Shown here: piece by piece, positions 1 to 64,000 of the stretch
How positions within the stretch are numbered: position 1 is the first letter of the stretch
How the letters are laid out: each line of letters opens with the position of its first letter
NCBI GenBank assembly: GCA_016931625.1
Contig: JAFGEK010000079.1
Location: 258 to 64,257, forward strand
DNA from: Deltaproteobacteria bacterium
Lineage (GTDB): Bacteria > Myxococcota > XYA12-FULL-58-9 > JAFGEK01
Direction: 5' to 3'
Length of the DNA: 64,000 nt
The notes under the pieces: model-generated
The model's input: only the letters and a program-made list of their open reading frames with translations
Told to the model about the DNA's origin: nothing
The model's database searches: none
Made by a program: the position numbers and the translations under genes

Positions 1-1509
1 GATTTAATAATTTATGAGTTACATATTGGAACATTTACTAAAGAAGGCACATTTGCTGCAACTATCGATCGTCTGCATTATATTAAAGAATTAGGTATTA
101 CCGCAGTTGAAATCATGCCAGTAGCTGAATTTCCAGGTGGACGTAATTGGGGATACGATGGTGTACATTTGTATGCACCGCAATCAACATATGGAGGTCC
201 TGAAGGGTTTAAACAATTAATCGATGCCTGTCATAAACAGGGATTAGCAGTAATTTTAGATGTTGTTTACAATCATCTCGGCCCTGAAGGCAATTATCTT
301 AACGAATATGCACCATTTTTTACCAAACGTTATCATACCCCATGGGGTGCCGCATTAAATTTCGATGATGCTGAGTCAGATGGAGTTAGAAGATATTTTA
401 TTGATAATGCGCTATATTGGTTGACTGAATATCATGTAGATGCATTTCGTCTTGATGCGGTTCATGGAATTTTTGATTTTTCGGCACTACATATTCTTGA
501 GGAGCTAAATAGCGCCGTTCATAATGAAGCTAAAAAATTAGGCAGATTAGTACATGTAATAGCAGAGAGTGATCTTAACGATGTAAGAATTATACGTTCA
601 AATCATTTTGGCGGTTATGGCCTTGATGCTCAATGGAGTGATGATTTTCATCATTCATTACATTCATATTTAACCAATACCCAAAGAGGTTATTTTATTG
701 ATTTTGGTAAATTAGCACATTTAAAAAAGTCGATAGAATCTGGTTATGTATACGATGGTAAAAAATCAGCTTATCGTAAACGACGACATGGTAACTCATC
801 AAAGGAAGAACCTGGAAATAAATTTGTAGTGTTTACTCAAAATCATGATCAAGTTGCTAACGGCTCTGGCGGAGTAAGAATTTCAAATTTAATTACTTTC
901 GAGCAGCAAAAACTAGCAGCTACATTATTGTTTTGTGTTCCTTACTTGCCGATGTTGTTTCAAGGGCAAGAATATGGTGAACAGGCGCCATTTATATATT
1001 TTACTAGTCATAGCGATGCAGAATTAGTTGCAGCAGTGCGAAAAGGTAGACATGAAGAGTTTTTAGCTTTTAATTGGCAGACTGATTTTGCTGATCCACA
1101 AGCAGAAACAACTTTTCAGCAATCAAAACTTAATTGGTCGTTATGCAACAAAGCGCCACACTCATACATTTTAAAATTATATCAAGATCTTATAAAATTA
1201 AGAAAAAAATATTGTTTTTTAAATAACTGTCGTAAAGATATGGTTGAGGTAAAAATTAATGAAGAAGAATCATGGATGCAAATATGGCGAAGCCAACCTA
1301 ACGGACAAAATGGATTAGCAGTATTTAATTTTAATATAAAAGCGCAAGATATTAAGTTAAATAATAATTTGTTTACTAATCAAAAAGTAATATTATATAC
1401 TGAAACTATATTATATGGCGGTAATATATCAGATTTAAATAAATTGGTTAATAATATTGATGTATTGAAATTAGCTCCTTATAGCGCCGTAATTTTTAGT
1501 AATCATTAA
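1..1509 (+). CDS. treZ: GH13 alpha-amylase-family enzyme, malto-oligosyltrehalose trehalohydrolase-like (5' partial; frame open from base 1)
   Basis: The reading frame continues upstream of the listed Met back to base 1 (DLIIYELHIGTFTKEGTF...). Conserved GH13 blocks are present: AVILDVVYNHLGPEGNY, FRLDAVHGI, ESDLND, and QNHDQ near the C-terminus. Overall TreZ-like layout. Confidence 0.7.
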   Translation, partial: DLIIYELHIGTFTKEGTFAATIDRLHYIKELGITAVEIMPVAEFPGGRNWGYDGVHLYAPQSTYGGPEGFKQLIDACHKQGLAVILDVVYNHLGPEGNYLNEYAPFFTKRYHTPWGAALNFDDAESDGVRRYFIDNALYWLTEYHVDAFRLDAVHGIFDFSALHILEELNSAVHNEAKKLGRLVHVIAESDLNDVRIIRSNHFGGYGLDAQWSDDFHHSLHSYLTNTQRGYFIDFGKLAHLKKSIESGYVYDGKKSAYRKRRHGNSSKEEPGNKFVVFTQNHDQVANGSGGVRISNLITFEQQKLAATLLFCVPYLPMLFQGQEYGEQAPFIYFTSHSDAELVAAVRKGRHEEFLAFNWQTDFADPQAETTFQQSKLNWSLCNKAPHSYILKLYQDLIKLRKKYCFLNNCRKDMVEVKINEEESWMQIWRSQPNGQNGLAVFNFNIKAQDIKLNNNLFTNQKVILYTETILYGGNISDLNKLVNNIDVLKLAPYSAVIFSNH

Positions 1510-1529
1510 AATCTTGGTCAGAGGTTATA

Positions 1530-2735
1530 ATGACTGATTTAATTATCCATGGGCATTTTTATCAACCACCGCGAGAAAATCCTTGGACAGGGTTAATCGA
1601 TCGAGAACCAAGTGCATATCCATATCATGATTGGAATGAACGTATTCATGCTGAATGTTATCGTGCCAACGCATTTGCAAGAGTATTAAATCAATATGGT
1701 CGTATCGAAAATCTGGTTAACAATTATGCATATTTAAGTTTTAATTTTGGCCCAACTTTACTGTCATGGATAGCTCGTAATGACAGCGAAACTTATAATC
1801 GTATAATTGCCGCAGATCGTTGGAGTGTAAAAGCAAACCACGGCCATGGTAATGCTATTGCTCAAGCATATAACCATATTATTCTACCATTAGCCAACAA
1901 ACGCGATCGACTTACTCAAATACGATGGGGTATTACTGATTTTAAATATCGTTTTGGTCGTCAGCCAGAATCATTATGGCTATCTGAAACGGCATGCAAC
2001 GATGAAACTTTAGGTGATCTTATAGATGAGGGCTTAAAATTTCTAATTCTATCACCAAATCAAGCTGAACGTATTAGACCAATAGAGGCAAAAGAGTGGC
2101 AATCAGTTACAGAGGGCAATATTGACCCTGGAGTCGCTTATAAATATTTTCATCGTGATGGCTCAGGTCGTTCAATAGCACTATTTTTCTATGATGGCCC
2201 AATAGCCCGCTCAATTGCTTTTGAAGGGACGCTAATATCTAGTCAATCATTAGTGAACCGTCTGGCTCAGGCTCACGGTGGCGATGGCCGAGTTGTGCAT
2301 ATTGCAACAGATGGTGAAAGCTATGGCCATCATACTCATTTTGGTGAACGTGGTATTGCTTATGCATTGCTTGATGAAGCACCAAAACAAGGTTTTAATA
2401 TTACCAACTATGGTAGTTACCTTGAGCGTAATCCTCCAACAATAGAGGTAGAGATAAAAACAGGCCCAAACGGTGAAGGTACAGCATGGAGTTGTGCCCA
2501 TGGTGTTGGACGCTGGTGTCGTGATTGTGGATGTCAAACAGGTGGAAGAGAAGATTGGAATCAAGCATGGCGTGCTCCCTTGCGGCAAGCTTTAGATTAT
2601 TTACGCGATGAAATAACAAATATATTTGAACAATTGGGCTACGAATATTTTATTGATCCTTGGGTAGCGCGTGATAAATATATAGAAATAATGCTTGAAA
2701 GACCAATAGATACTTCTTTTAGTGAAGTAAATTAA
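1530..2735 (+). CDS. glycoside hydrolase family 57 protein (alpha-glucan processing)
   Basis: N-terminal HGHFYQPPRE block and DGESYGHH block, both typical of GH57. Located 20 nt downstream of the treZ-like gene on the same strand. Confidence 0.7.
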   Translation: MTDLIIHGHFYQPPRENPWTGLIDREPSAYPYHDWNERIHAECYRANAFARVLNQYGRIENLVNNYAYLSFNFGPTLLSWIARNDSETYNRIIAADRWSVKANHGHGNAIAQAYNHIILPLANKRDRLTQIRWGITDFKYRFGRQPESLWLSETACNDETLGDLIDEGLKFLILSPNQAERIRPIEAKEWQSVTEGNIDPGVAYKYFHRDGSGRSIALFFYDGPIARSIAFEGTLISSQSLVNRLAQAHGGDGRVVHIATDGESYGHHTHFGERGIAYALLDEAPKQGFNITNYGSYLERNPPTIEVEIKTGPNGEGTAWSCAHGVGRWCRDCGCQTGGREDWNQAWRAPLRQALDYLRDEITNIFEQLGYEYFIDPWVARDKYIEIMLERPIDTSFSEVN

Positions 2736-2751
2736 TTTTAAAATTAAATGT

Positions 2752-4341
2752 TTAGCTAATATCCAATTCTATATTACGATCGATTAAACGCAAATTCAAA
2801 GCTTCACTAAGATCACAAGCTTCTATATGTTCGCGTTGTTCTAAATCAGCAATTGTTCTTGCAACTTTAATCATTCGTACAGCAGTACGTGATGATAAAC
2901 CATTAATATCAACAGCACGTTCAAGCACTGCGAGTGCTTTGTTATTTAATGGTACAAAATCATTAAGTTCTCGTTCAGTCATTGTTGAATTTGTACGACC
3001 TGAACCGAGTCTTTTTTCTTGTATACTGCGAGCTGTAATAATGCGAGAACGTAAATCACGGCTACTCTCGCCAGATACACGTTTAGAAAAATCACGATAC
3101 GGAACAGCATCAACATTGACATGTAAATCTATTCTATCAAGTAACGGTCCTGAGATACGAGCACGATATCGTTGAATCTGGTCGAAAGAACATACACATA
3201 CATTTTGGTTACTATGAGAAAGTGGAGAATTATTATTTGGTGAAGAAGGAGGGTTAATTTGAAAACGACCGCAAGGGCATGGATTCATTGCGGCTATTAG
3301 CAAGACACGCGCTGGAAAAACTAGTGATCGAGCGGCGCGAGAAATATGGATGGCTCCTTCTTCAAGTGGCTCGCGTAAAGATTCAAGCGCACGGCGAGAA
3401 AACTCGGGGAGTTCATCAAGAAATAATACACCTCGGTGGGCAAGAGTTACTTCACCTGGTTTAGGAACTGAACCACCACCACAAAGAGCTGCATCACTGG
3501 CGGTATGATGTGGTGATCGAAAAGGCCGCTCACAAATTAAATAATTACCTGATGCTAATTTGCCAGCAGCAGAGTGAATTCGTGTTACTTCAATACGCTC
3601 TGGATTAGTTAATGGTGGCAGTAGGGCAGGCAAACGACGAGCAAGCATGGTTTTACCACTACCAGGTGGACCGATTAATAAGAGATTGTGATTGCCAGCA
3701 GCGGCAATAATAAGCGCGCGCTTTGCTTGTTTTTGTCCTTTAACTTCAGATAGACAATTTTCATAAGTTATATTCAAATTATTTGAAACGGTAGTGTTTG
3801 TCGCCGGTATATGATTTTGATTACAAATATGATCAATAACATCTTGCAAACAATGAGCGCCTAATACTGATATACCATCAATCACTGCTGCTTCAGTAGC
3901 ATTACTTGCAGGAACGAAAATCTCTTTATCACCCATACGATGAGCAAGATCAGCGATAAGCACAGCACCGCGAACTGGTTCAAGAGCGCCGCCAAGTGAT
4001 AACTCACCGAAAAATCTTCGGCCAGCTAATGCAGATGCTGGAATAATTTCGAGTGCAGCTAACAGCGACATCGCCAGCGCGAGATCGATGGCACTGGCAT
4101 CTTTTTCGAGTTCAGCAGGAAGTAAATTAACCACCAAACGATGGGAACCAATGTGTATATCGCTTGCAGTAATTGCTGAACGCACTCGCACCGCAGCTTC
4201 ACAGACAGCACCGCGTGCTAAACCAATAACCGTCATACATGGTAAACCATTTGCACGATGTGCTTCGACAATTATTTCATGTGCGTCAACCCCGATAATG
4301 GTGCCAGTGGCAGCACGAGCAAGCATATAAATTACCCCCAT
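2752..4341 (-). CDS. comM: YifB/ComM-family Mg-chelatase-like AAA+ ATPase
   Basis: Lon-like N-terminal domain, Walker A GPPGSGKT, FLDELPEF Walker B region, and a CPCG zinc-ribbon segment characteristic of ComM/YifB. Confidence 0.85.
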   Translation of the reverse strand: MGVIYMLARAATGTIIGVDAHEIIVEAHRANGLPCMTVIGLARGAVCEAAVRVRSAITASDIHIGSHRLVVNLLPAELEKDASAIDLALAMSLLAALEIIPASALAGRRFFGELSLGGALEPVRGAVLIADLAHRMGDKEIFVPASNATEAAVIDGISVLGAHCLQDVIDHICNQNHIPATNTTVSNNLNITYENCLSEVKGQKQAKRALIIAAAGNHNLLLIGPPGSGKTMLARRLPALLPPLTNPERIEVTRIHSAAGKLASGNYLICERPFRSPHHTASDAALCGGGSVPKPGEVTLAHRGVLFLDELPEFSRRALESLREPLEEGAIHISRAARSLVFPARVLLIAAMNPCPCGRFQINPPSSPNNNSPLSHSNQNVCVCSFDQIQRYRARISGPLLDRIDLHVNVDAVPYRDFSKRVSGESSRDLRSRIITARSIQEKRLGSGRTNSTMTERELNDFVPLNNKALAVLERAVDINGLSSRTAVRMIKVARTIADLEQREHIEACDLSEALNLRLIDRNIELDIS

Positions 4342-4496
4342 TTTTAAGTGTTATTTATTCATTTGGTTTTCAACAAAGGTTGAGCAATGACTTGTGAGCA
4401 AAAATAAGGCCAATACTAACTGTCTAAAAATACGTTGTTTTAGTTGTAGCTAGGTAAGCAATGTAGCAATTTGCGACACTTTTTTTGAAGATTTTA

Positions 4497-4588
4497 AAAT
4501 TAGCTATCAAAGTAGAAGATCAGGGATAAACTTCCCAAGCCGTAGCAATACCAAGTTGGCCTTGGTAATTATCACCAAAGCAGTAGGG
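4497..4588. repeat. 92 bp direct repeat, copy 1 of 2 (about 90 percent identical to 9241-9332); corresponds to the 3' end of an RCC1-repeat gene
   Basis: aaattagctatcaaagtaga...gggataaacttcccaagccgtagcaataccaagttggccttggtaattatcaccaaagcagtagg matches 9241-9332 with a few mismatches. Confidence 0.85.
4520..4588 (-). pseudogene. orphan 3' fragment of an RCC1-repeat gene (last roughly 22 codons plus stop)
   Basis: The minus-strand translation reads ...PYCFGDNYQGQLGIATAWEVYP*. This is nearly identical to the C-terminus of the 9264-13085 gene (...EAYCFGDNYQGQLGNATAWEVYP*). An in-frame stop lies immediately upstream, so there is no gene body. Confidence 0.75.
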
Positions 4589-4594
4589 TTATAA

Positions 4595-4826
4595 ATTAGT
4601 TTAGTAATAATCGTCTTGCAAACCCTAAATTATTAGGCCAATAGTGGCAAAAGCAATGAGCAAAACATCACCTATAATATTAGATACGGCTAAGTTAGAG
4701 TTGCTAAAGCCCCCTGCGCAGCAACAACTGGCCGCCATTATTGAGTTATATGCTGCCTGCCCATTGGTTGAATATTTAATGTTGTTTGGCAGTTATGCGC
4801 GTGGTGACTTTGTTATTGATGAAAAA
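4595..4826. repeat. roughly 233 bp direct repeat, copy 1 of 2 (promoter/leader plus first roughly 60 codons of the nucleotidyltransferase gene); about 93 percent identical to 6255-6488
   Basis: attagtttagtaataatcgtcttgcaaaccctaaattattaggccaatagtggcaaaagcaatgagcaaaa... is shared by both copies. Homology ends at gatgaaaaa (4826 / 6488). Confidence 0.85.
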
Positions 4827-4883
4827 CTAAAACAACAAACTACTACTGAAAAATTATTTATGCTGTGCTGGAGTATCAAGTGA
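4644..4883 (+). pseudogene. truncated N-terminal fragment (roughly 60 aa) of the nucleotidyltransferase gene duplicated at 6305-7552
   Basis: MAKAMSKTSPIILDTAKLELLKP...LFGSYARGDFVIDEK matches the N-terminus of the 415 aa protein. It then diverges into a short nonsense tail that overlaps the Fic start codon at 4865. Confidence 0.75.
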
Positions 4884-6004
4884 CAAAAAACAATAAAAGC
4901 AACGCTTGGCAGCCATGTTATGAAATTACACCTAATATAGCTAAGTTGCTTATGTCTATTGCCACTATTAAAAGTGAGGTTGAGCATTTAACATTATCGC
5001 TAGTGCTTACCTCTAAGTTGCGGCAACAAGCCAAAATACGCTCAACCCATTATTCAACAAGAATCGAAGGCAATCGTTTAACATTAGCAGAGGCCACACA
5101 GGTGGTTAAACAAGGTAAAATAACTTTTCGTGGTCGTGAGCGCGACGTACGTGAAGTGCGCAATTACTGGAACGCGCTACTTAAAGTTGAGCAATGGGCG
5201 CGTGAACGTAGAATTATAAGCGAAAAGTTACTTCGTGACCTACATGCGTTAGTAGAAATTGGACCACGTGCTCGACCGACACCATATCGCGATGGCCAAA
5301 ACGTAATTAGTGACGCAGTTTCAGGTGCTATAGTGTACTTGCCTCCAGAAGCAAAAGATGTACCTGATCTCATGGCTGGTTTGGTGAAATGGATAAAAGA
5401 AGCCGAGCGAGCTAATATACCAATGCCTTTAATAGCTGGTTTAGCTCATTACCAATTTGTAACCATCCACCCATACTTTGATGGCAATGGACGCACCGCA
5501 CGATTACTTGCGACTTTTATTTTGCAACGCGGTGGTTTTGGCCTTAATGGATACTACTCACTTGAAGAACATCACGCTCGCGATTTGTCAGGCTATTATC
5601 AGGCTCTGGCTGTTCATCCACATCACAACTATTACGAAGGTAGAGCGCAGGCAGATCTAACTTTATGGCTTGAATACTTTATAGCTAAGTTGGCTGACAC
5701 CTTTGCCGCGGTAAAAACTGAGGCCAATCGTCTAACCCAGCACGGTGTTAGCACTATTCCTAAAGGGTTACAAAAACTCGATCAACGCGCCAAAGTAGTA
5801 ATTAGTTTATTTGTCGATGCTGATCATATCACAACCTCAGAGGTGGCGCAGGTATTGGGGCTGTCAGAACGTATGGCGCGATTGTTACTTGCTGATTGGG
5901 TAAATGCTGGTTGGCTGGTAATTGTCGAAGCATCACGCCGTAAGCGCAACTATAAGTTATCGGCAAAATATCGGAAATTTATCGGCAAGCCATCGGCAAA
6001 ATAA
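4865..6004 (+). CDS. Fic/Doc-family protein (putative AMPylating toxin) with N-terminal inhibitory-helix motif and C-terminal winged-helix domain
   Basis: Fic motif HPYFDGNGRTARLL. Upstream STRIEGN fits the [ST]xxxE[GN] auto-inhibition motif. The C-terminal ...SEVAQVLGLSERMARLLL... looks like a wHTH. Confidence 0.85.
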   Translation: MLEYQVTKNNKSNAWQPCYEITPNIAKLLMSIATIKSEVEHLTLSLVLTSKLRQQAKIRSTHYSTRIEGNRLTLAEATQVVKQGKITFRGRERDVREVRNYWNALLKVEQWARERRIISEKLLRDLHALVEIGPRARPTPYRDGQNVISDAVSGAIVYLPPEAKDVPDLMAGLVKWIKEAERANIPMPLIAGLAHYQFVTIHPYFDGNGRTARLLATFILQRGGFGLNGYYSLEEHHARDLSGYYQALAVHPHHNYYEGRAQADLTLWLEYFIAKLADTFAAVKTEANRLTQHGVSTIPKGLQKLDQRAKVVISLFVDADHITTSEVAQVLGLSERMARLLLADWVNAGWLVIVEASRRKRNYKLSAKYRKFIGKPSAK

Positions 6005-6254
6005 CGGTAATAATTTAAAAACAACGCGTTATAGGATGATTAAATAATTCTCGCGTAACTTCTTAATGAGTGCTTGCGAAGCATGGGTGTCATACCGAGT
6101 GCATTGAGAGATCTTACAATGAACATTAAAATAAAGAATCTTATCTGCGCTCTTAAATAACAAGTCTGCTTGCGTTTGTGCCACGATTTATTGAGAAGTT
6201 ACATACTCGCCTAGCTAGCATTTTATGGTTTTGCTCTGCAACATTAGAGTTATG

Positions 6255-6488
6255 CATTAGTTTAGTAATAATCGTCTTGCAAACCCTAAATTATTAGGCC
6301 AATAGTGGCAAAAGCAATGAGCAAAAAAGCACCTATAATATTAGATACGGCTAGGTTAGAGTTGCTAAAGCCCACTGCGCAGCAAAAACTGGCCGCCATT
6401 ATTGAGTTATATGCTGCCTACCCATTGGTTGAATATCTGATGTTGTTTGGCAGTTATGCGCGTGGTGACTTTGTTATTGATGAAAAAA
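6255..6488. repeat. roughly 233 bp direct repeat, copy 2 of 2 (promoter plus 5' end of the intact nucleotidyltransferase gene)
   Basis: See the 4595-4826 entry. Confidence 0.85.
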
Positions 6489-7552
6489 CCGGTTACCGCT
6501 CGGACTTTGATTTGCTTATTGTCACTCAAGCCGCCACTAATAAAGATGAAGACAGAATCTTTTTTGACCTTGAAGAGCAAGCACGTTTAATTACCGGTGA
6601 AACACCTTTATCAATAATTCGACATCATATTGCTGAACTAAATCGCGAAATACGCTCAGGGCAATTCTTTTTTGCCGAGATTGTGCGCGAAGGCATAACG
6701 CTTTATGACACCCATCATGTAAAAATAGCTAAGCCCAAGGCAGCTACTCCACAAGAACGCTTTGAGTTGAGCCGTCGCTATTTTTGCACTTGGTTTGCCA
6801 GCGCTAATGCTTTGTGGATTGTTTCACACAACATAACTTTTGCTGAGCGGCGCATGGCCGCCTTTTTGCAACACCAAGCTGCCGAGCGTTATTTTCATGC
6901 GGTGACTTTGGTGTTTGAAGGCTATAAACATCAAACGCATAATTTAGAATTTTTGGCCAAACGTGCTGAGCTATATCATGAATTATTGCAACCAGCTTTA
7001 GCGCGTAGTGAGCCGCACGATAAACATATATTTAATTTATTACGCCGCGCCTATATCGAGGCCCGCTATAATATGGGCTATGATGTAACGCAAGCTGAGC
7101 TTGATGAATTCAGTATACGCGTGCGTGACTTAGCCAACCGGGTGCATCGTGCTTGCAGTGAAAAACTAGCTTCGTATTTTGGTGGTGAGGCTATTGGCGA
7201 GTTGCCACTCGTGCCGAGCAAAGCTGATGTAAAAATATTGCCGCAACCGCCACCAGAATTTATTGACAATGGAGACTTTAAAATTTGGCAACAACTAGCC
7301 GAAAATTTTGCCAAGCAAGTTGGTGATGAGCGTGAGGCTCAAGGTGAGGCGAGGGGCCATGCCGCTGGCAAAGAAGAAGGGATTTTAGAAGGCCAAGCGC
7401 GGGCAATTATCGATATATTAAAACGAAGAGATATAAAAGTAGATGATGCTATGGCCGCGCAAATATTAAACTGCCGCGATGCTAACTTGTTAGCTAAATA
7501 TTGGGAGCGCGCGTTTGTGGTGGGGTCGGTTGATGAGATGTTGGGTGATTAA
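6305..7552 (+). CDS. three-part fusion: minimal nucleotidyltransferase (Pol-beta fold), HEPN-like helical domain, and C-terminal DUF4351-like domain
   Basis: NTase motif LFGSYARGDF...DFDLLIV. The central helical region has an R/H-rich motif (LLRRAYIEARYN), which I tentatively read as HEPN-like. The C-terminus GEARGHAAGKEEGILEGQARAIIDILKRRDIKVDDAMAAQILNCRDANLLAKYWERAFVVGSVDEML resembles the DUF4351 tail of Rpn/YhgA-like recombination-promoting nucleases. Confidence 0.65.
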   Translation: MAKAMSKKAPIILDTARLELLKPTAQQKLAAIIELYAAYPLVEYLMLFGSYARGDFVIDEKTGYRSDFDLLIVTQAATNKDEDRIFFDLEEQARLITGETPLSIIRHHIAELNREIRSGQFFFAEIVREGITLYDTHHVKIAKPKAATPQERFELSRRYFCTWFASANALWIVSHNITFAERRMAAFLQHQAAERYFHAVTLVFEGYKHQTHNLEFLAKRAELYHELLQPALARSEPHDKHIFNLLRRAYIEARYNMGYDVTQAELDEFSIRVRDLANRVHRACSEKLASYFGGEAIGELPLVPSKADVKILPQPPPEFIDNGDFKIWQQLAENFAKQVGDEREAQGEARGHAAGKEEGILEGQARAIIDILKRRDIKVDDAMAAQILNCRDANLLAKYWERAFVVGSVDEMLGD

Positions 7553-7677
7553 TTAGATACTAGAACTGTATCTTTAATAAGTCAGAAGCTTTTTCATATT
7601 CTAGAAACAGACACATTAAGTAATAGTAAACCATCGCTAAGACTATTATTTTCAAAAATAGGAATAGAAACAGTATA

Positions 7678-8850
7678 TTATTTATTGCTTTCAATTCTAT
7701 ACAATTTATCATTTTGCGATAATTTCACAATGATATATTCATCTTTTTTTAATTCATCTGGTAATTTGTCCTTCAAGATCGAGGCAACAAATTGAATATT
7801 TTTTGATTTAACAAGTTTGCCTATCATGACTAGTTGATTGTCATGCATTAGTTCTTTTTTATCGTTAAGTAAAAAATGCATGCAAGGAATATTTTCTTCA
7901 TCAGCAAAAAGTGTATAGGCAATATCAAAACAAGATATCTCCCCCTGCTTTTTGCCAGAGCTAAAATTAGCATTGAAAGCGGTGAACTCATAAAGGCGTT
8001 GCCCATTTTTTAATGTCTTCTGATCTGCCTTAAGTGCATATTTTTCGCCGTAAAGTTCATAGGAGACAGCTGAAAAATGTCTATTAAATTTATTAACCTG
8101 TTGTTTAATCTTTTCGGCGAATTCATCTGAAAAAAGGCCATCATCGATTTTATTTAGAGTTTGTTTGAGGGTGTATAGTTTATCTTCAACAGTTTTTAAT
8201 TGACTTAATATATGTTCATATTCGCCCATTTTTTGATATTTGAGATTAAGTTCTCCAATCATTGTTTCAAGAACTTCAAATGAGTCTGATTTTGTAACAA
8301 TAGCGCTGAGCCGGGTTTCTTCATCAATGAGATTATTTAATTGACTACGTTTGTTTTTAATATCTATCGCAATATTGGGTAACTCTTGCGCAATGAATTT
8401 TCGCTTCGATTCTACCATTTGGTTATGAAAATTGCATAGTTCTTTAAAAGTCTTCTGAACTTTATCTACAAGAGAAGTCGCTTGAAAATAGATTTGCTTA
8501 AGCTGTTGCTGATCAATATTGGCAACACTTGCCTATAGCTCACTCTGTGCCTCTAAAATTAATTCTTTTCTTAAGTCTAATCTGCTTATTTCTGATGATG
8601 TTATATTAATCTGATATTTAATTTTGTTAAGATTGTTTAGGTCAGATTCAAATGTGGGGTTGAGATTGAGAGCTGCTTTCTGGCTTTCTAAATCTTCAAT
8701 TTCTCCTTGCAAAAGCGCCAATGCAGTTTCATATGCTGCTTTTGTTTGTTCAGCTTCTAGGCGTTTTTTAAATTTTAATTCAACATCAATACTTGCTCGC
8801 AACTCTTGCTTGATATCGCCTTGGGCAAAATCGCAACCCAATAAAAACAA
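7678..8850 (-). pseudogene. N-terminally truncated gene for a DUF2326-like SMC/ABC-type ATPase (coiled coil plus C-terminal ABC lobe), interrupted by an in-frame TAG
   Basis: ORFs 8533-8850 and 7678-8418 are in the same frame, separated by a single amber codon at 8533-8535. The product is coiled-coil rich, then has SSGKKQGE (signature-like) and HFLLNDKKE (Walker B-like). Only about 400 nt lie upstream before the next gene, so the Walker A half is absent. Confidence 0.55.
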
Positions 8851-9240
8851 ATACAGAGTTTCGTATTCATCATCTCGCGTATATCTATCAAGGTTTTTAA
8901 GGGTGTTGTTGATATCAAGGTGATTACAGGTGACACCGTCTTAAAAACAAATAAAACATATTTTCTTTTAATCTTTACAACAAGTTATGGCTTATTTTGC
9001 AAAAACAATGTCCCCAATACTGCCTATCTTAAAATGTAAACTGCAATTAGTCGCTATTTATGTAGATGGCTAATTTCCTAAGTAGCAACTATTAAGTAAT
9101 ACTTAATAGTTCAAATTGAGGAATAATACATGGTAAAACGACTCTCACCGATCAAAGTAAAAACGACTTAAACCACATAGTATTCACCCATCATACCATG
9201 ACAATTTATTGCCTCTTATAATTAACTTTTTTAATTTTTT

Positions 9241-9332
9241 AAATTAGCTATCAAAGTAGACAATTAGGGATAAACTTCCCAAGCCGTAGCATTACCAAGT
9301 TGACCTTGGTAATTATCGCCGAAGCAGTAGGC
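9241..9332. repeat. 92 bp direct repeat, copy 2 of 2 (native 3' end of the RCC1 lipoprotein gene)
   Basis: See the 4497-4588 entry. Confidence 0.85.
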
Positions 9333-12300
9333 TTCGTATACCGCACCGTTTGCGCGAATACCACAAGTGAAGTTATCACCAGCAGCAACTGCCACCCAAT
9401 CAGTTTTGGCGCCGACTTGTACTGGAGTTGCCGATTGGTAAAATTGATAACCAGCGCCTAATTGCCCAGAGTGATTTGCACCCCAGCACCACAGCGAGCC
9501 TTTTCCTGCTGAAGCGTATTGAATACCGCAAGTATGATTTAAACCAGCAGCAACCCAAATCCAGTTATTACCAAGCGAAGTTGAAGATACCGGCGAATAG
9601 ACATCAGTAAAGGTGCCGTTACCTAATTGACCAAGACTATTTGAACCCCAGCAACGCAGCGAACCGGGAAAAGCTGAACCGGTAATACCACAAGTGTGAT
9701 TACCACCAGCACTAGCAGTTAACCATTGGGTTTGGCCGGACCAAGTGTTAGTGGGCATAAGAATTTTTGTCGGTGAATTTGAATCAATACCAATTTGCCC
9801 ATTAGCATTTTTACCCCAGCAGTAAAGTTCGTTATAACCATAAGTATAGTCATGACGAATGGCACACGAATGTTGATCACCAACTGCTAATTGAGTCCAA
9901 TCATCAAAGCTAGTACCGTTTTGCACCATTATTTGTGGAGTATTATAAAAGTTGTCGGATTGATTATTACCTAACTGTCCATCATTATTTTGTCCCCAGC
10001 AATAGACGCTGTTTGAACCTGATATTGATCTAATACCGCAAGTATGTTCTGATCCTGCGCCAACCGCAATCCAATCACTGCTATAATAATATTCACGCTC
10101 TGGTACAGCCCGAGAATTATAGGTACCAGTGCCTAATTGCCCAATGCTATTGTCACCGCTGCAGTATAGTTCGCCACCGTTAATGATAAAGCATGAATGT
10201 TTGGCGCCAGCGGTTACTTTATTAATAGCATTACTACCGCTAAATAGACCCACAGCTTCTTGGCGTGGCGCAATATCATCTATAAATTCTGTTGCAGGTG
10301 TTGGCCATTCATTACCAAGTTGGCCAAAGCGGTCATCACCCCAACACCAGGCTTTACCATATAAATCACGACCACAAGCATGCTTGCCGCCTGTTGATAG
10401 GCTAGTAAGTTCAATATATCCATAGCTAGTGTTAAGAACTTTATCGGTAGGCGCAAGCGTTGCCGCAATACCATTACCAACAGTGCCCTCATTGCGATTA
10501 CCCCAGCAATATAAACCATAACTATTAATTGCACAGGTATGTACAGCCCCAAGTGCGGCAGTAGTTGCGCCGTTTAATACTGCTGATGGACCTTGTGAGT
10601 AAGTATGGCCGACTCCTAATTGTCCATTATAATTACCGCCCCAACATTCAAGGTTATTGTTTCTTATGGCGCAAGTATGATTTGCACCAGCAAAAATCAT
10701 CCCACTCCAGTTGTCACTAAGATATAATGGATAAAGCGAAGATGAAGGTCCTACTTGTAGCCAACTATTATCACCCCAACAATATAACTTATCACCGGTG
10801 TCAAGAGCGCATGCATGTTTTTGTCCAACTACTACATTACGATATTGCATAGTATTATCTACTAAGGTCGGTTGAGATTTATATTGGTTATTACCTATAC
10901 CTAGTTGCCCATAATCGTTTTTACCCCAGCACCATAATGAATAGTCATTTTGAATGCCGCAAGTAAAATCATCACCAAGAGCAAAATCTTGCCATTGATA
11001 GCCACCACTTACAATGTTAGTAAAGTTTGATTCATAATCAGAAGTATTACCGAGACCTAACTGGCCATAACTATTGTTGCCCCAACAATATAAAGTTTTA
11101 TTACTAGTTAGAGCACAAGTATGCCTGGTACCAGCCTTAACTTTAACAAAATTATAGCTATAATCAGCAACCTGCATGGGCTCAGTAGGAATAGAGCCAG
11201 TATAACCTAAACCTAATTGACCGTCAGAATTTGCGCCCCAACACCATAGATCTTGATAAGCACCACCATTGGCATAGCGAAGCCCGCAAGTATGACCGCC
11301 ACCTGCAGTTGCTTGCAGCCAGTTATCTACACCATCAGCAGTTTCAGAGTGAATACGTGTAACCCATCCGATACGTTCATCGCCTAAATCAGGAGCGACT
11401 TGCCCATTTTTATTAGCACCAAAACACCATAAGCTTTGATCAGAGGCAATAGCACAGTTATGCTGTGCGCTCGGACCTGAATCAACAAATTGCCAAACCA
11501 TGCTGACTGTCCAAGTGCGAGTGTCTTCTGTTGTATTTCCAGCAGAGTCAGTAGCCCAAACAGTAAGAGTATGCGATGTTTCGGTTAGTCCATAGCGAGA
11601 AACATTTTCTGGATAATTGGTTGCAGTGGTCACATTTTCACTATCAAATTTATAAGTAATCGTGCAGCCATTATAATCGCTACAGTCAAGGTCTACATTA
11701 AAACTCGTGCGACTATCAGGGGTGGTAGGTGCAGAGGGATAAAAAGTCAGTGATAGTGTTGGTTGAACAGTATCGACGTCCCAATAGTAAGTAGCTCCAT
11801 AGTCATCACGATTATTAGAACTATCAAAGGCCCATACCTCAAATGTATGTGAACCCTCGTCGACATATTGAGAAATTGAACCACCACTACAATCGAAATA
11901 TGCACCATAATCTAAACGACATTCGTAAGTACAATTAGTTTCATTGCAGCTAAAAGTGAAATTTGCATATGAATCATTGGTGAGACTTGATGGTGATGAG
12001 TTAATATAAGTAATTGGAGGCGTAGTGTCAGCGCTTGCGACATACCAGGTGAAAGTAGATGGGCTATTGTCAACGTTGTTGCTGCTGTCAATGGCACGCA
12101 CCGCGAAATAGTGAGTCCCTGGTTGTAGAGAATAATAATCTATAGAGTTTGAAGAGCCATCGCCACAGGGAGCAAATGGTTCAGAATCAAGTCGACAGTC
12201 AAAGCCGGTGACTTGTATATTGTCGCTACCAGAAAAAGAAAAGTAAGCATAAGTGTTGGTTGATGATGAAGCTGGGGTGCTATTTAGGTATGTTTCAGGA

Positions 12301-13085
12301 GATTGAGAGTCAGTAATAGTAGTTACAATATTCCAACGATATTCTGGTGGTTGTGGATCATAATTGCCATTGTTGTCTTTGGCGCGTACACGAAAAACAT
12401 GCTCACCGTAACTTAAACTTGAGTATGAAAATGATCCAGGATTTATATTAGAACATACACTATATCCAGAATTATCAAGTTCGCATTCGAAATTAGCTAT
12501 TCCATAGTTACTACTAGCAGAGAAATAAAAATTTATATCTTTTTGAGTGGTCTGGGCAGTATCAGGATATGCGCTGGTAATAGTAGTAGATGGATATTCA
12601 AATCCAGAACTACTACCACTAGTATCAATTTGCACTTGCCAAGTATAAGATGCAGGATTATTATCTACATTACCAGAATTATCTCGTGCACGAACTTGAA
12701 AAGTATGAGAACCAGTCGATAGATCATTATATTGTATAGAAGCTTGACCACTGTTAGGTACGCCGCAAGGCGAAAAAGAGGCATCATCAAGACTGCAATC
12801 AAAACCAATCACACTATCATTATCTGTGCCGGTATATTTAAATTCAACTGATGTACCACTTGGGTTAGTTGGGGAAGAGGTTATTTGTGTATCTGGTGCA
12901 AGGGTGTCATTGCTAACCATGCTAGAATCATTAGGTACACAGATGTTATTGTTACAGTGAAACTCTTTAGCGCAATCGTCATCAGAATTGCATTTAAAAG
13001 TTTCTTTGTAAATATCCGGTACTTGTACAGTGCAACCGGTTAATAGCCAAATTAAAATAAAACAAGTGGTAAGATAGTGTCGCAT
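9264..13085 (-). CDS. giant secreted lipoprotein: N-terminal tandem roughly 95 aa beta-sandwich-type repeats followed by a long array of RCC1-like repeats
   Basis: Start set at MRHYLTTCFILIWLLTGC (lipobox LTGC, GAGGGAG Shine-Dalgarno upstream). Five to six repeats of the pattern F(D/E)C.LD...F..C....HTF.VRA.D..GN.D. Then more than 15 CWG.N..GQLG RCC1-type repeats. Confidence 0.85.
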   Translation of the reverse strand: MRHYLTTCFILIWLLTGCTVQVPDIYKETFKCNSDDDCAKEFHCNNNICVPNDSSMVSNDTLAPDTQITSSPTNPSGTSVEFKYTGTDNDSVIGFDCSLDDASFSPCGVPNSGQASIQYNDLSTGSHTFQVRARDNSGNVDNNPASYTWQVQIDTSGSSSGFEYPSTTITSAYPDTAQTTQKDINFYFSASSNYGIANFECELDNSGYSVCSNINPGSFSYSSLSYGEHVFRVRAKDNNGNYDPQPPEYRWNIVTTITDSQSPETYLNSTPASSSTNTYAYFSFSGSDNIQVTGFDCRLDSEPFAPCGDGSSNSIDYYSLQPGTHYFAVRAIDSSNNVDNSPSTFTWYVASADTTPPITYINSSPSSLTNDSYANFTFSCNETNCTYECRLDYGAYFDCSGGSISQYVDEGSHTFEVWAFDSSNNRDDYGATYYWDVDTVQPTLSLTFYPSAPTTPDSRTSFNVDLDCSDYNGCTITYKFDSENVTTATNYPENVSRYGLTETSHTLTVWATDSAGNTTEDTRTWTVSMVWQFVDSGPSAQHNCAIASDQSLWCFGANKNGQVAPDLGDERIGWVTRIHSETADGVDNWLQATAGGGHTCGLRYANGGAYQDLWCWGANSDGQLGLGYTGSIPTEPMQVADYSYNFVKVKAGTRHTCALTSNKTLYCWGNNSYGQLGLGNTSDYESNFTNIVSGGYQWQDFALGDDFTCGIQNDYSLWCWGKNDYGQLGIGNNQYKSQPTLVDNTMQYRNVVVGQKHACALDTGDKLYCWGDNSWLQVGPSSSLYPLYLSDNWSGMIFAGANHTCAIRNNNLECWGGNYNGQLGVGHTYSQGPSAVLNGATTAALGAVHTCAINSYGLYCWGNRNEGTVGNGIAATLAPTDKVLNTSYGYIELTSLSTGGKHACGRDLYGKAWCWGDDRFGQLGNEWPTPATEFIDDIAPRQEAVGLFSGSNAINKVTAGAKHSCFIINGGELYCSGDNSIGQLGTGTYNSRAVPEREYYYSSDWIAVGAGSEHTCGIRSISGSNSVYCWGQNNDGQLGNNQSDNFYNTPQIMVQNGTSFDDWTQLAVGDQHSCAIRHDYTYGYNELYCWGKNANGQIGIDSNSPTKILMPTNTWSGQTQWLTASAGGNHTCGITGSAFPGSLRCWGSNSLGQLGNGTFTDVYSPVSSTSLGNNWIWVAAGLNHTCGIQYASAGKGSLWCWGANHSGQLGAGYQFYQSATPVQVGAKTDWVAVAAGDNFTCGIRANGAVYEAYCFGDNYQGQLGNATAWEVYP

Positions 13086-13230
13086 TGCTCCCTCACAGCT
13101 AGTAACAATAAGGTATAACGGCTCTATTTTGAAAAACATGTAGTGCGATTTTAAAAAGGTTAATTCGAGGTAGTAAAAAATAGTAATAATGTAGTATAAA
13201 CGCAGATACTTATATTAGTTAGGCATAAGC

Positions 13231-14673
13231 ATGATTCGGGCTAAAAAACCTCAATTTGCAGCAAAAAAAAAGAAATATAAAAGGCGATCATCATCTATAG
13301 CATTGGTGGCGGAAAATTTATATTTGAATAACTATAATTCACGGGCGAAGAAAATCGATATTGGTGAGTTTGATCGAAACGCTAAGCTACAAAAATTAGC
13401 TTTAGATTTATGGAGTCGTATTCGTCTTGATTGGAATTATGTGGCAACACGATTATCGACAGCAGTGCGTCAAGAACGTTGGTTAAACAGTAAAGAAAGG
13501 CGAGATTTATTTGAATTATTATTTGGAATGATTCGCCAATATCGTAGGATAGATTATTTATTGAATAATGCGGGTGTGTTAATACCACCTGGTACTACCT
13601 ATGAATTAGCTCGCTTATTAATTTATAGACTAATAAATGATGAAATAGATATCGTGACTGCAAATAATTACTTTAAAAGTATTGATTGGCAAAAAGTTAT
13701 TGATAGCAATGCAAACCTTGCAAAAGAACATAATATGCAAAAACGTATTGCATATTTACACTCCTATCCAGATTGGCTTACTAAGCGTTTTATTAAAGAA
13801 TTTAATGAGGAAGCAGAGCCATTAGCAATAGCACTTAATCAACGGGCAAATTTAACGTTGCGATGTAACATTAGTAAAATATCTCGTAAGTCATTACTAG
13901 AGCGTTTTAGTGAAAAAAAAATATCAGCAGAAGCTGGTCAATTTTCAGACCAAGCAATAATACTTAAATCACACATAGATGTCTTTGGATTAACCGAATA
14001 TGCTGAGGGTTTATTTGAAACACAAGATGAGGGTAGTCAATTAATTGCCGCACTAATAGATGCTAAAGCAAATGATATAGTGGTCGATGTATGCGCGGGT
14101 GTAGGAGGAAAAACTTTTGCTATAGCTGCTACTATGCAAAATAAAGGCAGTATATGGGCACTTGATATTGATGCTAAAAAACTTGCAGCGCTTGATAAAC
14201 GCGCGCGCCACTTAGATTTATCAATAATTAGAACACTATCTACAGCGACGGATAATTGGCCAACAGAAATCGCAGCGCTAATAGGCAAAGTAGATCGGGT
14301 TTTAGTCGATGCACCTTGCACTGGTACTGGTGCTTTGCGACGCAATCCCGAAAATCGCTGGCGTTTAAATGAACAAGATATTGGTGTACTTGCTAAGCTA
14401 CAAGAAAAGTTAGTTATAAGATCATTATCGCTTTTAGCTAAAGGGGGTCGTTTAGTTTATGCGACTTGTTCTTTGTTGCAGGAGGAAAACGAGGCAGTTA
14501 TTGCGCGTGTGCTTAAGCGTGCATCTAATATTGAGTTAGTACCTATTAATAAGGTTGTTAAGCAACAGCTTGCCGCACAAATAAGTGATCAGCAGGGGTT
14601 GTATTTGCAAACATTACCGCATACACATGGTAGTGATGGATTTTTTGCCGCAGTTTTGCAAAGAGTTTGTTAG
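13231..14673 (+). CDS. rsmB: 16S rRNA (cytosine-C5)-methyltransferase, NOL1/NOP2/Sun family, with NusB-like N-terminal domain
   Basis: SAM-binding motif VVDVCAGVGGKT, the DAPCTGTG catalytic Cys motif, and YATCS motif VI. Confidence 0.85.
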   Translation: MIRAKKPQFAAKKKKYKRRSSSIALVAENLYLNNYNSRAKKIDIGEFDRNAKLQKLALDLWSRIRLDWNYVATRLSTAVRQERWLNSKERRDLFELLFGMIRQYRRIDYLLNNAGVLIPPGTTYELARLLIYRLINDEIDIVTANNYFKSIDWQKVIDSNANLAKEHNMQKRIAYLHSYPDWLTKRFIKEFNEEAEPLAIALNQRANLTLRCNISKISRKSLLERFSEKKISAEAGQFSDQAIILKSHIDVFGLTEYAEGLFETQDEGSQLIAALIDAKANDIVVDVCAGVGGKTFAIAATMQNKGSIWALDIDAKKLAALDKRARHLDLSIIRTLSTATDNWPTEIAALIGKVDRVLVDAPCTGTGALRRNPENRWRLNEQDIGVLAKLQEKLVIRSLSLLAKGGRLVYATCSLLQEENEAVIARVLKRASNIELVPINKVVKQQLAAQISDQQGLYLQTLPHTHGSDGFFAAVLQRVC

Positions 14674-14730
14674 AAAATTGAGGGTAAATTTTTTTTATAA
14701 AATTTTTTTATAAAATTGGATTGTCTATAT

Positions 14731-14755
14731 TTGACTGGTAAATTATACTAGTCAA
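14731..14755 (+). promoter_or_regulatory. imperfect 10 bp inverted repeat (TTGACTGGTA-n5-TACTAGTCAA) overlapping candidate promoter elements just upstream of the antitoxin gene; likely autoregulatory operator
   Basis: Seen in the sequence. The position and symmetry are typical of type II TA operators. Confidence 0.4.
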
Positions 14756-15001
14756 ATGCAATGGATAAATGCGTCTGAATTTAAAGCAAAGTGTTTAGCA
14801 ATGCTCGATGAAGTGGCAAAGAGTACTGATGGTATAACTATTCTTAAAAGAGGACGTCCTATTGCTAAGTTAATACCTTATGTTTCGAGCGATGAAAAAT
14901 ATCCACAGAATTCATTAAAAGGCAGTGTTGTGATTAAAGATGATGTTATAAAGCCAGTATTGTCTGATTCAGTTTGGGAGGTAGATAAGCATAATTTATG
15001 A
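14756..15001 (+). CDS. type II antitoxin, Phd/YefM-like
   Basis: Small acidic protein ...KAKCLAMLDEVAKSTDGITILKRGRPIAKLIP... Its stop overlaps the start of the downstream PIN toxin gene by 4 bp (ATGA). Confidence 0.75.
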   Translation: MQWINASEFKAKCLAMLDEVAKSTDGITILKRGRPIAKLIPYVSSDEKYPQNSLKGSVVIKDDVIKPVLSDSVWEVDKHNL

Positions 15002-15393
15002 AGATTATTTTAGACACACATATTATTTTATGGTGGTTTGAAGATACTAATAGACTATCAAAAAAGCAGAAAAAAACCATTGAAAATGCTGATCAACAAA
15101 ATCCACTGTTGATTTCAGATATATCGTTATGGGAAATAGCCACTTTATATGAATTAGGCAGAATAAAACTTAAACTGCCATTACGAGATTGGCTTATGCA
15201 AGCTTTTGCGCCACCACTAGTCAGGTTATGTGGTATTACTGCCGCAATTGCTGCAACGGTTGCTTCACTACCAGAGAGTTTTAATCGAGATCCTGCCGAT
15301 AGAATTATAACAGCTACCGCGCTGGTTCATGGTGCAACATTAGTTACTAATGACGAAAGAATAATAAGATCAAAAATTGTATCAATACTTTAA
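14998..15393 (+). CDS. vapC: PIN-domain ribonuclease toxin VapC
   Basis: MKIILDTHIILWW..., SLWEI, DPADRII and TNDERI supply the four acidic PIN residues. Translationally coupled to the antitoxin gene. Confidence 0.85.
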   Translation: MKIILDTHIILWWFEDTNRLSKKQKKTIENADQQNPLLISDISLWEIATLYELGRIKLKLPLRDWLMQAFAPPLVRLCGITAAIAATVASLPESFNRDPADRIITATALVHGATLVTNDERIIRSKIVSIL

Positions 15394-15430
15394 TATTTTA
15401 GCATAATTTGTTATATTCGATTTTATATCT

Positions 15431-15466
15431 GATAAGTATAGATATTTTGATAAGTATAGATATTTT
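15431..15466. repeat. perfect 18 bp tandem direct repeat (gataagtatagatatttt x2) upstream of ORF 15510
   Basis: Seen in the sequence; candidate regulator-binding site. Confidence 0.6.
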
Positions 15467-15509
15467 AGTACAATTTTGTTAAAAGTCATATAACAGTAAA
15501 AAACTTTGA

Positions 15510-16043
15510 GTGTCAGATAATATGGCAGAAATAAAAAGCGATAGCCAAGTTATCGGTAAACCCCTTATCAGCGACTTGGTGGCAAACGATATTGATAATA
15601 GTCTGCAAAGTTCACTAACAGTCTCAGCGTTTATTAATAATAGTCAAATAATTGAAACAAACAAATTAGTATATAGTGATGCAGACTTATTTTGCGATGG
15701 CGATGAACAATTATATTCACAGTATATTACAGGTAATCCAGCAAGTGGGCAGAATTTTAGCGCCAATAGCAATTATTTAAGTTTAAATACTGATTTTGCC
15801 TGCCACAACAACGCTGGGGTTAATTTATCGGTTTCTTCAAGTAAAATTAAAGCAGCAGAAGATGTAGAGATAGAAGAGGCCTTTAAGTTTTTAAAGCACA
15901 TCGGTTTTTCAGATGAGCAAGCGCTTGATACGATTACGGTAGGAATAACTAGTACAGTTAGCCAAATTGCCATCGCAAACAGTTGCGATGCTGCAAGACT
16001 TACCAGAAGAAATCGTTGCATTTATACCAATAGAGAAACTTAA
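15510..16043 (+). CDS. hypothetical protein (Ser/Asn-rich). It may continue by a +1 frameshift into ORF 15967-16335.
   Basis: ORF only; no recognisable motif. It overlaps the next ORF by roughly 75 nt in a different frame. Confidence 0.4.
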   Translation: MSDNMAEIKSDSQVIGKPLISDLVANDIDNSLQSSLTVSAFINNSQIIETNKLVYSDADLFCDGDEQLYSQYITGNPASGQNFSANSNYLSLNTDFACHNNAGVNLSVSSSKIKAAEDVEIEEAFKFLKHIGFSDEQALDTITVGITSTVSQIAIANSCDAARLTRRNRCIYTNRET

Positions 16044-16335
16044 AGAACTATCGTCCGAGAAAGTATGGGCGATGTCGAAAGCAAAATTCAATGCAGTAGT
16101 TACAGGTTATATTCTTGAATACCTTTTAACTAAGACGCCCAGCGATGTAGCATTTGTAAAAACCTTACCAGAAATAACTGAAGAATTTGTAAATCTAAGC
16201 CATAAAATTAAGATGCTAAGAATAAAAATGAAAAATGAAAAACCGGATAGCTTTTTTTATCGAATATATCAAAAGTTATTAATTAAGTATAAAACAAGAC
16301 ATAAGAAGATACATGATCTGCTGAGTAAAAAGTGA
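15967..16335 (+). CDS. hypothetical protein (possibly the C-terminal part of a frameshifted gene)
   Basis: ORF with a TTG start; lysine-rich tail. Confidence 0.35.
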   Translation: MPSQTVAMLQDLPEEIVAFIPIEKLKELSSEKVWAMSKAKFNAVVTGYILEYLLTKTPSDVAFVKTLPEITEEFVNLSHKIKMLRIKMKNEKPDSFFYRIYQKLLIKYKTRHKKIHDLLSKK

Positions 16336-16385
16336 ATTATAAAATGTATAATCAAAATAATAAATATATATTCATATTGAGGTAA

Positions 16386-17690
16386 TTACTGCCATCTTAG
16401 CGGTTTATTTAGTAGCATCTCACTAAAAGCATCTATGCGTGTACGGACTTGTGAAGGATTAAAACTATGAGAGTCAATGCAACAAGCGTCAAGAGTTAAT
16501 ACTGGTATTTGTTCGCGTAAGAATAATTGCTGTAAAAGCGGATATTGCATAGCATAAACTCCACAATGAGGCATAGCTAGCATTACCACGCCATCAATAC
16601 GATGCTCTTCGGCTTGCTCTAATAAAAGTTTAAAGCGTTGTTGGGGTAAAATCGATTCACGGGAATTAAGTAGGTGTTTGGCTAAATCATCATAGGGGTC
16701 ATATAAATCACAACCTTTAAAGTTAAGTTCTGATATATCTTCCCATACAAAACGAATCAGGCCATCACGCTCGATATATTCAACTATATCATTGGGATAG
16801 TATGGCATTAAAAACATCCACATAAGCCGCCGCTGTGGTTGTTGTTTAACTTGATCATCATTTTGTAAACGTTCTTGGTAACTTTGCAGCATATGTTGGG
16901 CAAAGGCAGTAAATTCCGGCTTACCATAGTAGGGTGAAACTCCAATGGTAAGTGATTGAAAGACACTTGGCGGATCAAGCAATGGGTAGCGACTGCGCAA
17001 ATGCAGTGCAGCTTTAAATGCGGTATAGGCATTATGGGCGTATGCTAAACTATTGTGTAAGTTTGCAGAACTAAGGGTTTCACCAGTTTGCTTTTCAATT
17101 AGGTGAGTCAACTCATATAGTTGTGATGCCACATATTTAATGGCATTAATATTATCACCGGCATTATAGGGCACGTTAATTAAATAATGTGGCGCTTGAT
17201 AATGATGAGCTGCAAAACTATATACATTGGATATACCTTCACAACCTTTAGCCGTGTTAATAATAAAATCTGGCGAAGCACAAATATTTAAGTATTGACT
17301 GGCAGGTATCGTGCGGACAAAATTGCATACTGATCGTGGTATGCCGATTTTGTCAGCAGCAATAAGCAGACATTGCTCGGCGCCCTGAGCTGCAAATAAT
17401 GAACCGATAGCTTCAACCGGAAAAAAGACAAGGCTGCTAAAGGCATTAAGTAATTCAGGGGGGACGGTAATATTGCGCCAGACTACAAAAGCATCTGGGG
17501 TATAAGCGCGACGCAATTCAGAGGCAATTAATGATAAAGGTGATGAAGTAGCTGCGGTCGGGTTAAGCGAGAGATCAGCGGCAATTTTGTTGGCCAAAGT
17601 TTTTTTAGGTATTTTATGTCGACGTAATTCGGTAAATAGCCTCGCTATTTGTTGACTACGTTCATGATGTTGTAGCTTAATTAAACTCAT
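16386..17690 (-). CDS. 2-hydroxyacyl-CoA dehydratase-family subunit (HgdB/BcrB/BadE-like)
   Basis: Size and Cys-containing blocks (e.g. MPHCGVYA, LDACCIDSH) are typical of the dehydratase family that depends on an ATPase activase (a CoA-substrate-specific enzyme activase). Confidence 0.6.
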   Translation of the reverse strand: MSLIKLQHHERSQQIARLFTELRRHKIPKKTLANKIAADLSLNPTAATSSPLSLIASELRRAYTPDAFVVWRNITVPPELLNAFSSLVFFPVEAIGSLFAAQGAEQCLLIAADKIGIPRSVCNFVRTIPASQYLNICASPDFIINTAKGCEGISNVYSFAAHHYQAPHYLINVPYNAGDNINAIKYVASQLYELTHLIEKQTGETLSSANLHNSLAYAHNAYTAFKAALHLRSRYPLLDPPSVFQSLTIGVSPYYGKPEFTAFAQHMLQSYQERLQNDDQVKQQPQRRLMWMFLMPYYPNDIVEYIERDGLIRFVWEDISELNFKGCDLYDPYDDLAKHLLNSRESILPQQRFKLLLEQAEEHRIDGVVMLAMPHCGVYAMQYPLLQQLFLREQIPVLTLDACCIDSHSFNPSQVRTRIDAFSEMLLNKPLRWQ

Positions 17691-17730
17691 TATATTATCA
17701 CAACCTTTAGATAATTTTTTAATAATAGAC

Positions 17731-19710
17731 CTAGCTATTTTTTATTGAATTCAAACGCTCAAGCCATGCATCACAGCGTGTTTGCAGTTGTCCGTCAATA
17801 GTTAAATTACCTGAGAGTTCAAGTTCTAGAGTCGGTAGCCCGAGTTTTTCAAATTCTTGCGAAATAAAATGCATATTTGTATAAGCCACCGTACAGAATT
17901 TTGCATTGACTACCACTATCCCATCTGCTTGAGCATGTAATACTTGACCTATAATATTGCGTAAAAATTTATGCTTGTCGATTAATCGCGGGCAGTTAAT
18001 ATGAGTTAGGGTATAGTCTGCTAAAGCAATAAAAGGGTCTTTACATTTAACATTAATATAACCTTGCCATGGTCGCATTGCCGAGCAATGATCAGTTACG
18101 ACAAATTCAGCGCTCGTAGCAAATGTTTGCTGCAGCGTTTCGTTATTAATACAACACCCTAAAATTGCGAGTCGCAATTTTGTTGAGACAATATTTTTAT
18201 TACTATGCTTAGCTTTTAGCTGTTGAAGATAACCTTGCAATTGTAAAGAGATCGATGAGGGTGGCATGGTTAATGCCATAGTATATAGTTCAGCCATAGC
18301 AGCTTCATTTATGGTTAAAGCGCCAGATGTACGAAATAACATAAGTTGTTGCCATAAGAGTCTAGTTTCATTGCTAGCATTAATAGCTTGCCATAATTTA
18401 TTAAGAGAAAACGATATATTAAAATATGCACAGAGTTGATCAACAATTGCACGATAGCTTTCAGCTAAATAGTGGCAGTCGTTAACCTGGTTTTTTAACG
18501 GCATTGCACTTAACACCGTGAAAATTTGGGGTTGTTGCAATGCAATAGCATCATAAACACGGCGTTTGGCATCACATGAGTCAACTGCGATAACACCGAG
18601 TAATTGGCGGTTAGCATGTAGATTTTCAATTTGACTTGCTTGTGCAGATGCAATTGAGCAAATTTGTGGATGTAGATTAAATAGTGAAAGTTGTTGGTGT
18701 TGTGTTTGAATAGCGATAATGCGATTTGGTAGGTTAAGAGCGTATAAAATTTCACGAGGAAAACAACTGCAAAGTACGGCAATAAAACTATCCTTAGCAA
18801 TAGCCTTATTAGTATTTGGAGAAGCAATAACTTGATTTGAACATGTTGGCTGAGACTTTATTTGATTATTACATTTAAGTGAATAGTTATTATTAAGTAA
18901 ATTATCACGTGCAATAAGTGCAGCACCAAGAGCCCCAACTATTTGGGGATTATCACATACATTTAGTGTATATCCTAACAAGTGTGTAAGTTGTTTTACT
19001 AGGGCCTGATTAAGTGCAACACCGCCACTCATAACATATAAAGGAGAATGATCCAGCCGTTGTATTAATGCTAAAGTACGATTAGCAATAGCATAAAATA
19101 CTGCCGCCATTATATCACCAGGGTTAATATTTTTTGCAATAAGACTTACAACTTCAGACTCGGCAAAAACCGCGCAGGTAGAATTTATATTTACTTTATT
19201 AATACTATTAGCTGCGGCGAAGTTTAATTGCGTGAGATCATCATTAAGCGTACGACAAATCGTTTCAATAAAGCGACCAGTACCAGCGGCACACCGATCA
19301 TTCATAACAAAATTTTGAACATTACCATTATTAGCAAGACAAATAACTTTGCTATCTTGTCCACCAATATCAATTACTGTTTTAGCTTCGGGAAAAAAAT
19401 GCAAGACCCCACGAGCATGACAAGAAATTTCAGAAATTGTATTTTTCACCCAACTAACACTATGACGTCCAAATCCAGTAGCTACGCTAGCAATAATTTG
19501 CTGAGGTTTAATATGAAATAACCCTAATATTGCTTGATAGGCCATATCAGCAGTATTTTCAGCACTAGGACTACTTGAAAAAATATGACTAAAGGAAATA
19601 TGACCAGTATCAGTATCAACAGCAACAATTTCTGTTGAGATCGATCCAATATCAATGCCCAAACAATAGGTTGCAGTAGGTTTTGGCAGCATTGTAAAAC
19701 TATTAATCAT
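17731..19710 (-). CDS. fusion of a BadF/BadG/BcrA/BcrD-type ATPase (dehydratase activase) with a second 2-hydroxyacyl-CoA dehydratase-like subunit
   Basis: The N-terminal roughly 270 aa have an ASKHA fold (CLGIDIGSISTEIVAV ... VMSGGVALNQ). The C-terminal roughly 390 aa form a Cys-rich dehydratase-like domain (AILGCCINNE, VTDHCSAMRP). Confidence 0.6.
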   Translation of the reverse strand: MINSFTMLPKPTATYCLGIDIGSISTEIVAVDTDTGHISFSHIFSSSPSAENTADMAYQAILGLFHIKPQQIIASVATGFGRHSVSWVKNTISEISCHARGVLHFFPEAKTVIDIGGQDSKVICLANNGNVQNFVMNDRCAAGTGRFIETICRTLNDDLTQLNFAAANSINKVNINSTCAVFAESEVVSLIAKNINPGDIMAAVFYAIANRTLALIQRLDHSPLYVMSGGVALNQALVKQLTHLLGYTLNVCDNPQIVGALGAALIARDNLLNNNYSLKCNNQIKSQPTCSNQVIASPNTNKAIAKDSFIAVLCSCFPREILYALNLPNRIIAIQTQHQQLSLFNLHPQICSIASAQASQIENLHANRQLLGVIAVDSCDAKRRVYDAIALQQPQIFTVLSAMPLKNQVNDCHYLAESYRAIVDQLCAYFNISFSLNKLWQAINASNETRLLWQQLMLFRTSGALTINEAAMAELYTMALTMPPSSISLQLQGYLQQLKAKHSNKNIVSTKLRLAILGCCINNETLQQTFATSAEFVVTDHCSAMRPWQGYINVKCKDPFIALADYTLTHINCPRLIDKHKFLRNIIGQVLHAQADGIVVVNAKFCTVAYTNMHFISQEFEKLGLPTLELELSGNLTIDGQLQTRCDAWLERLNSIKNS

Positions 19711-19756
19711 TTAAAGGCTCACCCATATATACATTTTTTTAAAAAATAGTTTAAAT

Positions 19757-21028
19757 TTAAAAATTTGAAATAACAAGAGCTGCCGCGTTACCTGCATGTG
19801 AAGTAGAGGTAATAAGTGCATGCTTAGTATTTACTGACACCTTCTTAGTTTGCGCGTAATTTAAAGGAGTTTCTGGATTAACCAGGTTGGCAATTGCTGG
19901 TACCGAACTATTTCGTATTGACCAAGCAGCTACTAATGTTTGCAGTAAACCACCAGTTTCTAAGGTTTCACCTATACTACCCTTAATCGCAGTAATTATC
20001 GGACATATATTATCATTATTAGTATATAAACATGATATTACATCAGCTTCACGACGGTCAATTTCGATATCTCCAGATGCAGATGCAGAAATGACACCGA
20101 TATCATTAACATCAATACCAGCCTGCTTAATTGCATGTGTGCATGAATTAAGTAAGGTTTCGGTTGCTTCATCATTATCAGCCGCCATTGCTGATGATAA
20201 TCCGCTTAAATTTGTGAGAGGAGTGATATCACGTTGTTGAGCATATGATAATGGTTCAAGTACTACAGCAGCGGCAGCTTCTCCTAAAGCAATATTTTTG
20301 CGATTAGTATCAAATGGTCTAGGTAAATAATTAGTATCAAATTTGCTGGCTCTTGACATGCTAAATAGTAACTCATCACAAAAAGAAAAACTTGTAACAA
20401 CTACCAAGGCACGTGCGCGTTTTTGTTGTAATAATAGTGTCGCAAGATTAAGTGCCTCAAGTGATGAAGTGTTTCCGCTTGATATAGTGAAACATAAGGC
20501 CTTGAGACCAAGAGATAAAGCGATTTGACTACTGGCAGCGCTTGGAATGCTAAATGGAACCAGGGCAGGATTAGATTTATGCAATCCTTCAACTACCACA
20601 CTGCGGTCATATTTTATTAAAGTTGGAAGATGAGCAAAACTAAACGCTCCTATTAACCCAATTTGATTACAATCAAAGTAAGTATCTGAAACGTCATCGA
20701 AGGTTTGATGATTTTCGTTATTTTGCTTATTGATATCGCAATATATTTTAGCATCATCAAGAGCAAGTTTTGCGGCGCAAAGCCCTAATTGAGTAGTGCG
20801 GTTAAGTAATCTCAATCCCTTTACAGGTGAATATTTTAAGGGGTCAAAATTTGGAATGCTAGCAATATTGATTTTAGGTATATCTTTAGCAGATTGCCAG
20901 GTTTGCAAAATGCCATTATATCCAGTGCATAATGAAGTAGCTAAAGTATCTAACGAATCACCAAGAGGCGTGATTACCCCAACCCCGGATATGGCGATAG
21001 GATTGCCAATTTCACCAAGTTGATTCAT
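19757..21028 (-). CDS. ketosynthase-like protein lacking the Cys-His-His triad (KS-beta / chain-length-factor-like partner)
   Basis: Thiolase/KS fold. The active-site position reads ALCFTISSGNTSS with Asn in place of Cys. The two His positions read ISASASG and IKGSIGE. The start of the upstream KS gene overlaps its end by 4 bp. Confidence 0.7.
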   Translation of the reverse strand: MNQLGEIGNPIAISGVGVITPLGDSLDTLATSLCTGYNGILQTWQSAKDIPKINIASIPNFDPLKYSPVKGLRLLNRTTQLGLCAAKLALDDAKIYCDINKQNNENHQTFDDVSDTYFDCNQIGLIGAFSFAHLPTLIKYDRSVVVEGLHKSNPALVPFSIPSAASSQIALSLGLKALCFTISSGNTSSLEALNLATLLLQQKRARALVVVTSFSFCDELLFSMSRASKFDTNYLPRPFDTNRKNIALGEAAAAVVLEPLSYAQQRDITPLTNLSGLSSAMAADNDEATETLLNSCTHAIKQAGIDVNDIGVISASASGDIEIDRREADVISCLYTNNDNICPIITAIKGSIGETLETGGLLQTLVAAWSIRNSSVPAIANLVNPETPLNYAQTKKVSVNTKHALITSTSHAGNAAALVISNF

Positions 21029-22260
21029 GTTTCACAACGCTTTATGATCAGGCAAACATTAAAGCCGCCAAAGCCAGCAGATAGATTTAAACAGTTATTT
21101 AATGGCAAATTGCGACCATGAATAGGCACGTAATCAAGGTCACACTTAGGATCATGTGTCGTAAGATTTGCCGTAGGTGGTACGGCTTGGTGTTGCAGCG
21201 CTAAAGTGCAAATAATAGCGGCGATAGCGCTGGCGGCGCCATTGCAATGCCCAAGCATAGATTTCAAAGAACTAATGCTTAGCTTATAGGCATGTTCACC
21301 AAATATATTCTTTATAGCTGAGGTTTCCGCATTATCATTATGAATAGTACCGGTACCATGAGCGCTTATATATTCAATTGCAGAAAAAGATGTATTACTT
21401 TGTTGTAATGCTTTACGCATAGCTCTTGTAAAACCATCACCTTGTGGTTCTGGGGCAGTAACATGGTAGGCGTCATTACTCATGCCATATCCTGCGATTT
21501 CAGCAATTATATTAGCGCCGCGTGTTCGCGCATGTTCATAATCTTCAAGAACTAAAATACCTGCCCCTTCACCAAAACATACACCATCACGATTTAGATC
21601 AAAGGGTCGACAAACAGATTTGGCTAAAATTCCCAGACGCGAGAAACCGCTATAAACTGTGCGGGTAAGTGTATCAGCGCCGCCAGCCACCATAAGTTCT
21701 GCTCTGCCGCTAGCAATCATATCGTAGGCAAGAGCAATTGCGGCATTACCCGAACTGCATGCAGCTGTGCATAATATTGATGGACCGGTGAGGGAAAAAT
21801 AACGAGAAATATTCGTTGTTATATGATGGTTATCAGCACGTTGATAAAACGTTGCATCAACTGCGTCATAGCCAATTTGAGTAAAATGATCATTAAGCTC
21901 ACCAACTGATTCTTCTTCGCCCATGGTAGTACCGATAATTACTCCAATAGGTGCGCGTCTTTTGGTGTCATTAATTAGTTGGGCTTCAGTAAGTGCAAGT
22001 TTTGTCGCTATTAAGGCTAGTTTAGTGCAGCGACCATAGGCAGCAATATGATCGATTACTTGTTTATCGTTATCAGTTGATAAATCGCATAGTGGTGTGG
22101 ATACTTCACCGCCCCAAAGATCAGCCATATTTGTACAAGAAAAACGCTGCAATGGAGCGATAAAGCAAGTACCGTCGAATAGTGATTGCCATACACTGTA
22201 TAGCTCACTTCCTGCAGCAGTTAATAAACCTCTGCCGGTTATTGCGACTTTACGTAACAT
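21025..22260 (-). CDS. beta-ketoacyl-ACP synthase (FabF/KS-alpha-type, catalytically intact)
   Basis: Cys motif ILCTAACSSG; His motifs ISAHGTGT and MLGHCNGAASA. Confidence 0.85.
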   Translation of the reverse strand: MLRKVAITGRGLLTAAGSELYSVWQSLFDGTCFIAPLQRFSCTNMADLWGGEVSTPLCDLSTDNDKQVIDHIAAYGRCTKLALIATKLALTEAQLINDTKRRAPIGVIIGTTMGEEESVGELNDHFTQIGYDAVDATFYQRADNHHITTNISRYFSLTGPSILCTAACSSGNAAIALAYDMIASGRAELMVAGGADTLTRTVYSGFSRLGILAKSVCRPFDLNRDGVCFGEGAGILVLEDYEHARTRGANIIAEIAGYGMSNDAYHVTAPEPQGDGFTRAMRKALQQSNTSFSAIEYISAHGTGTIHNDNAETSAIKNIFGEHAYKLSISSLKSMLGHCNGAASAIAAIICTLALQHQAVPPTANLTTHDPKCDLDYVPIHGRNLPLNNCLNLSAGFGGFNVCLIIKRCET

Positions 22261-22281
22261 AAAAGGACTCCCAAACTAGTG

Positions 22282-23559
22282 CTAGCTTTTTATGTAGCGC
22301 TTGCGCATGGCTTCACCATGATTTGTTAAAAACCAATTCCAGCAATCAAGCCACCCTTGACGTAATTGTTCAACTGAAAAATGCTTTGGTCGAAAAACAA
22401 TATTAGCACCGTTATATTTTTGCCATTGGTGATGCAAAAGACGCCCTGATTTTGTAAAACGAGCAAACAAGCGACTGCCCGGAAAAGGTGTTGCAATAAA
22501 AAATACCGCGTCATTAATAGATAATCTTGTTAGATAGGCAAGAACTGTATCAAAGATCGATGGTTGATCGTAATCAAAACCTAACATTGTCGAAGCGCAA
22601 ATATGAAAACCTAAATCTTGAATATATTTAATCAAATCATGATTATTCCAATATTTTTGAGCTAATTCACTTGGTATGTTAGTAGCAAAACTATTGAGGG
22701 TTAAATATAGACTATCAACATTACATGAATGTAGATGCTTTAAAAATGAAGGGTCGACTTGTTTGATCGAGCTTAACTCATCAGGAGCTAAAGCTAGCAT
22801 AAAACGTTTTTGTGTAGTGCTCAGTGCCGCGAATAATTCGCGTAACATAGGCAAAGCGTTGTCACCAGTGGCGCCTTGAGTCAAATTATCTGGAATATAT
22901 AAAGTGTTACTGGCCACGTTAGTAAGGTCTTGTAGTATTTTATCTGCTGTCAGCTGACGAATTTTACCATCAACCAAGGGTTCAACATGGGCAATGGGAC
23001 ACCATTGACATTGCAGGCGACAAGAGCGCGGTGTCAACATAATTTCCATGTCATGCGGGTAGGTCTGTCGATTCACTAACGAACGTTGGGGTAGGGGAAT
23101 TTCATTTATTGTTGGCGGACGCTCGCTAATATAAAATTGCTTGGTGGTGCCATGTAGCAAATCATTTATAAAAAGTGGCCAGGTAAGCTCAGCCTCACCA
23201 ATAAAAAGTATATCCGCATGCGCTCGTGCTTCTTGAGGCATTATAGTTACATGTTTGCCTCCCAGAATCACGAGTTTGTTTCTTTGGCGAAAATTATCAG
23301 CAATGTCATATGCTCGTGAAGCTTGTGGAGTAAAAAGGCTTATTGCCACAAGATTTGCATTAGTTTCATATGGAATGCTCATAAATTGGTCATCGATAAA
23401 TTCTAGTTCTATTTCTTTGGGTGTCAATGCTGCTAAAGTTGGTAAAGCTAACCCAGGCCCAACAGGATCAAGCCACGGGTAACCATCAGTGAGATGGCTA
23501 AGTTCAGAATGACCTTCTATGAGTTTTGCATAGCTTGGATATATTAATAATATTTTCAT
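22282..23559 (-). CDS. B12-binding-domain radical SAM enzyme
   Basis: N-terminal MKILLIYPSY... Rossmann-like B12 domain. The radical SAM cluster motif is CRLQCQWC (CxxxCxxC). Confidence 0.7.
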   Translation of the reverse strand: MKILLIYPSYAKLIEGHSELSHLTDGYPWLDPVGPGLALPTLAALTPKEIELEFIDDQFMSIPYETNANLVAISLFTPQASRAYDIADNFRQRNKLVILGGKHVTIMPQEARAHADILFIGEAELTWPLFINDLLHGTTKQFYISERPPTINEIPLPQRSLVNRQTYPHDMEIMLTPRSCRLQCQWCPIAHVEPLVDGKIRQLTADKILQDLTNVASNTLYIPDNLTQGATGDNALPMLRELFAALSTTQKRFMLALAPDELSSIKQVDPSFLKHLHSCNVDSLYLTLNSFATNIPSELAQKYWNNHDLIKYIQDLGFHICASTMLGFDYDQPSIFDTVLAYLTRLSINDAVFFIATPFPGSRLFARFTKSGRLLHHQWQKYNGANIVFRPKHFSVEQLRQGWLDCWNWFLTNHGEAMRKRYIKS

Positions 23560-23579
23560 GCTAACAGGGTGTTGGTCGA

Positions 23580-23804
23580 TTAGGCGTTGGCATTTTTGGC
23601 AACTCGCAATAGGTCATTAAAGTTATGCACTTCGGCGTATTGTTTTTCAGGAATGGTTATTCCTAAAGCTTGTTCAATTTCAAAAATTAATTCAAGCGCC
23701 CCTAGAGAATCGATACCTAAGACCTCGCGAAAATCTGCATCATTAGCGAAATCCTCATTAGTTTCAGCTATCTGTGCAACTATCTGTCTTAGTTGTTGTT
23801 CCAA
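23580..23804 (-). CDS. acyl carrier protein
   Basis: 74 aa, acidic. Phosphopantetheine-attachment motif LGIDSLGALEL. Confidence 0.8.
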   Translation of the reverse strand: MEQQLRQIVAQIAETNEDFANDADFREVLGIDSLGALELIFEIEQALGITIPEKQYAEVHNFNDLLRVAKNANA

Positions 23805-23858
23805 AATACTCTCCTGAAAATGTATAGTGTAATGAAGTAAAAAATTGTTAGCTTGCCG

Positions 23859-24137
23859 TTATGCTATAGAGATGAATTTATTTTGTTGTTTTTGCATTTG
23901 TTGTACTAATGCGGTGATAGTATTAACGGTACGAAAATTATCAGTATTTATATCCACAATATTGACATTGACTGCGAATCTCTCATCAATAAAAGCAATT
24001 AGAGCAAATGTTGAAAACGAATCAAGGATACCGTTTTGTTGAAGATCAGTATCAATATCGAAGCCGCGTTCGTCATTGTTAAGAAAATTATAAATAATAT
24101 ACTGGCTAATCTCTTTGGCAATTAATGAAGCACTCAT
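23859..24137 (-). CDS. second acyl carrier protein-like protein
   Basis: 92 aa with GILDSFSTFALIAFIDE (DSx attachment-site context). Its start overlaps the stop of the upstream ligase gene. Confidence 0.6.
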   Translation of the reverse strand: MSASLIAKEISQYIIYNFLNNDERGFDIDTDLQQNGILDSFSTFALIAFIDERFAVNVNIVDINTDNFRTVNTITALVQQMQKQQNKFISIA

Positions 24138-25702
24138 GAAGATCGTCCCAAGCGATTTTTATCGCGAGCAGGAATTAGTAAATCAGGATTCATCCCGGCA
24201 ACTGCTGATCCAATACTAAGGCGATCAGCTTTGCCATTATCGGTACGTGGTAATTTTCTAACTAATCTAACATCAGATGGGATCATATAGCGAGGTAGTA
24301 AACCAGCACAATGCCGTTTAAGATCTAAAACCGATAGTGTTTGTTCATTTGGTACCGCAACCGCAATTAATTTATTATGTGCAACTAAAGCTACAGCTTC
24401 ATGGACTTTGGGATGTTGATTTAACACAGCTTCGACTTCACCAAGCTCAATGCGATTACCGCGAATTTTAACCATATGATCAAGTCGACCATGATACCAT
24501 AACTCACCATTAGCGCCACGTGATACTAAATCACCAGTTGGGTAAGGACGTTGAGGTTTTATGGTGTTACCGCCATTAAAATAACCAAGCATTACCGTCG
24601 GTCCATCAACTAATAATTCACCGATTTCTCCATCAGCAACAGGATGCCCACTCGTAGAAACTATACTAATTGTGTTGCTACAACTCGGCCAACCAATAGG
24701 TATTGCTGCGGAGTTTTCTGAAGGAGGTTTTTTTATTTCATAGTATAAACACACATTAGTTTCAGTAGGACCAAAGAAATTAAAAAAGCGAGCTTGGCGA
24801 ACTGCGGTCATAAGCCGACGTAAGTGTTTTAGGGGAAACACTTCACCAGCGAAACAAATAACTCGTAATGAAGCAGCACCATTGCGCGTTAATTCACCTG
24901 AATCTAACATAAGCATAAGCGCTGAAGGCACTGAATACCAGATGGTAATATTATAGTGTCGAATAAATTCTGACATGTGATGGCCAGAGTTGCTAATAGC
25001 CTCATCAACAATAAATATCGTAGCACCGCGACTAAATGATGCCCAAATATCAAAAACAGATAAATCAAAATGAAATGGCGCATGATTAGCTACATGATCA
25101 TGATTATTAAGGTCTACTAACGTAGCAGCCCACTCAGTAAATGCTAAGACATTTCTGTGTGATATCATTACTCCCTTAGGAGTGCCAGTTGAGCCAGAAG
25201 TATAAAGAATAAAAGCTAAATCATCAGAACAATTTGTTGATACAGAGGGAATATTATTGCTATGTTGTTTAATTTGGTTAAGGTTTGTTACTTTGCTAGT
25301 TGAATGATCGTGATTATCGATAAGTAAAAAACGATTTATTTTGTTTTCTTGTTTAGCTTCTTGCCATACTTTTAGCAGAGATGAAGTTGTGATTAAGTGA
25401 TGCAAATTACAGTCATTAGCGATAAGAATAGCGCGAGATATTGGTGAGGCAGGATCAATAGGTACAAAAGCTGCACCTGCACGCAATACTCCTAACATTG
25501 CTGCCACAACTATTGGTGAGCGAGGTGAATGAATTCCTACGCGATCACCAATACCAACTCCTTGGTTAATTAGACTGTGGGCAAACTGATTTGCCAGTGT
25601 ATCTAAGTCACCATAGGTAAGTTTTGATTTCTGACCGACAAGCGCTAAGTGCTGACTTTCGTGCTCGGCCCATATAGTTACAAGCTGATCTATGCGCATC
25701 AT
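24134..25702 (-). CDS. AMP-dependent synthetase/ligase (fatty-acyl-AMP / acyl-ACP ligase-type adenylating enzyme)
   Basis: Adenylation core motif ILYTSGSTGTPKGV and GEL..GP..M.GY block. Position next to the ACP genes suggests it loads an ACP. Confidence 0.8.
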   Translation of the reverse strand: MMRIDQLVTIWAEHESQHLALVGQKSKLTYGDLDTLANQFAHSLINQGVGIGDRVGIHSPRSPIVVAAMLGVLRAGAAFVPIDPASPISRAILIANDCNLHHLITTSSLLKVWQEAKQENKINRFLLIDNHDHSTSKVTNLNQIKQHSNNIPSVSTNCSDDLAFILYTSGSTGTPKGVMISHRNVLAFTEWAATLVDLNNHDHVANHAPFHFDLSVFDIWASFSRGATIFIVDEAISNSGHHMSEFIRHYNITIWYSVPSALMLMLDSGELTRNGAASLRVICFAGEVFPLKHLRRLMTAVRQARFFNFFGPTETNVCLYYEIKKPPSENSAAIPIGWPSCSNTISIVSTSGHPVADGEIGELLVDGPTVMLGYFNGGNTIKPQRPYPTGDLVSRGANGELWYHGRLDHMVKIRGNRIELGEVEAVLNQHPKVHEAVALVAHNKLIAVAVPNEQTLSVLDLKRHCAGLLPRYMIPSDVRLVRKLPRTDNGKADRLSIGSAVAGMNPDLLIPARDKNRLGRSS

Positions 25703-26847
25703 TAAAGTCCTAATGATTTAGCGATGAGTATGCGCTGCATTTCAGAGCTACCGGAAAATACTCGCGCAGGAAGGGCATCGCGTAAGAGAGAATCGACACC
25801 AGTAGCAGTAATCATGGCAAAGCCACCAAAAATTTGTACCGCATCGCTGCCACTTTGTACTGCGGCTTCAGAAATCCAAAGTTTTGCTAAAGAAATAGCT
25901 TCTTCACAATGTTTGCCATCACGATGCAACTCGCCAGCGCGATAAAGCAGCGCACGACTAGTTTCAAGACGAAGTTTCATATCAACAATACGATTTTGTA
26001 TCGACTGATTTTCACCTATAACACGACCAAATTGTTTGCGCGTACGTGCATAGTCAATACATTGTTCAAGCGTACGTTCCATATAACCTACGTAGAAGGC
26101 GAATAGGCAACCACGTTCCCAAATCATTGACTCATGAAACAGAGCAGCGCCACAACCTTCAGCACCCAAACGGGTTTTGGCGCTTACACGACAATCGTTT
26201 AAATATACTGTACCCCATGGTGAAGTACGTAAGCCTGTTTTATTGAGCTCAGCTTGCACCTGCAAGCCTGCTGTTTCACGTGGCAATAAAAAGGCGCTAA
26301 TGCCCAGAAAACCACGAGCAGGATCGGTAGTAGCATAGATTAAAAAATAGTCAGCTATAGGTGCATTGGTGACAAAACACTTGCTACCATTGATAATATA
26401 TTGGTCACCATCGCGTACCGCGAGAGTTTTCAAGGCGAATACGTCAGAACCAGCTTCTGGTTCAGTAATAGCGTTAGCGCAAATATGGGTACCGTTAATG
26501 AACGATGGCAAATAGCGAGAAGTCATTTCATTTTGGGCACGCCAAATGGGTACTGACGCTGCAAACATATGTGCACACAGAGAAAAAATTAAGCCACTAT
26601 CTTCGCAGTGTTTGCCTAACGCCTCAATGATTACCATGGTATCTAGGGCATTAAGATTGCTGCCCCCAAATTGCTCAGGAAACGGTAGACCTGTAAGTCC
26701 AAAGCTAGAGGCTTGCGTCCAAAGCTCTCTATTAAAAGCGGCAGCAGCTTCACGTTCACGAGCACCTGGTGACAAACGTGTTTGTGCAAACTGGCTGACC
26801 ATTTGGACCCGCTCTTGTTGAGCTTGGTCCAAGTTGTAATAAGGCAT
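25702..26847 (-). CDS. acyl-CoA dehydrogenase-family flavoprotein
   Basis: ACAD N-, middle- and C-domain arrangement. Sequence ...QIFGGFAMITATGVDSLLRDA... Its start abuts the ligase gene. Confidence 0.8.
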   Translation of the reverse strand: MPYYNLDQAQQERVQMVSQFAQTRLSPGAREREAAAAFNRELWTQASSFGLTGLPFPEQFGGSNLNALDTMVIIEALGKHCEDSGLIFSLCAHMFAASVPIWRAQNEMTSRYLPSFINGTHICANAITEPEAGSDVFALKTLAVRDGDQYIINGSKCFVTNAPIADYFLIYATTDPARGFLGISAFLLPRETAGLQVQAELNKTGLRTSPWGTVYLNDCRVSAKTRLGAEGCGAALFHESMIWERGCLFAFYVGYMERTLEQCIDYARTRKQFGRVIGENQSIQNRIVDMKLRLETSRALLYRAGELHRDGKHCEEAISLAKLWISEAAVQSGSDAVQIFGGFAMITATGVDSLLRDALPARVFSGSSEMQRILIAKSLGL

Positions 26848-27012
26848 AGTTTATAATTTCAAAGCACTATGTCGTTTTTGTCAAGAAATGCAAGAGATAA
26901 TTAATACATATTAATTGATATACTATCTAAAACGTAAATAGTATAAATATAGTGATTTTTCTTCGTCATTACATTAAAACGAAGTAGTCACTTGTATGTG
27001 CAGGGAGTTATT

Positions 27013-28281
27013 TTATCGACATAAAGCGCGATCAAGCTCAGTAATCAGATCATTTACGTTTTCTAAGCCTACTGACATACGGATAAAATCATCACCAATA
27101 CCAGCATTTTCTCTTTCATTAATATTTAAGTTGCGATGAGTTGTGCTTGCTGGATGAATAACTAGTGTTTTGGTGTCACCGATGTTGGTGCTATGACAAA
27201 GTAACTCTATTTGATCAATAAAGTGACGGCCAGCTTCATATCCACCAGCTACACCAAAACCTATCATAGCACCAAAGTATTGACGTAAATACTTTTTAGC
27301 TTGAGTGTGTGATGGATGGTCTTCCAATTCTGGATAACAAACCCATTTTACCTGCGCATGTGATTTTAAAAATTTTGCAAGTTGCGAAGCGTTTTCACAA
27401 TGGCGTTGCATACGAATATGCAATGTTTCCATGCCGCGCAGCATGAGCCAAGCAGTATGTGGTGACATGCAAGCACCCATGTTCATCAGCACTTTGCCTC
27501 GTAAACGAGTAGTGAATGCTAAAGGACCAAACTGTTCGGCATAAGCACGACCAGTTGGGGTAGATTCAAACATCAAGGGATAGCGTTCAGGTTGCCAAAT
27601 AAAGCGGCCGGCATCGACTAAGATGCCACCAATAATCATACCATGACCATCAAGATATTTAGTGCATGAATGAATTACAAAGTCGGCACCATAATTAATA
27701 GGATTAGTAAGATATGGTGTCGCAATGGTATTATCAACGACATAGGGGACATTTATTTCATGAGCAATTGCACTTAAAGTTTCGTGGATGGGGACTAACA
27801 AACTAGGATTGGCTAAATTTTCAACAAAAATAAGCCGAGTTTTCTCAGTGATTTGAGTACGTAGCGAATTTTCATCAAGCGGATTAAAAAAGCGTGTTTT
27901 TATGCCAAGAGTGCTTAAGGTATCACGTAGTAGCCCAATACTACCACCATATAAGCAGGAGGCCGCGACGATCTCATCGTTAGGTCGCAACATATTAAGA
28001 ATTAGACCTGTTACTGCCGCCATGCCTGAAGCAAAGGCAACCCCAGCAACGCCGCCTTCTAACATTGCTACACGTATTTCAGCTTCGGCAACGGTTGGAT
28101 TACCTAAACGGCTATAGATGAAACCCGACTCTTTAAAATTAAAAAGTTCTGCAGCATGATCACTACTATCGTAAGTAAAAGCCGCAGTTTGATATAAAGG
28201 AATTGCACGAGCATGTTGATGGGCTTGCGGTTCATAGGTGCCATGCACCAACTCGGTCTCAGGAGCATATCGTTTTGACAT
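27013..28281 (-). CDS. metY: PLP-dependent O-acetylhomoserine aminocarboxypropyltransferase / sulfhydrylase (Cys/Met-metabolism family)
   Basis: Trans-sulfuration-family layout with the Lys-bearing motif region ...VIHSCTKYLDGHG... Confidence 0.75.
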   Translation of the reverse strand: MSKRYAPETELVHGTYEPQAHQHARAIPLYQTAAFTYDSSDHAAELFNFKESGFIYSRLGNPTVAEAEIRVAMLEGGVAGVAFASGMAAVTGLILNMLRPNDEIVAASCLYGGSIGLLRDTLSTLGIKTRFFNPLDENSLRTQITEKTRLIFVENLANPSLLVPIHETLSAIAHEINVPYVVDNTIATPYLTNPINYGADFVIHSCTKYLDGHGMIIGGILVDAGRFIWQPERYPLMFESTPTGRAYAEQFGPLAFTTRLRGKVLMNMGACMSPHTAWLMLRGMETLHIRMQRHCENASQLAKFLKSHAQVKWVCYPELEDHPSHTQAKKYLRQYFGAMIGFGVAGGYEAGRHFIDQIELLCHSTNIGDTKTLVIHPASTTHRNLNINERENAGIGDDFIRMSVGLENVNDLITELDRALCR

Positions 28282-28410
28282 ATGGCATTGATTACTTAAG
28301 TTTAGCAGAAAACCAAGAGAAAAATTACTTGCGAGTCACAGTTTCATATGTAATGGCATACTACATCAGCTTGCTAACGCTTACGGTACGGTTAAATTCA
28401 TCATAAAAGC

Positions 28411-29250
28411 ATGACAACACGTATTGGATTATTTGATTCTGGTGTAGGCGGTCTTGGTGTTTGGCGCGCTATAAATGCTGCTATTCCTGAAGCGACAACA
28501 ATATATGTCGCTGATCAGGTGCATTTTCCTTATGGTGCTTGTAAAAATACCCAAGTACAAAGCTATGCCTCTGCGATTTCCCGCTTTTTATTGGCAAAAG
28601 GTGCAGAAATTATTGTTGTTGCATGTAACTCAGCCTCGACTGCAGCCCTGCAATATCTGCGCGATAATTTTAAAAATGTTCCTTTTGTAGGTATGGAACC
28701 TGCAGTGAAACCAGCGATCGAACAAACACGCAGTAAAGCTGTTGCGGTATTAGCTACAGAGTTAACCGCCCAAGGCGAAGCTTTGGCGAAGCTTTGTCAG
28801 CGCTTTGAGCATAGCGCGCGGATTATTGCACAACCATGTCCGGGGCTGGCTGAAATTGTCGAAGCTGGTGCAGTTGATATAGCTTCAACTGATGGGCATC
28901 TCCGTGAACTACTAAAGCCGCTAATTGCCGCCAAAGTTGATCAATTAGTCTTAGGATGTACTCATTATTCGTTTTTACGTACGGCAATTGCCAAAATTGT
29001 TGGTGATAAAGTTAATATAATTGACCCAGCAGAGGCCGTTGCACGTCAGGTGCAACGAGTATTGTTATCGCTAAATACTATTAATGATAAGTTAGGAATA
29101 TCGGTGCAGCATGAGTTTTATACTACTGCGGTACCAGAAAAATTTTCTAGCCTCGTAGATAGTTTACTACCATCCTTACCGCATGAAACTAGTAGTATTA
29201 AAGGTCTTATATGGCGGGATGAAAGCTTAAGTTTGGTAGAATCTTTGTGA
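28411..29250 (+). CDS. murI: glutamate racemase
   Basis: MTTRIGLFDSGVGGLGV start; the two catalytic Cys blocks ACNSAS and GCTHYSF. Confidence 0.85.
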   Translation: MTTRIGLFDSGVGGLGVWRAINAAIPEATTIYVADQVHFPYGACKNTQVQSYASAISRFLLAKGAEIIVVACNSASTAALQYLRDNFKNVPFVGMEPAVKPAIEQTRSKAVAVLATELTAQGEALAKLCQRFEHSARIIAQPCPGLAEIVEAGAVDIASTDGHLRELLKPLIAAKVDQLVLGCTHYSFLRTAIAKIVGDKVNIIDPAEAVARQVQRVLLSLNTINDKLGISVQHEFYTTAVPEKFSSLVDSLLPSLPHETSSIKGLIWRDESLSLVESL

Positions 29251-29256
29251 GTCGTT

Positions 29257-29407
29257 AATAATTCGGTCAAGCATAGTATCGAATTTGGCATCGATAGATC
29301 GACGTGCGGCATCTGCATCATACCAGGTCATAATTTCTGCCGCCCCACTTACGAATGAAATACGTGCGGTATAATCAGGAACCACCACCAATAAATAATA
29401 CTTTCAT
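29257..29407 (-). pseudogene. possible remnant of a small gene with a strong Shine-Dalgarno (MKVLFIGGG...) that is frameshifted after roughly 10 codons
   Basis: Minus strand: GGAGAA, 8 nt, then ATG MKVLFIGGGS*. A second frame continues VVPDYTARISFVSGAAEIMTWYDADAARRSIDAKFDTMLDRIINDSQRFYQT*. Confidence 0.25.
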
Positions 29408-29453
29408 AATAGTAGTTCTCCTAATACCTAATCTGTTGAAGTGGCAGAAAGCG

Positions 29454-29633
29454 TTACTCGTCCGGGAAATACTCAAGCCCAAAAGAGTCGTTATTGAGCA
29501 AGGTTTCTTGAGGGTCGATACTAATTTGCGGGTCGATAGTTGCATTATTATTGCTGCAACCTCCTGAAATAAAGGAGGAAATTATGATGGTTAGCGTAAG
29601 CCATTTGAATTGGTAATAGTAAGTTAAAAGCAT
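29454..29633 (-). CDS. candidate 59 aa small lipoprotein (not in the supplied ORF track)
   Basis: The minus-strand ORF reads MLLTYYYQFKWLTLTIIISSFISGGCSNNNATIDPQISIDPQETLLNNDSFGLEYFPDE: a hydrophobic signal followed by Cys. No clear Shine-Dalgarno. Confidence 0.25.
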   Translation of the reverse strand: MLLTYYYQFKWLTLTIIISSFISGGCSNNNATIDPQISIDPQETLLNNDSFGLEYFPDE

Positions 29634-29740
29634 GGAGATAATTCCAATAATTCTTGATTTAAAAAATTAGCAACTAACAGGTGACAGGATAAGTCTTTCA
29701 TGTTTTGATAAAGCTTAAATAGCAGAATGTGAGGGTAGTT

Positions 29741-31402
29741 ATGAACCGCAAGACTACAATATTTTTTAGTTTATGTGCATTATTAGTTATTGCTGCAAAA
29801 GGCAATTCATGCACGCAAACCTGCGATACCAATGCTGATTGTGGAAAAGACAAATACTGCGCCAAAGTTGCTGAAGATTGTGCAGGCTCGGGGACGTGTG
29901 AAATACTGCCAACTATCTGTCCCAAAAATTATACTCCCGTATGTGGCTGTGATGGCAATGAATATAGCAATACCTGTTATGCAAATCGTCAGGGCGTAAA
30001 TGTTGCTTATGCGGGTGAGTGTAATACTGGAACTAACCCTGAAGCTTGTTTTAATAGCGAAAAATGTGGCGAAGGCAATTATTGCCTTTTTGCGAGTTGT
30101 GCTGCACAAACAGGTGAGTGTGCGAAACGCCCAGAAGCATGTTACGAAATTTACAGTCCAGTATGTGGCTGCGACGGCAAGACCTATAGCAACGATTGTT
30201 TCGCTGCGGGTGCGGGAATAAGTGTTGCTTATGATGGTGTGTGCGAAGGTGAAGTTGAAACCTGTTGGGACAATCAATCCTGTGGCCCCAAAGGCTATTG
30301 TAAGTTTGCTAGTTGTGCAGCAGAGACAGGAGTATGCCAAGCTCGGCCAGATGCTTGCTTAGATGAAGATAAAGCAGCAGTTTGCGGTTGTGACAATAAG
30401 ACATATAATAATGAATGTTTTGCTGCTATGGCGGGTGTACGTGTTGCCTATGAAGGTGAATGTAAAGTTGATCCCGACCCAGATCCAAAGACCTGTGGAA
30501 TTGATAAAAAATGTAACGAAGGTTTTTATTGTTTGCTAAATGAATGCAATGCCAACTCCGGCGTATGCGAAAAAATTCCAACAATTTGTCCGCTACAGAC
30601 AGATCCATTGCTTAAAGAAGATGTCTGTGGTTGCGATGGGATTAGCTATAAGAATTCATGTTTAGCAGCGGCCTCCGGTGTAAACATTGCGTATAAAGGT
30701 GAGTGCCAAACTGATCCCGATCCTGAGACCTGCAGGGATAACGAATTTTGTGGCATAAATCGTTATTGCAAGAAATCTAGTTGTGCTGCTGAATCAGGTT
30801 TGTGCAGTGACCAGCCCAGTAAAGATGATTGCAATGCTACTGATTATAAGCCGGTCTGCAGTTGCGAAGGTAATGATTATAATAACGAATGCTTAGCTGC
30901 AGCAGCTGGCGAAAATGTTGACTATGAAGGCAAATGCAAAACTGAACCACAAATTTGTTGGGAAGGTAATAAATGCCCCGAAGGTAACTACTGCCTATAC
31001 AACGCTTGTGGGGCAAAATCAGGTACGTGTACATTGCAACCAACTTATTGCCCAACTGTAAGAGAGCCGGTCTGTGGCTGCAATGGTGTTACTTATAGTA
31101 ATTCTTGTATAGCTGCTAATAAAGGCATGAGTATTGATTATAAAGGTGTTTGTGAAAGAGACCACTGCTTTAAAGTCGGTGAATGCGGCGAAGGTTTATA
31201 TTGTTATTTTGACTCTTGTGCTGCTGAAACCGGTAAATGCATAAAAGTTCCAACAGATTGTAAAAAACCAGCAAGACCAGTATGTGGTTGTGACTATAAT
31301 TTATACGACGATGAATGCCAAGCAGCAAACAAAGGCATTTCAATCGATTTAACAGGCATGCGATGCCTGCATTTTGAAAAGGGAATCAATATATTAGATT
31401 AG
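29741..31402 (+). CDS. secreted protein of seven tandem follistatin-like modules (N-terminal 4-Cys subdomain plus 6-Cys Kazal-type protease-inhibitor subdomain each)
   Basis: Signal peptide MNRKTTIFFSLCALLVIAAKG, with a GAGGGT Shine-Dalgarno 5 nt upstream of this ATG. Seven repeats of roughly 75 aa follow C..C..G.YC....C....G.C...P..C...Y.PVCGCDG.TY.N.C.A...G..VAY.G.C, i.e. 10 Cys per module with the Kazal core PVCGCDG.TY.N.C. Confidence 0.85.
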   Translation: MNRKTTIFFSLCALLVIAAKGNSCTQTCDTNADCGKDKYCAKVAEDCAGSGTCEILPTICPKNYTPVCGCDGNEYSNTCYANRQGVNVAYAGECNTGTNPEACFNSEKCGEGNYCLFASCAAQTGECAKRPEACYEIYSPVCGCDGKTYSNDCFAAGAGISVAYDGVCEGEVETCWDNQSCGPKGYCKFASCAAETGVCQARPDACLDEDKAAVCGCDNKTYNNECFAAMAGVRVAYEGECKVDPDPDPKTCGIDKKCNEGFYCLLNECNANSGVCEKIPTICPLQTDPLLKEDVCGCDGISYKNSCLAAASGVNIAYKGECQTDPDPETCRDNEFCGINRYCKKSSCAAESGLCSDQPSKDDCNATDYKPVCSCEGNDYNNECLAAAAGENVDYEGKCKTEPQICWEGNKCPEGNYCLYNACGAKSGTCTLQPTYCPTVREPVCGCNGVTYSNSCIAANKGMSIDYKGVCERDHCFKVGECGEGLYCYFDSCAAETGKCIKVPTDCKKPARPVCGCDYNLYDDECQAANKGISIDLTGMRCLHFEKGINILD

Positions 31403-31415
31403 TAAATTATTTCGC

Positions 31416-31450
31416 CTCTTAAGGTCTCTTCTCATATGAGACCTTAAGAG
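31416..31450. terminator. hairpin between convergent genes (13 bp perfect stem CTCTTAAGGTCTC / GAGACCTTAAGAG, 9 nt loop); likely bidirectional terminator
   Basis: Seen in the sequence. It lies between the stop of the Kazal gene (31402) and the stop of the Hsp20 gene (31476). The flanks are AT-rich on both sides, but there is no clean U-tract. Confidence 0.5.
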
Positions 31451-31458
31451 ACTAAAAG

Positions 31459-31479
31459 CTAGGGACACCCCCTAATTAT
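31459..31479. repeat. solo copy of the roughly 20 bp motif CTAGGGACACCCCCTAATTAT, related to the MITE terminal inverted repeat at 47.3 kb
   Basis: Shares AGGGACAC-N-CCCT-RAYTA with the sites at 35048, 46978, 47324 and 47521. Its TAATTA provides the stop codon of the Hsp20 gene. Confidence 0.6.
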
Positions 31480-31874
31480 CCCGCCTTTACTGCAATTTTT
31501 TTAGCTTTTGCTGGTTCAGCTTTGGGCAGCGTTAAACGCAGGACACCGTTTTTCACATTGGCGGATATACGATCGCGATCGACATCAGTAGCCAAGGTAA
31601 ATACACGGCGATAGTCGCCATCGCTAAACTCTTTTAAACCTAAATTATAGCCAGCAAAATCACTGGTGGGCATATGTCCTTCGATAGTAAGCACATCGTT
31701 TTCAAGAGTAATGTCAATTGAACTTTCATCAATCCCGGCCATGTCAGCAGTTAACACAATTTCTTCATTTGATTCATTGATGTCAACCGCTGGTACTAAG
31801 ACCGGACGATTACTTGCGCGTTCAATACGATGAGCGACGCTTTTAGTATCTTGAGTTTCAAGTTGTGTTGACAT
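31476..31874 (-). CDS. Hsp20/alpha-crystallin-family small heat-shock protein
   Basis: Start set at MSTQLETQ, with a GGAGGA Shine-Dalgarno. Alpha-crystallin domain ...EIVLTADMAGIDESSIDITLENDVLTIEG...GVLRLTLPKA. Confidence 0.8.
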   Translation of the reverse strand: MSTQLETQDTKSVAHRIERASNRPVLVPAVDINESNEEIVLTADMAGIDESSIDITLENDVLTIEGHMPTSDFAGYNLGLKEFSDGDYRRVFTLATDVDRDRISANVKNGVLRLTLPKAEPAKAKKIAVKAG

Positions 31875-31902
31875 GGCTTCCTCCATAACAACGAGATATA
31901 TA

Positions 31903-32343
31903 TTAATGAGATTTAACCGCAATCCGTTTTGGTCGATCAGCGTTGGCTCGCGGCAGCTTAAGTTCCAAGATACCGTTTTTAAAAGTAGCTTCTACCTGAT
32001 CCGACTCAAGTCGATATGGCATTTGCAAAGTGCGACTGAACGAACCAAACTCACGCTCTCGTCGGTGGTAAGTTGTATCCTTATCAGCCTCGGGGAGGTT
32101 GCGTTTGCCACTAATTGTTACCGAATCACCTAACACTGAAATATCAATGTCTTCTGGTGCGGTATCGGGTAATAATGCACGTAAAATAGCACCTTCGTCG
32201 TTAGTCCAGACGTTGATAGCTGGGGTGTTTACTATGCGTCCGTCGCTAGCATTAGAAAATACGCGATTAAATTCATCATGCAATCGAGACAGCTCCCGCC
32301 ACGGAGCCCACGTTCTTGCGAGACTGAACTCATTACCAAACAT
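31903..32343 (-). CDS. Hsp20/alpha-crystallin-family small heat-shock protein (second tandem copy)
   Basis: Start set at MFGNEFSLART, with an AGGAGG Shine-Dalgarno. ...DIDISVLGDSVTISGKR...GILELKLPRA. Confidence 0.8.
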   Translation of the reverse strand: MFGNEFSLARTWAPWRELSRLHDEFNRVFSNASDGRIVNTPAINVWTNDEGAILRALLPDTAPEDIDISVLGDSVTISGKRNLPEADKDTTYHRREREFGSFSRTLQMPYRLESDQVEATFKNGILELKLPRANADRPKRIAVKSH

Positions 32344-32462
32344 GTTGTTCCTCCTTGCGGTTAAGCCCATTTGTTTGGGCGCCGTTTGTTGAGAGGAATT
32401 TAGGTAGACTCTTTTTACTGTCAACTATCGCTTCTGCAATAAAATTGAGTTAAAAGTATTTT

Positions 32463-33455
32463 ATGAAAAAAGTGATCTGGGGCGTTTTAAGTACCGCGAA
32501 TATCGCGATCAAAAAAGTAATTCCCGCAATGCAACAAAGTTCATGGTGCGAAATTCGCGCTATTGCGTCGCGCTCAGCAGACAAGGCGCACAAAGCGGCT
32601 GATACCTTAGGTATTACGCATGCTTATGGTTCCTACCAAGAATTGCTTGCTGATAGCGAGATTGAGGCAATTTATAATCCCTTGCCTAACCACTTACATG
32701 TGCCACTTACATTGCAGGCGGCTGCTGCCGGTAAGCATGTCTTATGCGAAAAACCAATAGCTTTAAATCACCACGAAGCCGAACAGCTTCTTGCTGCGGC
32801 TAATAAAGTAAAAATAATGGAAGCATTTATGGTGCGCTTTCATCCACAGTGGCAACGTGTACGTGAACTAATCAGTAGTGGGCATATCGGTACACCTCGT
32901 GCAGTACAAGTATTTTTTTCATTTTTTAACGACAACCCAAGAGATGTGCGAAACCAAGCTATGATCGGTGGTGGTGCTTTATACGATATTGGCTGTTATG
33001 CCATTCTAGCCGGTCGTTTTATGTTTGCTGCAAAAGCCAAGCGAGCTATTGCGCTTATCGATCGCGATCCAAATTTTGGCATAGATCGTACCAGCAGCGG
33101 CATTGTCGATTTTGGCGAAGGACGTCAACTTAGTTTCACCGTTTCGACGCAAGCTGATAACTACCAATTAATGCAAGTACATGGCAGTAAAGGACGCATC
33201 GAATTAGCCATACCCTTTAACCCGCAATCAGAAACTCGCATTTTAATTGCTGATCATGAAACTCAAATAGGTGACCCTTTAAAAGTTGAAATAATACCAA
33301 AATGCGATCAATACACCTTACAAGGCGAAGCATTCTCGCGAGCTATTCGGGGCGAGATTGAATTACCCTATGATGTTAACGATGCCATACAAAATATGCG
33401 TATTATTGATGCGCTCTTTCGTTCAGAGCAAAGCGGTACTTGGGAAACATGTTAG
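32463..33455 (+). CDS. Gfo/Idh/MocA-family NAD(P)-dependent oxidoreductase
   Basis: N-terminal Rossmann fold (VIWGVLSTANIA...) and the EKP motif HVLCEKPIALN. Confidence 0.8.
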   Translation: MKKVIWGVLSTANIAIKKVIPAMQQSSWCEIRAIASRSADKAHKAADTLGITHAYGSYQELLADSEIEAIYNPLPNHLHVPLTLQAAAAGKHVLCEKPIALNHHEAEQLLAAANKVKIMEAFMVRFHPQWQRVRELISSGHIGTPRAVQVFFSFFNDNPRDVRNQAMIGGGALYDIGCYAILAGRFMFAAKAKRAIALIDRDPNFGIDRTSSGIVDFGEGRQLSFTVSTQADNYQLMQVHGSKGRIELAIPFNPQSETRILIADHETQIGDPLKVEIIPKCDQYTLQGEAFSRAIRGEIELPYDVNDAIQNMRIIDALFRSEQSGTWETC

Positions 33456-33504
33456 CCCTATAGGAATGATATTGTACTAAGAGGCTATTTATAGGAGATA
33501 GCTA

Positions 33505-34116
33505 ATGATTAACGACAGCAAAAAAGTAATACTTGACGAGACGGCATGGCGTTTACTTTTATTAGATGCGCGCACTCATAAGGCATGGATCAATAAGCCA
33601 ATTGCTGACGATCTACTAAAAAGATTATATAATTTGGTTCGTATGGCTCCGACCGCTATGAATATACAACCGATACGTCTATTGTTTGTAAAAAGCCGAG
33701 AAGCCAAAGAGCGCCTACGACCAACTTTAGACCATGGTAATGTCGATAAAACAATGGCTGCGCCGGTTACTGTTATCATTGCATACGATACTGAATTCTA
33801 CCATAAAATGCCCAAGTTGGTGCCACACGATCCAGATGCAGGCAAGCGGATCGCTGCAAGAGAGTCAGAAGCTATAATACGAATGGCACTTGCTAGCGCG
33901 ACACTACAAGCAGGTTATTTAATCCTAGCGGCCCGAGGGCTTGGGCTTGATTGTGGACCCATGGGGGGATTTAACGCTAATAGAGTTGACGTTGAATTTT
34001 TACCTGAAGGTAAATGGAAGTCGTTTTTGTTATTGAACCTTGGTTATGGTGATTCATCGCAACTTATTGCAAGAGCACCTAGATTAGAATTCGATGAGGC
34101 TTGCGAAATTATCTAA
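33505..34116 (+). CDS. nitroreductase-family protein, RutE-like (malonic semialdehyde reductase-type)
   Basis: Close to the RutE pattern over its whole length: LLDARTH..W, KERLRP.L..GN, LNLGYGDSSQL.AR.PRL.F(D/E)EAC. Confidence 0.7.
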   Translation: MINDSKKVILDETAWRLLLLDARTHKAWINKPIADDLLKRLYNLVRMAPTAMNIQPIRLLFVKSREAKERLRPTLDHGNVDKTMAAPVTVIIAYDTEFYHKMPKLVPHDPDAGKRIAARESEAIIRMALASATLQAGYLILAARGLGLDCGPMGGFNANRVDVEFLPEGKWKSFLLLNLGYGDSSQLIARAPRLEFDEACEII

Positions 34117-34259
34117 TTATCCGACATATTAACATTAGGATATAGTCTATGACATTTTCTATTTATGACTTTTTAGTGAAGACTAACAAAGGTGAAGAAA
34201 TAACCTACAAAAATATCGTGGTAAAGTTTTGCTGATTTTTAAAGCAACCAGTATAACGA

Positions 34260-34560
34260 TTATATTTGTTCTGTTGCGATGATTGTATTATTTAATTTAT
34301 TAGAATCACTGAGCATCCGCAGTTGTATAAATATCGCAGTGGCGGTTAAAGAAGTGGCGCAGAAATCAGCTATAGGTATAGCAAACCACACGCCATCAAG
34401 ACTAAACCATCGAGGTAGTAATAATAGTAATGGCAAAAGTAGAATTACTTGGCGTGACAAGCTTAATAGCAAAGCGATTTTGGCTTTACCGATAGCTTGA
34501 AAAAATTAGCACCAATGATTTGAAATCCAATTATTGGTAAAACAGCAAAACAAATATGTA
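34260..34560 (-). pseudogene. C-terminal remnant (roughly 95 codons) of a MATE-family efflux transporter gene
   Basis: The minus-strand frames give NFFQAIGKAKIALLLSLSRQVILLLPLLLLLPRWFSLDGVWFAIPIADFCATSLTATAIFIQLRMLSD, a typical MATE C-terminal helix pair. Upstream is broken by stops and frameshifts. Confidence 0.55.
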
Positions 34561-34756
34561 TGCCATGTACACCAATTTTAATTAGATTATAAAAGCGCTA
34601 GGTTACTGCTTTGGGATTTCGTTATTAGACTTGATTACGAATAATCTCACTTAAAATTTTTAATTCTCTGTTCCCTGTTCTTTAAATCTTCATTTTGTCT
34701 TTAACCAAGCGAGGTTGAACTTACGTATTTAAAGAACTTAAGAATAGGGGACGGGG

Positions 34757-35033
34757 AATGAAAGGCGATGATATAGCTGATAGACTGCTACTTTTTGCCG
34801 TAGATGTATTTAACTTGGCTTTTGAAAATACCACAAGATGTAGCAGGAAAACATTTATCGCGACAGCTTATACGTTAATCTACAGGCGGTGGCGCAAATT
34901 ATGAAGAAGCACGCGGTGCACTTAAGCAAAGCTGATTTTATACATAAGGTAAGCATCGCAGTTAAAGAATTACGAGAATCTTTGTATTGGCGTAAAATTG
35001 ATAAAACGAGCAAAGCTTTCAACATGTGTTAAA
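34757..35033 (+). pseudogene. frameshifted remnant of a four-helix-bundle (23S rRNA intervening-sequence-type) protein gene
   Basis: Frame 1 reads MKGDDIADRLLLFAVDVFNLAFENTTRCSRKTFIATAYTLIYRRWRKL*. A shifted frame continues ...GGGANYEEARGALSKADFIHKVSIAVKELRESLYWRKIDKTSKAFNMC*, which corresponds to the NIAEG...FI.FL.IA.GS..E..T.L blocks of that family. Confidence 0.5.
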
Positions 35034-35047
35034 CTTGACGAGCAACA

Positions 35048-35069
35048 TTTAGGGACACTCCCTAATTAC
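35048..35069. repeat. solo copy of the MITE-TIR-related motif TTTAGGGACACTCCCTAATTAC
   Basis: See 31459 and 47324. It lies in a roughly 1.1 kb stretch that otherwise holds only gene remnants. Confidence 0.6.
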
Positions 35070-35252
35070 TTTCAATCTTGATCGTGTTGATGGTTAAATA
35101 TTTTGATTCACTATTTAAAAAAATGGTGGCATTTAAGCTTTAGAAAAAAATGGTAGCTTTTTAAGAAGTAACTATTTTGGTAAATATTTAAATAAAACCA
35201 TTGCACAAAATTATTCGTCTGCGGTGTCAGTATCGTTAGAGCATTTTGGAGA

Positions 35253-35801
35253 ATGGTAATGCATATTAGCCTTAAAGTAGCATTACAGCTGTTAGTATTT
35301 GCTATGACAGCCTGCGGACCAGAAACCGAAGAAATTACTTTAGTAGTAGAAGATTATCGTGTGCCTTGTTATTACCAATTGGCGCGTTTATGCTATTTAA
35401 CTAATGAAGGTGTAATCTATGAAGATATTGAAAATTGGCGTTATCGGTGGGGATATCAGACGGTTTTACAAATAAAGAGAGAAAAAGTTAAAAATCCGCT
35501 GATGGATGAACTACCGTATCGTTATTATTATGAGAAAGAAATATTTGCCGAGCGAGTAGTCACAGGGAGTAAATTTAAAATTAACATTCAAGACCCTGGG
35601 CATTTAACCTATGTTGATGAAAGCAGGTATTCGTTGGTGGGTGAGCAAGATATAGATTGCGGCAAGAATTCTTTATGTGAGCAAATCGCTGCTGCCTTAC
35701 AAAATGACGAAATGTATTTCAAACTAGAATTAAGTCATCCTGCTAATGAATCAGAGCCTTTTCTACTTGAAACATTTATCCCACACTCAAAAGAAAACTA
35801 A
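35253..35801 (+). CDS. hypothetical lipoprotein
   Basis: Signal peptide with lipobox LVFAMTAC. No further recognisable domain. Confidence 0.55.
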   Translation: MVMHISLKVALQLLVFAMTACGPETEEITLVVEDYRVPCYYQLARLCYLTNEGVIYEDIENWRYRWGYQTVLQIKREKVKNPLMDELPYRYYYEKEIFAERVVTGSKFKINIQDPGHLTYVDESRYSLVGEQDIDCGKNSLCEQIAAALQNDEMYFKLELSHPANESEPFLLETFIPHSKEN

Positions 35802-35864
35802 GAGCTACTATATTACCGTATAAATATATTATGACAGTAGTGGCAGAAATATGCCTTGTAAAAG

Positions 35865-35904
35865 CGAAGTAACAACCATCGCCTTAAGGCGATGGTTGTT
35901 ACTT
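35865..35904. other. perfect 18 bp-stem inverted repeat with 4 nt loop (GAAGTAACAACCATCGCC-TTAA-GGCGATGGTTGTTACTTC)
   Basis: Seen in the sequence. It lies 64 nt after the lipoprotein gene stop and overlaps the predicted start of ORF 35892. No U-tract follows. Confidence 0.6.
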
Positions 35905-36146
35905 CTGATAATATCAGATTACGTATCGCCGCAGTGCGAGCCTTGCGTTTTATACCAGGTCAAAAAACTGACAATATTATTGCGCAAGCAATGACTACTG
36001 AACCTAGCACCAGTGTACGACGTGCAGCTTTGTTAGCCGCATCATATCGAACCCGAAAACCATTAACCGAGGCTTTACAACAAGTTGCACGAAGCGATCC
36101 TAATGATGATATTCGCAAAGAAGCAGCTAAATTATTGCATGATTAG
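35892..36146 (+). pseudogene. probable C-terminal remnant of a HEAT/PBS-lyase-repeat protein
   Basis: The 84 aa product has roughly 2.5 HEAT-like repeats (...AAVRALRFIP..., DPNDDIRKEAAKLL). The start codon sits inside the hairpin, and an in-frame stop lies 30 nt upstream. Confidence 0.35.
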
Positions 36147-36241
36147 ACTGTGCTACTGCGTTATTGCTTTAATTATTTAATTAACAAAAACATGTCATAG
36201 CTTGTGATTTTCCCCTAAAAGTATCAATTTAAATAGTAGAG

Positions 36242-36454
36242 GTGTGGGTCATGTATACTGTTACTTATTCGGTACCATCAATGCGCTGTGGACACTGTAG
36301 CAATGCTATTGAATCAGAGGTAGGTGAACTGCAAGGTGTGGCATCAGTCAAAGCAGACAATACAACTAAACAAGTTAATATTGTATTTGATAAACCAGCT
36401 AGTGAAGGACAAATCAAAGCATTGCTAGCCGAAATGAATTATCCCGTAGCTTAG
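36242..36454 (+). CDS. copZ: heavy-metal-associated copper chaperone
   Basis: MRCGHCSNAIE (MxCxxC) HMA domain, 70 aa. Confidence 0.8.
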   Translation: MWVMYTVTYSVPSMRCGHCSNAIESEVGELQGVASVKADNTTKQVNIVFDKPASEGQIKALLAEMNYPVA

Positions 36455-36467
36455 AATTTAGTTAGCC

Positions 36468-38918
36468 ATGAGTGCATCTATGAATGAGCCTGGCACTAAA
36501 CAGCTTACTCTACCGATTACCGGTATGACCTGCGCTAATTGTGTTGCTACTATTGAGCGTAATCTAAAAAAGCTTAACGGTGTAAATAGCGTGGTAGTAA
36601 ATCTTTCATCTGAACGTGCTACAGTAAGTTATGATGAAAGCAAACTTGCGCTGCAAGATTTTATAGCTCGTATTAAGCGTGCGGGTTATGGCATTGCTAC
36701 TGGTGAAGCCGAATTAATTATTAAAAACTTAGCGGATGATAGTGATGCACAGCGATTATTAAAAGCATTAAGTAGCACTAACGGAGTAGTAACTGCTCAA
36801 GTTAATTATGCCACTGAAAAAGCGCGCATCAAATATGTGCCAACAATTGTCAGCCAAGCACAATTGCGCCAGGTGGTTAAAGTTAACGGGTTTGCTGCTA
36901 TCGAACTTGGTGCAAAAGCCCAAGATATTGAGGCGCAAACGCGGGCGCTAGAAATTGCGCAACAAAAGCGATTGCTTATTGTTGGCTTGTTATTAACGGT
37001 ACCATTATTTCTTATTAGTATGGGGCGCGATTTTAATTTGTTGCCCATAATACCGACAGGGCCGTGGAGTAATTATCTTTTACTGGCATTGGCAACCCCG
37101 GTGCAATTTTACGTTGGTGCACAATATTATAGTGGCGCATATAAAGCACTACGCAATAAAGCCGCAAATATGGATGTACTCATCGCCATGGGTTCATCAG
37201 CAGCTTTCTTTTATTCGCTACCGGTAACTTTTGGATTGTTGCCGGGTCATGTTTATTATGAGACTGCGGCGGTTATCATCACCCTAATAAAACTTGGCAA
37301 ATATCTTGAGGCCCGTGCCAAAGGGCATGCCTTCGCAGCCATCAAAAAATTAATGGGATTACGCGCCAAGAGTGCACATGTGATTCGTGATGATAAAGAA
37401 GTCGAAGTGTTAATTGATGATGTGCAAGTTGGTGACATTGTTGTGGTTAAACCAGGAGAAAATATTCCGGTAGATGGTGTGCTGATTGCTGGGCAGAGTA
37501 GCGTGGATGAATCGATGTTAACCGGCGAATCGCTGCCAGTAACTAAAAAGCAAGGTAGCACGGTCATTGGTGCTACATTAAATAGACTGGGTACGTTGCA
37601 GTTTGAAGCTACTAAAGTTGGTAAAGAAGCAGCATTAGCGCAAATAATAAAACTAGTTCAAGATGCACAAGCCAGCAAAGCACCGATTCAAAAAATAGCT
37701 GATCAAGTATCGGCCATTTTTGTGCCAGTTGTATTAATTATTGCCGCAATAACTTTTAATGCTTGGTATTTTGTGGCGAGCACAGTTGATGGGCAATTTA
37801 CGCGTGCTTTAATTAATACGGTGGCAGTTTTAGTAATTGCCTGCCCGTGCGCTATGGGGTTAGCTACCCCAACGGCAGTATTAGTTGGTACTGGTAAAGC
37901 GGCACAAGCAGGGATACTGTTTCGCAATAGCGAGGCACTTGAACGCGCTGGTAAATTGTCAGTTGTGGTGTTTGATAAAACAGGTACGATTACCAAAGGT
38001 CTGCCAACTATTACTGATATTGTAGTTAATCAACATGCGACATTAAGCGCTGATACAATATTGCAATTTGCCGCTTCGGTAGAGTCGAGCAGTGAACATC
38101 CTTTGGCCGAGGCGATTTTGCAAGCAGCCAAAGCTCGTGGCTTAAAGTTATTAGAGGCTACTAGGTTTGAGGCCGAGCCTGGTTATGGGGTACTTGCTGA
38201 TGTTGATGGCAAAATCGTGGCTATTGGTAATTTTAAAATGATGCAAACTCACGATTGGCTGAAAAATGATCTTGCTTCTGAGGTTACTCGTTTGCAAGAC
38301 GAAGCCAAAACCGTGATGCTGGTAGCTATAGATGCTCAAGTTGCTGCTGCTATCGCTGTTGCTGATGTAGTAAAAGAAGACTCGCAAGCTGCAATCACCA
38401 AGTTGCGTGATATGGGTTTGCAAATACTAATGCTTACCGGTGATAATCAAAAAACTGCAGCAGCAATCGCCAATAAGATTGGTATTAGTAAAGTGATTGC
38501 CGAAGTAATGCCCGAGCATAAAACCCAGGCAATTAAAGATTTGCAAACAGCTAATGAAAATAAAAATATACCAAATATAGTTGCAATGGTGGGTGATGGA
38601 ATAAATGACGCGCCAGCTTTAGCCCAAGCCGATGTGGGTATTGCTATTGGTACCGGTACCGATGTCGCCATGGCTACGGCATCGGTGACGTTGATTAGCG
38701 GTAACCTGCATGGCGTAGCGCGGATGATAAATTTATCACGCCAAACTTTGCGCACAATTAAGCAAAATTTATTCTGGGCATTTTTTTATAACGTTGTGCT
38801 TATCCCCGCTGCAGCGCTGGGTTTTTTGCATCCAATGTTAGCCGCCGGCGCTATGGCTTTTAGTAGCGTGTTTGTGGTTAGCAATAGTTTAAGATTGCGG
38901 CGAGTGAAGTTGGGGTAG
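36468..38918 (+). CDS. copA: copper-translocating P1B-type ATPase with two N-terminal HMA domains
   Basis: [12 protein letters not shown] plus a second, degenerate HMA domain. CPC motif [10 protein letters not shown], phosphorylation site DKTGTIT, hinge [10 protein letters not shown]. Confidence 0.9.
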
Positions 38919-38944
38919 TGTTAAAAAATTTTTTCAAGGCAAAT

Positions 38945-39024
38945 ACCCATAAATATATCCAAAAATATCCATAATTATTGATATTTTCATTAATATATGG
39001 ATATTTATGGATAAACATATGGGT
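38945..39024. promoter_or_regulatory. roughly 80 bp imperfect palindrome carrying four ATATCCA(T) boxes (two direct, two inverted) bounded by ACCCATA / TATGGGT; candidate operator
   Basis: Seen in the sequence, between the copA stop and the start of the Fic-remnant ORF at 39030. Confidence 0.45.
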
Positions 39025-39029
39025 AAAAA

Positions 39030-39438
39030 ATGAAACCATTAAAAAAGCTAGTCATAACTGCAAAATTATTAAAAAATATTGCCGAAATTGATGAGTTTAA
39101 GGGTCGTTGGGAAGCTATCGGTAATCTAGCTCCTGAACGATTATCTGCTTTCAAAAAAATAGCAACTATAGAGTCGGTTGGCTCTTCAATTCGTATAGAA
39201 GGTGTACAGCTTAACGATGATGAGATTGAAAAAATACTTTCAGGGTTAGATATAAAACACTATCAGAAAAAATTATTGAAATTATTAGGGAGCATGGGCG
39301 CATAACAGTTCGCGATGCTGTGATACTTATTAAGGCTAATCGCAACACGATAAAAAAGCATCTCAAACAACTATATGAAACTGGTTATATTATACAGAGA
39401 GGAGAAGGCAAAGGTACTTGGTACGAAAAGAAAACTTA
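39030..39438 (+). pseudogene. internally deleted Fic-family gene: the Fic N-terminal region is joined, with a frameshift, to the C-terminal winged-helix domain; the catalytic core is missing
   Basis: The N-terminal ...LLKNIAEIDEFKGRWEAI...SSIRIEGVQL carries the SxxxEG inhibitory motif. After the stop at 39303 a shifted frame continues ...EHGRITVRDAVILIKANRNTIKKHLKQLYETGYIIQRGEGKGTWYEK*. There is no HPFx(D/E)GNGR motif. Confidence 0.6.
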
Positions 39439-39479
39439 ATCATTAAGCAGCAGCAGTGGTGCCAGGTAGCAAATTGTAA

Positions 39480-40292
39480 TTAATAGGTTACAATATCATT
39501 GGGATTAACATTAAGCCTTTCAGCAATTTTTTGTATAGTTGATTGATGTGGATTTTTAACTTCATTACGCTCTATACGTCCCATTTCTTTTTCGGTCACA
39601 TCTGGTAAGAAATCATTGAGTCTAAGACCGCGCTGAAGTCGGAGTCGACGAAGCGCAGCACCAAAGCTTCTATCTTTTTTTAAACGATTCTTTTTAGCAC
39701 GGCGCCGATAATCTGCATCTAACTCGAAAAGTATAGCGTCTGCAGATGCTTCGTAGTTACCAAGTTTTATGGTTTGCCCGTAATCAATAATTTCAAAGTC
39801 AGTAAAGTTTGGTTTGCTATGGCCTGATGAATTACTAAATAAAGAAAATGGTGCTACTAATCGACTCATGTCACCGCGATATAGTGTTATGACTTTATCT
39901 TTAGCATCGACACGCCCGCCAATAAAAAGGTCGTTATGATTAGAGGCAGCAAGTACTTCGGCGATATCAGCAGAATTAAGCATGCTAACATCATTTTGTC
40001 GAACGATTACAGATTTGAAGAAAGCATTAAGAAAATCGATTCTTGAACTATCTATATGCTCAAGCAGCAATAAACGCTGTTCTCGTATATTACTTTTTAA
40101 ATAGTAAGCTCTCCAATAAGCAACAAGATCACTAATATCGTGTGCTCGTTTAACTATCCATAGTGCTGATTTTGTTAAGGAGGGCATATCTAGTTCAGCT
40201 TGTTTAGGACGACTAAGAATAAAAGGGTTGAGGCGTTCGAAGGGTTTCGATTTATTATTTGCATCAACAATAATTAGATCTGCCGTCTTCAT
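39480..40292 (-). CDS. hypothetical protein with C-terminal XRE/Cro-type helix-turn-helix
   Basis: The C-terminal ...NPHQSTIQKIAERLNVNPNDI looks like an HTH. The N-terminal roughly 200 aa are uncharacterised. Confidence 0.5.
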   Translation of the reverse strand: MKTADLIIVDANNKSKPFERLNPFILSRPKQAELDMPSLTKSALWIVKRAHDISDLVAYWRAYYLKSNIREQRLLLLEHIDSSRIDFLNAFFKSVIVRQNDVSMLNSADIAEVLAASNHNDLFIGGRVDAKDKVITLYRGDMSRLVAPFSLFSNSSGHSKPNFTDFEIIDYGQTIKLGNYEASADAILFELDADYRRRAKKNRLKKDRSFGAALRRLRLQRGLRLNDFLPDVTEKEMGRIERNEVKNPHQSTIQKIAERLNVNPNDIVTY

Positions 40293-40696
40293 TCTTCACA
40301 CTCTTTAACCGGATTATTGGGGTACATTTTGTTCCATTCATTTACAAGGACATGCCAAGATTCGTATATTTCATCTATTTTATAACCAAATGAGATTAAG
40401 CGAATACAGCAATCACTCATTTACATATATTGCAAATTACATTACTAGTATGTCCTATATTAAAATAAAATCAATAGGGACATATTAATGAAGTAATTAT
40501 TAATTGTTTAATTATGAATAATCGCTAGTATTTGTTGGCTTGACACACATAGCCCCGTTAGGCGAAAGTCGTTTTCGGTGCTAAGAACACCTGCTGTGAG
40601 CGGAGCCGTCCCGACAGAGCGGCGCATTATTGCGTCGGTTATTAGCGTATAAATAACTGCGTTAATACTGACATAGCTACTGTCGGAGGTTCGGCC

Positions 40697-40963
40697 ATGC
40701 CTGAAATTGGCAACAATTACTGTGATCTTGCACATTCTAAACAATATAAATGCTGTAGGGGCACTGTTTGCTGTGCCCTTTTTGATAAATTCAGCTACGA
40801 TTCAGAATTATCGCAAATAGCAAATGCTATACCTGATAGTGAACTAATACAAGCGTTACATGCCATAGTACGTGCAATGAAAATTTGTTTTAACGATAAG
40901 CTAAAGAGAATTCGCGTCTTAAGATTGATGAAATATATTATGTGTAGAATTATGGGGTTATGA
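40697..40963 (+). CDS. hypothetical small Cys-rich protein
   Basis: GGAGG Shine-Dalgarno 7 nt upstream of the ATG. It is preceded by an unusually GC-rich, potentially structured leader (40520-40690). Confidence 0.4.
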   Translation: MPEIGNNYCDLAHSKQYKCCRGTVCCALFDKFSYDSELSQIANAIPDSELIQALHAIVRAMKICFNDKLKRIRVLRLMKYIMCRIMGL

Positions 40964-41055
40964 ATTTATGATTACAGCTAATAAATATGTTTAAATTATA
41001 TTACGCATGATAGTATTGCATGTATGCAATACTATATGAATATAGCATCATTTGA

Positions 41056-41991
41056 TTATTTCAGATTAAATTCAAGTTGACTATTATTTATTTGATTAGA
41101 TTTTTGCTGTGCATCATACCATCCTAATAATGATGGTGAATCTTCATTATGGTTTTCTCTCTTTCTATGTGAAGAGGCATAACAGTATTTACATCCATGT
41201 TTACAACTATCATAAGCTCCAATATCTCGGCTAATTACACATCCACATTCTTCGCGTTGTACCGGGTCTTTCTTTTTTTGTACTTCGAAATGAAAAATAC
41301 GTTTAATTAATTCATCATCAATACATTTGCCAGGTTTGATACCATAGGGTTTTAAGTCTATAGCTTCAGCACAGCTAACAATTTCAAATCCATTTTTATT
41401 AGAAATTTCTTTTAAATTACCTGTTAATATGCCAATCTCATGTTTGATGAGTTCATTATTATCTGCTGTAAAATCTATACTGCCGATAGCATTGAGTTGT
41501 TTTTTTGCCTTACGATAATGATCAACCAAACTGATAACAACTCTATTCGAGTAACCAGATAATTGTTCTGCAATCATGGTAAATTTATTGAGATGATATT
41601 GTATAGACATACTACGTGTAATGATTATTGGGTCATATCGCCATATCACATGCGCAGGGCTTAAGTATTTGCACAAAAATTTAAATGTTTCGATACTTTG
41701 ATCTAGTTGCGGTACACCTGGCTCAAGTGTTTGGCCATAACCAGTAATAGTAAATTGAAAATAATAGAGAAAACCTTTATCGGTCAATTCGTTGAGATAT
41801 GGAAGCAATGGTTTAGGGTTTTTAGTCCAAAATATAATAACTTCAACATCCTCGGGCTTGAGAGAAATAAATGACACTTGCTTGTTGTTAAGGGGATTAA
41901 CCACAGTACAATATCCTGCGGCTATTCTTTTCATAAACCAGCGAGAGTAATTGGCTGGTATATCAGTACGTCTACTGCAACTTATTATCAT
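41056..41991 (-). CDS. DUF1848-family protein (predicted Fe-S enzyme)
   Basis: N-terminal MIISCSRRTDIPANYSRWFM, characteristic of DUF1848. C-terminal Cys cluster ECGCVISRDIGAYDSCKHGCKYCYA. Confidence 0.6.
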   Translation of the reverse strand: MIISCSRRTDIPANYSRWFMKRIAAGYCTVVNPLNNKQVSFISLKPEDVEVIIFWTKNPKPLLPYLNELTDKGFLYYFQFTITGYGQTLEPGVPQLDQSIETFKFLCKYLSPAHVIWRYDPIIITRSMSIQYHLNKFTMIAEQLSGYSNRVVISLVDHYRKAKKQLNAIGSIDFTADNNELIKHEIGILTGNLKEISNKNGFEIVSCAEAIDLKPYGIKPGKCIDDELIKRIFHFEVQKKKDPVQREECGCVISRDIGAYDSCKHGCKYCYASSHRKRENHNEDSPSLLGWYDAQQKSNQINNSQLEFNLK

Positions 41992-42143
41992 TTAAAAAAT
42001 CCTGGTTAATAATAATTGAAATAAGATATTGTTCAAGTTGATATTTTGCCCAATGTTTTCGTGAGGCAATCGTGTTATTGCCTACACTAATTTTAATGAT
42101 ATTTTTAAAAAATGGATAGTACATAAATCTGAAAAAAATTTAA

Positions 42144-42887
42144 TCAGCCATTTTTTCTAATTATACGATATGCAACATTAGCTTCTAATTTTGGACATCC
42201 GAATTTTTTGAAATATTCTCCAAGATCTGTTTTTTCTTTGTCAGTATCTAATTGAATATTGCATTCATCTTTTTCTAATACTTCCCAATCGTAGTTTTGT
42301 GTGAGTGAATCAAACCAGTTATAAAAATTTGCAGAATTATTATCTATAAATAGCATATATGAATTAGACTTGGCTTCTGAAAATAAATAATTAAAATAAT
42401 CGGTACATTGGTTACGAAATCGATATAGCTCTGAGATAAAATAGACAAGGGTAAATAAATCAGCTTGTAGATATTTTTTATAAGGCAACCATGTATTTCT
42501 TTCAGTTACGTCGAGAGGCATAAAATTGACAGATAAGCATAGCTTAGAGTCAACTTTTTTATCAACATCGCTCCAAGATTCGTTCCATGCTTTATTTCCA
42601 TCTAGTAAATAACATTTTAATTTTGATAACGAGTCATGATCAGCATAATATTTGATAGCACCAAGCAAATCGCTGCCAGGTCCACCGCCAACACAGCTTA
42701 TTGTTACTTGTTCTGCTTTAAATAATTTGGTTAATCTATTACTAGTAGAAATGAGACGATAAACAAGATTGGCATGGCATGTAACATAACGATATATATA
42801 TGCAAATCTAGTTGATGGGTCACTATAATCTATTTTAGCTACATTAGGTTCTGTTAATTGATTATATTTCGTTGAAAGTAAATTCAA
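42144..42887 (-). CDS. hypothetical protein, possibly Rossmann-fold SAM-dependent methyltransferase-like
   Basis: ISCVGGGPGSDLLGAI resembles methyltransferase motif I. No other support. Confidence 0.35.
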   Translation of the reverse strand: MNLLSTKYNQLTEPNVAKIDYSDPSTRFAYIYRYVTCHANLVYRLISTSNRLTKLFKAEQVTISCVGGGPGSDLLGAIKYYADHDSLSKLKCYLLDGNKAWNESWSDVDKKVDSKLCLSVNFMPLDVTERNTWLPYKKYLQADLFTLVYFISELYRFRNQCTDYFNYLFSEAKSNSYMLFIDNNSANFYNWFDSLTQNYDWEVLEKDECNIQLDTDKEKTDLGEYFKKFGCPKLEANVAYRIIRKNG

Positions 42888-43022
42888 ATCGATAAACTAA
42901 CTATCGAATATTTTAAAACGTTAGCGGATGATTTTGGTATCCCATATCAAACATTAATCAATCTTTATTTACGTGATTGCGCTATTAACCAAAAAAAGAT
43001 TTCTATCAGTTGGAAGAAATGA
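42888..43022 (+). pseudogene. orphan C-terminal fragment of a BrnA/CopG-like type II antitoxin
   Basis: IDKLTIEYFKTLADDFGIPYQTLINLYLRDCAINQKK fits the BrnA C-terminal (W/Y)FK...G.GYQT.IN..LR.Y pattern. There is no start codon; an in-frame stop lies 3 codons upstream. Confidence 0.5.
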
Positions 43023-43028
43023 ACGTAT

Positions 43029-43274
43029 CTACTTTTCACTCAACCAATCCTTAGCATAAACAACCGGCTTACCTGACTGTTTAGTTAAATTTTCAATCGC
43101 AAAGGCATTCTCAAGGTTGGGCTGCAGGCGACCGGTGATATAACGATTTAACTGAACCGTAGACATAGCTAAAGCATCAGCAAATGCTACTTGGCTTGGC
43201 CAATGTTGCCGAATATGAGTATTTAAGAGGCGACGTGCCTTAGAATGATAACTATCGACGTTTTTAGCACCCAC
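43029..43274 (-). CDS. small Cro/CI-type helix-turn-helix DNA-binding protein
   Basis: ...SQVAFADALAMSTVQLNRYITG... reads as an HTH. Confidence 0.5.
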   Translation of the reverse strand: MGAKNVDSYHSKARRLLNTHIRQHWPSQVAFADALAMSTVQLNRYITGRLQPNLENAFAIENLTKQSGKPVVYAKDWLSEK

Positions 43275-43380
43275 AAATAGTGCAATTAAATCATTTACAC
43301 TTGTGATAACATACGCACTAGTGCTAATATCGACATATGAAGCCTATTATAGGCCAATATTTGAAGATAATTACTAAACA

Positions 43381-43590
43381 ATGAAAACCATTCGCCTTAT
43401 AACAGATATAGCCTGCGAAATGGACGAAGACGTTTTTGCCTTACTTGGTCGCATAGATTTTCATGTTTGTGACAACCATTATCTTGATGACCACGAACGT
43501 TTAGCAGCAATCGCTGTGCTACTGCGAGAATTTTTTGCTAAACGTGAGCGTTTACGTTGGGAGTTAATTAATCATTTTATCATCAAATAA
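43381..43590 (+). CDS. hypothetical protein
   Basis: ORF only. Confidence 0.3.
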   Translation: MKTIRLITDIACEMDEDVFALLGRIDFHVCDNHYLDDHERLAAIAVLLREFFAKRERLRWELINHFIIK

Positions 43591-44567
43591 TAACTAACGT
43601 TGCGTCCGGCGGTATGCGCACGTTGTTTAAGTAACCCGCGCTCGCGCATATCTAAAATTTCGCGTTTGGCAGTAGCAGGGCTGGTTTTTGTAAGATGTGC
43701 ATATTTTTTAGTTGTTAGACCACCAAAGAATTCATCGGGCCATGCATCGAATAGTCTATTTAATGCTTTTAGCTGTCGAGGGTTAAGACCAGTGGTCTCG
43801 CGGCGCTGCCAAAAACGAGCTTTAGCAAATATTCGCTCAAGTTCTTTTTCAGAACGAGCAATAGCTGCCGAAAAGGTTTCTAAAAACCAAATCAACCAAT
43901 CAGTAATATCACCTTTACCTTTTTGTGTTTTTTCTAAGATTTCATAATAGCTATCACGAGTAGCTTGTATCTGCGCAGATATGCTGTAGCAACGAATTTT
44001 TGTTTCTTCATCTTGAGCCAAAGCCATATCGATAAGCGTACGCGCAATACGACCATTACCATCTTCAAATGGGTGAATAGTTACAAACCATAAATGAGCT
44101 TTAGCCGCACGAATTAATCCATCTTCAACACTGCGGCTTTTTGCCCACCACAATAAAAACTGGCGTATCTCAGAAGGTACATTTTTTGAAGTTGGTGCTT
44201 CAAAATGAACACGTTCGTGACCTATTGGCCCTGAAACAACCTGCATTGGTGAAGCCGTTTTACGCCACTTGCCTACTGGAATTTGCTGCATGCCAGAGTA
44301 ACCAGTAGGAAACAGTGCGGCCTGCCATGCCTTAAGTCTGCTTGCCGTTAATGATTTATTACAGTTTGTGGTGGCATCTAATAAAACTTCCACTTGCCCA
44401 TCTGCATTTTTTTCAATGCGAGGTAAACCTGCAGTTTTTAAACCAAGACGACGTGTAATTGATGATCGCACAGCATTAGGATTAAGTGTTTCAACGTCTT
44501 TTACAAGAACGCGCTCGCTTAAAAGAACTAACGACTCTAAAAAAAATGAATGAGACCGCGCAGACAT
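43572..44567 (-). CDS. Fic/Doc-family protein with C-terminal wHTH
   Basis: Fic motif HPFEDGNGRIARTL. C-terminal ...TSPATAKREILDMRERGLLK... Confidence 0.85.
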   Translation of the reverse strand: MSARSHSFFLESLVLLSERVLVKDVETLNPNAVRSSITRRLGLKTAGLPRIEKNADGQVEVLLDATTNCNKSLTASRLKAWQAALFPTGYSGMQQIPVGKWRKTASPMQVVSGPIGHERVHFEAPTSKNVPSEIRQFLLWWAKSRSVEDGLIRAAKAHLWFVTIHPFEDGNGRIARTLIDMALAQDEETKIRCYSISAQIQATRDSYYEILEKTQKGKGDITDWLIWFLETFSAAIARSEKELERIFAKARFWQRRETTGLNPRQLKALNRLFDAWPDEFFGGLTTKKYAHLTKTSPATAKREILDMRERGLLKQRAHTAGRNVSYYLMIK

Positions 44568-44941
44568 TAAATCAGTTAGTTACGTTTTTAACAGAGGAAC
44601 GTCGCAATCGCGATGATGCTATTAAAGATATTTTAATATTTAACCACCCAGCATTTCGACGACTAGCGGATTTAACCCAAACAGAATACCGTATATTTTT
44701 TACTAATCTAGATGAATTGAGTATATGGCTTAAAAACGCCAAGGGATACTATGAGGATTGTAATACTAATACTTCGTATCGCTGGTGTAGGCTTGATAAA
44801 GGATGGCAATCTATTATTTCAGTTGACAAAGGATTATTTGATCAAAATGGTAAGCTTCAAAGTATGACTCCAGAGGAGTGGGATCAAAGTCTGATCATTT
44901 TAGAGAAGGAACAAACTGATGATGAAGATGCGCATTTTTAA
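44546..44941 (+). CDS. hypothetical protein
   Basis: ORF starting MNETAQTLNQ; the upstream Met at 44486 overlaps the Fic gene. No domain recognised. Confidence 0.35.
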   Translation: MNETAQTLNQLVTFLTEERRNRDDAIKDILIFNHPAFRRLADLTQTEYRIFFTNLDELSIWLKNAKGYYEDCNTNTSYRWCRLDKGWQSIISVDKGLFDQNGKLQSMTPEEWDQSLIILEKEQTDDEDAHF

Positions 44942-45032
44942 AAATTTGTTGTTCTCATCTAACGCGACTCCTACCGAACGGATAAATTAATTGACCCCGC
45001 TTCTTTTAGGTGCCAATGTGTCGATGCTAGTA

Positions 45033-46925
45033 TTATTTAATTGCAGACATTAATACAATCGCTAAATTTCTCTCTGGGCCACTGTGTACTAGTTTTACAA
45101 ATATTTTCAAATCATCATATTCGCGCGCTATTTTACGTTGCTGGTTGTAGGCCATGCCGCGCCAATAATAGGCATAGGCGGCCCTAGGATTCGCTTCGAT
45201 TACTGCGGTCATTTGCTCAATGGTTTCGTCAATCTTGCCGGATGCCATTAGGATCTCACCCAGTGCTTGGGCAGCAAGTGCATTACCAGAATTAGTCGCG
45301 AGTAACGACCTGGCTATAGCCTCGGCTTCTACATATTGCGCATGTTTTAGCTCTGGATCGGTTTCTTTGGAGGCATTTTTTACTAAAAGCACTGCCCAGC
45401 AGGCGCGCGCATGGTCATTGTTTGTTTCTTTAATAATTTTTTCTGCCAGGTTAATATCAATGGCCTCCCAGGTTTTATAGTATTCATAAAACTCAATATC
45501 CGTGGTCATATTGATCATAGTTTTAAGAAATTCGCCTTTAGTATAATCAGTACTTTTGGCACTAATAGCTTGCGCTAAGGTTATTGTATCTTGGCTTTGC
45601 CCCAAGGTTTTTGCAAACTCGACGAGCTGCCGGCTTGCAAGGCTTTCGGCCATCATGTTCATCAGGTCTTTTTTCTCATCAGCCGAGAGACCGCCAAAGC
45701 CTAATATGGCCTTGCTATTAATTTCTTTTGCCCAGTGCTGCAATTCTTCGTCGCTTAATGCGTCAAAAACTACGCGCTTTTCAACACGATTGAGACCATG
45801 CAAAATATCATTGATTTGCTTAAGTTCGTTGTGGGTCACATCAAAATTAAAAACGCCACTTTCATCAAGTAGCTCACGGATTTTTTTAACTGCTGCTTCG
45901 ACATTTTCGGATTTGCCGTTGCCCATACGTAGCATGGCAATAATTACATCAGCATCACTAAAGCCTGCGGCACGCCATGTATCTTCCATTCGATCAAAAG
46001 ACTCGGGGTCAATAAAACCGGTACTTTCATCTACAAGTTTAAGAATTTGCTCGCTTTCTTTGGCGGTTACGCCATCTTCAATCGATGCAAGTTTTGGTGT
46101 TATCTCGGCGTAGTTTGCTGTTGATAACGCATGTAATGGTGGTACGACTTGATCATCCACACGTCGTGGCAGATGGTCTTTGGCGCTTGTTAAGTTAGCT
46201 AGCGCAATGTTTTTAGTCCGTGTGCTATTGTCGATAAAAGTTTGCAATTCATCATCATTACTCTGGTCGGTGATTTTGTTTGTTGCATCATACATCTCAT
46301 CAATTGCATTAAGCGAACGCTGAAGTTCATCTTGCGCTTTTTGTGCCTGAGCTTGCGCTTCGAGTGCCTGCCTTTGCGCCTCTTCGGCCTCGTTTCTCAG
46401 TGCTTCATACTCCTGGCATGACACTTGCTGATTTTGTGGGTCATTGGGCAACGTTTCTTCGAACTTTTGTTGAGCTTGGGTAAGCTCGTCTTGAGCGTCA
46501 GCTAGCTCTTGTTGCCGTGCTGCAAGCTCGTTTTCTTTTTGGGCAAGCTCATTGCGTGCGCTGTCAATCTTTGCGCGTAAGCTTTGCAGTTTTTGTTGAT
46601 AATGCGTCATAGCTGCATTAAACGCGGCGGTATCAATAGTATTAATATTTATGCTGCGTGCATTGGGCGGCGAGCCTTCGCTGCGCGTCTCGGTCTTTTG
46701 AAAATTTGCTGGGTCAGGGATCTCTAAATCGGCAAACTCAGCCTCAAGTTGGGCAATAATTTGCTGAATCGAAGCAATATCGTCGATAAGCAGGGTAATC
46801 GCCGATGATAAACATGTAATCTTGTTGCTTGTAGCATCAGAGACTGCTTGTACAGTGTTTGCGTTAGGTACGTTTGGTACATTAGGTATTCTTTGATCGA
46901 TTGGAATAAAAGAACACATAATCAT
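45033..46925 (-). CDS. hypothetical coiled-coil / TPR-repeat protein (effector-like)
   Basis: N-terminal PNVPNVPNA repeat, long Gln/Glu-rich coiled coil, and C-terminal TPR-like helices (...AYAYYWRGMAYNQQRKIAREYDD...). Confidence 0.6.
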   Translation of the reverse strand: MIMCSFIPIDQRIPNVPNVPNANTVQAVSDATSNKITCLSSAITLLIDDIASIQQIIAQLEAEFADLEIPDPANFQKTETRSEGSPPNARSININTIDTAAFNAAMTHYQQKLQSLRAKIDSARNELAQKENELAARQQELADAQDELTQAQQKFEETLPNDPQNQQVSCQEYEALRNEAEEAQRQALEAQAQAQKAQDELQRSLNAIDEMYDATNKITDQSNDDELQTFIDNSTRTKNIALANLTSAKDHLPRRVDDQVVPPLHALSTANYAEITPKLASIEDGVTAKESEQILKLVDESTGFIDPESFDRMEDTWRAAGFSDADVIIAMLRMGNGKSENVEAAVKKIRELLDESGVFNFDVTHNELKQINDILHGLNRVEKRVVFDALSDEELQHWAKEINSKAILGFGGLSADEKKDLMNMMAESLASRQLVEFAKTLGQSQDTITLAQAISAKSTDYTKGEFLKTMINMTTDIEFYEYYKTWEAIDINLAEKIIKETNNDHARACWAVLLVKNASKETDPELKHAQYVEAEAIARSLLATNSGNALAAQALGEILMASGKIDETIEQMTAVIEANPRAAYAYYWRGMAYNQQRKIAREYDDLKIFVKLVHSGPERNLAIVLMSAIK

Positions 46926-46977
46926 CTCCAGAGTACGTATAGTCTACATTTTTTATACTCGTAAAAAAGAAGCTTAA

Positions 46978-46997
46978 CTAGGGATACCCCATAATAT
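46978..46997. repeat. degenerate solo copy of the MITE-TIR-related motif (CTAGGGATACCCCATAATAT), overlapping the start of ORF 46996
   Basis: See 31459 and 35048. Confidence 0.45.
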
Positions 46998-47292
46998 GTT
47001 TAGTATTATTTACCCAGATTACTTTGCTTTGGTTAACCATAAGACTGAGTTTTTATGTGTAAGTGGCGCCATCAGCGAAGAAGAGTATTTAGCGGGCTTG
47101 CAAAAAGCAGGGCTTGTTGATGTTGAAGTTCGCGATCGTCTTTTTTATGATGCTCCGCAAATTGAAGGATTAGCCGCATCTAATCTTGAAAATCTATGTG
47201 GCTGTGAAGATATTAAAGCACAATTACCCGCTTTATTGCTTAGTCTCGAAGGTAAAATCTGGAGCGCCAAGGTTTATGCGCATAAACCATAA
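46996..47292 (+). CDS. hypothetical protein
   Basis: ORF only. Confidence 0.35.
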   Translation: MFSIIYPDYFALVNHKTEFLCVSGAISEEEYLAGLQKAGLVDVEVRDRLFYDAPQIEGLAASNLENLCGCEDIKAQLPALLLSLEGKIWSAKVYAHKP

Positions 47293-47323
47293 GTCTTTTC
47301 TTTGTTTAATATTGTTTACATAA

Positions 47324-47540
47324 TCAGGGCGTGTCCCTAAATTAAATCGTCATTGTTCGCGAAAGCGGCAATCCAGTAGCAAATACGATGAATTTTAGCA
47401 TTTGGATCCTAAGCTTTCGCGGGGATGACATAAAAGACAATTAAATCAAAATTATTTATTTTGTAACGAAAAAATACATTATAACAATGAGTTAGAAGCA
47501 TCATTAAAAAACTATGAATCAATTTAGGGACACGCCCTGA
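47324..47540. mobile_element. 217 bp MITE-like non-autonomous element with perfect 20 bp terminal inverted repeats (TCAGGGCGTGTCCCTAAATT ... AATTTAGGGACACGCCCTGA)
   Basis: The terminal inverted repeats are exact reverse complements. There is an internal secondary inverted repeat (gtcattgttcgcgaaagc / gctttcgcggggatgac). It carries no ORF. It sits in the intergenic gap upstream of the GT9 gene. Confidence 0.75.
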
Positions 47541-47567
47541 CTAAATAAAAACATAGCCGCAGTCTAG

Positions 47568-48689
47568 TTGCTTACGTTATGGTGCTGCTTCGTGGATGAC
47601 AACGATAACAAATTGCACGGTCGTGAGGTCATTGTTCTTTTTGAGTTAGGCGCACTCGGCGACAGTATAATGACCTTACCGGCTATGCAGGCAGTGCGTT
47701 GTGCTCAACCACAAGCTCACATAGTACGCGTGCACGAAAAGCGTATGAGTGAATTTTTTCGCGGTTGCCCGTTAGCAGATGTTTTTATTGCTTATGATCG
47801 TTCGCAAGCAAAACAAAAAGCAGCCTTAAATTTATTAAATAACTTGCGAGCTTTAAATCTCGCCAGCATTGCTAATTTGCACACCCCAGATTTTGCGCGT
47901 CCGCTGCGTTATTATTTGCGTGATAGCTTGTTTCTATTGCTTTCTAAAGCACCACAAAGGCTCGCGTGGACGCATTCAATTGACAATCTGTTAATTACCG
48001 ATGGGATACCACGTAAGTTTTTTGGCCAACAGCGTATTGATCAAGAGATATTAGCCGTTGTGCAACCTTTAATAAAAAATACAAATATACAAACTACCGC
48101 AAAAGTTTTGTATTGGCTAAGCGATAACGAACGCGACGCCACCTTACATCTATATGCACAGCATGCAACTACTGCAGGCATAATGGCGGATCATCCATAT
48201 TTTTGTGTGGCACCTTTCGCACGAGCGCCAACGCGTGAATGGTCGCTGTCATCAATGGGGCAAGCGGTTGAGTTGATTGTCAAGCAAACCGGATTAATAC
48301 CGGTGATTTTAGGGGCGGCGTCCGATCGTTCAAAGTTATCAAGCCTACTAGAGCAAATTCATAAACCGGTTGTTGATCTTGTCGGTACTAGTTCAATTCG
48401 TGATGCAGCAACGCTTATGGCTAAAGCAACTTTTACTTTATCAGTAGATACGGGCTTGATGCATTTGTCAGCTCTAATGGGTACGCCGGTTGTCGCGATA
48501 TTTACTGCGGGTAACCCGGTGCGTTGGCATCCGTTACCACAAGCAGAAATTCGTATTGTTGCCGCTAATTGTACTTGCAGTCCATGCTATCGTTTTACCT
48601 GTGATGATTTATGTTGTCATAAAGAGATTACAACTACAATAGTTGCTCAAGCCGCGATTGAATGTTATCAACAGATTACTAGCGAATAA
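47568..48689 (+). CDS. glycosyltransferase family 9 (ADP-heptose:LPS heptosyltransferase-like)
   Basis: ...VIVLFELGALGDSIMTLPA... N-terminus and ...YFCVAPFARAPTREW... / ...SVDTGLMHLSALMGTPVVAIF... blocks typical of GT9. The start codon is uncertain (TTG or GTG). Confidence 0.75.
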   Translation: MLTLWCCFVDDNDNKLHGREVIVLFELGALGDSIMTLPAMQAVRCAQPQAHIVRVHEKRMSEFFRGCPLADVFIAYDRSQAKQKAALNLLNNLRALNLASIANLHTPDFARPLRYYLRDSLFLLLSKAPQRLAWTHSIDNLLITDGIPRKFFGQQRIDQEILAVVQPLIKNTNIQTTAKVLYWLSDNERDATLHLYAQHATTAGIMADHPYFCVAPFARAPTREWSLSSMGQAVELIVKQTGLIPVILGAASDRSKLSSLLEQIHKPVVDLVGTSSIRDAATLMAKATFTLSVDTGLMHLSALMGTPVVAIFTAGNPVRWHPLPQAEIRIVAANCTCSPCYRFTCDDLCCHKEITTTIVAQAAIECYQQITSE

Positions 48690-48713
48690 TTTAATAAGTA
48701 TCTTTATTGTATC

Positions 48714-50495
48714 TTGCATTCCTATTATATGAACGCCATGATTAGAGGCAAACTAAATATTGCCATAACAATTGCTATACTAGCCGTTTTTGCTTTCATT
48801 GCGCAAGGCCGCACTTTTATTACTTCAAAAGGCTTGACCTTTGATGAAAGTCTTTATGTGACCGCAGGTTATGCCTACTTGAAAGGTGCTAATTTAAAAC
48901 TCAATAACGAACACCCACCCCTAATTAAATATATTCTTGGTTTGCCTAATTTAATTGCCGCCAATGATAATTATACTGATACTAACGAAAATAAATGGCG
49001 CCGCGCCCGTCGTTTTTTAGGTTCTGAAGTTTCTGATCGTGATGCATTTATCAGGCGTGCGCGTTATGCCAATCTCGTGCTTGGGGTATTTCTTATAGCT
49101 ATTCTTTTTATTTGGTCTTATCGATTATTTGGCCCTGCTGCTGCTGCGTTTACTGCGGTGCTTGCAGCATTTGAGCCGAACCTTATTGCTCATTCTTCAC
49201 TAGCTACTCTTGATGTTGGTGCCACGGCCTTTTTTATCCTTTTTCTATATATTTTATGGGAGTGGCATAATCATCTCACTTGCAATTGGTTGCATGCAGT
49301 AGGACTTGCCACCGGTTTGGCAGTCTGCACAAAATTTTCTAATTTTGGTCTTTGTTTTGGCGTCGTGGTACCAACAATATTAATTACCACATATGTTGAA
49401 CAAGGTTCACCGCGCGGGTGCTTTAAGATAAGGGCGGTATTAAAAATTGGTTTAGGTCGACTAGTGCGCGTTGGTGTTATTGCATTGAGTGTATTAGTGA
49501 TAATTTACCAAGTGCATAGCATTGGCGAATTTTTTCTGGGTTTTGGCGATCAAGCAAGCCACGCCGGGCATGGGCATGGGTCATACTTTTTTGGTCAATA
49601 CGGCAAACATGGATGGGCTTCATATTATTTAATGGCGTTTTTATTAAAAATACCACTTGGTACATTAGTTATAATTATTCTCTCGCTAGCTTTTTATAAA
49701 CGAGGCAAGGCACTAAATTGGCGTGATGGAGGTTATATAGTCGGTATACTTGCATTTATGATGTTGTTATTCACTCTCGGGCGTATTCATATAGGTATTC
49801 GCTACGTGTTGCCAGCTTTAGCCCTGTTTATACTTTTGGCAGGTCGTTTTGGCTCTTGTCTCGATTTTAAAAATGCGAAACTATTAACGCTAGGCGTGTT
49901 ATCACTAACGCTTTGGTCAGTTCAAGCCAGCGTACAAACCGCGCCGCATTACCTTGCTTATTTTAATGAAATTGTAGGTGGGTCAAACGGTGGTTTTCGC
50001 TATTTAAGTGATTCAAATGTCGATTGGGGTCAGGATGTTGCACAATTATCATTATGGAGTGCCAACAAACCAACATTACTGATTGCAGATGTTTTTTCTA
50101 ATGTAAAAGAATTCTATCCAATAGATACGATTGTTGCTAAAGCTAAGCAGTCTAATGATGCTTTATCATTTGTAAAAACTCTAGAGCCTAAAAGAGATCT
50201 CGTTGCCATTAGCGCTACGGCGTTGATGCGCCCTGGTCAAGAAGAATTGGCTTATCCGGTCTCAACATATACTTGGCCACTAATTACAACTATTGGCCAT
50301 TCAATTTTTATCTATGATATTACCGATATTCCCAATGCTTATGTCACTTTGGCACAACATTTTTTGCAACAAGCAATTACTGATAAATATCCACACTATA
50401 ACGAAATTGCGAAATGGCTTATGTTGCGTGCAAAAGCTCGTCATCCTAATAATAACGCTATAACTGCAGCTTTAATAGTTATGGGCAGTAGATAG
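48714..50495 (+). CDS. polytopic membrane glycosyltransferase, GT39/GT83 (PMT/ArnT)-like
   Basis: An N-terminal loop with EHPPLIKY follows the first transmembrane helix. Multiple hydrophobic helices, then a soluble C-terminal domain. Confidence 0.65.
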   Translation: MHSYYMNAMIRGKLNIAITIAILAVFAFIAQGRTFITSKGLTFDESLYVTAGYAYLKGANLKLNNEHPPLIKYILGLPNLIAANDNYTDTNENKWRRARRFLGSEVSDRDAFIRRARYANLVLGVFLIAILFIWSYRLFGPAAAAFTAVLAAFEPNLIAHSSLATLDVGATAFFILFLYILWEWHNHLTCNWLHAVGLATGLAVCTKFSNFGLCFGVVVPTILITTYVEQGSPRGCFKIRAVLKIGLGRLVRVGVIALSVLVIIYQVHSIGEFFLGFGDQASHAGHGHGSYFFGQYGKHGWASYYLMAFLLKIPLGTLVIIILSLAFYKRGKALNWRDGGYIVGILAFMMLLFTLGRIHIGIRYVLPALALFILLAGRFGSCLDFKNAKLLTLGVLSLTLWSVQASVQTAPHYLAYFNEIVGGSNGGFRYLSDSNVDWGQDVAQLSLWSANKPTLLIADVFSNVKEFYPIDTIVAKAKQSNDALSFVKTLEPKRDLVAISATALMRPGQEELAYPVSTYTWPLITTIGHSIFIYDITDIPNAYVTLAQHFLQQAITDKYPHYNEIAKWLMLRAKARHPNNNAITAALIVMGSR

Positions 50496-50783
50496 TTTAA
50501 TGGAGATTTCTGGCTTGAAATTTACACTAAGCGTACCTGTGAAAATGCCATAACAGTTTTTGCCCGTCTATCTTTATTTTGTATAGGGTTAATATTATTA
50601 TTCGTGCATTTAACATTATTCATAGTAAATTTAGTCCTCTCAAGACGTCGACATAAGCAGTTAATGGCAGAAACAAACTCTTCATTTTAGTGAATTTTGT
50701 TCACCTAAAATAAAAACGCTTAGGTATTGCAAACCAAAAATAGCCTTATATTCGGCTATAATACACATTTTTTTTTAATACAG

Positions 50784-50812
50784 TTGACAATCTTATTGCC
50801 GTTTTGATAAGC
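50784..50812 (+). promoter_or_regulatory. candidate sigma-70 promoter (TTGACA, 17 nt spacer, ATAAGC) for the rimP-nusA-infB operon
   Basis: Consensus -35 seen; the -10 is weak. Confidence 0.25.
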
Positions 50813-50979
50813 AAACGCCAACACATTTGGTAGAAGTCTTAAGCAAGGCAGCTTAAGTCTGCTCTAGGTGGGCCTTAATACCAAAGCGAATTATCGCAGG
50901 TATGGTGCTTGTGATATTCGTGATGGTTACGAGCCCATTTTTTTTTGTTTTTATTGCAGAGATTGAAAAGTGGTTTTAC

Positions 50980-51495
50980 GTGGGCGAAGAATTATCTATA
51001 CGTGCAGAAGTCGAGCGGGCGGTATCGCCTGTATTAGCAGGGCATGGCTATGAAGTTGTGCTTTGTGAATTTCTGCCACGTCAACATATTTTACGATTAT
51101 ATATCGATCGTGCTGATGGGCGTGCTGATGGGCGTGCTGATGGGCGTGCTGATGGGCGTGATAGCGGGGTCGGTGTAGAGGATTGCGCCCGTGTTTCTCG
51201 TCTCGTTGGCGATGTACTTGATGCAGAAGGTATATCAGATAATATTTCTGGTCGTTATCATTTAGAAGTATCATCACCTGGTCTTGACCGACCATTAGTA
51301 AAGCCTGCAGATTTTCGGCGTTTTATTGGGCAGAAGGTCAAAATAACTACACGGCAACCATTAGAGGGGCGAAAGCGTTTTAATGGTGAGCTAATAAGTT
51401 GTGATGCAAATAATATTAACGTAGCTATTGATGGCAATTTGTACGCCATTGCTTTTGAGCTTATTTTGCGCGCCAATTTGGTGCCAGAGCTTTAA
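50980..51495 (+). CDS. rimP: ribosome maturation factor RimP, with an in-frame tetrapeptide-repeat insertion
   Basis: Start set at GTG VGEELSIRAEVERAV. Conserved ...LEVSSPGLDRPL... and the C-terminal ...ANLVPEL are present. Lies upstream of nusA. Confidence 0.8.
   Translation: MGEELSIRAEVERAVSPVLAGHGYEVVLCEFLPRQHILRLYIDRADGRADGRADGRADGRDSGVGVEDCARVSRLVGDVLDAEGISDNISGRYHLEVSSPGLDRPLVKPADFRRFIGQKVKITTRQPLEGRKRFNGELISCDANNINVAIDGNLYAIAFELILRANLVPEL
51109..51156 (+). repeat. 12 bp tandem repeat x4 (cgtgctgatggg) encoding (RADG)4 inside rimP
   Basis: Seen in the sequence. Confidence 0.85.
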
Positions 51496-51593
51496 TCTAA
51501 ATGGGAGAGGTTTTGACTTAACGCTAATCACGTTGTGCTTAGAGCTACTTTTGTCAGGGGTTTAAGTACAGCGGGGGTCAAGGAGATGCGATC

Positions 51594-53324
51594 ATGTCAG
51601 ATGAGAACCTCACTACCGTTCTCGATGTGGTTAGCAAAGAGAAAGGAATAGACCGCAAGGTCTTAATCCAAGCTCTCGAAGAAGCAATTTTAGCCTCAGC
51701 AAAACGTGCTTTTGGCGCGGAGCGTAATCTTCTTGCGCAGTTTAACGCTGAGAAGGGTGCTGTTGATCTTACCCAGACGATTAAGGTCGTTGAAAATATT
51801 GAAGATGTATACAATGAAATAACCGTCGATGAATGCAGCCAACGCAATATTGATGTTGATCTTGGCGATGAGATGGTTTTTCCGATTTACTACCTTGATC
51901 AAGATGCTGCCGCCGCTCGTGAGCAAGATAATATGTATGGAGATATTTTACGGCTTAAAACTTATCGTCGAGGTTTTGGCCGTATCGCTGCACAAACCGC
52001 TAAACAAGTTATTATTCAACGCATTCGTGATGCTGAACGCAATATAGTATATACCGAGTATAAAGACAGAAAAGGCGAATTAGTTACGGGTATAGTTCGT
52101 CGTTTTGAACGTGGTAATATTATTGTTGATTTAGGGCGAGCCGAGGCAGTTATGCCCATGCGTGAGCAAGTGCCGCGTGAGTCATATCGTGCTGCAGATC
52201 GTATTCAAGCATATGTTATTGAAGTTCAAGAGCATGCACGTGGGCCACAGATTGTGCTATCGCGTACATGTCCAGAGCTATTAGTGAAACTTTTTGAGCT
52301 TGAAGTGCCTGAAATTTATGAAGGTATTGTTAAAATTGAAAGCGCCGCACGTGAGCCAGGCGCTAGAGCCAAGATTGCCGTTTCGTCTACCGATCGCGAT
52401 GTTGATCCCGTTGGTGCGTGTGTTGGTATGAAAGGTTCACGGGTGCAAGCAGTAGTTCAAGAGCTTCGCGGTGAAAAAATCGATATTGTCCCTTATAGTG
52501 AGGATCCTGCAACTTTCGTATGCAATGCCCTACAACCTGCTGAAGTCAGCCGCGTTCTTATTGATGAAGGCAATCATGCCATGGAAATTATTGTTCCTGA
52601 TGATCAGCTTTCATTAGCCATTGGCCGTAAAGGGCAAAATGTGCGTTTAGCTTCACAGTTAACCGGATGGCGACTCGATATTCACTCTGAATCACGTATA
52701 GCTGAAATAAAAGATAAAGCCTGGAAGTCATTATCTAGAGTAGATGGTCTTAATGAGTTTTTAATTCAAACTTTATACAATCATGGTATTCGTTCAGCAC
52801 AACAATTATTTGATTCACAGCATGATTTTCTTATGCAATTCCCCGGAATGGATGATGGTTTGCTTGATAGTGTGTTGGCTAGCGCCAAGCAGATTGCTGC
52901 TGAAGAAAAAGAAAGTGAAGAAAATGCTCGTGTTGATGCTGAACGCGCGCAAAAAGCAGTTGATGCAGCTAAACGTTTGCAAGAAATCCTTGGCCTTGAT
53001 GATCTTGGCCGTTTGCAAAAAGTACGCGGAGTCGGTGAGTCTATGTTGAAGCAGTTGCAAGATACTGGTTTTATCAAAGTTGAAGAAATTGCCGATGCGT
53101 CAGTTGAAGATTTAGCAGAAAAACTTTCAATTAGTGAGAGCAAAGCAAAACAACTCAAGTATGCTGCCTCGCAATGGCTAAAAGAAGAGAATGATATTCG
53201 TAGTACTGCTGATGAACTTGGTATCAGTGTTGAAGACGGTATTGCCAAATTAACCTCATTAACCACTGACGTGAGTAAAAACAAAGAGCAATCGCAGTCT
53301 GAAGTCTCTGGTAGTCCTGCGTAA
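51594..53324 (+). CDS. nusA: transcription termination/antitermination factor NusA with extended C-terminal region
   Basis: N-terminal domain, S1, KH1 and KH2 regions (...GMKGSRVQAVVQEL...) are present. It is about 80 aa longer than E. coli NusA. Confidence 0.9.
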   Translation: MSDENLTTVLDVVSKEKGIDRKVLIQALEEAILASAKRAFGAERNLLAQFNAEKGAVDLTQTIKVVENIEDVYNEITVDECSQRNIDVDLGDEMVFPIYYLDQDAAAAREQDNMYGDILRLKTYRRGFGRIAAQTAKQVIIQRIRDAERNIVYTEYKDRKGELVTGIVRRFERGNIIVDLGRAEAVMPMREQVPRESYRAADRIQAYVIEVQEHARGPQIVLSRTCPELLVKLFELEVPEIYEGIVKIESAAREPGARAKIAVSSTDRDVDPVGACVGMKGSRVQAVVQELRGEKIDIVPYSEDPATFVCNALQPAEVSRVLIDEGNHAMEIIVPDDQLSLAIGRKGQNVRLASQLTGWRLDIHSESRIAEIKDKAWKSLSRVDGLNEFLIQTLYNHGIRSAQQLFDSQHDFLMQFPGMDDGLLDSVLASAKQIAAEEKESEENARVDAERAQKAVDAAKRLQEILGLDDLGRLQKVRGVGESMLKQLQDTGFIKVEEIADASVEDLAEKLSISESKAKQLKYAASQWLKEENDIRSTADELGISVEDGIAKLTSLTTDVSKNKEQSQSEVSGSPA

Positions 53325-53346
53325 CTATTAAGGAATTAAAAAGTAT

Positions 53347-53946
53347 TTGATGATGATGTGCGCAACAACACATAGAGAGGATATCATTTCGACGACACCA
53401 CAGCGTAGTTGTGTGGTATGTCGACAATCGCGTCCACTCTTTGAATTATTGCGCCTATATGAAAAAAACGGCGCAGTAATTATAGGTGATCCAACCGGTG
53501 GTCGGGGAGCATGGATTTGTTATAAACATCCATGCCTTGAAAAACTTGACGCGCGCTTAGTGTCTAAAGCTTTGCGTAAACCGGTAGTAGTATGTGAGCC
53601 AAATTTGATGCGCAAAGCTCTCGTTGACATAGCGCAACAGAAAATCTTTACAGTATTGGGCTTGGCTAGACGACAAGGAATACTTATTGTTGGGCAAGAC
53701 CAGTTAGATAAACAAACGGCAGCATGCATTATTTTGGCAAAAGATGCATCTTCTCGAGTGCAACGAGCATTTGCAAAAGATGCATTTGTATTTGCTAATA
53801 GTAATGAGCTTAGTCGTGCCATAGGTTTAAAGGGCGTTTTTGTCTTGGGTATCGCTAAAAGTTCTTTTGCTAAACAGGCTGCATATTGGCTGACTGTATG
53901 GTATGAGGGACAAACTCGCGATAGCGCCTTGCCGAAGGAAGAGTGA
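53347..53946 (+). CDS. fusion of YlxR-like (DUF448) RNA-binding protein with L7Ae-family (YlxQ-like) domain
   Basis: ...RSCVVCRQSRPLFELLRL...GGRGAWIC in the N-terminal half and ...VLGLARRQGILIVGQDQ... in the C-terminal half. It lies between nusA and infB. Confidence 0.7.
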   Translation: MMMMCATTHREDIISTTPQRSCVVCRQSRPLFELLRLYEKNGAVIIGDPTGGRGAWICYKHPCLEKLDARLVSKALRKPVVVCEPNLMRKALVDIAQQKIFTVLGLARRQGILIVGQDQLDKQTAACIILAKDASSRVQRAFAKDAFVFANSNELSRAIGLKGVFVLGIAKSSFAKQAAYWLTVWYEGQTRDSALPKEE

Positions 53947-56906
53947 CTCGAGGTGTTGCAATGAGCAAGAAGCGAGTACATGAATTGGCAAAAGAGTATG
54001 GGCTTGACACTCGAGAAGTGTTACAGCGCCTGCAAAATGCAGGAGTAGACGCAAAAAGTCACTCTAGCTCTGTTTATGAAGAAGAAGCCCGGCAGATACT
54101 TGGCAAAACAAAAGCTGATGAAGCAGCTGAAGCCGCAGCAGCATCGCCAAGACGCCCGGGCATGATGATTGTTAAAAAACGACAAGATATTAAACCTAGG
54201 GTTGAAACTGCAAAGGTTGATGCCACGGTAGCTAATATGCCAGTGATTACAGCGCCAGTTGGAAAGATAGCCAAAGAGCAAATTAATGAGAATATTGACA
54301 CTGTCGTAAAAGAAATAGAAAAACCAGCAACAACTAAAGAAGAAGTCACAAAAACTATGGTTGCCATACCCCCTGAAGCAAAGGCTGAGGTGAGATCATC
54401 CAAGCCGTCAACCAGAGCTTCATCAGCACCTGTCACATCTACACAAAAAGACTCACGAGAGCGCAAAGACAATAGGCACACCGAAGGTAGGAACAAGCCA
54501 TCTTCGACGCACGGCGGTCCTCAAGAAAAAGAGCGTAAACATAATAACCATCAATCTCGCCATCAACATGGCCATTCACGCAATCATGGCCAGCAGCAGT
54601 CAAAATCTGGTGGGGCTTCACAAAATTCTTCAACACCTTCACGATCACGACCAGGTGTAGCCACTGTTGTACGTATGATTGATCGTGAGAAATTGATGGA
54701 ACGCGTTCCAAGTCGGCGACTTGGCGGCAGCAGTGGTGGTAGTAGTGGTAGTGGTAGTGGTAGTGGTAGTCATTCAGGTGGCGGCCATCAAGGTCAAAAT
54801 GATCGAAGACCATCATCAAACAATGGTCCGGCACAGCGTTTTGGTCAAGTTACCGAACTTAAAGTTGTGACGGATCCTTTTGGTCGCGGTCGTGAAATGA
54901 TTAATGTTGGTCGCGATCGTAAATCTAAATCGCCACCTTCTGGTAAGGTTTCAAAAAAAGAACGTGCACCGAGTAAGCGTGATTTACTCGAGATGCGTGA
55001 ACGAGTGCTTCACCCAGCAAGATTGAAGCGTAAAAAGTCGGCGGTAAAAGGCATCAAGAAACAGGATGTTATCGAGCGTAAAGCTTCAAAACGCATTATT
55101 CGTATGAAAGAAAGCATAATTGTTGCCGATTTTGCGCATCAGCTTGGTGTTAAAGTTACTGAAATCATCTCAAAACTCATGGGTTTGGGGATGATGATAA
55201 CACAAAATCAATCAATTGATTTAGATACAGCAACGTTGCTTGCTGCTGAATACGAGTACACTGTTGAATCAACGGCTTTTAATGAAGAAAATGCGCTTGA
55301 AGCATTAGATGCTACTAAAGAAGACGAAGACCAGCAATCACGTCCACCAGTTGTTACAGTAATGGGGCACGTTGATCATGGTAAAACTTCTTTACTTGAT
55401 GCTATTCGTGCTTCACGCATAGCTGCAGGTGAAGCTGGTGGCATCACCCAACATATTGGTGCATATCAAGTTGACGTAGCAGAAAAGGGCAAAATTACTT
55501 TTCTTGATACCCCAGGTCATGCAGCATTTACTTCTATGCGTGCCCGTGGCGCTCAAGTTACTGATATTGTTGTATTGGTTGTCGCCGCTGACGATGGTGT
55601 TATGCCGCAAACTGAAGAAGCGGTAAAGCATGCTCAAGCGGCTAAGGTACCTATTATTGTTGCGGTCAATAAAATTGATCGTCCTGATGCTAAGCCTGAT
55701 CGGGTTATGCAAGAGCTTGCTTCTAAGTTTGACTTAACCCCTGAAGCGTGGGGTGGACAAACTCTCTATGTAAATACCTCAGCGATTAAGGGACAAGGTA
55801 TTAATGATTTGCTTGATGCAATATTGCTACAAGCCGAAGTTTTAGAGCTTAAAGCAAGTGCTAATCGAGCCGCAGTTGGTGTAGTTTTAGAGGCAAAACT
55901 CGATCGTGGTCGAGGTCCGGTTGCTACTGTATTAGTACAAACAGGTACATTAAAACGAAGTGATTCGATAGTTGTTGGCGAGTATGTTGGTAAAGTACGA
56001 GCCATGCAAGATGATCAAGGCAGTAGTTTAGACTCTGCGGGCCCATCTGCAGCAGTTGAAATCACTGGTATCGAAGGTGTTCCGGCAGCAGGTGATACTG
56101 TACATACGGTTGCTTCAGAGAAAACTGCACGTGAAATTATTACTCATCGTATACAACGTAAGAACCAAGAAGCGGCTCAGCGCAGTGCGGTTACGCTTGA
56201 AGATATGATGAAGCGTATGCAAGACGCTGATGACCTTGAAGTCAAAGTTATTTTAAAAGCTGACGTGCAAGGTTCAGTTGAAGCAGTTAAAGAAGCCTTG
56301 CTTGGTTTAGTAACGCCTGAAGTTAAAGTCACCATAGTTTTAGCGGGTGTCGGCGGTATTAAAGAATCTGATATTACTTTAGCCGCTGCATCTAAAGGTA
56401 TAGTTGTTGGCTTTAATGTTCGTCCCGATAACAATGCTCGCGAGCTGGCAGAGCGTGAAGGCGTACAAATTCGTAGCTACAATATTATTTATGAAGTGAT
56501 TGAAGATGTTCGTCTTGCAATGCAAGGTTTATTGGCACCAGAAACTCGTGAGAAACTACTTGGTCATGCAGAAGTGCGTGAAGTCTTTCGTATTACCAAG
56601 GTTGGTCAAATTGCTGGATGCCGCTTAATAGATGGCAAAGCATTACGTGCAGCTCGTGTACGCGTATTACGTGATAGCGTACAAATTCACGATGGTTCGG
56701 TTTCTTCTTTGAAACATTTCAAAAATGACGTACGAGAAGTTGATGCAGGCCAAGAATGTGGTGTCGGCGTGCAGGATTATAACGACATCAAAGTTGGCGA
56801 TATGCTTGAGTTCTATCAAATTGAAGAAATCGCACGTGTATTGCATGCACCAGTAACTAGTGGCAAACGTCATGACGGTGGTTCGGGTGCATCAGCAACC
56901 CCATAA
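53943..56906 (+). CDS. infB: translation initiation factor IF-2
   Basis: GTPase G1 GHVDHGKTS, DTPGH, NKID. There is a low-complexity N-terminal region including a (GS)n tract. Confidence 0.95.
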   Translation: MTRGVAMSKKRVHELAKEYGLDTREVLQRLQNAGVDAKSHSSSVYEEEARQILGKTKADEAAEAAAASPRRPGMMIVKKRQDIKPRVETAKVDATVANMPVITAPVGKIAKEQINENIDTVVKEIEKPATTKEEVTKTMVAIPPEAKAEVRSSKPSTRASSAPVTSTQKDSRERKDNRHTEGRNKPSSTHGGPQEKERKHNNHQSRHQHGHSRNHGQQQSKSGGASQNSSTPSRSRPGVATVVRMIDREKLMERVPSRRLGGSSGGSSGSGSGSGSHSGGGHQGQNDRRPSSNNGPAQRFGQVTELKVVTDPFGRGREMINVGRDRKSKSPPSGKVSKKERAPSKRDLLEMRERVLHPARLKRKKSAVKGIKKQDVIERKASKRIIRMKESIIVADFAHQLGVKVTEIISKLMGLGMMITQNQSIDLDTATLLAAEYEYTVESTAFNEENALEALDATKEDEDQQSRPPVVTVMGHVDHGKTSLLDAIRASRIAAGEAGGITQHIGAYQVDVAEKGKITFLDTPGHAAFTSMRARGAQVTDIVVLVVAADDGVMPQTEEAVKHAQAAKVPIIVAVNKIDRPDAKPDRVMQELASKFDLTPEAWGGQTLYVNTSAIKGQGINDLLDAILLQAEVLELKASANRAAVGVVLEAKLDRGRGPVATVLVQTGTLKRSDSIVVGEYVGKVRAMQDDQGSSLDSAGPSAAVEITGIEGVPAAGDTVHTVASEKTAREIITHRIQRKNQEAAQRSAVTLEDMMKRMQDADDLEVKVILKADVQGSVEAVKEALLGLVTPEVKVTIVLAGVGGIKESDITLAAASKGIVVGFNVRPDNNARELAEREGVQIRSYNIIYEVIEDVRLAMQGLLAPETREKLLGHAEVREVFRITKVGQIAGCRLIDGKALRAARVRVLRDSVQIHDGSVSSLKHFKNDVREVDAGQECGVGVQDYNDIKVGDMLEFYQIEEIARVLHAPVTSGKRHDGGSGASATP

Positions 56907-56984
56907 GTATATCTAATTTTTAAGATTTGCTTTTTTAAGGTATTACGTTTTTATATCCTTTGTGATCAAAGGTTTGGGGTTTAT

Positions 56985-57272
56985 ATGATTGTTGGAGTCA
57001 TGGAATTAACCATGGCGTTGTATGACAACGATTCATTAAAAGATAAGCGATCAGTAGTTAAAAGGACAATCGGTCGCTTACAGAGTAATTTTAATATTGC
57101 TGCAGCCGAAGTCGAAGATCAAGATTGCACAGATCATGCGGTGCTTGGGATTGTTGCTGTAGGTAATGATCGTCGTTACGTTCAAGGATTACTCGATAAA
57201 GTTGAGCATTTCGTTATTAAAATGGCGCTAGCAGATGTGCTCGATGCTCATAAGATTATTGAGAATTATTAA
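56985..57272 (+). CDS. DUF503 (YlxP-like) protein
   Basis: ...SLKDKRSVVKRTIGRLQSNFNIAAAEVEDQD... is the typical DUF503 signature. It occupies the position normally followed by rbfA. Confidence 0.7.
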   Translation: MIVGVMELTMALYDNDSLKDKRSVVKRTIGRLQSNFNIAAAEVEDQDCTDHAVLGIVAVGNDRRYVQGLLDKVEHFVIKMALADVLDAHKIIENY

Positions 57273-57285
57273 AATAACGTAACTA

Positions 57286-58092
57286 TTAAGGTGAATTGCA
57301 GGGATCATTAGCGGTGGCAGGCTTTGCTTTCGAATCTAATGAATCAATAGGACAACCACTGTTAGGTTTACGATCAGAGGCTTTTGTAAGTGGATTTGCT
57401 GTCGTAGTAAAACTCCAACTAATGGGTATAGTCGGTAAGATATTACCATCAAAGTCGGTACCACCGGTGGGAGTTATAGTTATACGTAGTCTTTGTTTTG
57501 CAGGAAATATGCGAGTATCAAGTTTAAAACGCCATTCTTTATTTGTAGCATTATAAGTGGCCTTTGCATTTAAACCTGTATCGACCCAGGTTTTGCCATT
57601 ATGATATTCAAGTTTAAAAATTCCGGTAGGTGGTGTTTTTAAAGGCGCATCAATCAAAAGTACAGCTTGGCCAAGTAAAGGATTAATGTTGATAGCATGA
57701 CTTATAGGTAGAATAGGTTTAAAAATATTTTTTTTAGTAGTGCAGCTAAGATTAATAGTTTTTTCGAAATCAAGCGGAATAGCTGATGATGGGCTAATAT
57801 TGCATTCTGTTTGAGAAGGTTGTGATTCAATAGAAATATTTAACGAAGTGGTATTTGGTATTCTCGCAATTTTTAGTTGCATACGGCCATTATTGGTTAT
57901 GTATATAATAGTTGTTTTATTTATTGCTAAACCAACTCGACCGGTTATTCCTTTGGCTGAAATCCAAAGTTTTATTGCTTGTGCTTGTGAAGTTTTATTT
58001 TTAGCCTGTGCTCTTGGATTGGTCCATGTAAAACTAATACACAGGCAAAAACAAAAATAAAACATAAACGATTTATTTGGATATAAAATCAT
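57286..58092 (-). CDS. hypothetical secreted protein
   Basis: N-terminal hydrophobic signal; Thr/Asn-rich, probably beta-rich. Confidence 0.45.
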   Translation of the reverse strand: MILYPNKSFMFYFCFCLCISFTWTNPRAQAKNKTSQAQAIKLWISAKGITGRVGLAINKTTIIYITNNGRMQLKIARIPNTTSLNISIESQPSQTECNISPSSAIPLDFEKTINLSCTTKKNIFKPILPISHAININPLLGQAVLLIDAPLKTPPTGIFKLEYHNGKTWVDTGLNAKATYNATNKEWRFKLDTRIFPAKQRLRITITPTGGTDFDGNILPTIPISWSFTTTANPLTKASDRKPNSGCPIDSLDSKAKPATANDPCNSP

Positions 58093-58149
58093 ATAAATAT
58101 TTCATTAACATAATTGTTTTGATGAAGTAACTCTAAGTTTCGTTTAATT

Positions 58150-59874
58150 TTATGGTTCAGAGGAAGATATAAAAGGTAACATAATAGTAAATTCGGTTCC
58201 ATTATCTGAGTTAGAAGTAACATGCAAAGCGCCATTGTGTTGCTGAATAATTTCTCGGCATATGCTTAAACCTAAACCAGTATGTCCATCATTGGCTTTA
58301 GTGGTAAAAAATGGTTCAAAAACACGTGAAAGGCTAGTGGGTAAAATTCCAGGACCAGTATCAATAATATGTAGTAATACTTGATTATCATTTCGTTGTG
58401 CTTTAATTTTAAGTTCACGTTTTGTACATGTTGGCGCTCGCATGGCTTCTTCAGCGTTCATAAGCAGATGTAAAACAACTTCTGCTATTTGTCCCGGATT
58501 TGCAGAGATAGATAAATTAGGAGCCAAATCAAGTTCAATAGCTGCGGTACAACGCATTTGTGCGCCAGCGATACGCAAAGCAGAACGTACAGCATCACCT
58601 AAGTCAAATACTGATGAATCAGTTTTTTCACTACGCGATATTAGCCGGACATCGCGCGCAATTTCCATAATGCGTGAAGCGCCATTTTCAGCGCTGGCAA
58701 TCATTTGCTTAATATTTTCGAGTGTATTCTTATCGCTTTGGTAATTGTTGTCTTCGTTATCATTATTTATATGGTCAAGTTCGTAGCGGACTAATTCTAA
58801 ATTAGCCAAAATGCATGAGAGAGGATTATTTATTTCGTGCACCATACCTGCGGCTAGTTGGCCAACTGCACCAAGACGCGAAGCACCAGCCATAGTGTGT
58901 ATTCTACGTAAATTATCAAGAGCTATAGCCACTTGATGAGCCAATAAATCTGCACGATCTAGGTCGCGTTGAATAAAAGGACGATGTGCTGGTCGACGAT
59001 TAAGAGTTAAGACACCAACAAGCGATACTCCACGAAACAGCGGATAAACAATACTGCTTAGGGGACGGTTTGCTTGAGGAATGTTATTGAATCGCAAGTC
59101 ACCATTAAGTCCGCCATTTAATACAACAGGAGTTCGTTTAGTTGCTATACGGCCGGCAACACATGAATCCATAGGTATGCTTTGACCTGCAGTTTGAATA
59201 GCATGAGGATTTGTTGAGTGAGCTACATACAATCTTCCTTCACCATCAGGTAAAAGCAGTGATGCTTCATCGGCATTCATAACAAAAGCAGCATTTTTAA
59301 CGATGAATTCAGGTAAATGTTCACGCTCAGCACTGAATACATCGTGAATGGCACTACATAATTTGCCAATATACTGATGGTAGCGATATTTAGATGTTTG
59401 ATTCAATATATCAACTAGTTCTGTTTCAATCAGTGGACGCTGCAATATATCAAATGCACCAGCACGAAGTGTTGCTACTGCTCGCTTTAAAGAATTAGTG
59501 GTTGCAACTGAAACAACTACAGTTTCAGGTTCTTTTTGAGTTAACGTATCAATTACAGTAACTGCGTCTGCTTGTAGAAAATCAATATCAACTAGACATA
59601 ATTCAATAGTAATAATGCGTAAGTACTTCAATGCATGCCTAAGGTCAGTAACAGCAATGACACTTGCATTTAGATTATTGGCAATTTCAGTAGTTTCTTG
59701 GGCAAATGAAGTATCACCAATAACTAGTATTTTACCGATGTCGTTAACATTGTTGCTATGCATTATAGTATTTAATGAAGATGACACTTTTGGCCTATTT
59801 ACCGCATGATGAAGTCGAGAATGATCAGTAACAGCAATAATAGTAGGTTTTTGCTTTTTTGTAAAAGCTACCAT
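58150..59874 (-). CDS. hybrid sensor histidine kinase (receiver, GAF, HisKA, HATPase)
   Basis: The receiver domain has the LCLVDIDF phospho-Asp context. H-box MVHEINNPLSCI. G-box ...GHTGLGLSICREII. Confidence 0.8.
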   Translation of the reverse strand: MVAFTKKQKPTIIAVTDHSRLHHAVNRPKVSSSLNTIMHSNNVNDIGKILVIGDTSFAQETTEIANNLNASVIAVTDLRHALKYLRIITIELCLVDIDFLQADAVTVIDTLTQKEPETVVVSVATTNSLKRAVATLRAGAFDILQRPLIETELVDILNQTSKYRYHQYIGKLCSAIHDVFSAEREHLPEFIVKNAAFVMNADEASLLLPDGEGRLYVAHSTNPHAIQTAGQSIPMDSCVAGRIATKRTPVVLNGGLNGDLRFNNIPQANRPLSSIVYPLFRGVSLVGVLTLNRRPAHRPFIQRDLDRADLLAHQVAIALDNLRRIHTMAGASRLGAVGQLAAGMVHEINNPLSCILANLELVRYELDHINNDNEDNNYQSDKNTLENIKQMIASAENGASRIMEIARDVRLISRSEKTDSSVFDLGDAVRSALRIAGAQMRCTAAIELDLAPNLSISANPGQIAEVVLHLLMNAEEAMRAPTCTKRELKIKAQRNDNQVLLHIIDTGPGILPTSLSRVFEPFFTTKANDGHTGLGLSICREIIQQHNGALHVTSNSDNGTEFTIMLPFISSSEP

Positions 59875-60170
59875 CTAATTCCTCAATGGTAAGCTTTGCA
59901 AAATGTATACCAATATAGCTATTAGTTATTGATTACCTTAATAATGTGAACAACATAACAATTATTCGAAGTTTATATCATGTTGATGTATTAGAATTAC
60001 AAAGTGTTATGGTATTTTAAGCCCAGGGTATAATCACCCCAGTGCAATATAATTGCATGATAGGTAAGTAAATTGCTGATGACATATATAAAAATAATAG
60101 TAGGTAAAAAATACCCACATATGAGTTATAATGGTTTGCTTAATATTTTTTTAAAGAATATGGTTTAAGA

Positions 60171-61724
60171 ATGTTTGTAATATGGGTTTTAAAATTACAG
60201 GTACATGAAATGCTTACAATTTTAAAAATAGGATTAATTGTTACTATATTCATTGGAAATATAAATATGGTATACGCCAGCCCAAGGTTATCGATAGGCA
60301 AAAAATTTGGCTGCATTATTAAAGAAGGGCAGGTAATATGTTTTGGTGATCATGGATATAGTGTTACCCCAAAAAATTCATCAGTATATATTCCTAAACT
60401 TAGTAATGTAAAACAGATATCTGTCGGTAGAGATCATGCATGCGCAATAACAAATAAAAAAAGGGTATGGTGTTGGGGTGATACGGATTATGGTTTTCTA
60501 GGAGATAATAAAGACAGGAAAAATGAGCAACGACAAATACCAGTGGCTGTCTGGAAAATTAATAACGCGGTTAGTATAGCTTGTGGCGATTCATTTAGTT
60601 GTGCGCTACATCAAAATGGTGAGGTATCTTGTTGGGGCCTTGGCATTGGCGGGATTTTAGGTACAGAAAAACGTTATAGTATAAAGCCGATAAAAATAAA
60701 GGGTTTAAAAAACATTAAAAAAATTGTAGCTGCAGATCAGTTTGCCTGTGCTATTGATCAAACAAAAAAAGCTTATTGTTGGGGTACAAATAAATCAGAT
60801 TTATTTGCAATACCTAACAGTAGATCATATCAGCGTTATTATAAACCCGTAAAAATATTGCTTGAAGATTTATCACAGCTTGCCTTTGGCGAAGAACATG
60901 CATGTGCACTTAAAACCAACGGAGGGATATGGTGTTGGGGTGAGAATGTTTATGGTCAAGTTGGAGTAGAAACACCTAAGACGATTATTAAACCTTTTCG
61001 TCTTGATAACCTAAAGGCAAGTTTTATCACTTTAGGTTTTGCGCATACATGCATATTACAAAAAGATGGTAGGGCCGCCTGTTGGGGACTAAATGATCAT
61101 GGTGAGTTATCACAAGATGAGAATAGTTTCGAGCATTCGGTAAAACCGATAATGATTGAAAATGAACAAGCAATAGTTGATATTACGGCGGTAGAAGAAT
61201 TTACCTGTATATTACAAGAAGATAGTAATATTAAATGTTGGGGTAAAGTTGATAGATTATTGGTTGATAATCAAGCCAGACAAAAAAATAATAAATTAAA
61301 TATAAATATCGCTCATGCAGCAAAAGTAAAAACAATAAATAATGGTAAAAAAATATTTTTTAGTTCTAAAGACCCAACCTCAGATGTAGCTTCAAATCTT
61401 AGTAATATACAAGTTGGTAATGGTGTTGGCGGGATTAAAGGATATCCTGTTAAAGGAGCAATTAGTACCGTTTCATTAGAGATGCATTGCCAGACGAATG
61501 CTAAAAAAGTAAAGATAGGCGAAGAATTATCGTTAGCAGTTTTAAATTTACCTGAAGATGTATTAGTACAAATTGGTGAGACTAAAGCGAAGATTTTACA
61601 AAAAAAATTAAAACAATTAGTAGTGATAGTACCACCACCAAAGTTTGGGGTTGGTAAGAAGAAAATTATATTGAGTTTGCCTGATCGTATAGTTATGTGC
61701 GGTGAAATAATAATTACAGAATGA
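60171..61724 (+). CDS. secreted RCC1-repeat protein
   Basis: The signal peptide MLTILKIGLIVTIFIGNINMVYA places the likely true start at 60210. There are about 7 repeats of ..CA....G.V.CWG.N..GQLG. Confidence 0.75.
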   Translation: MFVIWVLKLQVHEMLTILKIGLIVTIFIGNINMVYASPRLSIGKKFGCIIKEGQVICFGDHGYSVTPKNSSVYIPKLSNVKQISVGRDHACAITNKKRVWCWGDTDYGFLGDNKDRKNEQRQIPVAVWKINNAVSIACGDSFSCALHQNGEVSCWGLGIGGILGTEKRYSIKPIKIKGLKNIKKIVAADQFACAIDQTKKAYCWGTNKSDLFAIPNSRSYQRYYKPVKILLEDLSQLAFGEEHACALKTNGGIWCWGENVYGQVGVETPKTIIKPFRLDNLKASFITLGFAHTCILQKDGRAACWGLNDHGELSQDENSFEHSVKPIMIENEQAIVDITAVEEFTCILQEDSNIKCWGKVDRLLVDNQARQKNNKLNINIAHAAKVKTINNGKKIFFSSKDPTSDVASNLSNIQVGNGVGGIKGYPVKGAISTVSLEMHCQTNAKKVKIGEELSLAVLNLPEDVLVQIGETKAKILQKKLKQLVVIVPPPKFGVGKKKIILSLPDRIVMCGEIIITE

Positions 61725-61762
61725 AAAAATAGTATTTAAATATATAAGAAAAGAGAATTCTT

Positions 61763-62704
61763 ATGATTGTATCAGTAAAAAATCTGACTTTTGATTACCC
61801 AGGGACACGGGCTTTAGATGATGTTTCGTTTGAACTCGTACCGCAAAGTATTACGGCTTTAGTCGGTCCGAATGGTGCCGGTAAAACAACATTATTACGT
61901 TGTTTGGCAGCATTAGAAGAACCAATGACTGGTGAGATTGTAATTAATGGTATAGATACGATTGCAAAGCCGCGTTTATGTCATAGCCAAGTCGGCTATC
62001 TTTCTGATTTTTTTGGTCTCTATGATGAACTCACCGTTTATCATTGTTTGCAACACGCCGCAGCGATGCGGGGTTTTAAAGGTCAAAAAGTTTATGATTA
62101 TACTCATAAGACTGCGGCACGATTAGATTTAACCGATAAACTCACCAAACATGCCAGCGAATTATCTCGTGGCTGGCGACAACGCCTTGCTATTGCACAG
62201 GCGATAATACATGATCCAAAAATATTGTTGCTTGATGAACCAGCATCTGGTCTTGATCCCGAAGCTAGGCATTCTCTCGCAACATTATTTTTAGAGCTTA
62301 AAGATAGCGGGATGACACTTTTAGTTTCTTCGCATATTCTCGCAGAGTTAGAAGAATACTCAACCAATATGTTGGTTTTGCGTGAAGGTAAAATAACTGA
62401 TTGTAGCCAAACTAATTTTATTTCGAATAAATCTGAAAATATTGCAGCCTGTGTGATAAATTTGGTGCAACCAATTAATGATTTAGAACAGCAACTCAGT
62501 AGCATTGATGGACTAAGTGATATTAGTTGTAAAGAATTATCAGCACGTTTTTTATATACCAATGATGCTGAAGCTCAGCATAAGTTATTGCGTCAATTAA
62601 TTGAACGCGACTTGCCAATTTGCGGTTTTATGATTGAAAAACGTAGCATGCAAGATGTGTATCTATCAATTAAAGATAAGCACGATAAGGAGTACAGCAA
62701 GTGA
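61763..62704 (+). CDS. ABC transporter ATP-binding protein
   Basis: Walker A GPNGAGKTT, signature LSRGWRQRL, Walker B LLLDEP. Confidence 0.9.
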   Translation: MIVSVKNLTFDYPGTRALDDVSFELVPQSITALVGPNGAGKTTLLRCLAALEEPMTGEIVINGIDTIAKPRLCHSQVGYLSDFFGLYDELTVYHCLQHAAAMRGFKGQKVYDYTHKTAARLDLTDKLTKHASELSRGWRQRLAIAQAIIHDPKILLLDEPASGLDPEARHSLATLFLELKDSGMTLLVSSHILAELEEYSTNMLVLREGKITDCSQTNFISNKSENIAACVINLVQPINDLEQQLSSIDGLSDISCKELSARFLYTNDAEAQHKLLRQLIERDLPICGFMIEKRSMQDVYLSIKDKHDKEYSK

Positions 62705-64000
62705 TTATTAACCCTGAATTACGGCGTAATCTCTGGCTTGAAATAACCCATACTCGTCTAATAGTCATGCCGATTGTACTTGGTTCGATTTTTGCATTAC
62801 TCTACCTTGCAAGTGCAGATGCAGATTTAATAGGTTCAATAACTATAGTTATTTATATTGCGCTGACCTTTTTTTGGGGAGCAAGATTAGCTAGTGAATC
62901 AATTTTTGCCGAAGTTCGCGAGCGTACTTGGGACGCCCAACGCCTATCTTCAATTAGCCCGTGGACTATGACTTGGGGTAAATTATTCGGTAGTACAGCA
63001 TATGCTTGGTATGGCGGTGTTTTTTGTCTGGCAGTTTTCATTTGGCAAGTACGTTTTGATAATGATTGGTATAAGACAGTATTGATTTTGATACTTGGTG
63101 CATTGTTAGTGCAAACACTTGCATTATTTTCTAGCATGCACATGATTATAAAAAGTAAAGTAATTTCACGTTCACAATCTGCGGCTGTCCCTCTTTTAGC
63201 TATAGCAGCTATGATTCCATTTTTAATTATTGGTGTATCTACTAAGGTAACTAATTTTACTTTTTTTCAATATTCGTTTGCGTCTATTGATTTCAGTTTA
63301 GCATCGCTTATCGCATTTTTAATATGGGCACTTTGGGGAGTTGAAAGGCTAATGCGTGCTGAGCTGAAATATCGTAAAATGCCTATCGCATGGGCGGGCT
63401 TTTTATTGTTTTTAATAGCGTATATTGCAGGGTTTGATTTTTCAGAAGCAATTAATGATTTCAATAAAAATTTAAGTACTCTCTCATCTTGGTTAATTGC
63501 ATTTTTAACTGGTATAGGTATTACTTGGCTTACCATACTCGCTGAAAAGAAAGACCCTATTGCTTGGCAACGTCTGTGGCAAAGAGTTAAAGAGCATAAT
63601 TACCGCCGGGCCATTGAAAGTTTACCGGCATGGAGCATTTCGTTATTTGTTGCGATATTTGCCGCGATTATATTATCAATACTATTGCTTTCAATGACAA
63701 TCATTGATAATACGCCACTAATAATCATAAATTTAGTACTATTTCTTTGTCGTGATGTTGCCTTAGTAATTTGGCTAAATTTATCAGAAAATCAACGCCG
63801 CGCTGATGTTTTTGCGGTTATTTGGTTGTTGCTTATTTATACAATATTCCCGATGTTATTTAAAACTATAGGGTTAACCGCGGTTGCTGCTTGTTTTCGC
63901 GTTGAAACTACTGATTATGCTTTGGTGAGTATGTTCGCTGCATTGCTTGAGTGTATCGCTTTGGGGTATCTTATCAATAGACGTTGGCAGCGCTGGAAAA
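62701..64000 (+). CDS. ABC-2-type transporter permease-like membrane protein (3' partial; frame open to the end of the window)
   Basis: The GTG start overlaps the stop of the ATPase gene. The remaining roughly 1300 nt are stop-free and hydrophobic. Confidence 0.6.
   Translation, partial: MIINPELRRNLWLEITHTRLIVMPIVLGSIFALLYLASADADLIGSITIVIYIALTFFWGARLASESIFAEVRERTWDAQRLSSISPWTMTWGKLFGSTAYAWYGGVFCLAVFIWQVRFDNDWYKTVLILILGALLVQTLALFSSMHMIIKSKVISRSQSAAVPLLAIAAMIPFLIIGVSTKVTNFTFFQYSFASIDFSLASLIAFLIWALWGVERLMRAELKYRKMPIAWAGFLLFLIAYIAGFDFSEAINDFNKNLSTLSSWLIAFLTGIGITWLTILAEKKDPIAWQRLWQRVKEHNYRRAIESLPAWSISLFVAIFAAIILSILLLSMTIIDNTPLIIINLVLFLCRDVALVIWLNLSENQRRADVFAVIWLLLIYTIFPMLFKTIGLTAVAACFRVETTDYALVSMFAALLECIALGYLINRRWQRWK

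Follow-up and report, generated by a model that had tools for sequence, protein, structure and literature searches.

Nine genes in the genome of an uncultured deltaproteobacterium raise the question of what is made where ketosynthase (KS) chemistry lies beside two radical or low-potential enzyme systems, and whether all nine genes serve one pathway. They occupy positions 16386–26847 of the window, the whole 64 kb stretch of DNA that was analysed, and form one compact unit. The nine co-directional open reading frames of the preliminary description are all present on the minus strand at the coordinates stated, and each of its domain calls was confirmed by Pfam. It had considered the genes mostly translationally coupled; start and stop overlap at three junctions (ACAD/A by 1 nt, A/PCP and KS/partner by 4 nt each), whereas the other five have gaps of 20–54 nt. 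No convincing internal terminator was found within the unit, and the open reading frames downstream of gene 9 are convergent. The sole long gap of the locus is the 165 nt upstream of gene 1 (26848–27012, minus strand), an AT-rich intergenic region that is likely to hold the operon promoter; it contains a single weak sigma-70-like match (26969–26940), of a kind that occurs at chance level across the region, and Rfam gives no match there, to a riboswitch or anything else. With the exception of a 92-aa carrier, HMM E-values for the set range from 1e-13 to 1e-86, which places it far beyond chance. On balance, and with moderate confidence, we read the locus as one operon whose product would be a small, thiotemplated metabolite of polyketide type, primed with proline and tailored by a radical SAM enzyme and a benzoyl-CoA-reductase-like pair.

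Gene 1 (25702–26847; 381 aa; all coordinates refer to the minus strand) had been described as an acyl-CoA dehydrogenase and does have that fold (Pfam Acyl-CoA_dh N, M and C), but HMM scores and synteny identify it more narrowly as a PigA-type L-prolyl-[peptidyl carrier protein] dehydrogenase: it passes the PigA equivalog model (NCBIfam NF053553; 559.8 bits against a cut-off of 500), does not reach that for RedW (414 against 650) and is 64–68% identical to the first gene of syntenic loci in Myxococcota. Gene 2 (24134–25702; 522 aa), formerly an AMP-dependent acyl ligase, carries the expected AMP-binding and AMP-binding_C domains and is better described as a stand-alone NRPS-type amino-acid adenylation enzyme (TIGR01733; 356.4 bits, cut-off 317.4). 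Its top solved relative is PltF, L-proline--[prolyl-carrier-protein] ligase (6o6e, E 3e-112), narrowly ahead of the valine-activating LgrA (379 against 356 bits), and its 10-residue specificity code, DLFSCAFVCK, is near-identical to the DLFSFALVCK of the syntenic relatives; it is probably specific for L-proline. Gene 3 (23859–24137; 92 aa) is one of two proteins previously called discrete acyl carrier proteins (ACPs), a name that holds for gene 4 only. Its HMM matches are weak (Pfam PP-binding_2, 16.8 bits against 32; NCBIfam DltC, 43.4 against 68), and its identity as a prolyl carrier protein (PCP) follows from solved-structure matches and a DSF serine motif, with the phosphopantetheine serine in GILDSFS. 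The top solved relatives are prolyl carriers of pyrrole pathways, namely 2my5/2my6, PigG (5jdx, 7thn_E), the Bmp1 carrier domain (6cxt) and PltL (2n5h), and identity to the PCPs of syntenic loci is 45–59%.

Genes 1–3 are thus most likely the known triad that converts proline to pyrrole-2-carboxyl-S-PCP, rather than fatty-acyl enzymes, and the chain starter would therefore be an amino acid. Stand-alone adenylation enzyme, PCP of about 90 aa and ACAD-fold dehydrogenase recur in the starter cassettes of prodiginine, pyoluteorin and aminocoumarin pathways (PigI/PigG/PigA, PltF/PltL/PltE, CloN4/CloN5/CloN3). Given these identities, the first seven genes appear to follow a logic already described for the pyrrole units of prodiginine and clorobiocin, and genes 1–4 with the KS and its Cys-less partner would constitute a pyrrole-starter/ketosynthase cassette. 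Prodiginine biosynthesis extends pyrrolyl-S-PCP with malonyl-ACP by means of PigJ/RedX, a KS with two domains, one of them Cys-less. A KS, a Cys-less partner and an ACP accompany the starter module here as PigJ/PigH do there, although KS and partner are separate FabF-like proteins and do not form a fusion of the PigJ kind (107 bits with the PigJ model, cut-off 900). Unlike the known pyrrole cassettes, the window lacks an aminotransferase of the PigH type, a halogenase, a type I PKS and aminocoumarin genes, and it has two extra iron-sulfur proteins.

Gene 4 (23580–23804; 74 aa) is an ACP with a GIDSLG motif, presumed to be the malonyl or extension carrier, and alone of the two carriers reaches Pfam PP-binding (2.3e-13); among solved structures it is closest to FAS-type ACPs, and 9s5i_E is a further match. 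Genes 6 (21025–22260; 411 aa) and 7 (19757–21028; 423 aa) both contain ketoacyl-synt N and C domains. In the alignment the Cys168-His-His triad is intact in gene 6, an active FabF-type KS (NCBIfam FabF-like, 368.8 bits against a cut-off of 493.75), whereas gene 7 has Asn, Ser and Glu at these positions, as the preliminary description had noted for the cysteine, and is a catalytically dead, chain-length-factor-like partner. Identity to the corresponding proteins of syntenic loci is 50–56% for the KS and 32–42% for the partner. The two proteins find their top solved relatives in a single heterodimeric KS structure, 9s5h: chain 9s5h_B (E 2e-99) for gene 6 and 9s5h_C (E 2e-33) for gene 7. The latter chain has Val/Asn/Glu at the triad positions, substitutions that a preprint describes for anammox amxFabFmut, and 9s5h is very probably the anammox KS heterodimer. 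Neither KR, DH, ER, FabD, thioesterase and PPTase genes nor a malonyl transferase or release enzyme were found anywhere in the 64 kb, and the earlier verdict that this is not an FAS-II, classical aromatic type II PKS or aryl-polyene set is upheld.

The locus had been called cryptic, which does not hold for its core. Six genes in the same order (ACAD-A-PCP-ACP-KS-partner) recur in at least ten Myxococcota MAG species of GTDB (loci L011–L020), and two metagenome contigs, L008 and L172, carry part of this core. Identities between the window and these syntenic relatives are mostly 50–68%, falling to 32–42% for the partner and about 40–59% for the small carriers. The conserved order argues that these six genes work together. 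Adenylation-domain code and gene order are shared, but the surroundings differ. Ten full-length relatives continue beyond the partner KS, and each of them has an SDR/KR gene as the very next one; contig L172 has the N-terminus of an SDR at this place. Eight of the ten GTDB loci also encode an MDR oxidoreductase, some relatives have a hexapeptide transferase or PPTase, and one has an NRPS module. None of these was found in the 64 kb window, which instead adds an inserted radical SAM gene and the benzoyl-CoA-reductase-like pair, at 39% GC compared with 64–73% in the Myxococcota relatives. Recurrence of the gene set in other genomes is accordingly divided: the six-gene core recurs in these Myxococcota, while the nine-gene combination was found once among the GTDB and metagenome loci, in the window. 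Profile searches likewise place the core in a known kind of pathway, and no described pathway joining ketosynthase chemistry with both radical or low-potential systems was found in literature searches, in agreement with the preliminary description. What is new is the combination of a familiar core with these enzymes, seen a single time.

Genes 8 and 9 had been read as 2-hydroxyacyl-CoA-dehydratase-like proteins, one fused to its activase. The fusion is real: gene 8 (17731–19710) combines Pfam BcrAD_BadFG and HGD-D in one protein. Its ATPase part (residues ~15–270, cluster Cys140/Cys179) passes TIGR00241 (233.6 bits, cut-off 125.4) and has HadI (4eht), MbdQ and HgdC as solved relatives; those of the C-terminal part are MbdN, BzdN and DCCP. 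This second domain has six cysteines (314/351/379/542/573/606) with spacings of 37/28/163/31/33, compared with 37/27/163/30/34 for the BzdN ligands, and is predicted to bind a double-cubane [8Fe-9S] cluster. The ATPase cluster cysteines and the first three of the six are invariant in the family alignment, and on block inspection the C-terminal three align in all full-length members. Gene 9 (16386–17690; 434 aa; Pfam HGD-D 2.7e-47) is a BzdO/HadB-type partner and the predicted catalytic [4Fe-4S] subunit, with ligand cysteines 122, 150 and 376; in HMMER alignments Cys122 and Cys376 fall exactly on BzdO Cys95 and Cys380, and Cys150 one column off Cys128. In the Bzd-type class I benzoyl-CoA reductase (BzdNOPQ; PDB 8s02), the six cysteines of BzdN are the [8Fe-9S] ligands and the three of BzdO hold the catalytic aqua-[4Fe-4S] cluster (PMC11971306). 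Both systems thus unite a BcrAD/BadFG ATPase, a six-Cys N-type and a three-Cys O-type subunit, although Bzd has two separate ATPase subunits in place of one fused domain and acts in aromatic degradation, not in a biosynthetic context with carrier proteins. Overall similarity to the Bzd proteins is very low (E about 1e-6) and, unlike TIGR00241, named-family models score far below their cut-offs (BzdN/BzdO, 29–38 bits against ~450). The ligand layout is that of BzdN/BzdO rather than of a dehydratase, and the radical dehydration suggested earlier is therefore less likely than ATP-driven reduction.

Whether the pair belongs to the pathway is a separate matter. Genes 1–7, with or without the radical SAM gene, could be a pyrrole/KS cassette, and genes 8–9 a separate low-potential reductase, driven by ATP, whose function is unrelated and may lie in housekeeping or detoxification. 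Such a pair can be self-contained: its nearest full-length counterparts are a two-gene set of anammox bacteria (for instance P0069 in Brocadia, L002 10001–13265), which stands free among unrelated genes, with no KS, carrier or proline genes nearby, and consists of an activase-HGD fusion (30–33% identity over 97% of its length) and an HGD partner (25%) in which the ATPase, double-cubane and all three partner ligands are conserved. The core recurs at least ten times without the pair, a metagenome scan found no second co-occurrence of the two, and the gap before gene 8, AT-rich and 46 nt long, contains a good ribosome-binding site. Against a division stand the common strand, the shortness of that gap and the lack of a terminator between genes 7 and 8. 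Moreover, genes 8–9 occupy exactly the KR slot of the relatives, in a window with neither KR nor ER. Finally, the closest homologue of gene 8 (P0002, 40%) begins 8 nt past the end of an SDR gene whose last 25 residues are ~60% identical to the KRs of the syntenic family, which lends weak extra support to membership of the operon. We consider two independent units unlikely. Because the nine-gene combination was found once, it is position that links genes 5, 8 and 9 functionally to the core.

Gene 5 (22282–23559; 425 aa) lies between ACP and KS in the window and is absent from all 12 syntenic relatives. It is a B12-binding-domain radical SAM enzyme by Pfam (B12-binding, 37.7 bits against 32.1; Radical_SAM, 24.5, below its cut-off of 29.5), by its CxxxCxxC motif (C180/C184/C187) and by its AlphaFold model (pLDDT 90.2), for which the nearest PDB folds are AprD4 (TM 0.76), then MgmA, CysS, MiaB, TsrM and TokK. 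A cobalamin-type radical SAM enzyme is also a feature of clorobiocin biosynthesis, where CloN6 methylates the carrier-bound pyrrole-2-carboxyl unit, and radical methylation by gene 5 is possible. AprD4 is itself a non-methylating radical SAM dehydratase and is not cobalamin-dependent; this top fold match and the sub-threshold Radical_SAM score are observations that run against the pathway proposed here. The closest homologue of gene 5 (P0122, 43%) adjoins a KS.

Its relatives in KS/ACP/FabZ/CrtI-like loci such as L007 invite comparison with ladderane biosynthesis. In such a scheme the KS heterodimer would build a long acyl chain iteratively on the ACP, the B12 radical SAM and benzoyl-CoA-reductase-like enzymes would then cyclise or methylate it by radical C-C chemistry, and proline would supply a head group or primer only; this corresponds to the modified lipid of the preliminary description. 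Putative ladderane Cluster I (amxACP, amxFabZ, amxFabF2/amxFabFmut, a phytoene-dehydrogenase homologue and a B12 radical SAM enzyme) resembles the window in that an active KS pairs with a triad-less one, the ACP is dedicated and a radical SAM protein with a B12 domain is present. The KS pair has the 9s5h chains as top solved relatives, the dead chain with amxFabFmut-type substitutions, and nearly all of the nearest full-length homologues of gene 8 come from anammox bacteria. Yet gene 5 is not an orthologue of the ladderane enzyme (TIGR04072, 31 bits against a cut-off of 360), and the window has a proline/pyrrole module; the enzymes that could build a reduced chain (FabZ, a phytoene-desaturase homologue, KR, ER) are absent from it. 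The relatives of the core belong to soil Myxococcota, have KR/ER and in a single case include an NRPS module, which looks like secondary metabolism, and the anammox reductase-like pair lies outside the ladderane cluster region examined. A ladderane-type product is improbable, and a lipid in general less likely than a small pyrrole-polyketide.

For the proline-primed pathway that we favour, homology supports the early steps. Gene 2 would load L-proline onto the 92-aa PCP, and the PigA-type flavoenzyme would oxidise prolyl-S-PCP to pyrrole-2-carboxyl-S-PCP. ACAD homologues such as AnaB stop at two-electron oxidation, and the same pathway could in principle start from a dehydroprolyl (pyrroline) unit, so that the ring on which the radical enzymes act would be non-aromatic. 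ACAD fold and carrier-bound proline are common to anatoxin AnaB/C/D, and gene 1 misses the RedW equivalog; it passes that for PigA, however, and the best relatives of the carrier all come from pyrrole pathways, which leaves a pyrroline starter a slender prospect. From the pyrrole-forming step the pyrrolyl group would pass to Cys168 of the KS, in a heterodimer with the dead partner, and be condensed with malonyl on the 74-aa ACP to 3-oxo-3-(pyrrol-2-yl)propanoyl-ACP, possibly with further extension.

Beyond this point the SDR ketoreductase and MDR-type reductase of the relatives would be replaced in the window by two oxygen-sensitive systems. Gene 5 may modify the carrier-bound intermediate, C-methylation of pyrrole or chain being the leading guess and radical dehydration or rearrangement the alternative. 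Genes 8–9 would act as a benzoyl-CoA-reductase-like machine, in which the fused ATPase pumps low-potential electrons into the double-cubane cluster, from which they pass to the [4Fe-4S] cluster of gene 9, and gene 9 reduces a pathway thioester of (hetero)aroyl or enoyl type by a ketyl-radical mechanism. To our knowledge no enzyme of the BCR/HAD family acts on carrier-protein-bound substrates, which speaks against such a role. An ATPase that is fused, and hence stoichiometric, would suit a reductase more than a dehydratase, which is activated catalytically. That the pair is a true 2-hydroxyacyl-thioester dehydratase with fused activator, replacing the missing DH by removing a chain hydroxyl, is very improbable: both proteins are indeed HGD-D members and the top solved relative of the ATPase domain is the activator of 2-hydroxyisocaproyl-CoA dehydratase, but gene 8 keeps all six double-cubane cysteines, which a published comparison finds lost in dehydratases, HadB/HadC models reach 42–58 bits against cut-offs of 700–750 and less than the double-cubane model, dehydratase activators work catalytically and are normally separate proteins, and, with KR missing, nothing in the locus would supply a hydroxyacyl intermediate, 2-hydroxy or other. 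As to the economy of the proposed pathway, oxidising proline to pyrrole and then re-reducing the ring would look wasteful, a consideration that counts against it.

The operon lies on the minus strand at 16386-26847 and consists of genes for an acyl-CoA dehydrogenase (ACAD, gene 1), an adenylation (A) enzyme (gene 2), a free-standing PCP (gene 3), an ACP (gene 4), a radical SAM enzyme (rSAM, gene 5), a ketosynthase (KS, gene 6), an inactive KS partner (gene 7), a fusion of an activase with a 2-hydroxyacyl-CoA dehydratase-like (HGD) domain (gene 8) and an HGD-type partner protein (gene 9). All nine open reading frames of the preliminary description were found on this strand with the coordinates it had reported, and each of its domain calls was upheld by Pfam and NCBIfam profile searches. 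Three of the junctions are overlaps of 1-4 nt and the remaining five are gaps of 20-54 nt; a gap of 165 nt lies upstream of the operon, and the genes downstream are convergent with it. GC content (0.36-0.41) is the same as elsewhere in the window. The locus lies in the host chromosome, since the flanking genes are housekeeping genes (MetY and RsmB, with NusA and IF-2 farther off). A promoter and terminator scan of 15800-28500 returned counts equal to the shuffle level and was uninformative on operon boundaries, while a search of 15500-29000 against Rfam, at E values up to 1, found no riboswitch or other RNA. The pathway had been described as unrecognised; this no longer applies to one half of it, which is well understood, but stands for the other, the predicted novelty of which comes from a single genomic instance.

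The well understood half begins with genes 1-3, which had wrongly been taken for fatty-acyl enzymes. Gene 1 scores 559.8 bits (cut-off 500) against NF053553, the equivalog model of PigA, which is the L-prolyl-PCP dehydrogenase of the prodigiosin pathway. Gene 2 passes the cut-off of the amino-acid adenylation model TIGR01733 and has as its best solved relative PltF, an L-proline--[prolyl-carrier-protein] ligase (E 3e-112), with 379 bits compared to 356 bits for LgrA; the specificity code of its A domain is nearly invariant, reading DLFSCAFVCK in the window and DLFSFALVCK in the relatives. Gene 3 (92 aa) gives weak carrier-model matches only and is identified mainly through its best solved relatives, namely PigG, PltL, the Bmp1 carrier domain and 2my5, which are prolyl carriers from pyrrole pathways; its DSF serine motif is the phosphopantetheine site of a free-standing PCP of approximately 90 aa. 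The ACAD-fold prolyl-PCP dehydrogenase and free-standing PCP of the PigI/G/A and PltF/L/E type of cassette are both matched in the window, and genes 1-3 are, by sequence prediction, a textbook module for the conversion of proline to pyrrole-2-carboxyl-S-PCP. The predicted reaction is the four-electron oxidation to pyrrole, with pyrroline the less likely product. The prodiginine MBC pathway itself was rejected: scores with the PigJ model were 107 and 15.7 bits (cut-off 900), and domain and profile searches of the window found neither a PigH-like gene (ACP-ACP-aminotransferase) nor other MBC genes such as PigM, PigF or PigN.

Gene 4 (74 aa) passes the Pfam PP-binding model and is a FAS-type ACP. 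Gene 6 is a KS of FabF-like type that retains its Cys-His-His triad, and gene 7 has the KS fold with Asn, Ser and Glu aligned at the triad positions. PigJ/RedX provide a precedent for a KS that extends pyrrolyl-PCP with malonyl-ACP, and by analogy the KS pair of the window is expected to take over the pyrrolyl group carried by the PCP and to join it to malonyl-ACP by condensation. The KS and its partner have 9s5h_B and 9s5h_C, respectively, as their best solved relatives, which are separate chains within a single heterodimer entry (9s5h/9s5i); in chain C the triad residues are replaced by Val, Asn and Glu, and 9s5i also includes an ACP chain. A 2026 preprint reports that the anammox amxFabF2/amxFabFmut pair works like a KS/chain-length-factor heterodimer and describes its ACP complex; the entries are unnamed in its text, and we infer from the three substitutions and from the ACP chain that 9s5h/9s5i represent this heterodimer and complex.

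Two established KS-pair systems were considered and rejected. An aromatic type II PKS needs a chain-length factor in which Gln takes the place of the KS cysteine, where the window partner has Asn; genes for a cyclase, an aromatase and a KR, which such a system also needs, are absent, and the actinorhodin chain-length factor (1tqy_B) matches the partner only at E 2e-8. Ladderane Cluster I resembles the window in pairing an active with a triad-less FabF, which are predicted to form a heterodimer here as well, and membership of that cluster had been raised by the 9s5h match and by a weak match of gene 5 to TIGR04072. The latter scores 31.3 bits, where the cut-off is 360, and amxFabZ and the phytoene-dehydrogenase homologue are present in neither the locus nor the window.

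When one genome per GTDB species was scanned with an alignment of the inactive partner, ACAD-A-PCP-ACP-KS-partner was recovered in the same order from ten Myxococcota MAGs, and parts of the arrangement are found on two short metagenome contigs (L008 and L172). Most of the proteins are 50-68 % identical between the window and these relatives; the partner reaches 32-42 % and the small carriers about 40-59 %. An SDR ketoreductase (KR) directly follows the partner in 10/10 full-length relatives that extend beyond it, as does the N-terminus of an SDR on L172, and an MDR-type oxidoreductase occurs in eight of the ten GTDB core loci. Some relatives have an additional hexapeptide transferase or PPTase. 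In one Myxococcales locus (L017, 11216-15649) one NRPS module (C-A-T-TE) lies beyond the cassette and its KR, and the pyrrolyl-acyl chain of this species is probably handed to an amino acid and released.

The window differs from the Myxococcota cassette in having a B12-domain rSAM gene between ACP and KS, in having genes 8-9 in the position just after the partner, where the relatives have their KR, and in GC content, which is 39 % in the window genome and 64-73 % in the relatives. No rSAM or HGD-type protein was found within 10 kb in any of the core relatives, and a KR or MDR reductase is absent throughout the window. Among 5.8 billion database proteins, the nearest relatives share only 43 % (rSAM), 39 % (partner KS) and 40 % (fusion protein) identity. 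A search of metagenomes with the gene 8 alignment gave at least 80 loci and, as a weak negative, no KS, carrier or proline genes among the matches listed, in which generic activases prevail. We found no publication on the six-gene cassette in the literature, and nothing relevant to the nine-gene combination. The starter module is known, the cassette of six genes recurs as a form of 'pyrrole starter plus KS' that had not been described, and the nine-gene version is a new variation on this kind and so far unique. As a recurrent pyrrole-primed KS/partner cassette of Myxococcota, the six-gene core could be mined for products.

Gene 5 belongs to an uncharacterised rSAM clade and combines a CxxxCxxC motif (C180, C184 and C187) with an N-terminal B12-binding domain (PF02310, 37.7 against 32.1). 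Its closest homologue (in L005) immediately follows a KS at the end of a contig. Another relative is found in a locus of MAG GCA_049472335.1 (L007, 1-14400), comprising KS, ACP, FabZ-like, KS, three B12-domain rSAM, methyltransferase and CrtI/phytoene-desaturase-like genes; none of these rSAMs reaches the TIGR04072 cut-off, and the likeness of the locus to the putative ladderane Cluster I is one of composition only. A HisKA_7TM kinase gene follows both the L007 locus and the KS-rSAM pair of L005. The AlphaFold model of gene 5 (pLDDT 90.2) has as its top fold AprD4, an rSAM diol-dehydratase (TM 0.76), followed at a TM of about 0.62 by the cobalamin methylases MgmA, CysS, TsrM and TokK and the methylthiotransferase MiaB. 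AprD4 has the same domain layout as gene 5 yet is a dehydratase; the CxxxCxxC core and B12-binding domain of class B rSAM methyltransferases are likewise present in gene 5. CloN6 is a precedent for the methylation of a carrier-bound intermediate, and our guess by analogy is that gene 5 would do the same, which is reasonable because the crystal structures of CysS and TokK contain pantetheine-linked substrates.

The family that includes benzoyl-CoA reductases (BCR), 2-hydroxyacyl-CoA dehydratases and double-cubane cluster proteins (DCCP) is known from anaerobic degradation and fermentation, and we know of no substrate for many of its members, among them E. coli YjiM, the DCCPs and a pair of anammox proteins discussed below. 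The first half of gene 8 is an electron-activating ATPase of canonical type, scoring above the TIGR00241 cut-off, with HadI, MbdQ and HgdC as best solved relatives and with cluster cysteines (C140 and C179) that are invariant across the family alignment. The second half has six cysteines (314, 351, 379, 542, 573 and 606) at spacings of 37/28/163/31/33; the ligands of the double-cubane [8Fe-9S] cluster in BzdN (Cys36, 73, 100, 263, 293 and 327) are spaced 37/27/163/30/34 (PMC11971306). This pattern suggests that gene 8 is an N/gamma-type subunit with a double-cubane [8Fe-9S] cluster. Gene 9 keeps just three of the corresponding cysteines (122, 150 and 376); in HMMER alignments Cys122 and Cys376 fall exactly on Cys95 and Cys380 of BzdO, and Cys150 one column off Cys128. 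In BzdO these three residues coordinate the catalytic aqua-[4Fe-4S] cluster (PMC11971306). Gene 9 is predicted to be an O/beta-type subunit with an open-site [4Fe-4S] cluster. The layout is BCR-like, since the combination of a double-cubane subunit with a three-cysteine catalytic subunit is the BCR solution; the double cubane has been lost from both dehydratase subunits and retained in both subunits of DCCPs (PMC11971306). Because it is fused, the ATPase would be stoichiometric, which would suit a reductase that uses ATP for each electron rather than a dehydratase that is activated once.

Genes 8-9 fall into none of the named families: every equivalog model scores far under its cut-off with them, and similarity to solved structures lies at E values of 1e-6 to 1e-10. 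A homodimer of the DCCP/YjiM type, in which each subunit bears the six- or seven-Cys motif, was rejected, gene 9 having only three ligand cysteines and NF040772 (cut-off 350 bits) scoring 103 and 74.8. The 2-hydroxyacyl-CoA dehydratases (Had/Hgd/Fld/Lcd) have one three-Cys [4Fe-4S] cluster per subunit and a separate activator that acts catalytically; gene 8 retains six cysteines in its fused domain, the activator is fused, and the models returned 57.9 bits against 750 (HadB) and 41.8 and 42.8 bits against 700 (HadC). In class I BCRs (Bzd/Bcr) the ATPase consists of two different subunits (P/Q or A/D), where the window has a single fused ATPase domain, and their equivalogs were missed too (BzdQ 141.9 against 380, BzdN 28.7 against 453.8 and BzdO 38.1 against 448.6).

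By homology, the pathway would activate, tether and oxidise proline to pyrrole, and extend it on the ACP by means of the KS pair. Position and architecture suggest that the rSAM and the BCR-like complex would take the place of KR/ER tailoring, which in the relatives depends on NAD(P)H, and bring in a chemistry that would be oxygen-sensitive, radical and of low potential. For the BCR-like enzyme the most economical substrate would be an aroyl thioester, such as pyrrole-2-carbonyl-S-carrier; it might conceivably act on a conjugated pyrrolyl-enoyl or beta-keto thioester instead. The main rival explanation is that genes 8-9 form an independent unit outside the pathway, and this is how their homologues stand in anammox genomes. 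The closest full-length homologues of gene 8 (30-33 % identity) share its fusion, its cysteines and its three-cysteine partner, and constitute a two-gene anammox unit, located for example at 10001-13265 of L002 (Brocadia MAG GCA_013112835.1) and also on L003, L004 and L091. No KS or carrier genes stand beside the pair in the L002-L004 contexts, where the neighbours are unrelated. Linkage to a biosynthetic pathway is suggested by the place of genes 8-9 in the window and, as a weak hint, by the closest homologue of gene 8 (P0002), which begins 8 nt past an SDR gene. Over its C-terminal 25 residues this SDR is approximately 60 % identical to the KR of one Myxococcota locus (L011) and resembles the cassette KRs, which may tie this clade of the enzyme to KS/KR-type pathways. 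P0002 is a truncated copy without the last three double-cubane cysteines and without a partner gene.

That a BCR-type, ATP-driven double-cubane enzyme has been recruited to biosynthesis, to dearomatise a carrier-bound pyrrole-2-carbonyl or pyrrolyl-acyl thioester, is a speculative reading that we consider improbable. If true, it would give the family its first anabolic, heteroaromatic and carrier-tethered substrate, and a pathway with such an enzyme would widen thiotemplated natural-product chemistry to ATP-driven, anoxic reductions at very low potential. A BCR-like enzyme in the KR position of a conventional carrier-protein pathway also offers a concrete substrate hypothesis for one orphan clade, the anammox pair included. 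On the same improbable reading, and because the nearest full-length relatives are that pair, which is conserved across anammox genera, such a reaction with ACP-bound intermediates could be a missing step in the anammox lipid (ladderane) pathway. No mention of the pair was found in the ladderane literature consulted.

Further observations concern these relatives and the surroundings of the operon. The anammox unit, in which an activase fused to a six-cysteine double-cubane-type HGD domain is accompanied by a three-cysteine HGD partner, was seen in Brocadia, Jettenia, Scalindua, Anammoxibacter and Loosdrechtia. P0002 (545 aa, 40 % identical to gene 8) is encoded at 2-1725 of L171, a contig of JGI 3300017613 with 45 % GC. 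In the window, MetY (O-acetylhomoserine sulfhydrylase; 27013-28281, minus strand; TIGR01326, 517 bits; cut-off 495) is found 165 nt upstream on the same strand as the operon, and is probably a housekeeping gene although it adjoins a SAM-consuming pathway. Just past the convergent end of the operon are overlapping genes for a PhD/YefM-type antitoxin and a PIN-domain toxin (14756-15393, plus strand), separated from it by two open reading frames (15510-16043 and 15967-16335) without family matches. A 1291-aa protein (9264-13139, minus strand) contains many RCC1 repeats with Big_13 and Y_Y_Y domains, and a 557-aa protein (29729-31402, plus strand) has several Kazal-type serine-protease-inhibitor domains, which are better known from animals. 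Two Fic/DOC-domain proteins (4865-6004, plus strand; 43572-44567, minus strand) and a nucleotidyltransferase/HEPN fusion (6305-7552, plus strand) point to several modules of toxin or defence type along this stretch of the chromosome.

What the first reader, a model, noticed from the sequence alone, without database searches (positions are those of the whole stretch)
16386..19710. Atypical 2-hydroxyacyl-CoA dehydratase-like pair with the ATPase activase fused to one subunit, placed beside ACPs
Benzoyl-CoA reductase / 2-hydroxyacyl-CoA dehydratase-family enzymes normally act on CoA thioesters and use a separate activase. Here the activase (ASKHA fold, CLGIDIGS...) is fused N-terminal to one dehydratase-like subunit. 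The pair sits in an operon whose carriers are ACPs plus an adenylating ligase. That suggests a ketyl-radical dehydration or reduction on an ACP- or CoA-bound intermediate, in a non-fermentative biosynthetic context.
Basis: inference. Interest (0 to 1): 0.55.

Follow-up and report, generated by a model that had tools for sequence, protein, structure and literature searches.

The report
BCR-like radical enzyme in pyrrole operon
Two adjacent genes encode an oxygen-sensitive, ATP-powered iron-sulfur enzyme of the benzoyl-CoA reductase / 2-hydroxyacyl-CoA dehydratase family, sitting unusually inside a small proline-derived (pyrrole) polyketide operon, so it probably does very low-potential radical chemistry on a carrier-bound biosynthetic intermediate.

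Summary
The 659-aa protein is an activase (BcrAD_BadFG, residues 15-275), a disordered linker, then an HGD-D domain. The 434-aa protein is a second HGD-D subunit. Both close a tightly packed nine-gene minus-strand operon (26847 to 16386).

- Such fusions are common: over 100 full-length homologues, mostly anammox, and a published review describes them.
- The cofactor signature matches benzoyl-CoA reductase BzdNO, not HadBC. The fused domain keeps all six [8Fe-9S] double-cubane cysteines with BzdN-like spacing.
- The 434-aa partner keeps only the three catalytic [4Fe-4S] cysteines plus Trp71 and Glu93. Its model is closest to HadB, BzdO and MbdO.

The operon is a prolyl/pyrrole starter cassette (PigA-like dehydrogenase, adenylating ligase, carrier), an ACP, a B12 radical-SAM enzyme, and a KS/CLF pair.

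Fifteen sibling loci share the cassette. None shows the radical-SAM gene or the pair where flanks allow, and those with sequence after CLF carry a ketoreductase. The fusion's closest relative (40%) directly follows a sibling-type ketoreductase gene.

Best reading: an ATP-driven radical tailoring enzyme, more likely a reductase than a dehydratase. Substrate and product are unknown, and I found no published precedent.

The parts
18886..19668 (-). Activase ('archerase') ASKHA ATPase domain of the 659-aa fusion (residues 15-275). Cys140 and Cys179 are the predicted ligands of a [4Fe-4S] cluster bridging two copies.
   Evidence: Pfam BcrAD_BadFG E 1.6e-50 and TIGR00241 233.6 bits. phmmer to HadI 4eht E 2.9e-56 and MbdQ 9gai_D 1.5e-51. 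Foldseek TM 0.90-0.93. C140 and C179 are invariant in 108 of 108 aligned fusions. DIGS, DIGGQD and GGVA motifs are present.
18796..18885 (-). Low-complexity linker (residues 276-305) between the activase and HGD-D domains.
   Evidence: pLDDT is below 50 for residues 276-301 in the AF2 model. This stretch is gapped or unconserved in the family alignment.
17734..18795 (-). BzdN/HadC-type (accessory, electron-relay) HGD-D domain of the fusion (residues 306-659). The six Cys C314, C351, C379, C542, C573 and C606 are predicted to hold a double-cubane [8Fe-9S] cluster.
   Evidence: Pfam HGD-D E 4e-44. The HMMER alignment to BzdN 8s02_B puts Cys at five of the six published ligands (C36/100/263/293/327). 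Window C351 aligns with BzdN C76 in its CxxC, three residues from the published ligand C73, and aligns exactly with Cys in MbdN, DCCP and HadC. Spacing is X36/X27/X162/X30/X32 against X36/X26/X162/X29/X33 in BzdN. Five of the six columns are invariant in about 107 homologues; the sixth sits 4-8 residues away in them. Foldseek ranks DCCP/HadC/BzdN/MbdN ahead of the alpha/O subunits.
16386..17690 (-). 434-aa catalytic-type (HadB/BzdO-like) HGD-D subunit. C122, C150 and C376 are predicted to hold a [4Fe-4S] cluster with one open Fe site. Trp71 and Glu93 are conserved.
   Evidence: Pfam HGD-D E 2.7e-47. Alignments to BzdO (C95/C128-129/C380) and HadB. Only these three Cys are invariant in 128 representatives (127 of 128 at C376); E93 is kept in 94% and W71 in 64% overall, 90% of the top 20. 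AF2 pLDDT 89; Foldseek best hits are HadB (TM 0.79-0.86), BzdO and MbdO.
19757..21028 (-). Chain-length-factor-like inactive ketosynthase (Ser183 in place of the active-site Cys; no catalytic His).
   Evidence: Pfam ketoacyl-synt plus Ketoacyl-synt_C. Motif check. Alignment A1/A2.
21025..22260 (-). FabF-like ketosynthase with an intact Cys168/His301/His338 triad.
   Evidence: It is 50-55% identical (full-length matches) to the KS of sibling clusters.
22282..23559 (-). B12-binding radical-SAM enzyme (CX3CX2C at C180/C184/C187). It is absent from the sibling clusters.
   Evidence: Pfam B12-binding 37.7 bits (cut-off 32.1); Radical_SAM 24.5 bits, E 3.5e-05, below its 29.5 gathering score, so the radical-SAM assignment also rests on the CX3CX2C motif and on homologues with precomputed PF04055. 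Relatives of 35-43% identity sit beside KS/ACP/DH genes in lipid-type clusters L026 and L027.
23580..23804 (-). Acyl carrier protein (74 aa, DSL Ser33).
   Evidence: Pfam PP-binding E 2.3e-13. Motif.
23859..24137 (-). DltC-like aminoacyl carrier protein (92 aa, DSF Ser40).
   Evidence: NCBIfam DltC and OlsHI-ACP partial hits. Conserved in all siblings directly after the ligase.
24134..25702 (-). Stand-alone amino-acid adenylation enzyme, the predicted prolyl-AMP ligase.
   Evidence: TIGR01733 scores 356.4 bits against a cut-off of 317.4. It is 44% identical to the ligase of a Brasilonema ACAD-ligase-ACP-FAD-oxidoreductase cassette.
25702..26847 (-). PigA-type aminoacyl-carrier-protein dehydrogenase (prolyl-S-PCP to pyrrolyl-2-carboxyl-S-PCP).
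   Evidence: NCBIfam NF053553 prodigiosin PigA scores 559.8 bits against a cut-off of 500. It is 65-67% identical in sibling loci.

Best explanation
The two genes encode a heteromeric, three-cluster, ATP-driven radical enzyme of the BCR/HAD family that serves as a tailoring enzyme of a prolyl-derived (pyrrole) KS/CLF polyketide-like operon.

Proposed path:
1. Two fusion chains dimerise through their activase domains. They share a [4Fe-4S] cluster held by Cys140 and Cys179.
2. ATP hydrolysis drives a low-potential electron into a double-cubane [8Fe-9S] cluster in the fused BzdN-type domain (six Cys).
3. That cluster passes or stores electrons for the [4Fe-4S] cluster of the 434-aa HadB/BzdO-type subunit (three Cys and an open Fe site, with Trp71 and Glu93 nearby).
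4. There a thioester-activated intermediate is converted by ketyl-type or hydrogen-atom-transfer chemistry.

The intermediate is probably pyrrole-2-carbonyl-S-PCP or its malonyl-extended product on the ACP.

The cofactor set is that of benzoyl-CoA reductase and the ATPase is present at 1:1. The reaction is therefore more likely a net (two-electron) reduction than a redox-neutral dehydration.

Shown here: family, domain order, conserved ligands, subunit types, operon membership. Inferred: electron path, oligomer, reductase versus dehydratase, carrier-bound substrate.
For: - Family and domains.
- Six-Cys BzdN-like pattern and spacing, plus R330 and R546 at the positions of BzdN Arg53 and Arg267.
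- Published ligand lists, and the rule DCCP = 6+6 Cys, BzdNO = 6+3, HadBC = 3+3: PMC11971306.
- The partner has exactly three invariant Cys plus E93 and W71. Its confident model (pLDDT 89) is closest to HadB, BzdO and MbdO.
- The fused domain is closest to DCCP, HadC, BzdN and MbdN.
- Operon packing: gaps of 46 and 40 nt, and uniform GC3.
- The only thioester carriers encoded in the operon are the PCP and the ACP.
- The closest relative of the fusion (L011, 40% identity) starts 8 nt after an SDR whose tail matches sibling-cluster ketoreductase tails at 15-17 of 25 residues. The association with this cassette family therefore recurs.
Against: - No biochemical data exist for this subfamily.
- BzdO His131 has no counterpart.
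- NCBIfam scores for BzdN, BzdO, HadB, HadC and DCCP are all far below their cut-offs.
- More distant relatives are stand-alone units with no carrier or KS genes: the anammox pairs L003/L004, L005-L007, and the unfused N-O-activase trios L029-L032. The module can therefore work outside any PKS context.
- The fifteen sibling cassettes show no such pair, and the five with more than 2 kb read beyond CLF (L012, L015, L020, L021, L025) do without it.
- Pyrrole is electron-rich, so a Birch-type reduction would be very demanding.
- The partner's fold is marginally closer to the dehydratase subunit HadB than to BzdO.
Confidence: 0.55

Rival explanations
1. It is a true 2-hydroxyacyl-thioester dehydratase (HadBC/HgdAB-like). 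One recycled electron forms a ketyl radical on the thioester carbonyl, and a hydroxyl group of a carrier- or CoA-bound intermediate is eliminated.
For: Membership of the same superfamily. The partner's best structural match is HadB. The closest relative of the fusion follows a ketoreductase gene that could supply a hydroxyl group.
Against: - HadC-type subunits carry a three-Cys [4Fe-5S] remnant, whereas this domain keeps all six double-cubane Cys.
- Dehydratase activators are separate and act sub-stoichiometrically; here the ATPase is fused 1:1.
- The window has no ketoreductase or 2-hydroxyacid-forming enzyme, and a ketoreductase would give a beta-hydroxyl, not an alpha-hydroxyl.
- HadB and HadC equivalog scores are 57.9 and 41.8 bits against cut-offs of 750 and 700.
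Confidence: 0.2
2. It is a DCCP-like reductase whose real job is not on the polyketide. It either reduces a small molecule or acts as an ATP-driven low-potential electron source that keeps the neighbouring B12 radical-SAM enzyme (its [4Fe-4S] cluster or cobalamin) reduced.
For: Among HGD-D-type NCBIfam models, NF040772 'double_cubane' scores best for both proteins, at 103 and 74.8 bits. The radical-SAM gene and the pair are the two additions that distinguish this operon from all fifteen siblings.
Against: - The partner keeps catalytic-subunit hallmarks: three Cys, Glu93, Trp71 and a HadB/BzdO-like fold.
- Relatives of the pair show no adjacent B12 radical-SAM gene.
- Relatives of the radical-SAM gene have no such pair nearby.
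- NF040772 scores are far below the 350-bit cut-off.
Confidence: 0.1
3. The pair is a passenger. It is a self-contained module that merely sits at the end of the operon and acts on an unrelated cellular CoA ester.
For: Relatives with readable neighbours at 25-33% identity are stand-alone two- or three-gene units.
Against: Same strand, gaps of 46 and 40 nt, no terminator-like site in the CLF-fusion gap in the scan (which showed no enrichment over shuffles), and host-like GC3. The nearest relative again abuts a sibling-type ketoreductase gene.
Confidence: 0.1

Closest known systems
Class I benzoyl-CoA reductase, Bzd/Mbd type (BzdNOPQ, PDB 8S02; MbdONPQ, PDB 9GAI)
   Same: It has the same three-module logic and the same predicted cluster set. 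That set is an ASKHA ATPase with a bridging [4Fe-4S] cluster, an N-type subunit with six Cys for an [8Fe-9S] cluster at near-identical spacing, and an O-type subunit with three Cys plus Trp and Glu.
   Different: - There is one ATPase type, fused to the N-type subunit, instead of two separate ATPase subunits.
- His131 of BzdO is absent.
- Similarity is remote: phmmer E 3e-7 to 3e-6 against BzdN/BzdO and 17-19% identity over the Foldseek alignments; equivalog scores are 28-38 bits against cut-offs near 450.
- No benzoyl-CoA pathway genes are present. The context is a carrier-protein operon.
(R)-2-hydroxyisocaproyl-CoA dehydratase HadBC with activator HadI (PDB 3O3M, 4EHT)
   Same: HadI is the best sequence match of the activase domain (E 2.9e-56, 40% identity). 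The partner's model superposes best on HadB (TM 0.79-0.86). The three Cys, the Trp and the nearby Glu align.
   Different: The accessory domain keeps six Cys, whereas HadC keeps three. The activator is fused. There is no fermentative context with a CoA transferase or a 2-hydroxyacid dehydrogenase.
Double-cubane cluster protein DCCP with DCCP-R (PDB 6ENO, 7YYL), and the fused 'class III' DCCPs described in PMC7317905
   Same: A six-Cys double-cubane signature, dependence on an archerase ATPase, and known fusion of reductase and catalytic parts.
   Different: DCCPs are homodimers with a double cubane in every subunit. Here a second, three-Cys subunit is present, as in BCR. NF040772 scores 103 bits against a cut-off of 350.
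Uncharacterised fused activase-HGD plus HGD-D pair found across many anammox genera (for example L003 in Brocadia)
   Same: Same two-gene order and architecture: 30-33% identity for the fusion and about 25% for the partner. The same invariant Cys are present.
   Different: The anammox pair stands alone and is not in ladderane Cluster I. It carries extra conserved Cys (window positions 201, 343/347 and 632). Its function is unknown.
Pyrrole-2-carboxyl starter cassettes (PigI/PigG/PigA, PltF/PltL/PltE) with a KS pair as in PigJ/RedX
   Same: A PigA-type dehydrogenase above its NCBIfam cut-off, a stand-alone adenylation enzyme, a small carrier, then an active KS and an inactive KS with a separate ACP.
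   Different: There is no PigH-type aminotransferase, halogenase, thioesterase or ketoreductase. A B12 radical-SAM enzyme and the BCR/HAD pair are present instead.
Ladderane 'Cluster I'-like lipid clusters (ACP, FabF2/FabFmut, B12 radical-SAM)
   Same: An ACP, B12 radical-SAM and KS/CLF arrangement. The radical-SAM enzyme's relatives (35-43% identity) lie in KS/ACP/DH/amine-oxidase clusters.
   Different: TIGR04072 scores only 31 bits against a cut-off of 360. There is no FabZ or phytoene-dehydrogenase homologue. The starter cassette is amino-acid derived.

Membership tests
BCR/HAD radical enzyme superfamily (Pfam HGD-D plus BcrAD_BadFG) | HGD-D fold in both large subunits | tested here: met
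   Pfam E 4e-44 and 2.7e-47. Foldseek matches to HadB/C, BzdN/O, MbdN/O and DCCP.
BCR/HAD radical enzyme superfamily (Pfam HGD-D plus BcrAD_BadFG) | ASKHA ATPase with two Cys per chain for a dimer-bridging [4Fe-4S] cluster | tested here: met
   TIGR00241 scores 233.6 against a cut-off of 125.4. C140 and C179 align with the CAAGTG and STC(T/A)VFAESE Cys of HadI, HgdC and MbdQ and are invariant in 108 of 108 sequences.
BCR/HAD radical enzyme superfamily (Pfam HGD-D plus BcrAD_BadFG) | Substrate is a CoA thioester | not testable with these tools
   The operon encodes a PCP and an ACP but no CoA ligase or CoA transferase. This is suggestive only.
Class I benzoyl-CoA reductase (Bzd type) | N-type subunit with six Cys ligands of an [8Fe-9S] double cubane | tested here: met
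   C314/351/379/542/573/606 correspond to BzdN C36/73/100/263/293/327. Five align directly; C351 aligns to BzdN C76, three residues from ligand C73, and to the equivalent Cys of MbdN, DCCP and HadC. The spacing matches.
Class I benzoyl-CoA reductase (Bzd type) | O-type subunit with three Cys plus Trp46, Glu65 and His131 around Fe-OH2 | tested here: inconclusive
   C122, C150 and C376 align with BzdO C95, C128/129 and C380. W71 and E93 align only with HadB (W34; Glu55 one residue off); the BzdO alignment starts at residue 75, so equivalence to Trp46 and Glu65 rests on spacing. There is no His at the His131 position.
Class I benzoyl-CoA reductase (Bzd type) | Two distinct ATPase subunits and equivalog-level similarity | tested here: not met
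   There is a single, fused ATPase. TIGR03190 scores 28.7 against 453.8, TIGR03191 38.1 against 448.6, and TIGR03192 141.9 against 380.2.
(R)-2-hydroxyacyl-CoA dehydratase (HadBC/HgdAB/FldBC) | Beta subunit with only three Cys ([4Fe-5S]) and a separate catalytic activator | tested here: not met
   Six Cys are kept, and HadC lacks a Cys at the C542 position in the alignment. The activator is fused. The rule comes from PMC11971306.
(R)-2-hydroxyacyl-CoA dehydratase (HadBC/HgdAB/FldBC) | Equivalog-level similarity to HadB and HadC | tested here: not met
   NF052455 scores 57.9 against 750. NF052456 scores 42.8 (partner) and 41.8 (fusion) against 700.
Double-cubane cluster protein (DCCP) | Seven-Cys motif in a homodimeric protein, with NF040772 above its cut-off | tested here: not met
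   NF040772 scores 103 and 74.8 bits against 350. The partner lacks the distal-subcluster Cys.
Pyrrole-2-carboxyl-S-carrier starter cassette | PigA/RedW-type aminoacyl-PCP dehydrogenase with an adjacent adenylation enzyme and carrier | tested here: met
   NF053553 scores 559.8 against 500. The gene order is conserved in the sibling loci that are long enough to show it and in a Brasilonema cassette.
Pyrrole-2-carboxyl-S-carrier starter cassette | Proline specificity of the adenylation enzyme | tested here: inconclusive
   The ten-residue code DLFYCAFVCK was read by hand against GrsA numbering from the sequence. No reference set was available for comparison.
Type II PKS-like KS/CLF heterodimer | An active KS (Cys-His-His) beside a KS homologue that lacks the catalytic Cys | tested here: met
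   KS has C168, H301 and H338. CLF has S183 and no catalytic His. The two genes overlap by 4 nt.
Ladderane Cluster I | TIGR04072 B12 radical-SAM enzyme, amxFabZ and a phytoene-dehydrogenase homologue | tested here: not met
   TIGR04072 scores 31.3 against 360. No FabZ or phytoene-dehydrogenase homologue is in the operon. The anammox pair lies outside such clusters.

The most novel reading that the evidence does not exclude
This would be the first BCR/HAD-family enzyme recruited into thiotemplated natural-product assembly. It would be an ATP-driven double-cubane reductase acting on a carrier-protein-tethered heteroaryl thioester. Examples are a Birch-type partial reduction of pyrrole-2-carbonyl-S-PCP to a pyrroline, or ketyl chemistry on the pyrrolyl-beta-ketoacyl-ACP. 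By homology it would also give the first functional handle on the uncharacterised fused pair found across many anammox bacteria.
Probability: 0.3. Interest if true: 0.8.

Novelty: new variant of a known kind. Interest (0 to 1): 0.58.

Why it matters
BCR/HAD enzymes reach some of the lowest redox potentials in biology. So far they are known only from anaerobic catabolism of aromatic compounds and amino acids, and only with CoA esters.

The published BzdNO structure paper names the restriction to CoA esters as the current limit on enzymatic Birch reduction. A member wired into a carrier-protein operon would extend this chemistry to biosynthesis and to carrier-bound substrates. It would also offer a compact two-polypeptide version of the four-subunit reductase.

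The operon defines a small, uncharacterised family of pyrrole-starter KS/CLF clusters, with fifteen sibling loci found here. It also points to a widespread fused module, abundant in anammox bacteria, whose function is unknown.

Tried and rejected
1. **Ladderane link.** The radical-SAM gene weakly hits TIGR04072, and the best fusion homologues are from anammox bacteria. However, the score is 31 against 360. The anammox pair is a stand-alone unit away from Cluster I. The ladderane papers I read do not mention it.
2. **'The pair replaces the sibling ketoreductase'.** This was weakened when L011 showed the closest fusion directly after a sibling-type ketoreductase tail.
3. **MetY-like gene (27013-28281) as part of the cluster.** It is absent from all siblings and separated by 165 nt, so I treat it as housekeeping.
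4. **Recent horizontal acquisition of the pair.** GC and GC3 are uniform across the operon and its flanks.
5. **Promoter and terminator scan.** It shows no significant enrichment over shuffled sequence (promoters at the mean, terminators about 2 SD above) and is uninformative for the operon boundaries.
6. **Genome-contig scan with the fusion.** It returned only activase-level relatives, L001 and L002.
7. **PDB sequence search with the radical-SAM protein.** It found nothing.
8. **Literature searches.** Searches of the held library for a BCR/HAD enzyme in a PKS/NRPS cluster, or acting on pyrrole carboxylates, found none.
9. **Rest of the window.** It holds no PPTase, ketoreductase, dehydratase, thioesterase or ferredoxin gene.

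Full report
**Observation.** The stated interval holds two minus-strand ORFs, 17731-19710 (659 aa) and 16386-17690 (434 aa).
- Pfam finds BcrAD_BadFG at residues 17-267 (E 1.6e-50) and HGD-D at 314-653 (E 4e-44) in the first protein.
- It finds HGD-D at 74-426 (E 2.7e-47) in the second.
- NCBIfam TIGR00241 (acyl-CoA dehydratase activase) passes its cut-off, at 233.6 against 125.4.
- An AF2 model built on 57 sequences shows a well-folded N-domain, a disordered linker at 276-301 and a second domain.
- Foldseek puts the N-domain on HadI, MbdQ and HgdC (TM 0.90-0.93). It puts the C-domain on DCCP, HadC, BzdN and MbdN.

**The operon.** The pair closes a nine-gene operon that runs from 26847 to 16386:
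1. a PigA-type aminoacyl-carrier dehydrogenase (NF053553, 559.8 bits against a cut-off of 500);
2. a stand-alone amino-acid adenylation enzyme (TIGR01733, 356 against 317);
3. a 92-aa DltC-like carrier;
4. a 74-aa ACP;
5. a B12-binding radical-SAM enzyme with CX3CX2C;
6. a FabF-like KS with Cys168, His301 and His338;
7. a CLF-like KS homologue with Ser183 and no catalytic His;
8. the fusion;
9. the partner.

Gene junctions range from 4-nt overlaps to 54-nt gaps, and GC3 is uniform. The flanks are housekeeping or toxin-antitoxin genes. No ketoreductase, dehydratase, thioesterase, PPTase, CoA ligase or ferredoxin gene lies in the window.

The dehydrogenase-ligase-carrier triad is the canonical route from proline to pyrrole-2-carboxyl-S-carrier. 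This rests on established knowledge of PigI/G/A and PltF/L/E. A Brasilonema plasmid carries the same triad followed by an FAD-dependent oxidoreductase and an NRPS, and its ligase is 44% identical. A two-electron product, dehydroprolyl as made by AnaB, cannot be excluded. That point comes from my own knowledge and was not tested.

**Which subunit is which.** phmmer against PDB sequences aligns the fused C-domain with MbdN, BzdN, DCCP and HadC. It aligns the 434-aa protein with DCCP, BzdO, HadC and HadB.

The BzdNO structure paper lists the [8Fe-9S] ligands of BzdN as Cys36/73/100/263/293/327. It lists the [4Fe-4S]-OH2 ligands of BzdO as Cys95/128/380 (PMC11971306).
- In the fusion, Cys314, 351, 379, 542, 573 and 606 correspond to the six BzdN ligands.
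- Five align directly. C351 aligns with C76 of the BzdN CxxC, three residues from the published ligand C73. It aligns exactly with the equivalent Cys of MbdN, DCCP and HadC.
- The spacing is X36/X27/X162/X30/X32, against X36/X26/X162/X29/X33 in BzdN.
- Arg330 and Arg546 sit at the positions of BzdN Arg53 and Arg267, which contact the distal subcluster.
- Five of the six Cys columns are invariant in about 107 full-length homologues. The sixth is displaced by 4-8 residues in those homologues.

The 434-aa protein has Cys122, 150 and 376 at the BzdO and HadB ligand positions. Trp71 and Glu93 align with HadB Trp34 and, one residue off, Glu55. The BzdO alignment does not reach that region. Equivalence to BzdO Trp46 and Glu65 therefore rests on spacing alone. 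There is no His at the BzdO His131 position.

An exhaustive HMMER search of 1.84 billion representatives found no relative of the partner above 30% identity. Only 14 representatives scored E <= 1e-30. In 128 aligned representatives, only these three Cys are conserved throughout (127 of 128 at C376). Glu93 is kept in 94%.

The partner's AF2 model (pLDDT 89, pTM 0.87) is closest to HadB (TM 0.79-0.86), then BzdO and MbdO. These rank ahead of DCCP and the beta/N-type subunits.

The pair is therefore an O/alpha-type catalytic subunit plus an N/beta-type relay subunit that carries the ATPase.

**Reductase or dehydratase.** The same paper sets out a cofactor rule for the family:
- DCCP has a double cubane in each subunit.
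- BzdNO has a double cubane plus a three-Cys cubane.
- HadBC has two three-Cys cubanes.

It argues that the double cubane stores the two electrons needed for reduction. HADs, by contrast, recycle one electron and need their activator only catalytically.

The window pair has the BzdNO pattern and a 1:1 fused ATPase. I therefore favour a net reduction. This is an inference. The absent His131 and the slightly better fold match to HadB count against it.

**How unusual the fusion is.** It is not unusual.
- A review of the FldB/C family states that most long members are fusions with archerases, and it describes fused 'class III' DCCPs (PMC7317905).
- One search returned over 100 full-length fused homologues at 30-34% identity. 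Among those with a source name, nearly all come from anammox Planctomycetota.
- In Brocadia the fusion (641 aa) and an HGD-D partner (447 aa) form a stand-alone pair.
- Other relatives, L005-L007, are likewise outside any PKS context.
- The partner's three nearest relatives sit in unfused N-type, O-type, activase trios.

**How unusual the context is.** A CLF-based scan of metagenome contigs plus tblastn found 14 loci. With L010 these make 15 sibling loci.
- Seven siblings carry the whole PigA-ligase-PCP-ACP-KS-CLF cassette; the shorter contigs carry contiguous parts of it.
- PigA is 65-67% identical, full-length KS 50-55% and CLF 35-39%.
- None has a radical-SAM gene between the ACP and the KS where that junction is present.
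- None contains the pair, although only five siblings were read more than 2 kb beyond CLF.
- Where downstream sequence was examined, CLF is followed by an SDR-type ketoreductase (Pfam-confirmed in L010, L020 and L025). A PPTase, a hexapeptide transferase or an NRPS C-A(-T-TE) gene comes next.

The only protein closer than 35% to the fusion is P0002 on L011, at 40% identity. Its gene starts 8 nt after an ORF whose last 25 residues match the sibling ketoreductase tails at 15-17 positions. This subfamily therefore recurs in the same cassette family, there alongside a ketoreductase. That argues against chance adjacency. It also argues against a simple 'replaces the ketoreductase' story. L011 is short, and its gene is truncated before the last three Cys.

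The radical-SAM enzyme's relatives (35-43% identity) lie next to KS, ACP, FabA-like dehydratase and amine-oxidase genes in lipid-type clusters. Those clusters contain no HGD genes. The operon therefore looks like a mosaic of three modules.

**Known or new.** Searches of the held literature found no BCR/HAD-family enzyme described in a PKS or NRPS cluster. They found none acting on pyrrole carboxylates, and none linked to anammox lipid synthesis. This is absence of evidence within that library only.

I classify the finding as a new variant of a known kind. The family and architecture are established, the cofactor pattern is BCR-like, and the biosynthetic carrier-protein setting is new. Substrate, product and reaction type remain inferred.

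Noticed in passing
window 27013-28281 (-): An O-acetylhomoserine sulfhydrylase-family PLP enzyme (TIGR01326, 517 bits against a cut-off of 495) lies 165 nt upstream of the operon on the same strand. It is absent from all sibling loci, so it is probably housekeeping MetY. Relatives of this family do gamma-substitution with beta-keto nucleophiles in some biosynthetic clusters.
   Followed up: partly
L003 10001-13277 and L004 9911-13187 (Brocadia); many further hits: Many anammox genera carry a stand-alone fused activase-HGD (about 640 aa) plus HGD-D (about 447 aa) pair. It is uncharacterised and is not mentioned in the ladderane literature I read. These proteins have extra conserved Cys at window positions 201, 343/347 and 632.
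   Followed up: partly
L010, L012-L025 (metagenome contigs): This is a family of 15 uncharacterised clusters. Seven carry the full PigA-ligase-PCP-ACP-KS-CLF cassette and the rest carry parts of it. Where downstream sequence was examined, an SDR ketoreductase follows, then a PPTase, a hexapeptide transferase or an NRPS C-A(-T-TE) gene. Some also have an ADH_N_2/zinc-ADH-type reductase nearby.
   Followed up: partly
window 16479-16481 (Cys404 of the 434-aa protein): A fourth Cys, in an 'LDxxC(I/V)D' motif, is conserved in about half of the partner family and in 80% of the closest members. It has no counterpart in DCCP or HadC in the printed alignments. BzdO and HadB were not aligned in this region. 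Its role is unknown.
   Followed up: no
L026 5694-7865, L027 14447-16618, L029 4116-6914: Large HisKA_7TM sensor proteins recur just downstream of two kinds of locus. One kind is the B12 radical-SAM/KS lipid-type clusters. The other is an unfused HGD-HGD-activase trio. This may be coincidence or a shared regulatory theme.
   Followed up: no
window 14756-15393 (+): A Phd/YefM antitoxin and PIN toxin pair lies between the RsmB gene (13231-14673) and the end of the operon. L025 also has RsmB near its cluster, but at only 27% identity.
   Followed up: partly
window 9264-13139 (-) and 29729-31402 (+): A 1291-aa protein with RCC1 repeats and a bacterial Ig-like domain, and a 557-aa protein with multiple Kazal protease-inhibitor domains. 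Both are eukaryote-like repeat proteins and are unusual in bacteria.
   Followed up: no
window 4865-6004 (+), 43572-44567 (-), 6305-7552 (+), 7678-8418 (-): Two Fic/DOC-domain proteins, a nucleotidyltransferase-HEPN fusion and a DUF2326 protein. This suggests toxin or defence-type islands around the operon.
   Followed up: no

What the first reader, a model, noticed from the sequence alone, without database searches (positions are those of the whole stretch)
19757..22260. KS heterodimer: one active ketosynthase plus a partner with all three catalytic residues replaced
The 21025-22260 protein has TAACSSG, SAHGTGT and MLGHCNGA, so it is an intact KS. The 19757-21028 protein has the same fold, but its active-site position reads TISSGNTSS (Asn in place of Cys), and the His positions read ISASASG and IKGSIGE. 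The two genes overlap by 4 bp. This mirrors KS-alpha/CLF pairs of type II PKS or APE-type KS/CLF pairs, yet the rest of the locus lacks the usual partners. An Asn at the Cys position, rather than the canonical CLF Gln, is unusual.
Basis: seen in the sequence. Interest (0 to 1): 0.55.

Follow-up and report, generated by a model that had tools for sequence, protein, structure and literature searches.

The report
Ketosynthase plus dead partner, pyrrole-primed
Two overlapping genes encode an active chain-extending ketosynthase and a catalytically dead look-alike that almost certainly pair up, as in known ketosynthase/chain-length-factor dimers, to extend a proline-derived pyrrole starter; it is a solid but fairly ordinary new member of a known enzyme class.

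Summary
On the minus strand, 21025-22260 encodes a FabF-like ketosynthase (KS) with intact Cys-His-Lys-His. 19757-21028 encodes a same-fold protein with Asn/Ser/Lys/Glu at those positions. The two genes overlap by ATGA.

The KS/CLF-type heterodimer reading is well supported:
- The best solved relatives of both proteins are the two chains of the anammox amxFabF2/amxFabFmut heterodimer (PDB 9S5H/9S5I).
- Natural KS–dead-KS fusions exist in the same order.
- The pair recurs and co-diversifies in 25 other loci.
- The dead gene is under purifying selection.

First, the locus does have partners. Directly upstream lie a prolyl-AMP ligase, a prolyl carrier protein, a PigA-like prolyl-carrier dehydrogenase and a small TTG-start ACP. 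This order, PigA–A–PCP–ACP–KS–dead KS, is conserved in Myxococcota MAGs and metagenomes. Second, Asn at the Cys position is not special. That position is hypervariable in this family (orthologues have Gly/Ala), whereas Lys and Glu/Asp are conserved.

The most likely function is a split, PigJ-like pyrrolyl-β-ketoacyl-ACP synthase.

Only this window has a B12-radical SAM gene inserted in the cassette and an activase-fused HGD-type gene pair downstream. That part is unexplained.

The parts
21025..22260 (-). Active FabF-like ketosynthase (411 aa). It has Cys168, His301, Lys333, His338 and the gate Phe in GFGG.
   Evidence: Pfam KS N and C domains score 135 and 126 bits. TIGR03150 fabF scores 369 bits, below its equivalog cut-off of 494. 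The best solved relative is 9s5h_B (amxFabF2) at 336 bits. It is 50-55% identical to the KS of 25 syntenic loci.
19757..21028 (-). Catalytically dead KS-fold partner (423 aa), CLF-like. It has Asn186/Ser/Lys/Glu at the Cys/His/Lys/His positions. A window-specific low-complexity loop of about 20 aa lies at roughly residues 95-117.
   Evidence: Searches support the register. The AF2 model has pLDDT 92 and the FabF fold. The family profile A1 scores 516 bits on 9s5h_C (amxFabFmut) against 390 bits on the best FabF. dN/dS among orthologues is 0.13-0.31.
21025..21028 (-). ATGA stop/start overlap, indicating translational coupling of the KS and its partner.
   Evidence: Sequence read. The same 4-bp overlap occurs in L005, where the KS ends at 9980 and the partner starts at 9977.
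23580..23804 (-). Acyl carrier protein (74 aa, TTG start, DSL motif). It is the presumed malonyl/extender carrier.
   Evidence: PF00550 scores 50.6 bits. PDB ACP hits include amxACP-type chains. It is conserved at this position in the syntenic loci.
23859..24137 (-). Prolyl/pyrrolyl carrier protein (92 aa, DSF motif).
   Evidence: The best PDB hits are stand-alone peptidyl carrier proteins, including the prolyl carriers PigG and PltL. It is conserved in the syntenic loci.
24134..25702 (-). Stand-alone adenylation enzyme, a predicted L-proline--[prolyl carrier protein] ligase.
   Evidence: TIGR01733 scores 356 bits, above its cut-off. The best PDB hit is 6o6e_B, an L-proline--[L-prolyl-carrier protein] ligase, at 379 bits; PigI 7thn_B also matches.
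25702..26847 (-). PigA-like L-prolyl-carrier-protein dehydrogenase (FAD, acyl-CoA dehydrogenase fold).
   Evidence: The NCBIfam PigA equivalog scores 559.8 bits, above its cut-off of 500. The best PDB hits are PigA 5zw0 (371 bits) and AnaB 4irn (338 bits).
22282..23559 (-). B12-binding radical SAM enzyme (CxxxCxxC at 179-186), inserted between the ACP and the KS. This insertion is specific to the window.
   Evidence: Pfam B12-binding scores 37.7 bits; Radical_SAM scores 24.5 bits, below its cut-off. It is absent from all 25 syntenic loci. Its closest homologue, P0293 (43% identity), also sits next to an active KS.
17731..19710 (-). Fusion of an acyl-CoA-dehydratase-type ATPase activase with an HGD-D (2-hydroxyacyl-CoA dehydratase / benzoyl-CoA reductase / double-cubane) domain. 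It lies 46 bp downstream of the dead KS. Whether it belongs to the cluster is uncertain.
   Evidence: Pfam BcrAD_BadFG scores 173 bits and HGD-D 152 bits. Most of the named full-length homologues are from anammox Brocadiales, where the gene forms a stand-alone two-gene unit. No terminator-like site lies in the 46-bp gap.
16386..17690 (-). Second HGD-D family subunit, the partner of the fusion protein above.
   Evidence: Pfam HGD-D scores 162.5 bits. The same pairing is seen in Brocadia (L084) and in L087.

Best explanation
The two genes encode an obligate heterodimer of the KS/chain-length-factor type.

The upstream protein (21025-22260) is the only catalytic subunit. The downstream protein (19757-21028) is a dead paralogue. 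It is inferred to stabilise the KS, to supply its helix-loop-helix segment to the wall of the KS substrate tunnel (thereby limiting chain length) and to form part of the carrier-protein docking surface.

The inferred pathway in this locus is:
1. The adenylation enzyme loads L-proline on the 92-aa carrier protein.
2. The PigA-like flavoenzyme oxidises it to pyrrole-2-carboxyl-S-PCP.
3. KS Cys168 takes over the pyrrolyl group and condenses it with malonyl-ACP on the 74-aa ACP, giving 3-oxo-3-(pyrrol-2-yl)propanoyl-ACP. One or a few elongations are possible.

Functionally this is a split, discrete-subunit counterpart of PigJ/RedX, the pyrrolyl-β-ketoacyl-ACP synthase.

Shown here: sequence and fold, the catalytic-residue pattern, synteny, co-diversification, purifying selection and family membership. 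Inferred: physical dimerisation, the identity of the starter and product, and the number of elongations.
For: - Intact versus dead catalytic residues, confirmed in three alignments.
- The best solved relatives of the KS and the partner are chains B and C of 9S5H/9S5I. The family profile scores 516 bits on chain C against 390 bits on FabF.
- Those chains are the Brocadia fulgida amxFabF2/amxFabFmut heterodimer. Its subunits co-purify and are active only together, and residues of the dead subunit (Phe135, Val139) tune substrate length (bioRxiv 10.64898/2026.05.19.726425).
- In 22 of 23 natural didomain relatives, the N-terminal half is C-H-K-H and the C-terminal half is dead. This is the same order as here.
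- The cassette PigA–A–PCP–ACP–KS–dead KS recurs in 11 genome or contig loci and 14 metagenome loci.
- In every such locus where the sites could be read, the KS keeps C-H-K-H and the partner has Gly/Ala at the Cys position, Gly/Ser (Cys in one) at the first His, Lys, and Glu/Asp.
- The KS and partner subtrees are congruent.
- dN/dS is 0.13-0.31 for the partner and 0.12-0.19 for the KS.
- The starter cassette is identified by the NCBIfam PigA equivalog above its cut-off and by PDB best hits to PltF/PigI, PigG/PltL and PigA.
- The PigI/PigG/PigA/PigJ/PigH logic is taken from PMC6667630.
- ATGA overlap.
Against: - No direct evidence of a physical complex for these proteins.
- A crude charge count over the helix-loop-helix and partner helix did not reproduce the charge asymmetry that the amxFabF paper reports, even for the amx proteins, so that test is uninformative.
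- The PigA-like enzyme also resembles AnaB (338 bits), which stops at a 2-electron oxidation. The starter could therefore be a pyrroline rather than a pyrrole.
- The window has no KR, DH, TE, AT or PPTase, so the fate of the β-keto product is unknown.
- The KS scores far below the PigJ equivalog cut-off (107 versus 900 bits). The link to PigJ is by analogy only.
Confidence: 0.8

Rival explanations
1. The dead partner is a chain-initiation factor in the classical CLF sense. Asn186 would play the role of the CLF/KSQ glutamine, and the subunit would decarboxylate malonyl-ACP to prime the KS with acetyl.
For: Asn is an amide side chain, like Gln. The amxFabF heterodimer does decarboxylate malonyl-ACP.
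Against: Both His residues needed for decarboxylation are replaced by Ser and Glu. In the amx system the decarboxylation is assigned to the subunit with the intact triad. Asn is not conserved: orthologues have Gly or Ala, and 17 residue types occur at this position across 94 dead partners. A dedicated starter cassette makes acetyl priming unnecessary.
Confidence: 0.04
2. The partner has acquired a new catalytic or templating role, for example a cyclisation factor like AmcG or a transferase that moves the pyrrolyl group between PCP and ACP. It would use the conserved Lys and Glu/Asp.
For: Lys335 is retained in 87 of 94 dead partners and Glu/Asp replaces His340 in 85 of 94, which indicates constraint on the old active site. 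AmcG shows that KS partners can be proposed to do chemistry beyond chain-length control (PMC10698177).
Against: The Lys/Glu pair can equally be a structural salt bridge filling the dead pocket. In the amx crystal structure the dead subunit's tunnel has no access to the catalytic triad. No nucleophile is conserved at the elbow. The protein is full length and FabF-like, unlike the truncated AmcG.
Confidence: 0.1
3. The pair serves a lipid or ladderane-like pathway rather than a pyrrole pathway. Under this reading the KS pair, the B12-radical SAM enzyme and the HGD-type genes form an anammox-like toolkit, and the prolyl cassette is merely adjacent.
For: The closest solved relatives are from the putative ladderane Cluster I, which also encodes a B12-rSAM enzyme and an ACP. 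Most of the named full-length homologues of the activase-HGD fusion are anammox proteins. The rSAM has a weak hit to TIGR04072.
Against: The KS and dead KS are far closer to the myxobacterial cassette orthologues (50-55% and 35-42% identity) than to the amx proteins (42% and 28%), and they branch with the former. In 25 loci the pair is always fused to the PigA–A–PCP–ACP cassette, without rSAM or HGD genes. TIGR04072 scores 31 bits against a cut-off of 360. The rSAM homologues are not anammox-specific. In Brocadia the HGD pair is not near any KS gene.
Confidence: 0.05

Closest known systems
amxFabF2/amxFabFmut heterodimer (amxFabFhet) of the putative ladderane Cluster I of anammox bacteria (Brocadia fulgida; PDB 9S5H/9S5I; bioRxiv 10.64898/2026.05.19.726425)
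   Same: It is the closest solved relative of both proteins (336 and 119 bits). It is likewise a FabF-like KS with an intact triad plus a full-length dead paralogue of the same family. The dead subunit follows the same pattern: a variable residue at Cys (Val), Asn at the first His, Lys retained and Glu at the second His. An ACP and a B12-radical SAM gene are in the same cluster.
   Different: Identity is only 42% (KS) and 28% (partner). The gene order is reversed, since amxFabFmut lies upstream of amxFabF2. The amx pair has no prolyl starter cassette. It comes from a different organism group and a different presumed product (a lipid).
PigJ / RedX / TamF pyrrolyl-β-ketoacyl-ACP synthases of prodiginine and tambjamine MBC biosynthesis
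   Same: The predicted chemistry is the same: take pyrrole-2-carboxyl from a PigG-type carrier, loaded by PigI- and PigA-type enzymes, and condense it with malonyl-ACP (PMC6667630). The PigA, PigI and PigG counterparts are all present directly upstream.
   Different: PigJ is a single didomain protein. Both window proteins match only its C-terminal KS domain, and far below the equivalog cut-off (107 and 16 bits versus 900). The window has no PigH-type α-oxoamine synthase, so the downstream pathway differs.
Highly reducing type II PKS KS/CLF pairs (e.g. Iga11/Iga12 of ishigamide, PDB 6KXD) and aromatic type II KS/CLF (actinorhodin, PDB 1TQY)
   Same: They share the discrete KS plus dead partner architecture, a discrete ACP, adjacent genes, and a chain-length role for the partner. 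Iga11 and act KS-alpha are good sequence and structure matches (235 and 222 bits; TM 0.85).
   Different: There is no Gln at the Cys position. The window has no KR, DH, cyclase or aromatase. The family profile prefers amxFabFmut (516 bits) over act CLF (291 bits), and Iga12 is not among the top 60 hits.
AmcF/AmcG (KS/'cyclisation factor') of cispentacin biosynthesis
   Same: It is a KS heterodimer that performs a single C2 elongation of a starter loaded by a stand-alone adenylating enzyme (PMC10698177). The KS scores 250 bits on the AmcF model.
   Different: That score is below the AmcF cut-off of 325 bits. AmcG lacks some secondary-structure elements relative to a CLF and has no recognisable motifs, whereas the partner here is a full-length FabF fold.

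Membership tests
KS/CLF-type heterodimer (type II PKS/FAS-like, broad sense) | Two adjacent, co-oriented KS-fold genes, one with an intact Cys-His-His and the other lacking the catalytic Cys | tested here: met
   ATGA overlap
KS/CLF-type heterodimer (type II PKS/FAS-like, broad sense) | Discrete acyl carrier protein encoded in the same cluster | tested here: met
   ACP at 23580-23804, PF00550 50.6 bits
KS/CLF-type heterodimer (type II PKS/FAS-like, broad sense) | The two proteins form a physical heterodimer, and the KS is active only in the complex | not testable with these tools
   Indirect support only: a homologous crystallised heterodimer, natural fusions and congruent trees
Canonical aromatic type II PKS KS-alpha/KS-beta (CLF) | Conserved Gln at the Cys position of the CLF (chain-initiation function) | tested here: not met
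   Asn186 here; Gly/Ala in orthologues; Gln in only 6 of 94 family members
Canonical aromatic type II PKS KS-alpha/KS-beta (CLF) | Associated cyclase/aromatase and C-9 ketoreductase genes | tested here: not met
   None found in the Pfam scans of the window's ORFs of 150 aa or more and the smaller ORFs next to the cluster
Highly reducing type II PKS (Iga/APE-like) | KR and DH partners that iterate with the KS/CLF | tested here: not met
   The window has no KR or DH. Some orthologous loci have a FabG-like KR. No DH was found next to the cassette in the loci examined.
amxFabFmut-like dead-KS family | Full-length FabF fold with the pattern [variable]-[S/G/A/N]-Lys-[Glu/Asp] at Cys163/His303/Lys335/His340 | tested here: met
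   N-S-K-E here. In the family, Lys is retained in 87 of 94 and Glu/Asp occurs in 85 of 94. The family profile scores 516 bits on 9s5h_C. The NJ tree places the partner in the same clade.
Anammox ladderane Cluster I (KustE3603-3608 type) | amxACP, amxFabZ, a phytoene-desaturase homologue and the TIGR04072 B12-rSAM enzyme together with the FabF pair | tested here: not met
   The window has no FabZ or PDH homologue. TIGR04072 scores 31 bits against a cut-off of 360. Gene content as listed.
PigJ/RedX pyrrolyl-β-ketoacyl-ACP synthase (NCBIfam NF053555) | Didomain KS-KS protein scoring above the equivalog cut-off | tested here: not met
   107 bits (KS) and 15.7 bits (partner) against a cut-off of 900; the two are separate proteins
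Prolyl-to-pyrrolyl starter cassette (PigI/PigG/PigA; PltF/PltL/PltE) | Stand-alone prolyl-AMP ligase, small carrier protein and acyl-CoA-dehydrogenase-fold prolyl-carrier dehydrogenase | tested here: met
   PigA equivalog scores 559.8 bits, above its cut-off of 500. Best PDB hits are PltF/PigI, PigG/PltL-type PCPs and PigA. Substrate specificity itself was not tested.

The most novel reading that the evidence does not exclude
The window may carry a unique radical-chemistry variant of an uncharacterised, pyrrole-primed type II PKS-like cassette. In this reading the B12-radical SAM enzyme, inserted between the ACP and the KS, and the downstream activase-fused HGD / benzoyl-CoA-reductase-type pair act on the carrier-bound pyrrolyl or β-keto intermediate. 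Possible reactions are C-methylation, rearrangement, or ATP-driven reduction or dehydration. These enzymes would replace the KR or NRPS module found in the other 25 loci and would give a new class of anaerobe-derived pyrrole metabolite. A secondary novel reading is that the strictly conserved Lys/Glu pair of the dead subunit has a function of its own.
Probability: 0.2. Interest if true: 0.65.

Novelty: new member of a known kind. Interest (0 to 1): 0.4.

Why it matters
The result adds a clear, evolutionarily conserved example of a KS/dead-KS pair, found in at least 26 loci counting the window. It sits outside the classical aromatic and polyene type II PKSs.

It also shows that the just-described anammox amxFabF heterodimer belongs to a much wider family of dead-KS partners. 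That family has a recognisable signature: a variable residue at the Cys position, a retained Lys, and Glu/Asp at the second His.

The cassette PigA–A–PCP–ACP–KS–dead KS is a compact, apparently modular pyrrolyl-β-ketoacyl-ACP generator. It is coupled to different downstream enzymes in different genomes and could be useful for genome mining and for engineering pyrrole-containing products.

The system itself is mechanistically unsurprising.

Tried and rejected
- A literature search for the code 9S5H found nothing. The structure was identified instead through a ladderane/ketosynthase search and by matching residues Phe135, Thr138 and Val139 to chain C with an offset of one.
- The Foldseek PDB library (entries up to 8 April 2026) did not list 9S5H among its matches, so the fold search only confirmed a generic FabF fold.
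A 4-sequence alignment worked.
- Anammox link for the HGD pair: the Brocadia and other homologues are stand-alone two-gene units with no KS nearby. The link does not support a shared pathway.
- Anammox link for the rSAM enzyme: its homologues are phylogenetically scattered and TIGR04072 is far below its cut-off.
- Linear net-charge comparison of the helix-loop-helix and partner helix, as a proxy for the electrostatic asymmetry reported for amxFabFhet: uninformative, because it did not reproduce the published asymmetry even for the amx proteins.
- A fused-chain AlphaFold prediction of the dimer was considered and not run. All KS-family proteins dimerise in the same geometry, so it could not discriminate a heterodimer from a homodimer, and no interface score is returned.
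- The O-acetylhomoserine sulfhydrylase-like PLP gene (27013-28281) was considered as a PigH-like partner and rejected. It passes the housekeeping TIGR01326 cut-off, is separated by 165 bp, and is absent from all syntenic loci.
- Literature searches for a described pyrrolyl-primed discrete KS/CLF found none.
Full report
**Origin of the window.** The partner protein is 100% identical to 'MAG: hypothetical protein JW841_07090 [Deltaproteobacteria bacterium]' on a 75.5-kb contig. The window has about 40% G+C.

**Observation.** On the minus strand, 21025-22260 (411 aa) and 19757-21028 (423 aa) are intact ORFs. They overlap in the tetranucleotide ATGA. Both match the Pfam ketoacyl-synthase N- and C-terminal domains.
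- The upstream protein carries TAACSSG, SAHGTGT and KSMLGH, that is Cys168, His301, Lys333 and His338. It also has the GFGG gate motif.
- The downstream protein reads ISSGNTSS, ISASASG and IKGSIGE.
- A HMMER alignment with B. subtilis FabF, a MAFFT alignment with 105 relatives and one with 11 orthologous pairs all give the same register. Asn aligns with the catalytic Cys, Ser with the first His, Lys is retained and Glu aligns with the second His.
- The AlphaFold2 model of the partner is confident (pLDDT 92) and superposes on FabF structures with TM about 0.86.

The pair is the distal part of a tight minus-strand gene string. In order it contains:
- 25702-26847: an acyl-CoA-dehydrogenase-fold protein that passes the NCBIfam equivalog cut-off for PigA, the L-prolyl-carrier dehydrogenase (559.8 versus 500 bits). 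Its best solved relatives are PigA and AnaB.
- 24134-25702: a stand-alone adenylation enzyme. Its best solved relative is an L-proline--[prolyl-carrier-protein] ligase (6O6E chain B, 379 bits), and PigI also matches.
- 23859-24137: a 92-aa carrier protein that best matches stand-alone peptidyl carrier proteins, including the prolyl carriers PigG and PltL.
- 23580-23804: a 74-aa ACP with a TTG start and a DSL motif (PF00550).
- 22282-23559: a B12-binding radical SAM protein with CxxxCxxC.
- The KS, then the dead KS.
- After 46 bp, 17731-19710: an activase fused to an HGD-D domain.
- 16386-17690: a second HGD-D protein.

No terminator-like site lies in the 46-bp gap. Pfam scans of the window's other ORFs of 150 aa or more, and of the smaller ORFs next to the cluster, found no KR, DH, AT, TE, cyclase or PPTase. 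So the statement that the locus lacks the usual partners is only partly right. It has an ACP and a full starter-unit cassette, and it lacks reductive, cyclising and release enzymes.

**Family of the dead partner.** An exhaustive HMMER search followed by alignment shows that the protein belongs to a large family of dead KS paralogues.
- Among 94 such proteins the Cys position is hypervariable: A14, F13, E12, G9, S7, Q6, Y5, N4, T4, I4, M4, L4 and others.
- The first His is mostly Ser, Gly or Ala.
- The Lys is retained in 87 of 94.
- The second His is Glu or Asp in 85 of 94.

Asn is therefore one of many tolerated residues. The really conserved feature of the dead site is the Lys–Glu/Asp pair.

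A profile of 40 family members scores 516 bits on PDB chain 9s5h_C, against 390 bits on the best FabF and 291 bits on actinorhodin CLF. The active KS also has its best solved match in the same entry, chain B (336 bits).

Those chains can be assigned to the Brocadia fulgida amxFabF2/amxFabFmut heterodimer described in bioRxiv 10.64898/2026.05.19.726425. The paper's Phe135, Thr138 and Val139 of amxFabFmut coincide with F134, T137 and V138 of chain C, and 9S5I contains an ACP chain. That study shows four things. The two proteins co-purify. They are active (malonyl-ACP decarboxylation and acetoacetyl-ACP formation) only together. The dead subunit's own tunnel does not reach the catalytic triad. 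Residues of its helix-loop-helix tune the acyl-length preference. This is direct experimental precedent for the heterodimer reading within the same protein family.

**Independent comparative evidence.**
1. *Rosetta-stone fusions.* Of 23 didomain proteins of about 800 aa among the top hits, 22 have an N-terminal C-H-K-H half and a C-terminal dead half. This is the gene order seen in the window.
2. *Synteny.* A scan of one genome per GTDB species found ten MAG loci, from Polyangiaceae, Anaeromyxobacteraceae, Myxococcales and 'Deltaproteobacteria'. One further contig and 14 metagenome contigs were also found. All carry the same order PigA–A–PCP–ACP–KS–dead KS wherever the contig extends far enough. 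In all of them the KS keeps C-H-K-H. Where the sites could be read, the partner has Gly/Ala at the Cys position, Gly/Ser (Cys in one) at the first His, Lys, and Glu/Asp.
3. *Phylogeny.* In a neighbour-joining tree the window KS is sister to these KSs, with amxFabF2 next. The window partner is sister to their partners, inside a dead-KS clade that contains amxFabFmut. The internal branching of the two subtrees is congruent.
4. *Selection.* dN/dS between orthologues is 0.13-0.31 for the partner and 0.12-0.19 for the KS (dS is near saturation, so the values are approximate). The dead gene is maintained by selection and is not a pseudogene.

**Mechanism.** By analogy with the PigI/PigG/PigA/PigJ/PigH steps of prodigiosin biosynthesis (PMC6667630), the most likely sequence is as follows.
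1. Proline is adenylated and loaded on the PCP.
2. It is oxidised to pyrrole-2-carboxyl-S-PCP.
3. The pyrrolyl group is transferred to KS Cys168.
4. It is condensed with malonyl-ACP to give a pyrrolyl-β-ketoacyl-ACP.

The dead subunit is inferred to stabilise the KS, to line its tunnel and to help dock the carriers. Its residues Val157, Ser160 and Ile161 align with amxFabFmut Phe135, Thr138 and Val139. In the amx complex the ACP contacts both subunits.

Decarboxylative priming by the partner is unlikely because both His residues are absent and a dedicated starter exists. The pair is not a PigJ orthologue: it scores 107 and 16 bits against a cut-off of 900, and the proteins are separate. It works like PigJ but belongs to the amxFabF-like KS/dead-KS family.

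One uncertainty remains. The dehydrogenase is also similar to AnaB, so a pyrroline starter cannot be excluded.

**Downstream diversity.** In the related loci the cassette is followed by different genes:
- a FabG-like KR and a PPTase (L003, L005, L006, L012);
- a C-A-T-TE NRPS module (L010);
- hexapeptide-repeat transferases (L006).

Only the window has the B12-rSAM gene inserted between the ACP and the KS, and the HGD-type pair downstream. None of the 25 other loci has either.

The closest rSAM homologue (43% identity) again lies directly after an active KS. This is compatible with action on a carrier-bound acyl chain. Most of the named full-length homologues of the activase-HGD fusion are from anammox Brocadiales, but there it is a stand-alone two-gene unit. 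Whether it belongs to this pathway or is merely adjacent is open.

**Verdict.** It is a new member of a known kind, a KS/CLF-like heterodimer of the amxFabF-like family, embedded in an uncharacterised but conserved pyrrole-primed cassette. The 'unusual Asn' and the 'missing partners' do not hold up. The only really odd feature is the window-specific association with radical enzymes, and it lies outside the finding proper.

Noticed in passing
window 16386-19710 (-): This is a two-gene unit: an activase fused to an HGD-D domain, plus a second HGD-D subunit. Most of the named full-length homologues (30-33% identity) are from anammox Brocadiales, where the unit is widespread and stands alone (L084, L085). 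Its function is unknown. The best NCBIfam hit is the 'double-cubane-cluster anaerobic reductase' model, far below its cut-off.
   Followed up: partly
window 22282-23559 (-); L088 111-2554: The B12-binding radical SAM gene is inserted inside the otherwise conserved ACP–KS junction. Its closest homologue (P0293, 43% identity) also lies directly downstream of an active KS. That KS is followed by a reductase (NAD_binding_4), a GMC oxidoreductase and a nitroreductase, which suggests a recurrent KS–rSAM association.
   Followed up: partly
L003-L013, L090-L103: The cassette PigA–A–PCP–ACP–KS–dead KS is conserved in Myxococcota-type MAGs and peat or soil metagenomes. Its downstream partners vary: KR plus PPTase, a C-A-T-TE NRPS module, or hexapeptide transferases. 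No described product was found in the literature searched.
   Followed up: partly
   Followed up: yes
window 19757-21028 (-), residues about 95-117: The dead KS has a window-specific, Asn/Asp-rich insertion of about 20 residues (YCDINKQNNENHQTFDDVSDTYF). It is absent from all orthologues and is predicted with low confidence (pLDDT 58-68).
   Followed up: no
window 9264-13139 (-) and 29729-31402 (+): There is a 1291-aa protein with RCC1 repeats and Ig-like and Y_Y_Y domains. There is also a 557-aa protein with multiple Kazal-type protease-inhibitor domains. Both are eukaryote-like repeat families and unusual in bacteria.
   Followed up: no
window 14756-15393 (+); 4865-7552 (+); 43572-44567 (-): These regions hold a Phd/YefM–PIN toxin-antitoxin pair, two Fic-domain proteins and a nucleotidyltransferase/HEPN protein. 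They indicate defence or addiction modules around the cluster.
   Followed up: no
L001 10001-13897: A more distant dead-KS relative (P0004, 28% identity; Phe at the Cys position with a Cys at +1) sits in an APE-like arrangement of dead KS, KR, ACP, an ApeP/ApeI-like dehydratase and a KS. This shows the same partner family serving polyene-type clusters.
   Followed up: partly
(family alignment): In dead-KS partners the old active-site Lys (87 of 94) and a Glu/Asp at the second His position (85 of 94) are far more conserved than expected for a decayed site. The reason, a structural salt bridge or a function, is unknown.
   Followed up: no
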